Shown here: piece by piece, positions 1 through 64,000 of the stretch
Position numbering within the stretch: the stretch's first letter is position 1
Layout: each line of letters begins with the position of its first letter
DNA from: Macrostomum lignano
Lineage: Eukaryota
Assembly: GCA_002269645.1 (NCBI GenBank)
Contig: NIVC01001390.1
Coordinates: 1-64,000 of the forward strand
Direction of reading: 5' to 3'
DNA: 64,000 nucleotides
The notes under the pieces: generated by a model
What the model was told of the DNA's origin: nothing
Databases searched by the model: none
What the model saw: the letters and a program-made list of their open reading frames with translations, nothing else
Program-made: the position numbers and the translations under genes

Positions 1-1286
1 CCCCTTTAAAGCCATATTTGTCTTTCAATCGCTTTCGAACTGAGCTCACTAAAATATATTCGACCAATCACAGGGGCCTGTTCCGCCCGGGTTCGTCTCC
101 CCTCGCCCGTGTCGTGTCTTTGCCTTCGTTCCTCGGCGTCGTTCGTTAATATCATTTTTGACAAATTAAATATTTTATATTGTTCGGTCGTCAATTAAAT
201 CTGTAACTTTCCTATTTAACATGGTGCAAAAGCACTGTATAATATGCAGACATGCCTGGTTTTGGTGCTTTGATAGAAAATCACGATGTTGGCGGTGTCA
301 GCTCATCGGGGCCGCGTGGTGCACTCCGTTGAAGGTCCCGAAGGTCGCTGTATGTCTACAGGTCAGCCTAGAGGATCGCCATCGTCTATTTCACTCAACG
401 ATTATGTCTACTGACTGAATGCTGCATGCAGAAGAGGATTCTACCACATCAGGTTTGGGAACGCAGCCGTCTCTGAGATGCCGATCGGGTGCTTTTGTTG
501 AAGGTCATGACGGTCGCCGCCGATGCTCCAGACGGATATGAAGGGGACCCTGGTGCCTAGAATGCTGAGAACAAAGGCCTCTACGACAGATGGACCCAGA
601 TGGTTGAGCCATGTTAAAAAGCGGAAAATTTTGATCCATATGGTGGAATTTTACTAAAATCGGTAATTTGGTTTGCGAGCTATCGTGAAATGGGTTGTGT
701 GTATTTGTAATACACCCCCGTGGTCTTTCCCCGTGGGGAAAAATAGCGTGGTCTTTCTATTGTTAACAGTCTCGGATTTTAGTGTTCAAATTTCTGATCG
801 AACAGTGCAAGTTCGAACAAAATCGGTTCAGCCGTTTTTGCTAAAATCGATCGCATACCTAGATAGATACCTAGATAGATACCGACAGACCATTTTTTGT
901 ATATGGATATCATTGCCGGTATATAACACCGCACTCGATAAGAGCTCGCTTCAATTATTTGCAACCCCAGATAAGTGAGGTGTCATTTAGATAAGACCGA
1001 GAAACAGCTGCGAACTCATATGAGCGTAGCTCAGATGATGCTTTGTCAAAGATGCTTTGTCAAAGCTCTACCTTGTGCAAAGGAGTCGAGAGCACGCAAA
1101 TCCTGCAGTGTACACTCTGGCCGCTTCTCTCTCTTTGCTTGAATGTTGTTTAATCTTTACATTATGCTAAGCTTCTTTCTTCTTTCTTACCGAAAATTTC
1201 ATCCTTATCCACGCTGAGTGTAAAATGAATTGCAGTTAGAGACAGAAGCGAAGCGACGCACAGAAAACAACAGTAAGTCTCGCGAA

Positions 1287-4200
1287 ATGAAAACTGTAGC
1301 CAGTATTATTGCTCTACTGTTGACGCTGTGCAGTAGACCGGGTAAGCAAAACACTTAGATTGCTAGTTTTTGCTTGGTAAACTAGGAAAAATAACAGCTT
1401 GTTAACTGCGATTAGTCAAATATAGTTTTTCTTGTCTAATCTTTTGTAAGTGAACGATTCAAAAGATGGTTTTGAATCATTGAATATTTGATGCACACTT
1501 TTTCGAAGAAGATTTGGCCTTCTGAGAGCTCATTGGTGCTGCAATGTGGAATTTTCTTCTTCTGCCCAAAAATCTGGAAGGGGCCAAATAGATCAACAGG
1601 GTAACACATGTGATTCTTGCGACGTACGAACCACTAATTTTTGGACTTGTGAGTAAAAACTTGCGCAAAGTGTGTACTCTCTGTCAGAGCTGTTGCACAA
1701 GGATGTATGAGTGTTGCTTGTCGTGTTAAGGTGTCAGAGGAATAAGCATGAAGGCTTGATGTCTCCTAGATGAGCTTCAGCGCTCAGAGCCCCTGAAAAC
1801 CGAACCAGCCCCATTATGCTTATGTAGTGACTTTGAAGTGTACTTGTTTGCGCTAGTCGCTAGAGCGGGAGTTTGCGACAAAGTAGTCCAGGCATTAGAT
1901 GCAGATGCATTCCATTAGAACAACGAGCATTTCGCAGTCATGAAAGCGTTCAGAGCAAGGAAAATTTTATCGAATCACGCATGTATCTAAAAGTATACGA
2001 GTCGGGGAAGATGCTCAAAAGCTCTTCCGTGGACAACAAAGATGCTCAAGAGGCTTTGCTGTTCCATCAGTTCTTCTGCGGCCTTCCCAAATCCGTGAGC
2101 TGGCAGACTCATGCGGACTCCGGCGTTAAGACCTCAATGCATTCAAAACATCTGAGAATTCAGATGCTGACGCGCTGTCCAGGCTGCACGGTCAAGAAGT
2201 TGCAGCTACGCAATCAACCCCGGAAATCGACACCAAAAGGCGCAAAACTGCACAGCGGCAGCACCCGGAACTCAGCCAGGTAATTCAGGTGATAGACAAG
2301 GACGCAGAAATTGCACCTAGATGGCAAGCAGTACCACTGCATCAACTCGGCAGAATCTGGAAGAAGCTGAAGCTGGATGACGATGGCGTTCTACTGAGCA
2401 AGTTGAATCACCCGGACGGACAGACGGTTCCAGTGGTGTCAGCGACGTTTCGAAAACATTTTTTTGACCAACGCTCACTTGGTCTGGGAGGTCAGTTCAG
2501 AGCCGAGGTACGCTGCAACCGCACACTGAAATTGACTGCCTACTGACCCGGAATGGCTGAAGACATTGTGCAACTGCCAGAGCTGTTCTGTCTGTCAGGA
2601 GAAGAAAGTGGGTTCGCGAACCAGCGGGTCACTCGGAGAACTGCTAATCGGATCTCCATGGAATTCTGTGCTTATCGACATCATCAGGGTGGCGCCATCA
2701 TGGCGTGGCAACAACTGCCTGATGGTGGCTCAATTTTGCAAGTGGCAAGACCACCGCTCGCGCTTTTCTCTTCATCTGCTCCCAGCCTGGACTTTCCCGA
2801 GTCATCCACTCGGATCAAGGACCGAATTTTGAGAGTCAGCTTTTTCGAGACGCTCTGCGAGATCTGGTAGTCATGAAAGCAAAAAACAATCGAATTCTCG
2901 GGCGATTCAGTGCTGCAGTTACTCGGTGTTCCATTGAGCGAGAGAGGAGTGGGAGAATAAGCTACCCCTGATCCTGCTGCCCCACAATTTCCGGGAGCAC
3001 TCTCCAACACAGCTGCTGCTAGCAATCGTATCGTATTTAACTTGCGTATCAATCTAATAAACGCCAAAGGGGCTTCGTCAACTCTCAGTCGTATCTCCCT
3101 GCCTTAGTCTACACTTTTACTAACGTAAAGCCGACATTTTGACTTTATTTTAGCGTCGAGCAGCGAAGAGCCGAAGCTATTCGGAGTTCTGTCGCCAGCA
3201 GATCCACATCAGTATATGCTGTTCTTCTCAACCATGAGCGAGTATCAGAAGCTCGGTGCGACTCAGCTTGTGTACTTTCTAAGCATTGGTGGATCCATAA
3301 TAGATAAGCGATTTAATCCATCAGAGGTGATTAATTCTCACTAAATTCAGTAGTGCAGGTTTCTTTGCTGATAAATACACACGTTTAACATCTTACAAAT
3401 TGTACATTTGCACCGCTTTTATCCTCAGGCCACCTGCATAGCCAACTCCAGTTACTGCTACATGACGGGGAAACTGCCGTCAGACATTTCGCCTAAAGTG
3501 TGTCACATTGGAATCACGGTAAATTTGGAAATGTATCGATTGTTTTATTTAGATCATTTAGTTTAGTCAGTTTAAGTATTTTATCTTACCAACTTATCAA
3601 AATCAATTACAGCTTCGAATTAGCAAGATCAACTACGACGGCTGCTTACCGAATAGCTGTCCCAATATTTACTCGACTGACGAGTGCCAGCTTCGGGGTG
3701 AGACTCGAAGTATTTGTCCTTTTCGCAGCCAGGTGGATGGCTCGACCTTTTACCTCAATTCACCTGTACCTCATGAATCCAAATAAACCCCTAGAACTCC
3801 GCACAATCTAACCACTACTTCAAAACCCGTCTCATCACTTAAAATCCGCCTAGCTAAAGCACATTACATGTATTCCAGAATCTCAGCATGCGTCTGACCC
3901 CCGGATCGATTACGGTTAAATAGACAGCCGCTGTATAGTACACCCTATGTGAGCGTGTACATATATGAGTGCGTGCCTGCGTACAGTATTTGTGAGTTTC
4001 TATGTGCTCAGGAGCCAGTGGGATTGCCCACTGATTGTGGAACTATGTCGCTGAAAGCGTCGCGCCAGGGTGCTCAAAGCATTCCTGCAATTCATATTAT
4101 TATCATCCCAGTATTCCGCCCAAATCCGCCCACACCCCTGCAGTGCACGCAGACACCAGGGAGTGCAGCCAGCAGTCCTGGCCCTTCGAGCCGTGTCCGT

Positions 4201-4583
4201 ATCCCCCGTCGGTCTCCGAGTTTCTGCCGAAGAGCCAGCAATACAACAAGAGCAGCAGCGAAAATTCAACTGAAATTAGAAAAGAAGCGCAAGACTCCAG
4301 CAAATCGCTTGTTTTAAAAGGCAGTTTCAGCGTACTCTTTGTAGCGATTGGGGTCACCATCGGACTGCTGATGTCGGTTCTGAGACGCCCACACGTGACG
4401 GTCTTGTACTTAATTGAGTCTTGCGACAGCGACTGGCAAAGACTGTTGAAGCCGCCACCCAAAAGACAGCTGGAGCGTATCAAGCGGATGCCAGGACATT
4501 CCTTCAGCTCTGTGGCAGCCGGCATTAAAGAGTTAAGCATGAGAAACTGGAAAACCGCTCCTGCACTGAGAACAGCTGATTAA
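1287..4583 (+). CDS. Uncharacterised single-pass type I membrane protein: signal peptide, Cys-rich ectodomain, TM helix, short cytoplasmic tail
   Basis: Phase-compatible GT-AG exons 1287-1341, 3154-3326, 3429-3518, 3613-3697, 4069-4583. N-terminus MKTVASIIALLLTLCSRP; ectodomain contains GCLPNSCPNIY and GCSKHSCNSYY; TM segment FSVLFVAIGVTIGLLMSVL followed by RR. Confidence 0.7.
1870..2880 (+). mobile_element. Degenerate LTR retrotransposon (Gypsy-like) gag/integrase remnant in intron 1
   Basis: Frameshifted ORF pieces: HQFFCGLP (gag-like), IWKKLKLDDDGVLL, RTLKLTAY*PGMAEDIV, CQSCSVCQEKK (integrase Zn-finger region), PWNSVLIDII (start of integrase core). Confidence 0.7.
3930..4030 (+). repeat. 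Copy of a ~100-bp dispersed repeat
   Basis: tacaccctatgtgagcgtgt...tatgagtgc...tgcctgcgtacagtatt...gctcagga recurs at ~51818-51892 (+), ~28553-28612 (+, partial) and ~23966-24085 (-). Confidence 0.6.
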
Positions 4584-5341
4584 GGGATGTCAACTGCTTA
4601 ATTTTCCTGTTTGACAGTTTATTGTTTGATAATCAGCTTTCCCTGCTTTAGACTCATCAGCTGTTTAGTCTGCCAAATGACTAAACGAAAGTGCACTTTA
4701 TTTGTCTCTGTTAGCCACACCGAGTGCTAGAGCGCATCCATAAACAGCGCTGTCCCCTCTCGGTTATCATGATTTAATGACCTCTTCTGCAGGGGAGTAA
4801 TAAATTTTAGAATCTGCGAATCATCTCAAACGCACTTGTAGCGCCTAAATGGATCTAGACTATCGGGGCTACAAATCTTCTTTTTATTGCTCCCGTGTGA
4901 GTTTTCTATTTGACTGATCTATTTTTATTGTCTTTGTATGCTGTTGGTGCTGACAAAACTCATTATTTTTGAAGTAATGGCCTAAGGGAAAATAAAAATT
5001 AATCTATTTTTTAGTCATTGCTGGAATTTTTTGTTTATGTAGTTTTTGTTGGAAAGCGTTATGAAAGTGTATTGCTCTTGGTAAAAGTGAGCCTTTAGTT
5101 AGCTCAAATAGTTGCTGGTTTTCTGCAATGCCTATGACAAACCACGTCTTTCGGCTTGGCTCGTTTCCGCTGCGTGTGTCGCACCCAATAGATCGCAAAA
5201 AGGTATATAGAAATTCAATGACGGTGTCGCTGTTGGCTCGAATCTTCAAATTCATCCGATTTTCCGGATTTAGTCGCACACATCGCACCGTGCCCGACGT
5301 AGGATCGTTGGTAACGTCAACTGGGTTAGTTAACTCGGTAT

Positions 5342-5720
5342 CTACAGCTGGAGAGTTGGTCGTAATTTAGCCACCTTCACGGCAGCTGTTACTTGATGGC
5401 TCATAGCACATATGGCTTGCTCTCGTTTCTGCCCTCGTCGAATGTAGCGCTCGACAGATGCACCTCGCTTGTGGCCTGTCAGTTCGGCGATAGCTTCGAC
5501 AATAAATCCAGCATTTTTAGAGGGTATCGTCGGCAAACAAACAAACGATCGGCCATCAACGTTAACACCACAAGAATGAGTTCATAGAAAAATAATTTAA
5601 ATGCTCTTGTCCGCGTTCACCAAGTTGGTACTAAAGAATAAACAAAACTGTGTCTGGCCCGGCGCCACTGCGGTCAAAGTATATAGCCACGCAGCCTTGC
5701 TATGTCGCCTTCTTCAATTG
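5342..5720 (-). mobile_element. Decayed tyrosine recombinase C-terminus (Crypton/DIRS-like element remnant)
   Basis: KNAGFIVEAIAELTGHKRGASVERYIRR resembles the YR motif LxxAG...IxxxTGHxS...Y. The upstream frames are broken by stops and the HxxR box is missing. Confidence 0.45.
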
Positions 5721-6501
5721 GACCGTAGCTCTTGATTACATCTTCTGACTGGATAAACTTTGAACTTTGAACTTCAACATGCGATTTAAACCGTCGAAAT
5801 TCACAACGATACGAGTATATGGATGTTTTCCTGCAACAGCAAACCGAGGAGCACCTTGCGGAAGAGAAAATCGAGCAATCCTGATATTAACCTTGATGGC
5901 ATGTTCGACTGCACGCCGAGCGTTAAGATCTCGAAAGATCGATAGAAGAGCTATAAGAAAGTGTCACGAGTGTCAATACCAGACGTCAGACGGATGAATA
6001 CGTCAAAATGTGGTTCAACTTCATGGCATCGACGCCATCTTTTAAAATTGACTTGATGGCGGCTGAGCCAGAAAACGCTAACAGTGTGCTGCTATTGTTC
6101 TACGGCACGCAAAGTCAACTTTCCACAATTTCACGGAAGCGGGACTGAGAGCACCTTTAATTAACCCAAATGACTGTCTACTGTAATATGGACATTATTG
6201 CAAATGTGACGCCTCTCATACATGTAATTTTTTATACTGTTGTCTCGCTGAATCGTCGTATAAAACGTATTCAGTGACTATGTTAAGGTCAGGCCATGGA
6301 CATCCACTTTATGCACGCGTTTTGATCACCAGAACACTTCTTGCATAGCTTGACTATTGGATTTTATCGGCAGCAAGACGACTTTTTGGTGTACAAAATA
6401 ATTACAAGAGCGGTTTTGCTTTTACAAATTTCAGTTTTACCTACCTTTCAATTAGAAGTTTCTCTTTAAGATATGTTTGTACTATGTTCTTTGAACAGAG
6501 T

Positions 6502-6797
6502 TTGTGTCTTGTTCCGATTGCGGTAGCTCGTAGAACGACTTCAAATTCAGACAGCCATTCCACAGCAAAAGACTCTAAAACTGGTCGGAAATCGATATCG
6601 AGTCAAAAGTGTTTTGCTTCAGCACTCGTTATAGAGAAACGAAAGTATTTTTGTGTCTTGTTCTGATTTGCGGTAGCTCGTAGGACGACTTCAAATTGAG
6701 ACAGCCATTCCACAGCAAAAGACTAAAACTGGTCGGAAATCAATATCGAGTCAAAAGTGTTTAGCTTCAGCACTCGTTATAGAGAAACGAAAGTATT
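6502..6797 (+). repeat. Direct tandem duplication of ~148 bp just upstream of the first metalloprotease gene
   Basis: ttgtgtcttgttc...gtagctcgtag...acttcaaatt...ccattccacagcaaaagact...cagcactcgttatagagaaacgaaagtatt occurs twice back to back with a few substitutions and indels. Confidence 0.9.
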
Positions 6798-6992
6798 GGA
6801 AGTTTGAAATTACTTAAATTTTTGAAGAACCCCACATACTTACACAGTTTAAGGAACGGTTTCCTACTGGAAGTTTTATTTAAAATATTTGTGGCGAATC
6901 GACTTTTGTATTTATATTTTACCTATTCTACGGCTGCTTCTGTGCTTAAAAGCAAGGCTCAAGCGGTGTGCAAAGTCCAGAAACCAATAAAA

Positions 6993-8484
6993 ATGCAGCG
7001 AACAGGTAGGTTTGAAAAAAAAGTAAAACCATATGCAGGCGATGATTCTGCCGCATTTTCAGTTCTGCTGCTGTTCATTGTTTTTACGGTGGCCCAGGCC
7101 TCGGTGTCCGTGACGCAATCCAGCGGTGACGGACCTCACCCGTCCTCCATGGAGATCGAGCTCCAGCTGCCCGACATCGACAAGAAAGTCCGCATCCCGC
7201 TGACTAAGACTGCTCCGTTGGATGACGCTGTGGTCACTGTGACGGACGGTGGAGTCTCCAGGACGTTCTCTGGCCGACAAGCTCAACACGGAGATCACGC
7301 TCACTACAGAAATGTCGATCGGAAGTCTGTGATCAGCGTTCGACACGAGAACGGCACAAAGCGCATCAAAGGTCACGTGACGCACCAAGACGCCTTGTAT
7401 TTCGTCGAGCCGATCGGCGACTTCGAGCACCGTGTCTCCAAAACCAACGGAACTGACTCGCAGACGGATGGGACGCAGCCCGAGCGGGTTCTGAGTCGCA
7501 AGAAACGCCGAGTAAACCGAGAGGCTACCGAGTACATAGTCGAGATCCACATCCTCATTGATCACCACGTTTGGAAGACTTTCAAGTCAATTTTCGGTTC
7601 AGATGAAGAAGCCCTGACTGAGCTGCACTTCTACTATTCTCACATTGTGATTGGCATGGACACGGTCTTCAGGAACATCGGCAGTCCGTCAATCAGTGTC
7701 AGGTGCATCGAGTTAACAGTAGCTAAGACAGAAGCCGATGCAAAGTGGATGCCACCGGATAGCTCGGCTGACGGTACGCGCTTTATGATAAATAGTGTCC
7801 CTTATTGCGTACAGTGTAATTTCCAATAATCTCAACGTTGAAGCGTTTGCCTGAACTGATCTTTTTAGCGAAAGATGGAAATGTTATTTTAAACGGCATC
7901 GAAGCGTACGCGAAAGGCAAAAGAGCCGATCACGTGATGGCTTTCACCCGCGGGGGCATTGGGAAGGACGGATTCTTGGTCGTGGCAGGATTGGCCTTTC
8001 CGAGTGGTGCCTGCCGAAAGTGGAAGGTCAGCCTTGTTGACGATACGGGCCTCGACAGCTGGAACACGGCGGCGCACGAGCTTGCGCACAGCTTAGGGGC
8101 CAGTCACGATAACAGAGAGCCTGGCTGCGAAATTCATCAGAAGTTCTTGATGTCACCGCATGGTTCGGTCTACGATCTCAGCAACGTAGCCAATTCCTAT
8201 CGCTTCTCTCCATGCACAGTGAGGCAGATCAGGACCTATCTCGAATCCAGTAAGCTATTAAAATGCATGTTTTGTTTTAATTTGATTGCGAAAGCAAGAT
8301 TCAGCTAGTCGATAACGTCTTTCGTATAAGTGCTCTATGACGGAATTAGAAACTACTGAGTATGTCCCTGAACGGAATACTCAACCGATATCATTAGCCA
8401 CATCCGTCACGAACTATATTTTGGATCCCTAACTCGCTAGGTGGGAGGGGTAAAGCGATAGCGCGCAAGAATGATTAGTCATGG

Positions 8485-8581
<97 letters not shown>

Positions 8582-9894
8582 ACAACGTGAAAACCAAAGT
8601 TTAACCCTCAAATTGTCTCAATGAGGAACTCTAATTTCGTCTTTCTTTGTTATGCACGGACTGGCTATTATTTGCACTGTTACTGCAACATGCTGTATTA
8701 AATATTAATATGCTATTAGTATATTAATATTACTAATTTTCATATTAATTAGCGGAAGATAAAAAATTGTTAAAATGAAGAGTTAAGAGCGAACAGGGCC
8801 ACTCGACAAAGCTAGACGGTAGCTACGGTTGGTTCAGGATTCAATAGGGCTGGCATATGACGCTGGCTTCGGTTTCTTTGTGAGAGTTTGGGATAGTGGT
8901 TCTAGAAGGGAGATCGAGATGATGCTTGGGTCAAAAGCAGTGGGAAATGCGCTTTCGGTTCTTGACTCTGACAAGAAGGAAATATTCGGGCGCCTGATTC
9001 GTAGCAAAAACGGCATTGAACTGTCCTTGGTTTGCGTTGCCTAGCAGCCGAGTGACGTCACTTGTCTAGCAGTGCTGTGATTGGTTAGTAAAATTGGGTA
9101 GGTACCCCTTGAAAAGGCGGAATAAGCGAATAGAAAAATGTCTTACTGGTATCGGAGTTCGTCGAGTGCATTTCGTTTCGGTGATTTGAACAACAGCGCT
9201 GAGGTCGGGGTGGGTGACAAGAAGTGGGGTGGGTGTAGGTAATGAGTGATCAGATGATTTATCAGGAGGATGGCAGATATTCAGAGTTGGGATCGGCATT
9301 GGTGAACTTGAGGTGAAATAATATAAAAATTTTGCTGAGATCCTTACCGCTGTCAAATTACGAGATAAAGGCTTGTATTTTTGTTATTCACAAACTGTAT
9401 TTTTTAATCTCTAACCAGGTGAAGCAGCGTGCCTGCGGTCTCTTCAAGGCACCGGTGTCAGCCAACTGACAGGCTCTGTCCGCCAAGGAGCTCGCTTATC
9501 CCTCGATCAGGTGTGCCGTCTCAGATACCCATCCAGTCCTGGCAAATTATTCGTGCATGAGAAATTCATAAAGGACCCAGCTTTGTTGTGCATCAACGTG
9601 TACTGCCACAGGGAGGCTTGGGGATCGAGTGCGCCATTTAGGTACGGCCTTCGAGCCCCGGTCGGCACCCCGTGCGGCAGTCAGAAGAGCTGCAACTGGA
9701 ACGGCCAGTGCAGCTACGACTCGAAGGTCCCCGCTATCGACATGTCCTGCTTTTTCGGCGACATTAACTCCTTCGACAAGTGCAGCATTGTATACCGGAC
9801 CATCACCAAGATTCCAAGTGCAGTAATCAGGAACAGATATTGCAATCAGATGAAGCCTGCCTGCTGCAAGACGCTGGCCTCCATCTGCTCTTGA
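6993..9894 (+). CDS. Secreted reprolysin (M12B) / ADAMTS-like metalloprotease, paralogue 1
   Basis: Exons 6993-7005, 7063-7773, 7869-8249, 9419-9894. Signal peptide, prodomain, furin-type site RKKRR, HELAHSLGASHD zinc motif (~8075-8111), Met-turn FLMSP, ADAMTS-type Cys-rich module (APVGTPCGSQKSCNWNGQC) and a 6-Cys C-terminal module. No TSP1 repeat and no TM helix. Confidence 0.9.
8485..8577. repeat. (GA)n microsatellite in intron 3
   Basis: Direct reading. Confidence 0.97.
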
Positions 9895-10884
9895 CGTTGT
9901 CACATAGCTTTAAATGCTGGACCGATTTGTTTGAGTTAACTATAAACAGCTGATAAAGAGTGAAAATATATTGTCGCAATCCAAAACTCAGTTTCATTCG
10001 TTATTGACTCTCGTTTTGCTGTCAAATGGTACCCATTTGGGCAGACGAAGGCCGTTAGAGGCACGGTTCTTTATAAATGAACCGTTCTCACTGTCCTCAT
10101 TTATAACTCAACACGCCAGGCTTATGGCACTAAGCAAGCAAATTCCAGCTCGTAGTTCAGCATCAAAATAAGCGAATTGGGTGGCCCAGTTTCTTTCGGT
10201 TAGATTAATAGGAATGGCATGCATCTGCCCTTTGTCTCTGCCAATGAAGCGATTCTCCCTTGAAGTTTTTTTGATAAAACACTAGTGGCTCTTCTAGCAA
10301 AATATTGTCGCCTTGTGGATGCAGGAAGGAAGAGCTCCAATACTTTTTCGCATTTGAATCTGAATGCGAGGAATATAGTTTTTTGGCTGCTCTGACAGTT
10401 TCAAACCGTGTGTGCAACATCTCTTTGTGGCCTGAATTCTGAATTCACCTAAAGAGAGACTTCTACGAGCTATGTTTTTTCTTTGAGTATCCGCCCAACT
10501 TTCTTCTTTTAGATTGGATTTCTCATTGCAGTTGAGCACTAGTTACAATATTTGACGAGGGCGGTGTTTTTCATCTTAATACATGTAAATCTCAGCATCA
10601 CCACACCCTGCACTGATTGTTGGCAGTATGACCGTACGAGCTATGATGTCCTCTGGCGGTCTGGTAAGGGCGTCGAACTGCCCTTTCGAAAAGGCAGCGA
10701 GTTTCTGCTCTTGAAAGAACGAAAGATCACTGACGTCGATATTTGCTTATAACTTGAGTCAAATTTCAATAGTTTAGTATATATTTTCATTTGGAAGCTC
10801 CATCACCAAAAAAGTTTTTCTCGTGCCATTTCTGCTACATTAGTTGGTGTTTTCGTCTCCATTTGGAACCTGGCTTTTTCCCGA

Positions 10885-12765
10885 TTAGCATAGAGTAGCC
10901 AAAGACCTGCAGCAACCCTCCTTGGCGCTGTCAGTACAAGAAGTCCAGCCCTTCTCGATGTACATCTTCCAGTCTGCGCAGTTGCTCCACGAGTCGCCCC
11001 AGAAGCAGCTGTCGTCAGCTGCTGGAGCGGATTCGTCCGCTGAGCACTCGCCGTTCCAGTTGCAGCTCTTTTTGTTGCCGCACGGCGTACCAACTGGAGC
11101 GCGAAGTCCGCTCACAGATGTACCACCGCCGGTGCTCGAAGCGCAGTAGATCATGGCGCAGATGGAGGCAGGATTGTTGAAGGTATCGGTAGTGAGGTAA
11201 AACTTTCCAGGACCGTTGGGCTGGAAAAAGCGGCAAACCTGGTCGAGGGTCAAGCGAGTGCCTTCGCGCGTATTCGATGTCAGCTCACTAAGACGGCTTC
11301 CCTGGTCGGAAGTCATGCAGTTTGTTGAGCCTGTTTGAGACAAGAGTCAAGTGTTACCTTAAAAAGTGCAATTATCGCTAAAAATGAATGGTCAAATGAG
11401 CACGCACACGGATGCGTAAGCAGGGTGCACAACGGTCCTGAATTTGTCATCATCACAGAGCATGTACATATCCCTTGACTAAGCCGTTTACCCTCCCTCT
11501 GCTTACCCAGAGAGTTAAGATATGCCGACATGTAGGACACCGAGCAGCTGGAGAAGCGGTAGGAGTTAGCTACGTTAGCCAGATTGTACATTCCGCCAGA
11601 CGGAGACATGAGGTTCTTCGCGCCCGAGCTGCAGGTGTTGCCGCTCGCATCGTGATGAGAGCCCAAGTTGTGAGCGAGCTCGTGAGCAGCTGTGCCCCAA
11701 CTTTGCAGTCCCTGATCCTCGTTGATGCTGACTCGAATATTCCTACAGACGCCTCCTACGTACGCCATGCCGCAAACCGATGAGCTACCGCCGCCGGTGA
11801 TGTCCATACGCGTGAAGGCCATGAAGTGGTCAGCTGTCTTTCCAACGATGTAGTTCTTCATTGCACTTAAGATGTTGCTTCCCTCAGTATCTAATTTTGA
11901 AATCAACTGAATAGCATTGCAATGCGTGCTTAAAATATAAATCTCAATAAAAAGAATCACCCCCTATTTAATTTACCTTCCCCAGCCATCCACTTGTCAT
12001 CGGCCAGCGTCTTTGAAATGGTCATGCCGATGCAGCTGACGCTGATAGACGGGGAGCCGATATTTCTGTACGACGTGTCGATTCCGTTCAAAATATGCGT
12101 GTAGTAAAAGTGCAACTCGGTGAGGGCCGCTGAGTCAGTGCTGTAGATGCTCTTGAAAGCGGACCAGACGCGGCTGTCAATTAGCAGGTAAATCTCCACC
12201 TTGTAGTTAGTGGATGCGGTGTTTGTCTGGCGCTTCTTGCGACTCTCGATGTCCCTGGCGACGTTGACCTTCTTGGCCAAGTCATGCGGGTTCAACGCGT
12301 TCATGGTGACCTGGTGGTCGGCGTCTCCTAGCGGCTCAAGGAAGTACGACGTTCCCTCGTGCATCACGTGACCACTAATGCGCCTCTTTCCGTTGACGTG
12401 TCGGACGCTGATCACGGACTTGGACTCAATGTCCCTGTAGTGAGCGTGGCTCGGATGGTGAATCTGGCGAGCCGAAAAAGTCATGGAGAGTCCATTCTCT
12501 GTCACTGTGACTGGGACATTCTCGAAATCTTGTGTCTTGTTCAGCGGAATCCGAACTTTCTTGTTCGAACTGGGCAGCTGTACTTCCATCTCCATAGCTG
12601 ATGGGTGCAGCTCGTTGCTGCTGGTTCGAGTCACCGTGACGGAAGCCTGAGCCACCGCGAGGCCCAGCAGGAAGAGCACTGAAAGGAGAGAAATAAAAAG
12701 ATGACTTGCGTTTTTCCTTGGCTATTTACAAAAAGAAGCAGTATGAGCTTACCAATCTGACGCAT
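10885..12765 (-). CDS. Secreted reprolysin (M12B) / ADAMTS-like metalloprotease, paralogue 2
   Basis: Exons 12765-12753, 12678-11977, 11890-11507, 11330-10885. Three phase-1 introns at the same positions as in paralogue 1; SRKKR site, HELAHNLGSHHD, NLMSP, APVGTPCGNKKSCNWNGEC, CCRSLATLC*. Confidence 0.92.
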
Positions 12766-14302
12766 TGCGAAGTCTGGAGCTGTTGAAGAGACGACAATCG
12801 AAGTCCAGAAACCGATTGGTGGGCAAAGGGCTCATGTTACCAAAATATTTATACGATTGTCTATTTCCGGTCAAAGTGGAAATGAATTCTTTCGATAAAA
12901 TAGAACATCTGCTACGGTTGAATTTGTCCGGATATTAAAGACGCAAAGAAATTAGTCGCAAAAGATTTCCCCGTGACTTGAAATTATTACACGGTTTCTC
13001 CTTCTCTTCCTTTTGTCTTAATTTCCTTTTCGGTTCCAAAGTTGACAAGTTCTTCAAGTTAAGGTCAACCCGCTGGTTTTAAAACGAAACTCTGGACGTG
13101 ACCAACTGTTTGTAGTTTCGTTAAAAAGTTGTAAATACGAGCGTAGTACGAGTGCTAGGAATTCGTTTGTCAATCTTATGGCAAACTTTTAATTATGAAA
13201 TTCTGTCCTTAGGGTTCTTACAGGGCGTCGTATGGTACTCGGAGCGGAAATTGAATCGCTTCAAACATTTATTTGCAACACCTATGTGCTGCTTACGCTG
13301 ATTGTTATACCTGTAGCTTTTTGATACCTGCAACTAGGGGTCATTGTCGCTAGTCAGTGCTTTTAGATAGTATTTTGTCTATGGTAAAAACTATCGCAAC
13401 TTTCACTCCATAGCCTGTGATTCTAGCGTCACTTCTGGATAATGTCCTCGAGTTCTATGGATATCTTGATATCGAGCGGCACTGCCGGTCCTTTGGTCAA
13501 GCGTGACACTTCTGCGTCTTCCTTTTCCTCCGGTAGCATTAGAAATTCGTCACTTGTTCCTCCCTCTTCGATGTACTTGATAAATGTGGCTAGGTCTTCG
13601 GCAGCTGTGTAGTCGTTGCCCGATGTTGATAGCCTTGAAATAAAATCCATGTCGGAGCGTGTGACACCAGAAAGACAACTAATCGGCAAGTTGGCCCAGT
13701 TAATCAGATGCACTTGGTCTGCAATGATGCTTTTCTTGCTAGTAGGGTTATTTGAGAGCTTTCATTTTCTCCCATCACCCCCCTCTATGCCTGCATTCCC
13801 CGTTCGCCCGACAACGCGGTCTATGTCTTAAAGCACTTTATTTATTTAAACCGGGCAATAAATTATTTATTTCCCGCTGGCCCGGGGCGTATAAACGGCA
13901 CTTTTACGATAGAAACTTTTTACCATAGACTGTAGACAAAGTCCGAGATAACGGCGGGCAATTCGTCTGCGGGTAATTCTCATGAACCCTGTGTACGAGT
14001 ATATGAAGTATGTCTATAGCCAAAATCAGGGTTCTCTCTCACAGAAAATTATTACCTTAGACTTTGAGCAAAGAAGATTTGCAAAAAACATAAATTTACC
14101 TGTTAAGGTATAACTTCTTTGAGGCTATTTGCTAGTACTGTAAAGGCATTGTTGATACTGAAGTATATATAAATAAGTCAAAAAGCCAATATGACGTACT
14201 GTGTCACAACTACACTAGTAATAGCCTCCCTGAGTCCTGGGAATTCTTAGGTCTCTGGTTAATCTACCGTATTAATGTAATTATTGGCTATAATTTTGAC
14301 AC

Positions 14303-14580
14303 GAGAGGAGAGGACAAAGGAGAGGAGAGGAGAGGAGAGAAGGGACAGAGAAAAATGAGAGAAGGGAGAGGAGAGGATAGGAGAGGAGAGGATAGGAGAG
14401 GAGAGGAGAGGAGAGGATAGGAGAGGAGAGGATAGGAGAGGAGAGGAGAGGAGAGGAGAGGAGAGGAGAGGAGAGGAGAGGAGAGGAGAGAAGAGGAGAG
14501 GATACGAGAGAAGAGTAGAGTAGAGGAGAGGAGAGGAGAGGAGAGGAGAGGAGAGGAGAGGAGAGGAGAGGAGAGGAGAG
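14303..14580. repeat. (GAGAG)n pentamer microsatellite
   Basis: Direct reading. Confidence 0.95.
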
Positions 14581-14809
14581 TCATGACTAGTTAATTGCTT
14601 TCTGAGTGGCAATACTTTGTAGCAACAAAAATAAGAGTAAAACTTCCAGGTGGCAAGACATATTCACTTTTGGAATGCTTAAAGGTTTCTACAGAAAACT
14701 TAAAGCATTATTGATTGCTCCCGTTTTCGTCACAGCCGTTTACGAGCGGCGTTGTTTTTAAAAATTATTGCTTTAAGCTCACTTCCATTGTGCAGTTTCA
14801 ACAGCTCGG

Positions 14810-14856
14810 CTACAGAGTGTAATGCCTCAATATCGCAAATGGTCAGGCTCTCGCTG
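14810..14856 (-). pseudogene. Isolated 3' end of an F-type lectin copy, with its 3' flank at ~14660-14810
   Basis: Minus strand reads SESLTICDIEA..., nearly identical to the end of the 19685 copy, with a 1-bp insertion. The flank duplicates 14860-14985. Confidence 0.75.
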
Positions 14857-14985
14857 AGAAAACTTCCCAGAGAAAACTTTAAGTTTTATTAATTGTTCCG
14901 GTTTCCATCACAAGCCGTTTACAAGTGTAGTTTCTCAAAATGATTGCTTCAAGCTCACTTCCATTGTGCAGTTTCACCAGCTGAG

Positions 14986-15317
14986 TTACAGTGTGTAAGC
15001 CTCAATCTCGCATATGGTAAGTATCCGCCTGCGCAGGTTCGTCACCCGAACTCGGCTGCCGAAGGCGTTGCAACTGAAGTTGGCCACGGAGAACGACACA
15101 GTCAGGTTCACTCGGTTGCACTTGACGCCGTCCACCTGCAGCGAGAATTTGTTGTGACGGCTTCGGCAGCAGTCCTGCCTGTTGTAGATGGTGACGTAAG
15201 AGACAAGCGATGGAACGACCAGCTGCCCCTCCCACAATTCCAACGGGCTGTTTTCGGTGCGGGTGCAGGAATCTACATCGAAGGTTGGTTCCTGTTTCCG
15301 TCAATTGCTAGTCCGCA
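14986..15317 (-). pseudogene. F-type lectin domain exon fragment (pseudogene)
   Basis: CGLAIDGNRNQ is followed by a 1-bp deletion relative to the 16856 copy (aaccaacc vs aaccaaacc). The fucose-binding His is changed to Arg (CTRT). Signal/PAN exon absent. Confidence 0.85.
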
Positions 15318-15318
15318 T

Positions 15319-15559
15319 ATGGCAGCGGCTCGCGGACTGTCGTGTCCTCTTGACAAGGACAGCGGACTGACTTCGGTGTGTCGGTGACATCGCTGTCGCT
15401 GCCGCTGTGACTGTCTGTCTCGACTGCGTCTTCTTTGTCGGACGTTGACGGCGAGGGAGACCGAGATAGACGGGCACTGCGTTCAGGCGAAGAGTTTCTG
15501 GACGAATCAATTTGACCTTCTTCACCTGCCGCGGCGTGGGGCTCGGACTTCGACGATTC
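15319..15559 (-). pseudogene. Duplicated, internally deleted fragment of CFAP97 exon 2, fused to the lectin fragment
   Basis: Aligns by eye to 24532-24600 and 24770-24920 (atggcagcggctcgcggactgtcgt...ttcttcacctgccgcggcgtggggctcggactt); carries an 8-bp insertion. Confidence 0.88.
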
Positions 15560-16855
15560 TTGAGTCACCAGTACGCTGGACATCTTCAACGGTGTCCCAG
15601 CCATACTCAAAGCGCTAAAACCACTTGAAGATGGTTTGCTTGATTTGAAGGTGCATCATCCCCAAAGACTGTTTGCTAGTGCCAAAGAATTTCTGCTTGC
15701 CTCTTCTGCAACAAAACCAAATTGCAGTGAGCTTGAAAAATTTACTTTTTCCATTGTGATTTTTAGGGGTGTCTGCATAATATGGTCACAAATAGCTAAT
15801 GTTTGGAGCAATTCAGCTAAAAACCAAGACATACGTAGTGTATAGGATTGAATATAATTGTGTAAACTTTCATTTACTTTGAACCCCTACTTAGTTTAGG
15901 AAGTTAAAACGAGTATTTAAGTTTGTCGGCAAACTTATCACACAACTCATGCACGAGCTGGGAAACTGACAGATTATTTGTCTATGGTCAGCAGTGCTTA
16001 CCATTCTGGCATTGAGGGAAGACACATTCCCTCACTACTAACCTGTCCAAAAGAAACTGGGCTACTCAATTCGCTCAAAGTAGCAGGCAGGATGCTAAGC
16101 AAATAGTTGGCCTTAGGATAAACTACATAACTGCTTGTTTAAGACTAACTGCCAATCAAATGACTGCAGCAGTTTTCTAGGATATAGGTTGCATTGTGCC
16201 ATTCAGCCTACTTTATTTCTCTCTACAATTAGAGTAGCCAGTGTAGAATGTAATTTTTCTTGTGCAAGAAAGTTTCTCGAAATGCCTAATAAGGCATTCT
16301 CTGAATTTCATTGTCTTAACCCTGACTCCTAAGGGCCGATGGATGCCACGTATAGTTACTGGACATACCAAATGCAATTAATCTGCCAGAAGCTGCATTC
16401 GATTGTGGTTTGTGGCCTTAATTTTTCTGTGTGCAGAGCTAATTATTCCTCACGGTCAAAAGGAATTTTTTGAAGGCTCACTTAGTTTCTAGTATAAAAA
16501 CGATATCACTTGAGGCCTTCAAAATTTTCTTAAATCTTCGCAAGCAGATTGGACTTGAGTTACATCTGGATCGAGCCTCAAGCTCGCAGAGATGGTCAGG
16601 CACTGGCTGAGCAGGTTTGCTAAATGTACCTCTCTAATAATTAGTGTCAGTGCTGTCTGATTTTAATACCGAGTCGAAACCAACAAAAAATGATGCTTTT
16701 AAATCCCAAGGCAATATTTGGAATGCTTGAAGATTCCCACAGAGAACTTTAAGTTTTATTAATTGCTCCGGTTTCCATCACAAGCCGTTTACGAGTGTAG
16801 TTTCTCAAAATGATTGCTTCAAGCTCACTTCCATTGTGCAGTTTCACCAGCTGAG

Positions 16856-17667
16856 TTACAGAGTGTAAGCCTCAATCTCGCATATGCTAAGTATCCAGCT
16901 GCGCAGGTTCGTCACCCGAACTCGGCTGCCGAAGGCGTTGCAGCTGAAGTTGGCCACAGAGAACGGCACAGCCAGGCTCACTCGGTTGCACTCGACGCCG
17001 TCCACCTGCAGCGAGAATTCGTTGAGTCGGCGTCGGCAGCAGTCCTGCCTGTTGTAGATGGTGACGTAAGAGACAAGCGATGGAGCGGCCAGCTGCCCCT
17101 CCCACCATTCGAACCCGTTGTTTTTGGTGTGGGTGCAGGAATCTGCATCGAAGGTTTGGTTCCTGTTTCCGTCAATTGCTAGTCCGCAAACGCCCGGTGT
17201 TTTCGTTGAGCTCTGCGAGCAGCTTCCGAACTGCAGCCGAGTTTGTGCGTCTGAAAATTAGTGGCAGTCAGAGTACTTGTAGCACGGGCTTGTCAACTTA
17301 AATTTAGGCATACAATAATTTCCACAAGATTGAATTAGTCAAATTCAACATACTTGGTGCATGTCATCTTACCGACAATCCTGGTGTACACATCGCATGA
17401 CTCCGAGACCTGCCAGCCACCCGTGCTGCTGAACGCCAGCCAGTCAAAGAGTCGGCACAGACCCTGCAGCCAGCTGAAGCCGAAACAGGTGGGCCTCACA
17501 GCGCAGAGCGTGGCGCAGTTCATTGAATCCCTGCCACGCAGGGTCTCCATGGCAACTGGAGTCGAGGTGCTGCGCAGTTTTACCACCTTGAATTGGAGGT
17601 GGAAGATCATGGCAAACGAAATTTTCAATGTATAGCATAGCAGCAGAAGCAGAATTAGCTTCATCAT
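16856..17667 (-). CDS. Secreted PAN/apple + F-type lectin (fucolectin) protein, copy B
   Basis: Exon 17667-17373 encodes the signal peptide and PAN Cys pattern CATLCAVRPTCFGFSWLQGLC. A phase-1 intron follows. Exon 17250-16856 has AIDGN, SCTHT, WW and an exact H-x26-R-x-D-x4-R motif (H...NRQDCCRRR), ending ICEIEAY. Confidence 0.9.
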
Positions 17668-18118
17668 TAGCTAGCAGAAGCTTCTGTCAGTGTTTTAGTG
17701 TCCAACATCAGCGGAAGCAAACGGTTGATTTATAGAGTTGGAAGATTTTTAGTTACGAGCGACACCTTTGATTATTGGCTCGGATCTGTCTCTCTAATTC
17801 CATTCTGGGCAAGCCGCTTGCTTCATTTCGAATTTACCCGTCGAAGCATGGCCGTGAGTTTGCTCAATAAAGAAGGAAGATACACAGCTACCGGTAGTAA
17901 GGGATCCGCGGGCAGCCTTGCTGTATCTTGAAGCCAGCTGCATCTAATGGGTACAGAGTTCCGATTGTGAAGCCTTTAGACCGATCAAACACGAGTTAAA
18001 TTGTCAAATATTAGCTCTGACAGCCGTGTGCCCGGTTTGCTATCACCATGACGGCGGAAGCGACAGATGTAGATGGAAAATCCTGGTAGAGTATTCGATA
18101 ACTCGCTTTACTATCTGC

Positions 18119-18867
18119 CAGAGGGCGTCGCCATAGATTTTATTGTTTGGGGTGGGGGCAGGGACTGCTAAATACCTAGGGACAGGAAACTACCAAAGTT
18201 GGAGGCCGATCTATTAATAACTTGGTCCTTGGACAGCATTTCTTGGATATGTTTTTACCCTATAGACGCAAACTCACTGACTTCAGGGTAAAGCCTATCT
18301 AAGTAATGCTTTCTGAGGACTAAGTTATTAATAAATCGGCATCCAACTTTTGTAGCTTGCCGTCCAGAGTACAAGCGAGTTGAGTAATTCCTGGGGGGTG
18401 ACAAAGCGAAGAATTTTACGTGTACATATACACAATTAAACTCCTACGTGTACAATATTTTGAGAATCGGTGTTGTTAGCACTCCTTTTGGCGCCACAGA
18501 CACTCATAACGCCACAGGCACTTTTTAGCGCCGCATGCACTCATTTGAGCGCCGCAGGCAATCATTTGAGCGCCGCATGCACTCATTTTAGCGCCACAGG
18601 CACTCATTTTAGTGCCACAGGCACTCATTTTAGCGCCGTAGGCACTCATTTTAGCGCCACAGGCACTCATTTTAGCAAATCAGGCACTCATTTTGGCGCC
18701 GCAGTTGCTATATTTTAGCGCCCTGAAACAAAACTATTGCTTTTCACAACGGGTCACAAGATACGGTGGGTGAGGGGGGGGGCAAAGCATTGTATATCTC
18801 CCCCCTAAGCTTTTAGCTCGTACTAGGGGGACATGTCCCCCTGTCCACTCTGGTGGCGACGACCCTG
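18119..18867. mobile_element. Non-autonomous hAT-type DNA transposon carrying an internal 21-bp minisatellite (~18490-18720)
   Basis: Ends CAGAGGGCGTCGCCA and (reverse complement) CAGGGTCGTCGCCA. Flanked by 8-bp near-identical direct repeats CTATCTGC (18111-18118) and CTGTCTGC (18868-18875). No transposase ORF. Confidence 0.7.
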
Positions 18868-19684
18868 CTGTCTGCTATAAGTAGTATGGAACAAATAACA
18901 CTTTATAAAATTTCTAAAAACTAAAAGTCATCATTGCTCTATCTTGGTGAAAAGTACTTTGGTTGCTTTAACACCCCCCTGCTTTGCATGGCACGATCTA
19001 ATATTTAAATCCATGGTAGAATATATAAATATTTGAGAACTTTTTTGGCTAGAAAGTGCCAGACTTGGATCGCGCCAGTGAGCAGTTTCTGTTGGACTAT
19101 TCGGAAGTAAAAGATACGAGAAAACTGATCGGGGTAGCTTTAATCCGTCCAACTCTCGCACACCGCTCCGCCCCCCCCCCACTTCATTCCTCAACTCAAG
19201 TCTGCCGCGGCGTAGCTGAGTTTCGTCACTCGCAAAGATTGAGAGAGACTTTACCTGCACTCTCAAAAGTGACGACCACAGACGGAATCTGCTGTGATGG
19301 CGACTTTTCGATGTTGCTGAGTGTATTTGTACATGTAATTTCGAGTATTACTCACGTTCAATGGTACTTTATTTAAAGGCTTAGTTACTTACTTTGTTTC
19401 TAGTATTAAGACAATATCACTTAAAAGCAGGTTGGACTTGAGTTACATCCGAGTCGAGCCTCAAGCTCGCAGATGATCAGGCACTGGCTGAGCAAGTTTG
19501 CCAAATATATGTCACCAATAATTAGTGTCAGTGCCGTCTGGGTTTAATGCCCAGTCGAAAGCAACAAAAAAACTGCCAAGTCGCAAAGATATATTCGTTT
19601 TTGGAATGCTTGAAGGTTCCTACAGAGAACTTTAAGTTTTATTGATTGCTGTGATCCGGTTTGCATCACAGCCGTTCAGCTCAT

Positions 19685-20498
19685 CTACAGAGTGTAAGCC
19701 TCAATCTCGCAAATGGTCAGGCTCTCGCTGCGCAGGTTCGTCACTCGAACTCGGCTGCCGAAGGCGTTGCAGCCGAAGTTGGCCACGGAAAACGGCTCTC
19801 TCAGGTTCACTCGGTTGCACTCGACGCCGTTCACGTGCAGCGAGAATTTGTTGATCCGGCCAGCGCAGCAGTCCTGCCTATTGTAGATGGTGACGTATGA
19901 GACAAGCGATGGAGCGGCCAGCTGCCCCTCCCACCAATCCGACAACAAGTTGTTCGTGTGAGTACAACAATGATGTACGTGATAGTTTTGGTTCCTGTTT
20001 TCGTCAATTGCTAGTCCGCAAACGCCCGGTGTTTTCGTTGAGCTCTGCGTGCAGCTTCCGAATTGCAGCCGAGTTTGTGAGTCTGGAAATTAGTGGCAGT
20101 CAGAGTACTTGTACCACGAGCTTGTCACATTATATTTAGGCACACAATAATTTCCACAAGATTGAATAAGCCAGTTCCGAATACTTGGTGCATGGCATCT
20201 TACCGACAATCCTGGTGTACACATCGCATGACTCCGAGACCTGCCAGCCATCGGGGCTGTTGAAGGCCAGCCAGTCAAAGAGTCGGCACAGACCCTGCAG
20301 CCAGCTGAAGCCGAAACAGGTGGGCCTCAAAGCGCAGAGCGTGGCGCAGTTCATTGAATCCCTGCCACGCAGGGTCGCCATGGCAACTGGAGTCGAGGTG
20401 CTGCGCAGTTTGACCACCTTGAATTTGAGGTGGACGGTCATGGCAAACGAAATTTTCAATGTATAGCATAGCAGCAGAAGCAGAATTAGCTTCATCAT
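19685..20498 (-). CDS. Secreted PAN/apple + F-type lectin (fucolectin) protein, copy C
   Basis: Exons 20498-20204 and 20082-19685; same structure as copy B; H-x26-RQDCCAGR motif intact. Confidence 0.9.
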
Positions 20499-22676
20499 TA
20501 GCTAGCAGAAGCTGGTGTCAGTGTTTCAGTGTCCAACATCAGTAGAAACAAACGGTTGCTTTATAGAGTTTTTCGTGATAAAAGCGACGCCTAGTGATTA
20601 TTGGCTCGATCTATCTCTCTCTTCCAAACTTGGGCAAGCCGCTTGCTTCATTTCGAATTTGCCAGTGGAAGCATGGCCGTGAGTTTGCTCAATAAAGAAG
20701 GAAGATGCACAGCTAGTTACGAATCAGCGAGCTATCTTGCTGCATCTTGAAGCTAGCTACATCTAACGGGTACAGAATCACGACTTCGATCCGATAAGAC
20801 CTTCGATTCTGCAGCGACCCTAACTTCACTGTATCACAGAGGCTGACCCTCTAAGGGCGTTAATAATTTCACGAGCAGACCTAAGCTGAGATACCAATTT
20901 TAGACCAAAATTAATGTCACTGCACTTGACATTAGACACGCATTAAAGCTTGTATCAATTCAAGAGAATTTTAAATTCATTCTTCTCCATGAAGAGTGCA
21001 AGCTGCATGGCTTACAGTTTATATTGCCTGATCGATGGCAACGCTCGAAATGGAGACCGGTTGAAGTCCTGATGATAGCTGACGTAAAATCTCGTTCGGG
21101 TGTCCTTAGTCCCCGGTGTCACCTACTGAAGAATGTGTCTTCGATGCCCAGCAGTTGAGGGATTTGCCCACTGTCGAGGCCAGAGACCAGTGACGAACGA
21201 AGTCCGAGTCAGTGATGCTGATGAAATTTGGAGGCTTGGCACAGGGGTGTGTATTGGATACAGTGGCGCTTGTGGAAAAAATCCGACCCTCTGATAAATT
21301 TGTTGAATATCTGGACGGTCCTCACGACGGAGCTGGCTTGCAAAAATTTAACGTTGTCACCTTTTATTATTCGAGCTTTACAAACAGCCATTCTTTTAAT
21401 TTTGTATTCTAATCAATCACAGACGCTGTAGATGCTGTAGGGCCTAGATTAGCTGCCTTTGTTTCTGAGACCTTTGTAACGGCTTGGTTTCGGTTGGCTC
21501 TGGCTTTTGAAGTATCAATCATCAGAAGAGAATGGATAGTTTGAGACCTATAAAGCTCATACAAGAACATTGAGTCCAATTCATTGATCAGCAATTCGAT
21601 AGCTTTCTGTTCTTTTATAAATTGTACATGTATTTTAGTAGAGTTTAGCTCGTAATTCACGATAGACGAAGCATTTTAGAAAGCTAGGGAATTTTGAATT
21701 TTTTTCAAAATCTCAAAGTTCACGTTCAAAACTACAGGGTGAGTCGTAGACATATTATATCAAAAAAGACTTTCAAAAAAATTGTAATACTAGAGCGTTT
21801 ACTTGCTTCGTCACACTACTCTTAGTAGTCTGGTAGCTGAATAGATAGGAATTGAGATGGTATAAGCTGCAGCCTCCTTTGTTCCCTAAAAAAGTAAAAA
21901 AAGATTAAAAATCAATAAGTTTTCATGCATTTTTAATAATAGATATGAAAGCATTAAAATAGGAGAACTTCTCAAATGGCAATGGACAGAGCAGGCTCCA
22001 CTGCCACCTGGGTCAATGTCAGTTTAGAGTAAATTTATTTATGTTTTTGATATTTTAAAAATCAGTTAATTAATATAACATTATTTTTCTGAATTTCATT
22101 AGTGAAAAGAAGTGATAAAAGCGTCACATAGTTGAATACGTGAAAAATAATTGTCTGAAATATCAGTTGTATGTAATCTTGAATTTTTGTCAGTGAAGAA
22201 TCTACAGGTTTGAATCACTATTTTGTTTAATTAATTGATTTCTCAGGGAAAAATACAAGAAAGGTCAGATAAGGTCACAAGGATTAATTAATCATGAATA
22301 AAATAAAAACAGTATTGGTGTCCAATCCATCAGTATCTAAAGGGCTAAAAACCAAGACTCTACCTACAAAGAGCAATATTTATATGCATAGAAAACGTTC
22401 GATATCGACTACCCCTTTCAATATTTGTCAAGGGGTCAGTCGCACAATAGCATGAACAGGTATAATAGCAGACCACGTGATTCTAAAATTTTATCAAGAA
22501 GTTATTTGAATGTGCATCAATATTCAGAGTAGAAGAATGTGCTCAGCCACGCCGCGCCTCTTATTAAATTTCTTGTCCTTTTTCAGCTTGCAACACCAGA
22601 AGCTGACCTCGCAAATCATGCATAATTTGTTAATTGAAAAATTATTTGTTGAAAAACAAACGTGACATCAATGCAT

Positions 22677-25600
22677 TCACCAGCCTGCTGGCCAGCCAGG
22701 ACGTCCGGAAGAGACACCTGCGCCGCCTCCGCCTCGCTGACCGCCGCCGCGTGTCCTCGTCGCGGAACCTCTGGCCGAAGCTCGCGACGCTGCCGAGCTT
22801 GGACGTGACGAAGCCGACACTCCGCCTGCGGCTGCGCTGCCAGGCCGAACAATGCTGGTGGACGAGTGCACCCTGGAGACTGGCTGGCAGTACGGGTTCT
22901 GCGTGATCCTTGGTTGACGATAGTTCGACTCTTCTCCGAGAAGTGAGAGCGGCAGACCGAAGCTGGCCTGACGCTTGTAGTCGGAGATCATCTCGTCCCG
23001 GCTCATGCCGCGGGTGGGTCGGATTCGCTTCAGGCGTTGGAAGATTTTCTGTCGAAGCGAGATTAATAATAATGTAATGCCTCTCTGATTCTGTAATACC
23101 TCTCTGACACTGTAATGCCTCTCTGAGACTGTAATACCTCTTTGACACTGTAATGCCTCTCTGAGACTGTAATACCTCTTTGACACTGTAATGCCTCTCT
23201 GACACTGAAATACCTCTCTGAGACTGTAATACCTCTTTGACACTGTAATGCCTCTCTGAGACTGTAATACCTCTCTGACACTGTAATACCTCTTTGACAC
23301 TGTAATGCCTCTCTGAGACTGTAATACCTCTCTGACACTGTAATACCTCTCTGACACTGTAATACCTCTCTGATTCTGTAATGCCTCTCTGACACTGTAA
23401 TACCTCTCTGAGACTGTAATACCTCTCTGACACTGTAATAACTCCCTGAGACTGTAATGCCTCTCTGATTCTGTAATACCTCTTTGACACTGTAATACCT
23501 CTCCGATTCTGTAATACCTCTCTGACACTGTAATACCTCTCTGAGACTGTAATACCTCTCTGACACTGTAATACCTCTCTGACACTGTAATACCTCTCTG
23601 ACACTGTAATACCTACTACTCGTAATTAAACTCCCAGTGTTAAAAAACTCACTCTATTCTCCTCCTCAATGCGCCTTTGCTCCTTCTGCCTGTTGACAGT
23701 GGAATGGTGCGGCCTCTTCACCGGTGGATCAATATTGTTTGGTTTCTTAGCCCGGTTCTTAGTCCGCATAAGGTTGTACAGCAGTCGCTGGTTCTCAGCC
23801 TCGATGTCGTGAATTCTGCTCATAGACTGGGTGCCGCTGTGAAGGCCTGTCGGATGGGGGTTATGGGTGACCCGTCAATCAGTGGTTCAGTGACCTTTCA
23901 GACCTTTTTATTACATCCAGAAGGCTGTGTGCACCCTGGCGCACTTCAAGCGACATTGTCACACAACCGGTGAGAGGCATTGCTGCCCATTCCGCCGACT
24001 CCCCTGAGCAGGCACACAAGCGCGCGGATACGTACTCAGTCATACGCACAGGCACACACTCACACAGGAGTATACAGCCGCCCTAACTTTATTTACCGTT
24101 AGGCATGTACACTTCACTGCGCCTTGGGGGTTGGCCCGCAAGGCCGTCAATTGTGATGACTTCACTTAAAATCGAGCGCTACGCCCCCTCTCCCCACGTC
24201 AGCCCCTTAATCCCCAAGGGGACTCAGTGACCCCGTGAGACCCTGAAGCCTCTAGGGGACTCAGTGACACCGTCAGCCCCTTAATCTCCTAGGGGACTCG
24301 GTGACCCCGTCAGACCCTTAATCCCCTAGGGGGCTCGGTGACCGTCTGGACGCAGAGCCCGTACCGGATCTCTGTGGCCCGGCTGACTGGCCCCTCCGCT
24401 TGTCCAGTTCGACCAGCGCTCGCACGATGGTCTCCATGTTGATTCGGTCCTCATCGCAATCCTCTGCTCCGCCTTGGTGACCAGCGGCAACGCGCGGCGG
24501 CTTCCGGGCGGACAAATCGGCGGCGTCGCCCATGGCAGCGGCTCGCGGACTGTCGTGGCCTCTTGGCGAGGACAGCGGACTGACGTCGGTGACATCGCTG
24601 GCGCTGCTGCTGTTGCTGCGGCTGCGACTGCTGCCTCGTTTCCGGTTTCTTCCAGAAGAAGAGCTGTGACTTCTCGACGACTTCGAAGCGCTCCGACTGC
24701 GGATTTGACGACGCCGCGGTGACGAGCTTCGCTTGGTCTCGTCCTCATCCTGATCCCTGTCGCTGCCGCTGCGACTGTCCCGACTGCGACTTCTTCGTCT
24801 GGACGTTGGCGGCGAGGGAGACCGAGATAGATGACGGGGACTGCGTTCAGGCGAAGAGTTTTCGGGCGAATCTTTGGCCTTCTTCACCTGCCGCGGCGTG
24901 GGGCTCGGACTTTGACGATTCGAATCGTCTAGATTGTTCGACGGACTTCGTCGACTGCCGGCGCTCCTGGCGCTTGCCTGGGCATCGTTCCTGTCGTATT
25001 GTCAGCAATGCAATGCGACTGTTTTTAATGCTTTCTATTTAAGGACGACAGTTACAGGTAAAAAACAATGAATATTGTAAGCTTGCTTTTCTACAAAGCT
25101 AAATCTGAAGGAGTGAAGGGTGGACAATGTGTAGAGTTGGGTGGAAGAGTGGGTAGAGAGAACGGAGGAAGGTGGGTGGAGGAGGGGTGGAGAGAATGGA
25201 AGGAGGTGGGTGTAAGGGGCAGAGAGAATAGAGGGAGGTGGGTGGAAGGGGCAGAGAGAATAGAGGGAGGTGGGTGGAAGGGGCAGAGAGAATAGAGGGA
25301 GGTGGGTGTAAGGGGCAGAGAGAATAGAGGGAGGTGGGTGGAAGGGGCAGAGAGAATAGAGGGAGGTGGGTGGAAGGGGCAGAGAGAATAGAGGGAGGTG
25401 GGTGTAAGGGGCAGAGAGAATAGAGGGAGGTGGGTGGAAGGGGCAGAGAGAATAGAGGGAGGTGGGTGGAAGGGGCAGAGAGAATAGAGGGAGGTGGGTG
25501 GAAGGGGCAGAGAGAATAGAGGGAGGTGGGTGGAAGGGGCAGAGAGAATAGAGGGAGGTGGGTGGAAGGGGCAGAGAATGAAGCGGACATGGGTAGAAGA

Positions 25601-27861
25601 GGGGTAGAGAGAATGGATGTGGGTGAAAGAGGGGTAGAGAGAATGGAGGTGGGTGGAAGTGGGGTAGAGAGAATGGAGGGGAGGTGGGTGGTAGTGGGGT
25701 AGAGAGAATGGAGGTGGGTGGAAGTGGGGTAGAGAGAATGGAGGGGAGGTGGGTGGAAGTGGGGTAGAGAGAATGGAGGTGGGTGGAAGTGGGGTAGAGA
25801 GAATGGAGGGGAGGTGGGTGGAAGTGGGGTAGAGAGAATGGAGGGGAGGTGGGTGGAAGTGGGGTAGAGAGAATGGAGGGGAGGTGGGTGGAAGTGGGGT
25901 AGAGAGAATGGAGGTGGGTGGAAGTGGGGTAGAGAGAATGGAGGGGAGGTGGGTGGAAGTGGGGTAGAGAGAATGGAGGTGGGTGGGAGAGGAGTAGAGA
26001 GAATAGAGATGGGTGGAAGAGGAGTAGAGAATGGAGGGGAGGTGGGTGGAAGTGGGATAGAGAGCTGGACAGCATGAAACAAAACTGTGACAATGGAACC
26101 CATTAAACTCCACGTGTGCAAAAAAAGTGAAACAACTGCATAAAATATCATAAATTAAAGTACTTCATCTTTGAACAGTCAATGAAAAAGGCTAATTTTA
26201 AGTGCTTGAGAAACAGTGAACTTATTCGCGATTTTCTCTTGAATTATCCTTCTCATATCATTTTAGTCAATAATTATATATTCTGCAGACAAGCTTAGAA
26301 AGGTTTTAGTATTGTATTGGCACTGGCTCCTCGCTATGAACTATGCCAACTTTCTGAGCATTTAGGTTATGTACTGGGCCGCAACTCCATTAAATATGCA
26401 GCTAACAATAGCATGGCACTGATGGGCTGACTTTTGATTGGGTTTCTCTGGGTGAGAATTAATAATTAATCTTGTAATGCAGTTATGCATGCAGCAAAGT
26501 GTGCTGAGAGTTTTAAGCATACTGTCTGTGATTCTAACATGAATCATTTGCCCTGATCATCCTGCCAGCCCTTGCTAAGAAAGTCACTGAAGTTTTTTGT
26601 GATTTGTATGAATATTGAATGCATGCTTTGCTATAAACTGTTGTAAATACCCCCCCCCCATAAAGCAGTATATTTTACCAAAAATCATCATCAAAAACAC
26701 CTGAAATTTTTGTGAAAAGTTTAGCAAAGATTTGTCAATAATTTATAGATTTTATTAAAGTTTACTTTGAATATTGAATATAATAAATATTAATTGGTAA
26801 AAAAATTAGATCAATAAAGTTTGCTAGTTGAAATTCTTTATTTTATAGATGTAAAAAACTTATTGAAAAACTTTCCTACAGTGGAGCTGGAGCAAACAAG
26901 CAAAAATAGCTGATATACAAAGTCATTGGTGCTATGCAGTCACATATAAACCCTAGATTTACAGTTAGTTTCATTTATGTTTACTGTCAAATAAATCAAA
27001 TAATTAACAAAGCATTTATTTTGAGCTGCTCTAAATGATAAGGATAGAATTCAACTTTGACTTTTTATTTAAAGGTTTTGAATTGACCATATAAGCATAT
27101 ATAGAAATAAATATTTAGAAAATACTATTGAAACTTTATGCTTACATAGCTATAAATAGCATCTGTTGGTTTTGTTGGATCTGTTTTTAGTATTTTGCAA
27201 TGCCAATAGCAATAATTTAATCGTTAACAGTATTAACAACTCTTGTAAAAAGAATAATTTATTTTTTGTTCTATTTTATTCTATTATGTAAATTATAAGA
27301 TTTATATTACGAGGCAGTGTGGCGATTAGGGTTCATTCAATTATTTATATAACTATAGACTATAGTCTACTTTAACTTGAGCTATTTCATGTTTTAAATA
27401 TTAATGCCTTCAAATAGTTGCTTGTGCTTACGTACTTAATTTTTTGCGTTTATAGGCATAGGCTTTATTAATAGGTACGTGAAAATTAAAAACGAAGAAA
27501 ACCCAACCATAATAATTATAGTCTAGTCAATACATATTTGAAGTGCAAGGTCAAAGATTTACGATTTTAGTAATTCTTTTTCATGAACTGATTGAACTCC
27601 AACTCTAAATTACTGGTTCTAAAGTAGAAAAATTGTAAAAAAACCTTTTGCCTTAACAAAAGCTATTTCATCACATATAAAAGACACTGGATCCCTGTGG
27701 TTCAGCTCAGGTCAGGCTCAGTGGTTGTGGGGAAGAATTGGTTAACAGTTAACTATTACTTACTCTGGTTTTCTCGAGCTCTCTGGGCCATCAGAAAAGA
27801 AGTCAAAATCGACTGATCCTTTCAATTCTTCGTCGTCATAACTTGGTCTTCGGTGAGACAT
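22677..27861 (-). CDS. CFAP97: Cilia- and flagella-associated protein 97 (KIAA1430/Hemingway family)
   Basis: Phase-compatible exons 27861-27764, 24990-24365, 23846-23653, 23048-22677. N-terminal EELKGSVDFDFFSD, Ser/Arg-rich middle with SDVTDVSPLSSP, C-terminal IEAENQRLL...STVNRQKEQRRIEEENRKIFQRLKRIRPT. Confidence 0.88.
23065..23610. repeat. 19-bp minisatellite (ctctctgacactgtaatac), CFAP97 intron 3
   Basis: Direct reading; abuts the acceptor at 23049. Confidence 0.95.
24185..24342. repeat. ~37-bp short tandem array, CFAP97 intron 2
   Basis: gtcagccccttaatccccaaggggactcagtgacccc, about 4 copies. Confidence 0.8.
25150..26062. repeat. Purine-rich ~32-bp minisatellite, CFAP97 intron 1
   Basis: agagagaatagagggaggtgggtggaaggggc and variants. 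Confidence 0.93.
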
Positions 27862-29369
27862 TACATTCGGGTAAGTCTAAGCATAGCTAGCAGTGAATTA
27901 CAATGCGGAATGTCAGTTAATGAATAAAAAATGATATTGTAAAGTTGAAAGGATCCTAACGCCTCGAAAACAACTTAAGGGCCCTTGCTTTTTATATATT
28001 TTTATGTATAAAAAGCATATTTTAAATGCGTATCCTATAGTTAAAAAAAGAATTTAAAAGAACCTGTTAGTTAAACTATTTCTTTTGTTTAAATATTAAA
28101 AAGCAAATTATAAAATGCCGAACTTTCTAAGCCCTTAAATATAAAATAATTTATAAAGATTCAAGCATCCAACCTAATCTAAAAAATAAAACTTACACAC
28201 CTTCAACAATCTAAATATTTCTTTCTAAAAAAAATTAGCCTTCTCTTTGAAATAAAACTAGTCGTTTTTAAGCTTCCACGTTACAGAACATAAAGAAAAA
28301 AGTATACACTAGCTATACCGTTAACATTGCACAATAGTGATCAGTAAATGGTGCAAATTAGCGAGTATATATTGGTCTTTTTTTATTTAAGTAGATGTTA
28401 GAATTGACTACAAAAGCTTGTTTGGACTTGGACTTTGGCTTGTATTACTTATATTTGTTTAAGCAATGTATAAGTAATGTAAAATACATTCTGCTGTTAC
28501 ATGTACATGTACATGGTGCTTGATACACGCTGTTGATACCATGTTTTAGGATGTGTACGAGTATGAGGATACAGTGTATGTGCTCTCAGGAGTCAGCGAA
28601 ATGGGCAGAATAGCCCCTTTGCAGCAGAGTACTTGGCTTGCTGAATTAAACTTCTTTTTGAGTTTTCTGAGGACATCATGCATTAAATGTACATTAGATG
28701 GATTTAGAAGGCTTATATGCTAAACTGGAGCAGTGGTAGAACCTCTAACATGCTAGCATTCAGCTTCAGTAATTATTTAACATGTAGCCAAGGAGAGAGG
28801 CGTTGCAGCATCAGCTCAAAAAAGCGAAAGAAACACAAAGAGGAGCAATAGTTCTGTAGAGTCAGCAGAATTTTCCCAGATAGGATAGGAAACCAGGAGA
28901 GTTTTCTAAACTTTGGGCTGCGCATTAATCCTCTAAGCTTAGGAGTAAAAGTGCATGTATCTGTAAAACCAAACAGACTTGAGGATGATTCTCTGCAGAA
29001 TTTTTGGATCGGTGGGAGGATCTTAATTCTCACGACTTCACGGGGGGAATGCGTCAGACCCGATCAGCCTGCCTAAATAACGTCAGGGGCTGTTCCTATG
29101 AGGAACTGCCATTTCCCAGACTCCCTTATTGATGAGGCACATGTGTGCTGCAGCCTTGACTCAAAAGTCGCAGCTTAGATTCGCTGCTCAATCATTGAAA
29201 GATGAAGCGGAGTGATGCAGACTATACTGTGCTCCGTCTTTTTGCAAGCCAATTTTCTCTAGCATGCCATCGTTCTCCGCGTTAGCGTGCAATCTTGCAC
29301 TGTTTACTCGGCGTGTGTTAAATGTCTGGATTTACCTTGAGTAAGACTTCCCTGATTCTCTCCTCCCGC

Positions 29370-29885
29370 CTTCTCTCCTCTCTCCTCCCGCCTTCTCCCG
29401 TCTCTCCGCCCTCTCATTTCCCTCTCTCCTTCCCTCTCTCCCCTCCCTCTCTCCTCCCCTCTCTCCTCCCCTCTCTCCTCCGATCTCTCCTCCCCTCTCT
29501 CCTCCCCTCTCTCCTCCCTTCTCTCCTCCCCTCTCTCCTCCCCTCTCTCCTCCCCTCTCTCCTCCGATCTCTCCTCCCCTCTCTCCTCCCCTCTCTCCTC
29601 CCCTCTCTCCTCCCCTCTCTCCTCCCCTCTCTCCTCCCTCTCTCCTCCCCTCTCTCCTCCGATCTCTCCTCCCCTCTCTCCTCCCCTCTCTCCTCCCCTC
29701 TCTCCTCCCCTCTCTCCTCCATTCTCTCCTCCCCTCTCTCCTCCCCTCTCTCCTCCCCTCTCTCCTCCGATCTCTCCTCCCCTCTCTCCTCCCCTCTCTC
29801 CTCCCCTCTCTCCTCCCCTCTCTCCTCCCCTCTCTCCTCCCCTCTCTCCTCCCCTCTCTCCTCCCCTCTCTCCTCCCTCTCTCTC
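29370..29885. repeat. 12-bp pyrimidine minisatellite (ctctcctcccct)
   Basis: Direct reading. Confidence 0.93.
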
Positions 29886-29950
29886 CTTCTTTCTATTCTC
29901 CCCTCTATCCCTCTTTCTATCCTTTCTCTGCATAGACGCTTGAAATGCAA

Positions 29951-35753
<5,803 letters not shown>

Positions 35754-35925
35754 CTAGGAAGCATTCGATGCAGTGGGTGATTCGGCAAAATGAGCTTAAA
35801 AACTTATCAACACGCAGCCCCATCAGCGGGAAGCCAGGCGGGACGAGAGTGGGATCGGTTATCAAAGTCTAATGAGGCGTTTTGGAGTCGGATTTCGGAA
35901 TATGGCATCGAGCTGATGAGGTAAG

Positions 35926-36143
<218 letters not shown>

Positions 36144-36816
36144 GCTATCAGGGCGCAGCTAGGTGCAGTTAGGCTCAGTCAAAAGCTCACAAATTGTTCG
36201 CCCCTCACAAAAAAGAGTTGAATTTTCGCATATGCAGTCGGCAAAAAATTCGCACGGCAGATGCTATTTGGCTGGGGAAGCGGGTTGGAATGCCATTAAA
36301 AAAAAGCGTACAGACAGGCAGTGGGAGAGGAAAACTGCGGTATTGCATGGCTCGAATTGCCTCCAACAGAAATATGGAAGGCCGACGGGCGCTGACAGGA
36401 CTACGCGGTCTCTATGCACTTTTTAGCAGCCTCTCCAAAACCAAGGTCGGTATGGGCTAATGGACGCTTGGGGCTGCAAGGAACTTTCGAGTTTTCGAGA
36501 CGACGGGAAAGTTAGCTGTAGGCAGGACCGGGGGGAACGAGGCAACGAAGGAAGAGGTTCCGGCGCAGCGTTTCCCTTCCCTTAAAAAATCTGGATATTC
36601 CATTCCGCTCTCTGTGTTTCGCACAGGAAAACTGCTGCAACACAAAATAACAAAGCTGAAAGAGAGATTGCTGTTCAGCCGTTCGCGACAGTCCGCTGTG
36701 TTGGACACCACGGGACGCCTTCCTGTCGGCCTTCATCTACGCTTTGTCCCTCTCCCTGCCTCCATCTGATTATTTCTCTGACCCCCTTTTTTAGTTAAAT
36801 AGGCCGTTGAACTAAA

Positions 36817-39800
36817 ATGGCCGCCACTTCTGGTCCAGCTGACAAGGAAGTTCCTGCTGCTGCCGCTGCTGCCTCTGCTGCTTCTGTTGCGACGTTCAAC
36901 ACTTCACCAACTCAGCAGAGTCAGGAAGGCGTTGAAGACTTTTCAGCATTTGAACGGTTGAGTTTGTTTAATTTCTTTGGAAATGCATTTCTGAAGGCTT
37001 ACCTCTCGAGAAAATAAAGTTATCTGATGCGTTAAACGTATTGCGTTTTGAACCATGAAACAAATGAAAAGCATGTGTTTGGTCCAATTTCGATTCGTAT
37101 GTTTCTTCATGGCTCAGTTTTCGAAACTACAGCTGCAGTTGCAGTCAGCTCACACGAGTTGAAACGCGAGGTTCCAACGCCCGGATGTGAACGTCTATTT
37201 ATATGGCCAAAAAGTCTCTAATCCAGTGCAAAGCCAGCGAGTACAAAGCACGTTCACCTCGTAATCCACGGCATTGCCCAGCTAATAGTCTATGGCCGTC
37301 ATTTAATTGGCCAGGCTTTAAACGCTGAGTCAACTATTCTGTGGAGTCAACAGCCACCAGAGTCGTTTCCTTGGGGTCGGGAGCCTCCAGCGCCGTTTCT
37401 TGCAAGTCAACAGCCACCAGATGCTTCTCTTGCAAGTCAACAGCCACCAGAGGCTGCTCTTGCAAGTCAAAAGCCACCAGAGGCTTCTCTTGCAAGTCAA
37501 CAGCCACCAGAGGCTGCTCTAGCAAGACAAAAAAGCCACCAGAGGCTTCTCTTGCAAGTCAAAAGCCACCAGAGGCTTCTCTTGCAAGTCAACAGCCACC
37601 AGAGGCTTCTCTTGCAAGTCAACAGCCACCAGAGGCATTTGTTGCAAGTCAACAGCCACCAGAGGCATTTGTTGCAAGTCAACAGCCACCAGAGGCATTT
37701 GTTGCAAGTCAACAGCCACCAGAGGGATCTTTTGAAAGCCAGCAGCCACCAGAGGCGTCTCTTGCAAGTCAACAGCCACCAGAGGCGTCTCTTGCAAGTC
37801 AACAGCCACCAGAGGCTGCTCTTGCAAGTCAAAAGCAACCAGAGGCTGCTCTTGCAAGTCAAAAGCAACCAGAGGCTGCTCTTGCAAGTCAACAGCCACC
37901 AGAGGCTGCTCTTGCAAGTCAACAGCCACCAGAAGCCGTTTTCTTTGCGTCGGGACCGCCACACCAAATAATGCTAAGTTAGAAAACTGGCATTCTAAAG
38001 TTGAAAGCCCACAAAAATAATAGGTTGGGCCTATTGACAAACGCAATGCTTTACGAAGAAACTCGACTGAGATACAAGCAGGTCTAGTAATGGCTTGCAA
38101 TATGAATGCATATCTTAAATGTGTCTTCAAACTACTTTTTACGAGCGTACAGCATAATTGACGTTATTTATTTAAATTCCAATCAAGAAAATCAACACAG
38201 TTCATAAACTATTATTTTCTTTTCAACAGGCAGTTGTCGCTCAGTCAAAGCATTGGCGAAGAGTTGCGACCTCGGCTGCATCGGAGAAATCAGTTCATCT
38301 TTTCTAGAAAAACGGCTGTAAGTGTGACAGCTTATAATTTGTTAGTTGCTGGCTTAAAGCCTCAAAGGATCAGACTTACAAACCTACATTATTAAACCCT
38401 TCAACCCTACCGTACAACTGGACCTTTCAACCCTCCATAAAACCGTACAGTACAGTACAGGCTGACCCCACAACCCTACAGTACAGGCTGACCCTTCAAC
38501 CCTACAGGCTGACCCTACAACCCTACAGGCTGACCCTACAACCGTATAGGCTGACCCTACAACCCTACAGGCTGACCCTACAACCCTACAGGCTGACCCT
38601 ACAACCCTACAGGCTGACCCTACAACCCTACAGTACCCTACGACCCTACAACCCTACAGGCTGACCCTACAACCCTACAGGCTGACCCTACAACCCTACA
38701 GTACCCTACAACCCTACAACCCTACAGGCTGACCCCACAGCCCTACAGTACAGGCTGACCCCACAACCCTACAGTACAGGCTGACCCCACAACCCTACAG
38801 TACAGGCTGACCCTACAACCCTACCTTCTACCCCTCCCCCCGCCAGCTCTCCATGGACCAGTGCCCCCTGGCCCCAGCGAGCTGGAGTCAGGCCCCGTCG
38901 CCAACGCCGCTGCAGTCGGGCACCGCCATGGCTGTGCACTCGCACTCCGGCTCAGACACCGGCCTGCTGCTCGCCGACTCTTCAGTGAGCAGAATCGCCA
39001 GTCGAATCGCCCAAAGCATGGATAACGTGCAGAAACGTCGTTCAGTCACCGATTCGAATCATCTGAGAGTGCTGCATGACAGCCTGACTAGCTTGACTCA
39101 CAGGATCACTGGCGCACCCGGTAGTCAGGAGAGTCTGCCAGCAGATCAATCCGCAGCGTCGCCAGGTGGAGCCGTCGCGAGTCTGACTTCGTTGTCGCAG
39201 CCTCCGCAGGTGCATCACGTCAAGTCCAACTCCGCTGGAGGTCGAAGTCGAAAGAAAACTAAGGTTTGCTTGGCTAAATACTGGATTGCAGAGAGGCTAA
39301 ACTGAGACAACTGACTAAACTGAGACAACTGACTCAACTGAGACAACTGACTAAACTGAGACAACTGACCATTCTCTCCCCACACACCCTCTCCCTCACT
39401 GCACCATTCTCTGCCCACACACCCTCTCCCTCACTGCACCATTCTCTGCCCACACACTCTCTCCCTCACTGCACCATTCTCTGCCCACACACCCTCTCCC
39501 TCACTGCACCATTCTCTGCCCACACACCCTCTCCCTCACTGCACCATTCTCTGCCCCACACACCCTCTCCCTCACTGCACCATTCTCTGCCCACACACTC
39601 TCTCCCTCACTGCACCATTCTCTGCCCACACACCCTCTCCCTCACTGCACCATTCTCTGCCCACACACTCTCTCCCTCACTGCACCATTCTCTCCCCACA
39701 CACCCTCTCCCTCACTGCACCATTCTCTGCCCCACACACCCTCTCCCTCACTGCACCATTCTCTGCCCACACACTCTCTCCCTCACTGCACCATTCTCTG

Positions 39801-42800
39801 CCCACACACCCTCTCCCTCACTGCACCATTCTCTGCCCACACACCCTCTCCCTCACTGCACCATTCTCTGCCCACACACTCTCTCCCTCACTGCACCATT
39901 CTCTCCCCACACACCCTCTCCCTCACTGCACCATTCTCTGCCCCACACACCCTCTCCCTCACTGCACCATTCTCTGCCCACACACTCTCTCCCTCACTGC
40001 ACCATTCTCTGCCCACACACCCTCTCCCTCACTGCACCATTCTCTGCCCACACACCCTCTCCCTCACTGCACCATTCTCTCGCCACACACCCTCTCCCTC
40101 ACTGCACCATTCTCTGCCCCACACACCCTCTCCCTCACTGCACCATTCTCTCGCCACACACCCTCTCCCTCATTGCACCATTCTCTCTCCACACACACCC
40201 TCTCCCTCACTGCACCATTCTCTCTCCACACACCCTCTCCCTCACTGCACCATTCTCTCTCCACACACACCCTCTCCCTCACTGCACCATTCTCTCTCCA
40301 CACACACCCTCTCCCTCACTGCACCATTCTCTGCCCCACACACACCCTCTCCCTCACTGCACCATTCTCTCTCCACACACACCCTCTCCCTCACTGCACC
40401 ATTCTCTCTCCACACACACCCTCTCCCTCACTGCACCATTCTCTGCCCCACACACACCCTCTCCCTCACTGCACCATTGTCTGCCCCACACACTCTCTCC
40501 TTCACTGCACCATTCTCTCGCCACACACCCTCCCCTCACTGCACCATTCTCTGCCCCACACACCCTCTCCCTCACTGCACCATTCTCTGCCCCACACACA
40601 CCCTCTCCCTCACTGCACCATTCTCTGCCCCACACACACCCTCTCCCTCACTGCACCATTCTCTGCCCCACACACCCTCTCCCTCACTGCACCATTCTCT
40701 CGCCACACACCCTCTCCCTCATTGCACCATTGTCTGCCCCACACACCCTCTCCCTCACTGCACCATTCTCTCTCCACACACACCCTCTCCCTCATTGCAC
40801 CATTCTCTCTCCACACACACCCTCTCCCTCACTGCACCATTCTCTGCCCCACACACCCTCTCCCTCACTGCACCATTCTCTCGCCACACACCCTCTCCCT
40901 CATTGCACCATTCTCTCTCCACACACACCCTCTCCCTCACTGCACCATTCTCTCTCCACACACCCTCTCCCTCACTGCACCATTCTCTCTCCACACACAC
41001 CCTCTCCCTCACTGCACCATTCTCTCTCCACACACACCCTCTCCCTCACTGCACCATTCTCTGCCCCACACACACCCTCTCCCTCACTGCACCATTCTCT
41101 CTCCACACACACCCTCTCCCTCACTGCACCATTCTCTGCCCCACACACACCCTCTCCCTCACTGCACCATTCTCTGCCCCACACACCCTCTCCCTCACTG
41201 CACCATTCTCTGCCCCACACACACCCTCTCCCTCACTGCACCATTCTCTCTCCACACACACCCTCTCCCTCACTGCACCATTCTCTCTCCACACACACCC
41301 TCTCCCTCACTGCACCATTGTCTGCCCCACACACCCTCTCCCTCACTGCACCATTCTCTCGCCACACACCCTCTCCCTCATTGCACCATTCTCTCTCCAC
41401 ACACACCCTCTCCCTCACTGCACCATTCTCTCTCCACACACCCTCTCCCTCACTGCACCATTCTCTCTCCACACCCTCTCCCTCACTGCACCATTCTCTC
41501 TCCACACACACCCTCTCCCTCACTGCACCATTCTCTGCCCCACACACACCCTCTCCCTCACTGCACCATTCTCTGCCCCACACACCCTCTCCCTCACTGC
41601 ACCATTCTCTGCCCCACACACACCCTCTCCCTCACTGCACCATTGTCTGCCCCACACACTCTCTCCTTCACTGCACCATTCTCTCGCCACACACCCTCCC
41701 CTCACTGCACCATTCTCTGCCCCACACACCCTCTCCCTCACTCTCTCCGTCTCCCTCACTCTCTCCGTCTCCCTCACTCTCTCCGTCTCCCTCACTCTCT
41801 CCGTCTCCCTCACTCTCTCCGTCTCCCTCACTCTGTCCCTCTACCTCACTCCACTTCAAAAACGCAATTCTCAGAAAGAACCAATGTGTTGTAGGTGCAT
41901 CTATTAAAATAAAGCGACGTATATATTCGATTTTTTAAAACTGACACGTGAAATCTAACAAAGCTGACCAGACTACTTAGAAAAAGTAGTACGAATCGCC
42001 CAAGGAATTAAAAATTAACTTCTCTAAATAGGCTAAAAATCCAGCAATTAAAACAAGTTTTTTTCGACTGTGTCTGTTTAAGCCACTAACTAACAAGTTG
42101 TTTGAATGAGCAGTATTGTTATTCTGTCACGTGAGTAAATTGTTATAACAGCTTTGTTTTAGTATCCGATTGCACAATTTCCATGGCTTATTGAAGTTGA
42201 ACTGTCAGTACTGTAAAACAAACTGTCAGTGGATAGATATATAATAGCAATGTGGGTGAAATCTGGGTTATGACACAAATATTGGCCAAATATTCATGGC
42301 AAAGTATAATATAAATGCGCATGCTAAATTCAAAAGCTTATTAATTCCGAGACAGTCAAAACAGTTTCTCAATCAAGACCATAGACTATTTAATAATTAT
42401 GAATATTGGCAGTTTGCCAAACATATTTGCCAAGCATACTACTGATGCTACTGCTGCCAAGCATCACAGACGGAAAACGTCCTTAAATACATTCTTATAC
42501 AACGGAAGCAAAGACGACAGAAGGCAGAAGTTACTCACCAATGACGCCTTGTTGAGCTTTCTGGTGCAGCCAAGCAAGTCTGCTTGCGGTGGTGAGTTTC
42601 TCAGTTTTTTTAGAATTTTTATGATTAATTAATGATTTAGACTGCTCTTGACTCTGTTCTAAAACTTCTGTTTGCAATAAGTCTGCAGTTTGATCTTCAA
42701 CCATTTAAGTAATTGTTATAACGGCCTCTTTATTATTATTAGTGACCCTGACACCCATACTCCTGGCACCAATATTCCTGACACCCATATTCCTGACACC

Positions 42801-45800
42801 AATACTCCTGACACCCATATTCCTGACACCCATATTCCTGACACCCATATTCCTGACACCCATATTTCTGACACCATTATTCCTGACACCCATGCTCCTG
42901 ACACTCATATTCCTGACACCCATATTTCTGACACCCATATTCCTGACACCAATACTCCTGACAACCATATTTCTGACACCCATATTCCTGACACCAATAC
43001 TCCTGACACCCATATTTCTGACACCCATACTCCTGACACCCAAATACCTAACACCCATATTCCTGACACGCATATTCCTGATACCCATATTCCTGATACC
43101 CATATTCCTGACAATCATATTCCTGACACCCATACTTTTGACACAGAATATTCCCGACACCCATATTTCTGACACCCATATTCCTGACAACATTATTCCT
43201 GACACCCATACTTCTGACACTCATATTCCTGACACCCATATTCCTGATACCCATATTCCTGACAATCATATTCCTGACACCCATACTTTTGACACAGAAT
43301 ATTCCCGACACCCATATTTCTGACACCCATATTTCTGACACCCATATTCCTGACAACATTATTCCTGACACCCATACTCCTGACACCCATATTCCTGACA
43401 CCCATATTTCTGACACCCATATTTCTGACACCCATATTCCTGACAACATTATTCCCGACACCCATACTCCTGACACTCATATTCCTGACACCCATATTCC
43501 TGACACCCATATTTCTGACACCAATACTCCTGACGCCCATATTTCTGACACCCATATTCCTGACACCCATATTTCTGACACCCATATTTCTGACACCCAT
43601 ATTTCTGACACCCATATTCCTGACATTCCTGACACCCATATTCCTCGCACCCATATTAATGACACCATTATTCCTGACACCAATACTCTTGACACCCATA
43701 TTCCTGACACCCATATTTCTGACACCCATATTCCTGACACCCATATTTCTGACACCCATATTCCTGACAACATTATTCCTGACACCCATACTTCTGACAC
43801 TCATATTCCTGACACCCATATTCCTGACACCCATTTTCCTGACAATCATATTCCTGACACCCATACTTTTGACACAGAATATTCTCGACACCCATATTTC
43901 TGACACCCATATTTCTGACACCCATATTCCTGACAACATTATTCCTGACACCCATACTCCTGACACTCATATTCCTGACACCCATATTCCTGACACCCAT
44001 ATTCCTGACACCAATACTCCTGACGCCCATATTTCTGACACCCATATTCCTGACACCCATATTTCTGACACCCATATTTCTGACACCCATATTCCTGACA
44101 TTCCTGACACCCATATTCCTGATACCCATATTCCTGACAATCATATTCCTGACACCCATACTTTTGACACAGAATATTCCCGACACCCATATTTCTGACA
44201 CCCATATTTCTGACACCATTATTCCTGACACCAATACTCTTGACACCCATATTCCTGACACCCATATTTCTGACACCCATATTCCTGACACCCATATTCC
44301 TGACACCCATATTCCTGACAACATTATTCCTGACACCCATACTCCTGACACCCATATTCCTGACACCCATATTTCTGACACCCATATTTCTTACACCCAT
44401 ATTCCTGACACCCATATTTCTGACACCCATATTTTTGACACCCATATTCCTGACACCCATATTCCTGACATCCATATTAATGACACTCCAGTTTCCCCAG
44501 CTGTCTTGAAACGTAAAATCCTTCCACCCGTTAAAGTGACTGGCCAATGCCCAGCTAATGCTAAGGTGTGAGCCAATGCCTACGGCCCAAGTTAGACAGC
44601 AATGCAGTATAACAGAACACTTAAGGACTCCATATCAAGCGCCTTTGTTGCGAGAAAGAGTCACAACCTACCGAGAAAGCTTCTCTAAACAAGTCATGAA
44701 ACGCAGTGAAGGCTCAGACTTGGAAGGCGCTTCGCAGTCACCTGCCTCGACAACTGGCAGTGGCGGCAGGCAGGTTGGGGGAGCCCTGCCAACCAATATG
44801 GCTGGAATCTTTGCTCAGCAATTTTTTCATAAACCAATTGAAGATTTGAAATCGTCAGGTAGGAACTGTGGCGTTAACGTTTTTATGCATGCTGAGGTTT
44901 TAATTCATTGATTCTAGATCATTAGCTCAGTCATGCACACGATCAAGAGCTCTCTTATGAACTCACTCATGATCTCACTCATGATCTCACTCATGAACTC
45001 ACTCATGAACTCACTCATGAACTCACTCACTCAGAAATTCACTCATAAACTCAACTCACTTATTAACTCACTCATGAACTCACTCATGAACTCACTCATA
45101 AACTCATGAACTCACTCATGAACTCACTCATGAACTCACTCATGAACCCACTCATGAACTCACTCAGAAACTCACTCAGAAACTCACTCATGAACTCACT
45201 CATGAACACACTCATGGTCTCACTCATAAACTGGTTTCCAACTCATGAACTTAAACCGCACTCATGTCTAAATTTTTATGCTATCAATTGATGCAGGTTT
45301 CTATACAAAACAGTGGATTTAAAATCTCAGAATTTAGTTCACTCATAAATATCTGAGGGTGCTTTTAACTTTTACTTTCAATCCACCGTGAGAAACTGAA
45401 ATTGGGGGCTGGCAGACTCAGTTTTAAATAATTTATAACGTGCAAGGGCGCTGGCGTGACACGTAGGTCGAATGTGGCCTCATAAACTCTACACTTCTTT
45501 TATCCAGCATTTAAATCGCCCACTCTATCGCCGAGAAGTCAAGATCCGGCAAAGCCCTCCCGCGCCCAAAACAGTACTGACTTTTTATTGCGGTTGTCAG
45601 TTGAAAGATAATTGAAACACGTAAGGCTGAAGTGCAGGAAGCTCCTTGCTATAGCTGCATCTCGCACTGTTATTCTCTTTGATCCATAATCTGCTTATTG
45701 ATTTAATTCGTTCAAAGAATATGCAAAGAAATTGTTAGATATGCTTTAATCTGCAGTTTCTTTTGCACTGATTTGTCTGTCTATTGATTGATCGCATATT

Positions 45801-45979
45801 TGTGCTGGTTTTGTAAGCTGATAATCTATAGCGATTATTGGATGGTTCTGTGCTTCCCACTTCTTCCCCTTTTCAAGCGAATTCTTTCTGTCGTTGTCTT
45901 CCTATGCTTCCATTTCTGTCTCGGTCGTAAACCTCACTGTCTACCTCCCTCTGTCTACCTCTCTCCCCCTCTCCCTCTC

Positions 45980-46011
<32 letters not shown>

Positions 46012-46228
46012 ATATCTCTCATATCTCTCTTTCATCTCTCTCTCTCTCCTGAGAGAGAGATTTTTGGCCTGACGAAGAGCCCAGAGGCTTGAAACCGGTG
46101 GCCTACTTTCAATTAAATAATTTAACACGCCGTGACCTCTCTTCTCTCTCTCTACCTCTCATATCTCTCATATCTCTCTTTCATCTCTCTCTCTCTCTCA
46201 TATCTCTCATATCTCTCTTTTATCTCTC

Positions 46229-46290
<62 letters not shown>

Positions 46291-49200
46291 TCTCTTTCAC
46301 TCTCTCTCACTGTATCTCTCTCACTCTCTCTCTCTCTCTCACTCTCTCTTTCTCTCTCTCCTTCCTCTCTGTCTCACTCTCTCTTTTTCCCCCTGTCACT
46401 CTCTCTCTCACTCTCGTTCTCTCTCTTTCTGCCTACTTCTTAGCCTGTATACCTCTCAGCCTGTCTATCTCTCTCCCTGTGTATATTTCTCATTGTCTGT
46501 TTTTCCTAAAATCGTTATTGCTTCTGCCTAAACGCAAAAAACCGCTAATCTTCGGTCAAGTAAAACAAAAAAACAAAAAACCGCTAATCCCTCATCACAA
46601 GTTGTGAAGTTTTTTCTGTAAATCATATATCGATCCTACGAAAGATAAATTAAGATTTCTCTCTTGGAGAGAAGAGGTCGTTCCATTTAGCCAAGTAATT
46701 TAGGCTTAGAGGATTAAGGTGCTAATTTTTTACGAGTTATCAAACTACTAGTCTGTAAAATTCTCGTTAATGACTTGTGTATTCCTGCGCGGTCTCCTTG
46801 AGAATCGATTATTTCGAAAAATTCTCTCATTTTTCCAGTTTTTTTCTCACTAAAGACCCGATTTCAGTTTGCACTGCATCGCATTATGCAGCTTGGCTCA
46901 CCTGGCGACTCACTCGTTTTGCACTTCAGAACGAGATGATCGACTGCTGGCTCTCAGGGGACGAGGCGGCGGTAGTGGAGGCAGCGGGGGGATCTCGGAG
47001 AGACGCAACGCCAACCCCCTGCTGGGCGGGATCGTGAGTGCCACTCTCCCGGACACCTACCAGCGACTGATTGAGCAAAAACTCCCACTAACTCGGGTCC
47101 TCCGGGGGTGAACTGAAATGACTCCTTCTAATCTAAACTTTTTTATAGCATAGAAGCCTAGGAACTGTTTAACTTGAAAACACCACGGGCTTGAAGTTAG
47201 ATTGACCATGGGTGTTGGCTCGCTGTTGTTTTTTTAGGGAAGCAATGCGGTAGGTTTTCTTGGTTGCATCAAGGAAACTGGAAGCGGATGCACTAAAAAA
47301 TTTGCATATTCTCTTCTCTCCTCTCTTCTCACCTCCGTTTTCTTTAATCTCTTCTCTACTCTCTTCTCACCTCCGTTCTCTCTAATCTCTTCTCTCCTCT
47401 CTTCTCACCTCCGTTCTCTCTAATATCTTCTCATCTCCGTTCTCTCTAATCTCTTCTCTACTCTCTTCTCACCTCCGTTTTCTTTAATCTCTTCTCTCCT
47501 CTCTTCTCACCTCCGTTCTCTCTAATCTCTTCTCTCCTCTCTTCTCACCTCCGTTCTCTCTAATATCTTCTCATCTCCGTTCTCTCTAATCTCTTCTCTA
47601 CTCTCTTCTCACCTCCGTTTTCTTTAATCTCTTCTCTCCTCTCTTCTCACCTCCGTTCTCTCTAATCTCTTCTCTCCTCTCTTCTCACCTCCGTTCTCTC
47701 TAATCTCTTCTCTCCTCTCTTCTCTCCTTTCTTCTCACCTCTGTTTTCTCTAACCTCTTCTCTCCTGTCTTCTCCTTTGTTCCCTCTCCTGGCATTTCTC
47801 CTATCTCTCTATTTCTACATGTCTATCTCTATCTCTCTATCTATGTCTCTATCTATCTGGCACCAGGGTGCACCGTTCGCGTGCTGGGGGATAACGGGAA
47901 TAAGCATAAATCTGTGATGGCACTCGTACTATCAATCCGTTGTTTCAATCTTCAGCAATTGCAGCAGCTGCAGCAGCATCAACACTCAATATTGAAGTGG
48001 CGACGCAATTCAGCCAGCCAACTTCGTTCAGCGGTTGCTTGGACAGAGGGTTTTTTCAGTTTTCTAGGCGGAAAAATTCGAATTTAATTGAGCACTAAAC
48101 TTTAGTGTATAAAACGCAAAGAACTGATTATATCTACCTTGTATTTTAACGGGTAGTGGTAGTTTAACGGGTTATTTCGATTTGCAGGTCAAATATTTAA
48201 GTCGCACGGTGTCAGTTTTAAAAAATCGATGCATCAAAAAACCTTTTTAAAATTTTTTATAAAAATTCGTTTGACAGCAAATAATAAATCAACCAGGTGA
48301 TAAAGCTCAACAACTCTTAAACCCCTCAGGACAATCGAGACAAACTGGCTGACTGCTTGAGACTCTGTGAGCACAGCTCGGCAATGCCAAAGCCTGACAA
48401 TCAAGAACAATTGGAGTCGCTAGGTCTCGAGCTCGAACCCTCCTGGGATCGGGTTGTAGCTCCAGAGGTGAGTTTTGTGCCTAAGCGGCTGCATTTTTGA
48501 GTTTTAAAAGAACCACCGAATGCTTGAACAAACCACTGCTTCCAGAACACAACAACCGCCAAGGCTGTGAAACAGCAGGCGGCAATCTGGGAGCTGCTGC
48601 AGACTGAGGTCAATATTTTGAGGCACCTGAAGACTATTATTGAGGTGAGCAGCCTTCTCAAACTTGTGATTCTCAATTTCTCTGTACACTCTGCTTGCCT
48701 CCCACTCTACTTCTGCTGTCACTCTACTTCTCCTTCCACTCTACTACTCCTTTCACTCTACTTCTGCTTCCACTCTACTTCTCCTTCCACTCTACTTCTC
48801 CTTCCACTCTACTTCTCCTTCCACTCGACTTCTGCTTCCACTCTACTTCTCTCACACTCTACTTCTATCCCACTCTACTTCTGCTTCCACTCTACTTCTG
48901 CTTCCACTCTACTTCTGCTTCCACTCTACTTCTGCTTCCACTCTACTTCTCCTTCCACTCGACTTCTGCTTCCACTCTACTTCTGCTTCCACTCTACTTC
49001 TCCTTCCACTCTACTTCTGCTTCCACTCTACTTCTCCTTCCACTCTACTTCTCCTTCCACTCTACTTCTGCTTCCACTCTACTTCTGCTTCCACTCTACT
49101 TCTCCTTCCACTCTACTTCTCCTTCCACTCTACTTCTGCTTCCACTCTACTTCTCTCCCATTCTACTTCTCTTCCAATCTAATTCTCTTCCACTCTACTT

Positions 49201-52200
49201 CTCTTCTAATCTACTTCTATCCCACTCTACTTCTCTTCCAATCTACTACTCTCCCACTCTACTTCTCTCTTACTGATTCGGAGATATTCGAGAACATATT
49301 CGGTTCAGATATATGATGAAGCGGATCTGACCCTTAAGTTGACTCAGTTGATGAAGCAAAAATGGATACTGATTGAAAAATATTCACTCATGGCTCCCAA
49401 CAGATCGAAAGATAATTCCAAACTGCGTGCATGATCATATATAAGTTTCTGGTTGCATTCAGTATTTTTGTTGGAGGCAGCGGGTTACAGATCACAGCAC
49501 ATTAGGGATTTAGGATCAATATTATTCCCATTTGCAGATTAGCACTCATAAATTGGTGAACTCTGAGTGCATATAAGATTCAGCTTTGGTGCTTTAGGAA
49601 GATTTGGGAAGATGAGAAAGATGGGCACTGGGACAGGCACTCAGACAGACACTGAGACAGGCACTGCGACACACACTGCGACACACACTGAGACACACAC
49701 TGAGACACACACTGAGACACACACTGAGGCAGACACTGAGCCACACACTGAGCCACACACTGAGCCACACACTGAGACACACACTGAGGCAGACACTGAG
49801 ACACACACTGAGACACACACTGAGACACACACTGAGCCACACACTGAGATACACACTGAGCCACACACTAAGCCACACACTGAGCCACACTAAGCCACAC
49901 ACTGAGCCACACACTGAGATACACACTGAGCCACACACTGAGCCACACACTGAGCCACACACTGAGCCACACACTGAGATACACACTGAGCCACACACTA
50001 AGCCACACACTGAGCCACACACTGAGATACACACTGAGCCACACACTGAGATACACACTGAGCCACACACTAAGCCACACACTGAGCCACACTAAGCCAC
50101 ACACTGAGCCACACACTGAGATACACACTGAGCCACACACTGAGCCACACACTGAGCCACACACTGAGCCACACACTGAGCCACACACTGAGATACACAC
50201 TGAGCCACACACTGAGGCAGACACTGAGCCACACACTGAGATACACACTGAGCCACACACTGAGGCAGACACTGAGCCACACACTGAGATACACACTGAG
50301 CCACACACTGAGACAGACACTGAGACACACACTGAGACACACACTGAGCTACACACTGAGACAGACACTGAGCCACACTGAGACAGACACTGAGCCACAC
50401 ACTGAGACACACACTGAGACAGACACTGAGCCACACACTGAGACACACACTGAGACACACACTGAGGCAGACACTGAGCCACACACTGAGATACACACTG
50501 AGCCACACACTGAGACAGACACTGAGACACACACTGAGCTACACACTGAGCTACACACTGAGACAGACACTGAGCCACACTGAGACAGACACTGAGCCAC
50601 ACACTGAGACACACACTGAGCCACACACTGAGCCACACACTGAGACACACACTGAGACAGACACTGAGACACACACTGAGACAGACCACCCCCCTCCCCG
50701 CAAATGCAGGTGCACATGACGGTCCTGAGGCACCTGCAGAGCAGCGCAAATCTCCTGGCTGACGTCAGCTCCGACCAGCTGTTTCCCGGCATCCTGCCAG
50801 TCTTCCAGGCTCACCGGGCCCTATGGACGGAGCACCTGCAACCGGCTCTGGTGTCAGCCAGACAGTCTGGATTGCCAATGCGACGACAGCGTTCTATCGA
50901 GGCTTCACGAGTTTCCGCGAAATATTCGCCCCGTCAGCGCAGTACTGCCTGCGAATTGCCGAGGCCAAGGACTACTTAAAGAGTCTGGAAAAGAACGAAG
51001 TGTTTGCAGACTTTCTTAAGGTACAGCTGTCATTTGCGAATTGAAATTCTATTAAATTTACTTAAAGTAGTGTTTGCTCACGATATTCGACTCAAACTTT
51101 CAGGTACCACTATACCAAAATATACGCGCCATTCTATCCCAAAATTTGGCGCCATTATACCTCAACATTTAACGCCATTCCATCCCAACGTTTGGCGCCA
51201 TTCTACCCCAACATTTGGTGCCATTCCATCCCAACATTTTGCGCCATTCTACCCCAATATTTGGTGTCGTTCTATCCCAACATTTGACGCCATTCTATCC
51301 CAACATTTGGGGCCATTCAATCTTAACATTTGGCGCCATTCCATCCCAACATTTGGCGCCATTCTACTCCAACATTTAGCGCCAATTTTCCCCAGTATTG
51401 GCCGCCATTTTACTTTTCGTCATTTTACACTCCTAATTTCAAATGCATTGTTGCCTTAATCTCACTTTCGAGTTTGAATAGTCATTTTAACAAAAATTTA
51501 CGAGATTAAATTTCACTATGCGACCACCGCCACTCGTTCCAGTGGGCGCAGAGAGTCAGCCAGCGAAATTACAACTCCGAGGACGGTGCGGTGGACCTGC
51601 AGCTTGGCTCACTGCTCACCATGCCCCTACAGCGGGTGATGAAGTACGGCCTGCTGCTGCAGGAGATTCTGCGACACACAGAAGATGGAGAGGAACGGCT
51701 GGCTTTGGAATCGATGGTTGGTTTAACTTTTGACATGAGTAAATTTGTCTTAGATAAGGGCTGATTAACCCATGCATTCATTTTGAGGGTTGTTGACGAT
51801 TAGAAAGTCAGGGCTAATGTACACCCTGTGTGAGCGTGTGTATGAGTGCTGTGCCTGCGTACGGTATTGTCGCGCTTGTGTCTACTTAGGAGTCATTTAA
51901 AATAATTTTTTGCAATACGCAACAGGCCTGAATTTCTTCTTTTTTGACAACAGATCAGTCACGTGACGTCGTTCTGCAATGAGTTGAACTCAACATATCG
52001 GGCCAAATGCGACCAGGCAGAGCTGCGAGGAGTGGCAGATCGAATCGAGGACGCCAAGCTGCCTGACTGGATCGACGGCCTGGGAGACGAGACTGCAACT
52101 GTGCTGGAGTCCTACAGGCTCAACTTGATGAGGCCAATGCCGCACAATGGACAGTTGAGAAGGAGAATCTCTGAAGGCGACGTCAGATTCAAGGACGAAA

Positions 52201-54529
52201 AGGGGAAGGTGAGCAAGGCATTCACCTTGACCACTTGAGCTACTTGATTATCTTGCAGTCATTTAGCTGGTTGAGTGTGCTAAATCCTACATATAGCTAT
52301 TTACAGATTATAGCACAGTTGTTACACTGGCTATTAAATTAATAAATCAGACATGTTTTTGTTCCACCATTTTAAACAAAAATTTCTATTCTACACTACG
52401 AACTCAGTGGAACGACGCCAAGTGCCTGCTGTTCACCGATCTGCTGCTCCTAGCCAAAAGCAGCAAGCGCAACAGTCTTCGGTTGCTGAGACCGCCGCTG
52501 CGTCTGGACCGGCTTGTGTTGCACAAGCTTAGCGACCCGAATAGTGAGTTTCAATCAGATTTAATACAGTATAGCTACATGGCTGCATCTCGTGGTTGTT
52601 GAGAATTTCAAGCGTCCATCATGCCAAGGCCACATATGGTTAAAATAATTTTGCTGAGATGCCATGGCTCAATGGGGAGTTGCTGAGATGCCAATTTGCT
52701 CAATAGAGAGTTGCTGTGATGCCATGGCTCAATGGAGAGTTGCTTAGATGCCATGGCTCAATGGAGAGTTGCTTAGATGCCATGGCTCAATGGAGAGTTG
52801 CTGAGATGCCTTGGTTCAATGGAGAGTTGCTGAGATGCCATGGTCAATGTGGGAGTTGCTGAGATGCCAGGGTCAATGTGGGAGTTGCTGAGATGCCAGG
52901 GTCAATGTGGGAGTTGCTGAGATGCCATGGCTCAATGGGGAGTTGCTGAGATGCCATGGTCAATGTGGGAGTTGCTGAGATACCAATTGGCTCAATGGGG
53001 AGTTGCTGAGATGCCATGGCTCAATGTGGGAGTTGCTGAGATGCCATGGCTCAATGGAGAGTTGCTGAGATGCCTTGGTTCAATGGAGAGTTGCTGAGAT
53101 GCCATGGTCAATGTGGGAGTTGCTGAGATGCCAGGGTCAATGTGGGAGTTGCTGAGATGCCAGGGTCAATGTGGGAGTTGCTGAGATGCCATGGCTCAAT
53201 GGAGAGTTGCTGAGATGCCATGGCTCAATGGGGAGTTGCTGAGATGCCATGGCTCAATGTGGGAGTTGCTGAGATGCCATGGCTCAATGGGGAGTTGCTG
53301 AGATGCCAATTGGCTCAATGGGGAGTTGCTGAGATGCCATGGCTCAATGGGGAGTTGCTGAGATGCCAATTGGCTCAATGGAGAGTTGCTGTGATGCCAT
53401 GGCTCAATGGAGAGTTGCTGAGATGCCAATTGGCTCAATGGGGAGTTGCTGAGATGCCATGGCTCAATGGAGAGTTGCTGAGATGCCATGGCTCAATGGG
53501 GAGTTGCTGAGATGCCATGGCTCAATGTGGGAGTTGCTGAGATGCCATGGCTCAATGGGGAGTTGCTGAGATGCCAATTGGCTCAATGGGGAGTTGCTGA
53601 GATGCCATGGCTCAATGGGGAGTTGCTGAGATGCCAATTGGCTCAATGGAGAGTTGCTGTGATGCCATGGCTCAATGGAGAGTTGCTGAGATGCCAATTG
53701 GCTCAATGGGGAGTTGCTGAGATGCCATGGCTCAATGGAGAGTTGCTGTGATGCCATGGCTCAATGGAGAGTTGCTGAGATGCTATGGCTCAATGGGGGA
53801 GCTGCTGAGATGCCAGGGTCAATGTGGGAGTTGCTGAAATGCCATGGCTCAATGGAGAGTTGCTGAGATGCCAAGGCTCAATTGAGAGTTGCTGGGATGC
53901 TTCGATTCTTCGAACCGAAACCGAATTTTAAACCGAATTTCTTCTCCACAGATTCCTTACTTCTAGTGGCTCTCACTGATTTTGGCAGCGTTGACTGCCT
54001 GATGTGCCTCGCCTGCGATAGTCAGAAGGCAACGGACGAGTGGAGTGATCGAATTTCGCAGGCCAGGATTCTGCTTGCGGCACAGCTGCAGCAGCAGCAA
54101 CAACAGCTGCAGCAGCAGAAGACGGTCGCTCTGCAACCCAGCGCTCCGTCCCTGCAGCCTCAAACCAGCGTCGACGCAGTACGATTGCGTAATCATCATC
54201 AGCAGCATCCGGTGCATCAACAGCAACAACGCTCGGCAACTGTTGCCATAGCAACCAGCAGCTACTCAACTATTAGTAGCAATAGCAGCCAGCAATTACA
54301 CTATACTAGGAGTAGCGGCGATATGGAGTCGTTATTGACCACAACAATATCGGTTACTCATCATCACCAGCAACAGCAGCAGCACCAGCGTTATACTACT
54401 CACTTGAGTAGTTTCACTGATGTTGAGCCGGCGACTATTGATAGTACGGGAACTGGGAGCGTTGGCATTGCTGCAGCCAGTGCTGTTTCCGGAGTAGAAG
54501 ATCAGCAAGATGCAAGGAGAAGCTCGTAA
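36817..54529 (+). CDS. PLEKHG5: DH-PH Rho guanine nucleotide exchange factor, PLEKHG5/6/7 family
   Basis: DH/PH exons 48330-48467 (LELEPSW), 48546-48644 (QQAAIWELLQTE), 50710-51020 (1-bp frameshift), 51543-51716 (LLTMPLQRVMKYGLLLQEI), 51954-52208, 52408-52543 (CLLFTDLLLLAK...LLRPPLRLDRL), 53952-54529. N-terminal exons 36817-36956, 38230-38317, 38847-39263, 41875-41894, 42470-42591 are phase-compatible; exons between 44.5 and 48.1 kb are only partly resolved. Confidence 0.85.
37345..37935. repeat. 30-bp minisatellite, RhoGEF intron 1
   Basis: caacagccaccagaggctgctcttgcaagt repeats. Confidence 0.95.
38395..38823. repeat. ~21-bp minisatellite (accctacaggctgaccctaca)
   Basis: Direct reading; ends about 20 bp before the acceptor at 38846. 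Confidence 0.93.
39368..41832. repeat. ~35-bp minisatellite (caccattctctgcccacacaccctctccctcactg) followed by an 18-bp array
   Basis: Direct reading. Confidence 0.96.
42747..44485. repeat. 15-bp minisatellite (cctgacacccatatt) with higher-order blocks
   Basis: Direct reading. Confidence 0.96.
44955..45250 (-). repeat. Inverted copy of the atgagtgagttc 12-bp satellite
   Basis: gaactcactcat repeats. Confidence 0.92.
45955..46430. repeat. (CT)n-rich microsatellite region
   Basis: Direct reading. Confidence 0.9.
47310..47760. repeat. 38-bp pyrimidine minisatellite
   Basis: ctcttctcacctccgttctctctaatctcttctctcct repeats. Confidence 0.9.
48700..49265. repeat. 17-bp minisatellite (cttccactctacttctg)
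   Basis: Direct reading. Confidence 0.93.
49630..50685. repeat. 12-bp minisatellite (actgagccacac)
   Basis: Direct reading; ends about 25 bp before the acceptor at 50709. Confidence 0.95.
51125..51410. repeat. Degenerate 23-bp minisatellite (tttggcgccattctatcccaaca)
   Basis: Direct reading. Confidence 0.85.
52645..53885. repeat. 29/30-bp minisatellite (ggagttgctgagatgccatggctcaatgg)
   Basis: Direct reading; contains a 268-bp higher-order duplication (identical ORFs at 53196 and 53464). Confidence 0.95.
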
Positions 54530-54674
54530 GAATTATGGATATAACTGTTATATTTTCGCATACATATATTAGGCAATATGTGAAAAAGTACAGCTTTTTA
54601 ACATCAATTTATCTCCTTAGTGGGGTGGACAATGGCGAAAACTACCAGTTCAGGAAAAAGGATTTTAATTTGAA

Positions 54675-55510
54675 AAGAGGTTGACACTTCAAAAAGGATG
54701 GTTGACACTACATGAAGGATGGTTGACACTACATGAAGGATGGTTGACACTACATGAAGGATGGTTGACACTTCAAAAAGGATGGTTGACACTTTAGAAA
54801 GGATAGTTGACACTTCAAAAAGGATGGTTGACACTTTGGGAAGGATGGTTGACACTTTGAGAAGGATGGTTGACACTTTGGGAAGGATGGTTGACACTTT
54901 GGGAAGGATGGTTGACACTTTGGGAAGGATGGTTGACACTTTGGGAAGGATGGTTGACACTTTGGCAAGGATGGTTGACACTTTGGGAAGGATGGTTGAC
55001 ACTTTGGCAAGGATGGTTGACACTTTGGGAAGGATGGTTGACACTTTGGGAAGGATGGTTGACACTTTGGAAAGGATGGTTGACACTTTGGGAAGGATGG
55101 TTGACACTTTGGCAAGGATGGTTGACACTTTGGCAAGGATGGTTGACACTTTGGGAAGGATGGTTGACACTTTGGCAAGGATGGTTGACACTTTGGGAAG
55201 GATGGTTGACACTTTGGGAAGGATGGTTGACACTTTGGGAAGGATGGTTGACACTTTGGCAAGGATGGTTGACACTTTGGGAAGGATGGTTGACACTTTG
55301 GGAAGGATGGTTGACACTTTGGGAAGGATGGTTGACACTTTGGGAAGGATGGTTGACACTTTGGGAAGGATGGTTGACACTTTGGGAAGGATGGTTGACA
55401 CTTTGGGAAGGATGGTTGACACTTTGGGAAGGATGGTTGACACTTTGGGAAGGATGGTTGACACTTTAGGAAGGATGGTTGACACTTTGGGAAGGATGAT
55501 TGACACTTCA
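54675..55510. repeat. 21-bp minisatellite (ggatggttgacactttgggaa) downstream of the RhoGEF stop
   Basis: Direct reading. Confidence 0.96.
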
Positions 55511-56754
55511 GAAAGGTGCAGCGTGCTTTTCGCTTTAAGAGGCGCCACTTCACTTCAGTTAAAGTACCGAAGCTCTTTTTTATATCCGCATGGTTCTTTA
55601 AGATATTTGAAAGAGGTTTAGACTTCTGCCTGAATTCATATCTCTAGAACAGGCTGAATCAGGTATGTAGTTATTGTTTAGTAACTCCAGATTATTAAAA
55701 CTATTCGTAATCGCTAACTTTCAGACACGTGTGACCGATGCATATCCATGACTGCAAACAATGGAATCAAAATGCGTAAAAATGCTAGAAAGGTACATGA
55801 AAAAACTTCTAAACACTGATATTCGACCAACGGTTTTGAGTGGGCATTTTTTGTTTAACTATATTGACTCTAATTCATATACATGCGATGGTAGTACCTA
55901 TATAGTTCTGTAGCCATGCATGTAATTCTCTAAATTTACAAACGGAATTTGATAAAGTAATTGACTATATCTAGATCTGTATACTTTAGGTTAAGTAGAA
56001 ACATTTTGCATGAACATGTACATAGTATGTGTTCTGTATATAATGTTTACTCTAATATTTTATGTTTTGTGTAGCTTTTGTTTATTGTACATTCAAAATT
56101 AATTATATGTGCAGCACGGCCTAAAAAAGCAAATTCAAATTAACAACTGATTGAGCCTACCTAACCGCGCACTTCATTAACTTACTCATGGCTATCGTAT
56201 TTTGTGTCGCATAATAGTTTTATATTTAAAAGACAGTAAAAATTACTTCATAAAACCACATAATTGTGTATATTATCAGGCAAATAATATTTCGTAATGA
56301 TGTGATTTAATAGTCAATTTATTGCTCTTCAACTGTAAACTTTGTGTAGTGCCAGCGGTCTCTGAAGGTTACAGAAAAGAGCAAAAAGTTTTTGATGAGA
56401 TACTAAGCTCAAATTATATGCTTTAAAGCGAGTATCTTGTAACTATTGCACTGACAACGGCTTATTTTTCACATCACGATTAGATCATGCATATTTTGCC
56501 GATCTGTATATAGCGCTACATCCAGCAAAGATGTAAAACTTGAGACGACGGGTTTTTCTACAATTTTTTTCAGTCGTTAGATACTTGATTTAAAAGCTTC
56601 ATATAAACGCACATGGACACGCCATATATCTAATTGTAAGTTCTATGAAATACTTGTTTTGCCGTGGGAAATTCTGGTACGCCCAGGGGTGCGCAGACCG
56701 CGGCGCCCGGTGGCCTGTGGCCGGTAGCGGGGCGCACTAGTAGTAATAGGAAAT

Positions 56755-56990
56755 TACACACAACCCCGAATTTTACATTATAGAACAAATAGGAAGGTAT
56801 CCGTCAAAAATTTCAATACACACAACCCCGACTTTTACATTACAAAATGAATAGGAAGGTATCCGTCAGAATTTTCGTTACACACATCCCCTGTTTCTAT
56901 ATTACAAAATGAATAGGACGGTTCCCACCATAAACGCAGTACGCAAAGACCCAATTTTCGCACTGCAAAACAAATCGGACTGTATCCGAT
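56755..56990. repeat. Four ~62-bp subterminal direct repeats within the presumed TIR
   Basis: tacacacaaccccgaattttacatta...aataggaaggtatccgtc starts at 56755, 56817 and 56879, with a degenerate copy at 56940. Confidence 0.85.
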
Positions 56991-57531
56991 TGTATTTTAT
57001 CACATTTGGCCAAATGCGAATCTACTGGGTTGTATGGCATAAATAAATTTTCACACACGCAGCCTTTATTGGTCTTATTTCGTGATCAGTATAATCAGGA
57101 ACCAAATCAAGCCTTTCATGATTATTGTCTGTATATTTTACTGTTATCAAAACGAGTTGTTTGTATTGGATAGTCAGTACGATCGATTACAGCAAGGATA
57201 CATAACTACGCAGACTCCGGTATAATCGCAAATAATAATTTATTGAACGAATTTTCTCTCGCCCCGCAAACAATCAGGAAGTAACAGCCGGATTGCATCT
57301 GAATAAAGACCGGTAATGCAAAACATTTGAGCGATTCTACACAAAAAAACAGTCGGAGTGCCTTGGATTTAATATAATGTATCTAAACTACGCTCGTATT
57401 TTGGGATAATAAAAACTGAGGTTAAACCATCACGACAAACCATTGCAACGATATATAACTGCGGTAAAACCAATTGAATCGAGAAGCGCGCGCAGGATTA
57501 AGAGCATCATGTAAAAACTAACGATTCTGCA

Positions 57532-58095
57532 TTACAAGAACAGAGGCAACACATGTGCTGCAAAGCGTCGCAGGCAAAAATACGCGCGCCGAAATTCATT
57601 CCTTCGACGAGACCCACAACCAAGAATACGCGTTAAAAAGAATCGAAGGCTACCACCACGAGTCAGTTTGAAATACAAATAAAACAACACCCAAATACCA
57701 CAATGACCAGTCCGAGGATCCTGAATAGCAAATCGGCTGTAGGACCAATTTTGAAAATCCCCACATTCTCGCCCCAACCACCGTCTAATATTTTCGGGCG
57801 GATTTAAACCAAGCGAATCAAAATACTCCCCGACTCTTCGTCCACGGCGCCCCCTAACCCGCCTGCCACTCACCCAAACTGCAACCCAATGCCTACCAGG
57901 AAGATTCGAAGTGTCTGTATTCGCCACAAAGAAATAGTTTTTACCATCTAAAGGTAATTGTCCAAGAGTTCTAATCGAGTCCTGAGGATACACACCCAAA
58001 AAGACAACACTAAACAATCCCATGCAGAGTTTGGTAATAGTCGACCGCAAGAATCTGTCACTGACACCCTGCAACATGTTCAGATTCACTTCCAT
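57532..58095 (-). CDS. Adenain-like cysteine protease (Polinton PRO)
   Basis: ANTDTSNLPGRHWVAVWV (His), EYFDSLG (Asp), IQDPRTGHCGIWVLFYL (Gln, Cys); 187 aa. Confidence 0.92.
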   Translation of the reverse strand: MEVNLNMLQGVSDRFLRSTITKLCMGLFSVVFLGVYPQDSIRTLGQLPLDGKNYFFVANTDTSNLPGRHWVAVWVSGRRVRGRRGRRVGEYFDSLGLNPPENIRRWLGRECGDFQNWSYSRFAIQDPRTGHCGIWVLFYLYFKLTRGGSLRFFLTRILGCGSRRRNEFRRAYFCLRRFAAHVLPLFL

Positions 58096-59411
58096 GCTGT
58101 GCCCGGCACGACGTCGCGAAGCTCCGTAATCTGCAGCTGCTTGTCAAATAGACCACCGAATATTACATTGTAGACAACGCTTGTTGCTTGAGCGAAGCGC
58201 AACTCCAACTTTACATTGCCTTCCTTATAGAGCTGAGCACCATGGCCAACACCAGGCTCGCTTCCCAACGCAAACGCGAAAATCGAGTACCCACTGCCAT
58301 AGTCCTCCATTGTAAAGCCAACGTCGCGTCCTTGCAGATACAAGCCCAACTGCTGCACCAGATAGGTATATTCTGTCACACAACCACCTGCACCAAAATT
58401 CGTCTGCAGAGGCCGCGAAGGGACGGACTCCCCGTTCACAAACACACCAATGCTGTTGAGATTTGCATGCTCGAAATTGAACGGATTTGTATCCATACTT
58501 CCGTTAAAAGCCTTGTTGTTCACAAAGGCTACCAGAAGTAACCTCGGCACCCCGCTCGGGAACAAATTCTCGTGCGTATGACTGGACGATCCGCGCGGAA
58601 TAGTAAACGTGCCAAGACTCAAGCTACGGTGTGGATACAAAGCATTGTGGCTTTTCAAACCATGCGCATGCGCTCCAAGTACACTGGGGGACGGTTCCAC
58701 AAAACGAACACGCAGCTCCGCTTGAAGGATAGATATAGTATAGTCCTTCAATTCAACACCTGTTCCGATTGCCGAACCACTCAGAACGAACTTACTCTTC
58801 GCTGGTAGGAACTTGAGTCGTAGTGGAGTTTTTGAGAGCATATACCGCGGCTGCCGAAACAAATCGAGGAACAGAGGTCCAGACACAGTGCACTGTTTAT
58901 TGTCCGCAATCAGAGCCTTCCGCTTCACCCGTCCACTATTTCCCGTAGTACCATCCATTTGTCCAGCAGTATCCTTGTAAAAGCCCCAAGGAGCCAAAGC
59001 AGTCTTCTGTGCAACACTTCCATACTCCAGCAGAGTCAGTAGCATTGCCTTGTACGGATACATAAAAGTTCCACCTTCCACCACAGTGTCCCCAATATTG
59101 AATTGCACATCCTCGAAAAGACTCGCAATCGCCAAATTGTTGAGGCACACGTTGTTCTTTGCCGCATCAATAGCCGCTCCGTCAGCATCACTCACCCGAA
59201 ACTTGACACTCAAGACCGTCTCACGCAGGTCAATATACAAATCACCTGCAGGCACTATTTCAAACTCTATTGGCGAACCCTGACCGATGCCATGTTGCGG
59301 TTGTATTGTGGTGTAACGACTATCCACCACACTAAACTGAACAGGCGTCGAATCGAACAGCGACAATTCACTCTTGAGCGCAGCGATATCCGGCCCCAGC
59401 AGCTGATTCAT
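58086..59411 (-). CDS. Polinton major capsid protein (PY, double jelly-roll)
   Basis: 441 aa from the ATG at 59411: KSELSLF...PIEFEI...YIDLRET...YPYKAMLLTLLEYG...GPLFLDLFRQPRY...NPFNFEH...GNVKLELRFA. Confidence 0.9.
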   Translation of the reverse strand: MNQLLGPDIAALKSELSLFDSTPVQFSVVDSRYTTIQPQHGIGQGSPIEFEIVPAGDLYIDLRETVLSVKFRVSDADGAAIDAAKNNVCLNNLAIASLFEDVQFNIGDTVVEGGTFMYPYKAMLLTLLEYGSVAQKTALAPWGFYKDTAGQMDGTTGNSGRVKRKALIADNKQCTVSGPLFLDLFRQPRYMLSKTPLRLKFLPAKSKFVLSGSAIGTGVELKDYTISILQAELRVRFVEPSPSVLGAHAHGLKSHNALYPHRSLSLGTFTIPRGSSSHTHENLFPSGVPRLLLVAFVNNKAFNGSMDTNPFNFEHANLNSIGVFVNGESVPSRPLQTNFGAGGCVTEYTYLVQQLGLYLQGRDVGFTMEDYGSGYSIFAFALGSEPGVGHGAQLYKEGNVKLELRFAQATSVVYNVIFGGLFDKQLQITELRDVVPGTAWK

Positions 59412-59424
59412 AATAAACGATCGG

Positions 59425-59856
59425 CTAACCAAACAGACTGTAGATGTTCTTCTTACTCTTCTTCTTCCTGGGCTTTCGAGATTTTGACGATTTTCGTCTC
59501 GCCTTCCCACTCGTCTTCCTTTTCCTCTTCTGGGATTTCTTCCTTCGCACACCACCACGACTGCTTATAGACCCAACTGTCCGTCTTCGCTTCTTGGGTA
59601 CCAACAAATCCTCACCAGCTTCAACAACCGAACCACCTCGTTTTAGACCGCGCCCATTCTTCGCTGGGGCGAGGAGATCCAATCCCTTTGTGAGCAACTC
59701 CCGTGCCCCACTGCGCAGTACCGGGTACAAGACTTTCTCATGTAAATTTGAAAGAAACCCATACCCTTCGTACACAGGTATAGCAGGATGCACGCTACCT
59801 CGTCCTCCAATCGAAGAAGAACGCGGACCCGAATAGAATTCAAAAATCGGATCCAT
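59425..59856 (-). CDS. Basic DNA-condensing core protein (adenovirus pVII-like)
   Basis: 143 aa; Gly motifs IGGRG and YEGYG followed by FLSNLHEKVLYPVL, and a very Lys/Arg-rich C-terminus. Confidence 0.7.
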   Translation of the reverse strand: MDPIFEFYSGPRSSSIGGRGSVHPAIPVYEGYGFLSNLHEKVLYPVLRSGARELLTKGLDLLAPAKNGRGLKRGGSVVEAGEDLLVPKKRRRTVGSISSRGGVRRKKSQKRKRKTSGKARRKSSKSRKPRKKKSKKNIYSLFG

Positions 59857-59898
59857 TTACGACGTAACGAAATACTTGCAGTACTTGCCCCTCATCCT

Positions 59899-61077
59899 TT
59901 ACTTATAGGTTCTAGCAAACAGTCGTGCAGTTTTTGCATCAAGCTCCTGCTCTCGTAACCACTGACTTTTGAATTTGCCCAAGTCTTTCCACTCTACTAA
60001 GTAGCGCGGTTTACCGTCTGTAGACCGATCAACATCCAGCACTCGCTCAATCACAGTAGGTTCCTCCCGTGGGAGGTTTACCTCCAATAGTTCCGACTCG
60101 TTAAATCGCCCTTCCAATAACTCAAAGTTTGCATCCGGATCGCTCAGTTCATACATTGGAGGGTTGCTGTTGATTGATCGTGCAACCCGATAAACCGTGT
60201 TGCTCCAAGTAGTCGAAAAACCCTTCTCAAAAACACCTCGTCGTCTCGCAATTCGAACCCAAGTACCAACACTGAAACGCGGCTTTCTTCGCTTCTGCTG
60301 TTCCATTCCAAACATTTTCTCCCAAAGTATTCCTTGAAGATGTGGATCTTGTGATACCTCTCTCGGGGTTCTACCACTTAAAGAGCGATGCGGACTTGAG
60401 TTAAAGTTTGTCTCCAGTTTTCCCAACACATCAAACCAACGAGGCAGTTTCTTTGCTCTAAAATAACGCTCCATTCGCTCCTTCAACGAGCGAATAAAAC
60501 GCTCCGCCATGCTTGCCTTGTACGTACTTTGACTCACAAAGAAGCGGACGCCTTCTTCCTTGAGCATTTTCTGAGTATCACGTCCAAGAAATTCCATTCC
60601 TGCATCGCCCTGCAAATACAGCGGCTTGAAACCACTCTTGAAAATATCGCGTAAAACTCGACTCACTTCCGTGGGTTTTTTGGTGCGAAGTGCGCGTAGA
60701 CGAACAACTCTAGTGAAGCAGTCAATTAAAACCATGATGAAACGATAGCCCCGATTCTCAGCCTGATACTGTTGCATATCTGCCAAGTCGATCTGAAACT
60801 GAAACCGACCAACAGGCGGGACACTAATTTTTGGTGTAGGGAAATTCCGTCGAGCCTTTTGAAACAGATGGTGCTCCTGAGTTGACCGTATCCAATCGAG
60901 CACAATTTCTCGCGCAATCCCTAACCGAATCTGAGGGAATTTATTGCGCACCGCCCGAAGCAAGCTCGTTTTATTTCCAGAATAAGAAGACGGATTCTCC
61001 AAGTCAAAAAACTGGCGATCAAGAAAATCGTGTACAGCACTATGAATCGGGTGGTTGGTCTTCTTGCGCCCCTCCAT
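59899..61077 (-). CDS. Retroviral-type (RVE) integrase with C-terminal chromodomain-like region
   Basis: 392 aa; FQIDLADM, LQGDAGMEF, SMAERFIRSLKE (D,D,E); VRIARRRGVFEKG; VIERVL...RYLVEWKDL...SQW. Confidence 0.93.
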   Translation of the reverse strand: MEGRKKTNHPIHSAVHDFLDRQFFDLENPSSYSGNKTSLLRAVRNKFPQIRLGIAREIVLDWIRSTQEHHLFQKARRNFPTPKISVPPVGRFQFQIDLADMQQYQAENRGYRFIMVLIDCFTRVVRLRALRTKKPTEVSRVLRDIFKSGFKPLYLQGDAGMEFLGRDTQKMLKEEGVRFFVSQSTYKASMAERFIRSLKERMERYFRAKKLPRWFDVLGKLETNFNSSPHRSLSGRTPREVSQDPHLQGILWEKMFGMEQQKRRKPRFSVGTWVRIARRRGVFEKGFSTTWSNTVYRVARSINSNPPMYELSDPDANFELLEGRFNESELLEVNLPREEPTVIERVLDVDRSTDGKPRYLVEWKDLGKFKSQWLREQELDAKTARLFARTYK

Positions 61078-61267
61078 GAATATCGGTTGAAACAGCTCCG
61101 CCCTGTGTGTTGCAGCAGTTAAAACTCGCTTGAACGTTCACAATGTGATCTGCAAGATCTTCCTCCTTTTCAATGCAACTAGGCACCAATCGAGCGCAAC
61201 ATAGGCGTTGACGAGCAAAAAAACGACAAACGCATAGACAAATTCTACGCCAAACGTCAGACGACAT
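61040..61267 (-). CDS. Small Cys-rich Polinton ORF of unknown function
   Basis: 75 aa ORF in the co-oriented array, preceded by TATAAG and aaaaATG; overlaps the integrase start. Confidence 0.5.
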   Translation of the reverse strand: MSSDVWRRICLCVCRFFARQRLCCARLVPSCIEKEEDLADHIVNVQASFNCCNTQGGAVSTDIHGGAQEDQPPDS

Positions 61268-61318
61268 TTTTATTGGCTCAGCATACTTTTCAAATAAACG
61301 AATCCTGACAAGCTTATA

Positions 61319-61795
61319 CTAATCAAGGGTCTCGTATTGTTCCAGAGCATTCAGATCGTCCGACGCAGCAACGTTGCTTACACCCTCCTCCTCGTCGTCG
61401 TCATTCCCTTTAAACGACTGCAGGAGTCCTCGGACATGCTGACCAACAAGACGACTAGGCACGTTACGTCTACGCAAAAAATCCAGAAAAGATTCAAAGC
61501 CAACAGGGGGAGAACTACCATGTCTTTTTAGCGGTCTGTCTCGGACAACATACTCAAGCAACTTTTCCACTTCCTCCCCCGATAAAGACGATGGAAGAGC
61601 CTTCGCAGAACTACCCTCTTCTTCGAAAAGATTTTTTACAAGAGCATCGTATCGCCCTTTGAATGCCTTTGGAAGCCGACTTACAAATTTCGGTGCTTCC
61701 TCAACACCAACCTCTCGAACAGGACCGCTACTTGGCCCATTTTGCAGTATTCGCCGAGAATTTAGCAACTTGCTTTCCAAATCAGAGCGTTTCAT
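61319..61795 (-). CDS. Conserved Polinton hypothetical protein, C-terminal half
   Basis: 158 aa; PPVGFESFLDFLRRRNVPSRLVG resembles the PxGWxxFxxxLxxxNxP motif of Polinton hypothetical proteins. Confidence 0.65.
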   Translation of the reverse strand: MKRSDLESKLLNSRRILQNGPSSGPVREVGVEEAPKFVSRLPKAFKGRYDALVKNLFEEEGSSAKALPSSLSGEEVEKLLEYVVRDRPLKRHGSSPPVGFESFLDFLRRRNVPSRLVGQHVRGLLQSFKGNDDDEEEGVSNVAASDDLNALEQYETLD

Positions 61796-62028
61796 TTGAG
61801 CTGTCGGAAACGAAACCGGATTTTTGCCATCTGTTCGTCTAGTTTGTCCATTTCTAGCTGCGTAGACACGATATCCTTTTGCAGAGCAACGTTTGGGGTG
61901 TCTAGTGGGTCGGTCCTTCTCGGCGGCGGCGGCGGCGGCGGCGCTTCTTGCTGCTGCTGCTGGGATAAAACATGGTAGACACTTTCAGGCAAGAGAACCA
62001 TTCGTCGTAGGTCATCCCGCTTGTCCAT
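61792..62028 (-). CDS. Polinton hypothetical protein, N-terminal half (overlaps the next ORF by ATGA)
   Basis: 78 aa; RMVLLP...LEMDKLDEQM. Confidence 0.55.
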   Translation of the reverse strand: MDKRDDLRRMVLLPESVYHVLSQQQQQEAPPPPPPPRRTDPLDTPNVALQKDIVSTQLEMDKLDEQMAKIRFRFRQLK

Positions 62029-62034
62029 CAGGCA

Positions 62035-62463
62035 CTATTTTCTTTGAATTGCTCGAACTAAATTTGCTGTACCAGCGGCGGTTCCTGCGATACCAGATGT
62101 AATTCCCAATGCAGTCGCTATAGTCGGTAGTGCGGCGATAATTGGGGCCAGGAAAGGAAGAAATCCCCCGTGCTGGACAATAATTTTCTTCTTTTTACTT
62201 AGAGATTTTTTTCGATCCACCAGTTGGCGTATGTACTTGGCGTGCTTCTCAAGCCGCTTTTTGTCGCATGGAGAGATCGGTACACGCCGATTGACAATAT
62301 TTAGCAGCAATTCAACCAAACACCTCACTTCGGCCAGCGTGAGCGTTTCTAGAAACTTTTTTCGTTGAATCTGACTACCAAACCGCGTAACAATTTGTAA
62401 AATATTCGCACAGCGGGATAGAGACGTGGCACTCCGCTTGGCTTTTTCCGAGATTCTCTGCAT
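62035..62463 (-). CDS. Conserved Polinton small protein with an adenovirus pX-like hydrophobic C-terminus
   Basis: 142 aa; LVELLLNIVN, KKKIIVQHGGFLPFLAPIIAALPTIATALG. Confidence 0.8.
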   Translation of the reverse strand: MQRISEKAKRSATSLSRCANILQIVTRFGSQIQRKKFLETLTLAEVRCLVELLLNIVNRRVPISPCDKKRLEKHAKYIRQLVDRKKSLSKKKKIIVQHGGFLPFLAPIIAALPTIATALGITSGIAGTAAGTANLVRAIQRK

Positions 62464-62544
62464 AGGGCCTCAACACACACAGAGTCGCGGCTGCAGTTTT
62501 CCAAGTCGGAACATTGTTAGAATAAACAACAAGTCAACGTTTGC

Positions 62545-63540
62545 TTATAAATCTGAGCGCCGTCGAAAATGTAACACAGCAACTACATGAGCTCCAGGGC
62601 GAAAATTCAACGCTTGCCCCCGCTGATCACAAAGCCGGATGCTAATCTCCGAAACAAGTAGACGACTAGTTTTCAAGTAGTGTGGTGTCTGAAGAGCACT
62701 ACTATCACGCACGAGCTCACCATCTTTCCTCTGCTGAAGTTCAACAACACGTAGCAAGGGAACAGAAGTACTCCCCACAGCTTGGTACTCGACTATGTCA
62801 GTGTAGCAGTACATGTAAACGGTCTTAGTGCTGATTGATGCGCTGGTGCCACTTGTATCCAAGTAGGTCTTATAAAAACGCCACGTCTTATTCTTTTTCC
62901 AGTATGAATACACACTGTTCCATGTAGTAGAAGAACTGCGCTCGGTGTAGAGGCCCTTATCACTGACCAGATGCAAGCTCTCCCCAGGATCAAGAACGCA
63001 CTCAAAGCTCAACCACTCGTCCGTGAAGAGCTCAGTAACCTCACCCATGCTCTTGATGAAATCTTTGTAGTCGCCATCGGGAGATTCCAGATCGGTGCTC
63101 TCCGGCTCACCCAAATTGCTCACAATCTTTTTCCACTTTGCAAAATAGTTCATCAGCATGAAATGCTTAGGAAGCTCTACTGACAAAGTCTTCTTTCCAG
63201 CATTATGTAGAACCCACACCATCTTGCTTTTTTCGTCGTTTGGTTTCCACGAAACATAAGCTTCCAAATCAACGTCCTCCCAAACGCGTCCAAAATAATT
63301 GGAGGTGCTTTTAAGAATTTGCGAAATATCTGCAAAGTAGGGCACTTCAAATCGCCGAGTTCGATTACCGCTCGTTGCTACAACCGCACCTTGGCATAGT
63401 AATTCAACCAGAGCTACCTCGTACGATCCGATACCATTCGGAGCCAAGTCGAGAGGTTCTTTAAGTCGTACCCTGAAATCGTTCGGACTATTGTCCGAGT
63501 AAGATTTGTCGTTTGACGGCAAAAAGACGTAGAAACTCAT
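62545..63540 (-). CDS. Polinton minor capsid protein (PX, penton-like)
   Basis: 331 aa; MSFYVFLPSN...FRVRLKEPLDL...YEVALVEL; MYCYTDIVEYQAVG...PLLRVV...ISIRLCDQRG...AVLHFRR. Confidence 0.88.
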   Translation of the reverse strand: MSFYVFLPSNDKSYSDNSPNDFRVRLKEPLDLAPNGIGSYEVALVELLCQGAVVATSGNRTRRFEVPYFADISQILKSTSNYFGRVWEDVDLEAYVSWKPNDEKSKMVWVLHNAGKKTLSVELPKHFMLMNYFAKWKKIVSNLGEPESTDLESPDGDYKDFIKSMGEVTELFTDEWLSFECVLDPGESLHLVSDKGLYTERSSSTTWNSVYSYWKKNKTWRFYKTYLDTSGTSASISTKTVYMYCYTDIVEYQAVGSTSVPLLRVVELQQRKDGELVRDSSALQTPHYLKTSRLLVSEISIRLCDQRGQALNFRPGAHVVAVLHFRRRSDL

Positions 63541-63573
63541 TCTCTGAATCCGAGCACGCTTCTTGTTGACTCC

Positions 63574-64000
63574 TTAGCTTATAAGAGGTAAAAAAGCATC
63601 ACCAATTTCCGAAGCCTTGTTGTAAACAATGTGCTTGTCACCTGGAAAAATCCCAGTTCGAAAACGCAAAAAGTCGGGTGTTTTCTGTCGCAAATCAATG
63701 AACAGATAGCTATGCGGTTTGTTGTCAGTGGCGTCTTCGTAGGCACGAACCAAGAATTTACTGCCCCGACTGAGCATTTGCTGACTCAAGTGTTGAACGG
63801 CAGATCGATCTCGCACACTCCTCATGAGACAAATATAACTAGCTGATAGACTCCGAGTTCGCGCCTCTGGATCCGACCGATTAAATAAATTTTGGCAAAG
63901 GTACACACACGTTAAGGGTATATGATGTGCATATTTTGTGAACATGCCAGTCAAGGCTGTAGACTTAGCAACTTCGCTTTGTAAATCGTCCACTACCACG
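63574..64000 (-). CDS. FtsK/A32-like packaging ATPase, C-terminal part (5' end outside the window)
   Basis: VVDDL (Walker B), YAHH, VYLCQNLF, RTRSLSASY, RDRSAV, AYEDAT, SYLFIDL, RFRTGIFP. Confidence 0.9.
   Translation of the reverse strand, partial: VVVDDLQSEVAKSTALTGMFTKYAHHIPLTCVYLCQNLFNRSDPEARTRSLSASYICLMRSVRDRSAVQHLSQQMLSRGSKFLVRAYEDATDNKPHSYLFIDLRQKTPDFLRFRTGIFPGDKHIVYNKASEIGDAFLPLIS

Follow-up and report, generated by a model that had tools for sequence, protein, structure and literature searches.

The window analysed here is a stretch of 64,000 nucleotides of Macrostomum lignano DNA (contig NIVC01001390.1, positions 1 to 64,000), and its last 7.3 kb, segment 56739..64000, form the left part of an endogenous Polinton/Maverick (class Polintoviricetes), a known kind of virus-like DNA element. 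No further Polinton pieces were found in positions 1 to 56738 of the window, and an Rfam search returned no matches. The features are, from the host flank to the window edge:

56733..56738, plus strand: predicted left copy, from sequence, of a 6-bp target-site duplication, CGCACT; the right copy would lie beyond the window
56739..56744, plus strand: left terminus, the (AGT)2 motif AGTAGT; boundary fixed independently by contig loose ends
56755..57001, plus strand: four decaying 62-bp subterminal repeats (100, 85, 65 and 61% to the first copy)
57532..58095, minus strand: Adenain/Ulp1-type maturation protease, 187 amino acids (aa) (PDB match to ASFV S273R, E 1.9e-6)
58086..59411, minus strand: major capsid protein, double jelly-roll, 441 aa (94 homologues; predicted fold)
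59425..59856, minus strand: basic protein, 143 aa (38 K+R, 9 D+E), placed before the capsid gene as in relatives
59899..61077, minus strand: DDE integrase of retrovirus-like type, 392 aa, carrying a chromodomain at its C terminus (Pfam matches rve, E 2.6e-6, and Chromo, E 8.2e-5, each under the curated cut-off)
61040..61267, minus strand: small 75-aa open reading frame (ORF) from the ORF list, which may or may not be a gene
61319..62028, minus strand: accessory gene with a frame change near 61.8 kb that leaves 78-aa and 158-aa ORFs (two-frame match to P0123)
62035..62463, minus strand: protein of 142 aa whose C-terminal stretch resembles adenovirus protein X (pX) (Pfam Adeno_PX E 6.9e-5, under the curated cut-off; residues 98-134)
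62545..63540, minus strand: minor capsid (penton) protein, 331 aa, a single jelly-roll whose long middle part is variable (27 homologues; predicted fold)
63574..64000, minus strand: FtsK/A32-type packaging ATPase, C-terminal part, cut by the window edge (41% identity, E 4e-30)

The ORFs are co-oriented and tightly packed, as an earlier note on this DNA had described: the coding share of 57532-64000 is 96.5%, with gaps of -38 to +81 bases, and seven ATG ORFs of at least 140 aa lie on the minus strand and zero on the plus strand, far above 200 shuffles (mean, 0.04; maximum, 1). Stop-free frames were found for the protease, major capsid, basic protein, integrase, pX-bearing protein and minor capsid genes, and for the ATPase in the C-terminal part that the window holds; the note had reported them for all of these but the pX-bearing protein. 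No core gene seen is shorter than its relatives, bar the ATPase cut by the window edge.

For comparison, 80 loci from metagenomes were used, all related to capsid P0020 (34% identity to the window); they are mostly one clade and not independent. These loci carry the same gene set (ATPase, pX, post-pX gene, integrase, minor capsid, basic gene, major capsid and protease), and one of them (L046) has a separate phospholipase A2 gene, which the window part lacks. The expectation that a polymerase, if the element has one, lies to the right of the window is supported by the left 0.8 kb of the element, from which any ATG ORF of at least 60 aa is absent. Upstream of the ATPase, two of the three long relative ORFs examined (L046 and L057) hold matches to two motif patterns, which we take to be PolB-like; unlike these, the long ORF of a third locus (L042) lies beyond the protease. 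Pfam and PDB searches did not name the long ORF of L046 as a polymerase.

Pfam gave no matches to the major capsid protein, and 1 of 74 homologous members matches DJR-like_dom; because Pfam does not name the capsid, folds were used. The predicted model (pLDDT, 89.6) matched the PBCV-1 and Sputnik capsids (Foldseek, E ~2-4e-16; 2e-16 to 6e-15 when the mavirus capsid is included with these two), and the closest capsid in BFVD was a bracovirus protein (27% identity). The minor capsid model has a pLDDT of 61, with ends above 90 and a low-confidence middle; its top six VIA rows are all virus capsid chains (Z 9.5-12.2), among them a PBCV-1 capsid chain (Z 12.2; rmsd 3.6, 140 aligned) and the mavirus penton (Z 11.4; rmsd 2.6, 129 aligned). 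Catalytic residues were present, as the earlier note had it, in the integrase (D97, D158 and E192, common to 21/21 distinct relatives), the protease (H69, D93, Q125 and C132, conserved in 36, 35, 37 and 37 of 37 relatives) and the Walker B aspartates of the ATPase (16/16), the Walker A motif lying outside the window. Protease relatives occur in 55/80 metagenome loci. The ATPase piece, open to the window edge, aligns to residues 82-205 (124 residues) of a 206-aa relative that itself has weak A32/IVa2 Pfam matches at its N terminus. The note was right to recognize a Polinton/adintovirus virion module, for which gene identities, capsid folds and catalytic residues are shown here; of the ATPase in its "complete morphogenesis module", the window holds the C-terminal part.

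The smaller proteins were named more cautiously. The 143-aa basic protein is likely the core-like protein of the PW/Cupiennin position; its sequence similarity to relatives is weak (phmmer E 0.002-0.007 in 6/80 loci; profile E 0.036), its atlas matches are unnamed clusters with low recognition, and its composition suggests a DNA-condensing role. Relatives of the 142-aa pX protein were found in 31/80 loci (best E, 2e-11), with no PLA2 match in Pfam; it is likely PZ/GasderminX, a name taken from descriptions, not reference sequences, in Starrett et al. 2021 (PMC8502044) and Barreat and Katzourakis 2021 (PMC8097293), both cited throughout from part of their text. The 75-aa ORF had no matches among 1296 ORFs of the 80 loci. 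Matches to BPTI and toxin repeats in the PDB search were judged to be chance.

The left end placed by the earlier note at 56739 was confirmed with contigs from the host's sequencing runs; the 24 runs listed are all from one organism. By itself AGTAGT is weak evidence (10 occurrences on the plus strand of the window); (AGT)2 is the commonest Maverick end motif in the published account (PMC8097293, in part), and here it falls exactly where contigs depart from the window, tracking the flank to 56738 and then switching to other sequence, in 4/4 runs. The two foreign continuations at these loose ends are absent from the window, and the flank holds no unusual hairpin (z -0.7). The host stretch at ~56400-56738 seems multi-copy; depth in the bin 56443-56723 was ~4-6 times that of the flank in three runs (contig depth, not copy number). 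The 62-bp subterminal repeats are likely part of, or adjoin, the terminal inverted repeat, whose partner would lie beyond the window.

No contig piece among those listed (623 others lie beyond the list) bridges the host-element junction at 56738/56739, as would be expected of an assembly chimera, or of a free virus or contaminant joined to host DNA. We consider such an origin very improbable: the join coincides to the base with a canonical (AGT)2 end, runs from four studies contain both element and flank, at depths that are similar, and a capsid fragment sits within a named host gene model (P0094, labelled Macrostomum lignano, in which a 31-aa piece is 97% identical to the C terminus of the window capsid).

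An element-free form of the flank was found in 4/4 runs, and contigs with 0 differences from the window span parts of flank and element in runs X1 (945 and 1104 bases) and X4. Contigs of X11, perhaps an RNA run, reach into the host flank too. Diverged copies of the element are present in the host's runs. This host appears to harbour several members of the family, some of them derivatives with an internal deletion (joint 58243 to 61459, in 4/4 runs) that would need a complete helper copy; depth over 57567-58409 was several-fold above the rest (contig depth, not copy number). Derivatives in all four runs would also suit a dead, truncated relic whose capsid half survives through youth or chance and whose polymerase half or right end has been lost in the same way. 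Immediately within the left end, the contig at 56799-57554 is at about flank depth (X4, 178 versus 195; X1, 15 versus 20; X5, 76 versus 104), and therefore shows no sign of a long identical repeat on the right; among vertebrates, moreover, the majority of Mavericks are degraded (PMC8097293, in part). However, a short inverted repeat would yield the same depth pattern (the published minimum is 46 bp in the part of PMC8097293 cited), contig depth does not fall below that of the flank before the window ends, and the ATPase frame stays open over the same distance, so that a relic seems improbable.

Between the window and other copies, 13/15 listed integrase differences change a residue and 2 are silent, where 22% silent would be expected without selection; the count draws on 30 of the 40 rows listed, out of 415, and does not tell which copy drifted. 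The integrase differences look unselected, and the two capsid differences in the same listing are both silent. Open structural genes could point to a capsid gene cluster domesticated by the host and kept under selection for a host function, and the bracovirus protein closest in BFVD shows that capsids of this type are also used elsewhere among viruses. Against this stand the intact integrase, the crisp terminus, the element-free form of the site, the lack of introns and the unselected-looking copy differences, and we give domestication a negligible chance.

One gene is broken as assembled. The 78-aa ORF (61792-62028) matches residues 6-63 of P0123 (E 4e-8), and the 158-aa ORF (61319-61795) matches residues 76-246 of the same protein (E 1.4e-17); P0123 (247 aa, one whole ORF) and P0122 each align to the window in two frames. 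By sequence comparison the two ORFs are the halves of one gene, which is a single 247-aa ORF in the P0123/P0124 relatives and is split in the window, and two neatly overlapping ORFs that resembled coupled genes are thus a cautionary case. The 158-aa ORF gave no match in a word-indexed search or the atlas and 2 matches in a full HMMER search. A profile built from 30 post-pX genes of the relatives scored the 78-aa ORF at E 0.011, on a low-complexity stretch only, and missed P0123; homology of the accessory gene to the post-pX family is therefore by position only.

The earlier description of the element as "apparently intact" consequently fails for this gene as assembled, its two parts lying in different frames. 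By one published definition, an intact Maverick has all eight conserved ORFs uninterrupted, together with its repeats and duplication (PMC8097293, in part); here six candidate ORFs are open, the ATPase is partial at the window edge and one further gene, which may or may not count among the eight, is broken. Either a recent mutation or a slip in assembly may account for the break. In 3/4 runs the whole contig depth at this place has a length other than the window's, and four further places set all four runs apart from the window, a pattern that suggests letters private to the window or slips in its assembly. If the break is a slip and the right half complete, the element would be fully intact and potentially active; X4 and X5, which differ at the break, also hold window-identical contigs in neighbouring genes, the core genes seen are all open and, apart from the window-cut ATPase, no shorter than their relatives, and the sister protein P0123 is whole. 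Yet X1, the run closest to the window elsewhere, has no length difference there (0 of depth 29.2), the integrase differences between copies look unselected, and the right half lies beyond the window. We regard full intactness as rather unlikely, though a serious contender.

The reading that we prefer, and hold to be probable, is of a likely young Polinton copy at 56739 in which drift has begun; its genes for capsid, protease and integrase are open and, as assembled, one accessory gene is broken. The "recent insertion" of the earlier note is plausible, given open core genes and the presence, in 4/4 runs, of a flank that lacks the element. We infer the age of the element, its target-site duplication, its polymerase and any particle formation, and draw the following steps from established knowledge of the family. 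A linear genome with inverted-repeat ends would have been integrated by the DDE integrase, and 6 bp of host DNA (CGCACT, by prediction) duplicated in the process. Once freed, the DNA would be replicated, starting at its ends, by a protein-primed polymerase expected rightward. The ATPase would then load it into a capsid built of double jelly-roll capsomers and vertex pentons, the two small basic proteins would compact it, and the protease would mature the particle. Animal Maverick particles had not been observed as of PMC8097293, in the part cited; the element would gain in weight if its right half proved whole and its family expressed, since the worm is cultured and so young a family could be followed there directly.

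The closest capsids are P0001/P0002 (68% identity to the window) and P0003 (48%), and in a quick capsid tree the window forms a supported group with P0001/P0002, P0003 and the P0123/P0124 relatives (SH-aLRT 99 and 100); P0001 and P0124, for both of which the longest contig is given as 5921 bases, are likely from one sister element. No close locus was found in viral_contigs with the capsid and ATPase piece as queries, or in metagenome_contigs with the four closest capsids. An "uncharacterised lineage for this host group", as first proposed, is too broad: Orthopolintovirales insertions have been reported in Rhabditophora (bioRxiv 10.1101/2025.04.19.649669, in part), and planarian polintons are PIWI targets repressed by SMEDWI-2 (PMC8532177, in part). 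The flatworm polinton passages cited from these two sources do not describe the window element, and to that extent the proposal holds. "Macrostom" has 0 occurrences in the main text of the bioRxiv paper, whose supplements may list the element; a literature search for Macrostomum with Polinton/Maverick returned no paper on the subject, judged by title; and the part of the PMC8502044 supplement outside the host table has 0 matches for Macrostomum or flatworm terms, which is not evidence of absence. A bolder proposal, of a Polinton lineage specific to flatworms, with a distinct gene order (penton beside ATPase), two or more subfamilies (68% capsid identity) and many deleted derivatives, still active and particle-forming in a laboratory model flatworm where animal Maverick virions could then be observed, strikes us as a long shot.

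The element shares with vertebrate Polintons/Mavericks, as described in the part of PMC8097293 cited, the (AGT)2 end, integrase, both capsids, protease and ATPase, a basic gene directly before the major capsid gene, and intronless, tightly packed genes; its one-strand layout is that of the Xenopus tropicalis elements in the same source. Among adintoviruses (PMC8502044, in part), the Beta class is the one that the window may resemble: its small pX gene (C-terminal pX, no phospholipase match) would fit the description of GasderminX, and its basic gene beside the hexon would fit Cupiennin by description and position; the Alpha and Beta classes are set by polymerase class, and the polymerase lies beyond the window. 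The order of genes is shuffled relative to both the metagenome relatives and vertebrate Mavericks, the minor capsid gene lying between the ATPase and pX genes. In the relatives the integrase precedes the minor capsid in 40/40 loci with both, and the minor capsid comes before pX in 0/28; the vertebrate module runs integrase, minor capsid, PW, major capsid and protease (PMC8097293, in part), and the window order differs from it at the minor capsid. The element gives a well-described group, present in thousands of animal genomes, a flatworm branch whose gene order, otherwise the conserved one, departs from it at a single point.

A closely packed series of ORFs occupies the minus strand between 57532 and the window edge (96.5% coding; spacing, −38 to +81 bases). 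ATG-initiated ORFs of at least 140 aa in this region numbered seven on the minus strand and none on the opposite strand, with at most one in any of 200 shuffles. The pattern is real, and the run of co-oriented, packed genes described in an earlier note from the sequence alone is borne out. Genes placed by coordinate were as follows:

57532-58095, minus strand: protease gene (187 aa)
61319-62028, minus strand: broken accessory gene (78-aa and 158-aa ORFs)
62035-62463, minus strand: pX gene (142 aa)
62545-63540, minus strand: minor capsid gene (331 aa)

The major capsid ORF (441 aa) had 94 homologues among 7,999 scored candidates, and its predicted model (pLDDT, 89.6) matched the double jelly-roll capsids of PBCV-1, Sputnik, and mavirus. 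The minor capsid model was of high confidence at both ends and poor in the middle; its top structural matches were virus capsid chains (mavirus penton: Z, 11.4; rmsd, 2.6; 129 aligned). The protease matched ASFV protease S273R (E, 1.9e-6), and the integrase (392 aa) gave rve and chromodomain matches, both under curated cut-offs. Among relatives from 80 fetched metagenome loci, the integrase D-D-E was common to 21 of 21 and the protease H, D, Q, and C were kept in 35 to 37 of 37, which agrees with the catalytic residues noted earlier for both enzymes. The pX gene product has an adenovirus protein X-like C terminus and relatives in 31 of the 80 loci, while a 143-aa basic ORF is assigned mainly by position and composition. 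The ATPase piece aligns to residues 82 to 205 of a 206-aa relative, so Walker A lies outside the window. Both protease (about 143 aa in most relatives) and minor capsid (250 to 264 aa) are longer here, the protease bearing an arginine-rich insert.

The element had been described as apparently intact, and the 78-aa and 158-aa ORFs, which share a 4-base overlap and could be taken for two genes, were absent from that description. A search with the 158-aa ORF against 1.84 billion representatives found two proteins. P0123, a 247-aa protein relative, matches this ORF from residue 76 onward and the 78-aa ORF over its first 63 residues (E, 4e-8). Because the alignments of P0123 and of another relative, P0122, each need two frames of the window, meeting near 61.8 kb, we regard the two ORFs as one gene, broken as assembled; the break may be a true mutation or an assembly slip. 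At the break, the length differs from that of the window over all depth in contigs of sequencing runs X4, X5, and X11 but not in those of X1; there are four other places where contigs of every one of the four runs disagree with the window. The gene occupies the position of the relatives' post-pX gene (70 to 171 aa), and a profile of those genes gave no convincing recognition of it. P0122 is itself an 1,879-aa gene model in which a homologue of the broken gene stands alongside a dUTPase piece and two LTR-retroelement-like blocks of protease and integrase; it probably represents a sister Polinton into which a retrotransposon has inserted.

The left end is AGTAGT at 56739, given as the commonest Maverick end motif in the available text of PMC8097293 and present 10 times on the plus strand of the window. 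Stronger evidence for the boundary comes from contigs, which in all four runs track the flank up to 56738 and then switch to other sequence, in line with the start first proposed. That sequence is either the site without the insertion or a further copy of the host stretch, whose depth is elevated; the boundary is fixed under both readings. The predicted target-site duplication is CGCACT, and four 62-bp repeats lie inside the left end. No piece spanning the host-element junction was among the contig pieces listed (623 more exist beyond these). The insertion site (about 56400-56738) is GC rich; all four runs show elevated depth and variant copies there, and it gave no Rfam match and no unusual hairpin.

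Elsewhere in the window, a facing pair of reprolysin (M12B) metalloprotease-like genes, one on each strand, lies at 6783-12721; Pfam confirms one catalytic exon, and the second gene is putative, judged by likeness. Small genes encoding an F5/8 type C (galactose-binding) domain recur across 14944-20501 and include at least two near-copies. Plus-strand exons are scattered among long tandem repeats at 38811-54529, their last stop 2.2 kb ahead of the element; a likeness to a RhoGEF DH-PH protein is presumed for the pieces at 48528, 50823, and 53897, which had no Pfam match. Long micro- and minisatellite arrays (periods, 2 to 140) are dense across 23073-55508 (e.g., CAGA × 570 at 30292-32582 and a 21-mer × 39 at 54679-55508).

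Over a piece of 31 aa, P0094, a protein relative labelled Macrostomum lignano, is 97% identical to the capsid C terminus, and all 24 listed runs are of one coded organism (20 carry the stretch or part of it, over 9 studies); on this one short match, the host is likely the flatworm M. lignano. A quick tree built on 85 capsids, leaving out homologues outside 370 to 480 aa and those from P0085 onward, placed the window with relatives P0001/P0002 (SH-aLRT, 99) and P0003 (100), separate from the sequences labelled as mollusc, fish, echinoderm, or ant. The runs contain further copies: an X11 contig of 2,001 bases over 59543-61544 has 58 other letters and 23 gap letters. Among the integrase differences between copies (30 rows used of the 40 listed out of 415), 13 of 15 listed alter a residue, near the no-selection expectation, which suggests drift in at least one copy. 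The contigs of all four runs contain a joint from 58243 to 61459; this joint and depth several-fold higher over the protease and capsid end than over the rest of the element (contig depth being a hint only) point to deleted derivatives. Depth is much higher at 57525-58409 and 61459-61600, further joints run from 58198 to 58327 and from 61555 to 61599, and a foreign sequence in common, which does not occur in the window, is joined ahead of 57525 or 57805, suggesting that deleted derivatives form a multicopy family whose left flank differs.

Family elements are described, in the available portions of PMC11071308 and PMC10748475, as integrating by a DDE integrase, replicating by a protein-primed polymerase, and encoding capsid, penton, packaging ATPase, and maturation protease. 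The window copy has the structural and integration parts falling inside the window. Its polymerase, right end, and second copy of the duplication would lie beyond the window edge, the polymerase directly upstream of the ATPase, where loci L046 and L057 have a long ORF with polymerase-like motifs. By analogy with the family, this copy may be able to form particles.

Polintons are known across animals. Orthopolintovirales insertions are reported in Rhabditophora (bioRxiv 10.1101/2025.04.19.649669) and planarian polintons as PIWI targets (PMC8532177), in the parts of these sources available; a search for Macrostomum with Polinton or Maverick, covering mostly open literature with repeat databases outside its scope, listed papers that, by their titles, concern other subjects. 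In relatives (mostly one clade, about 34% capsid identity to the window), the order is ATPase, pX, post-pX gene, integrase, minor capsid, basic gene, major capsid, and protease, with integrase before minor capsid in 40 of 40 loci having both and minor capsid before pX in 0 of 28. Layout differs among relatives: L042 has a polymerase-like ORF past the protease on the opposite strand (8098-11553), and in L046 the ATPase and pX genes have a distinct phospholipase A2 gene between them (6243-6752). Unlike these loci, and unlike vertebrate Mavericks, whose block order in the available text of PMC8097293 is that of the relatives, the window element has its minor capsid gene between ATPase and pX. It is a member of the Polinton family, distinguished by the displaced position of its penton gene and by one accessory gene that is broken as assembled.
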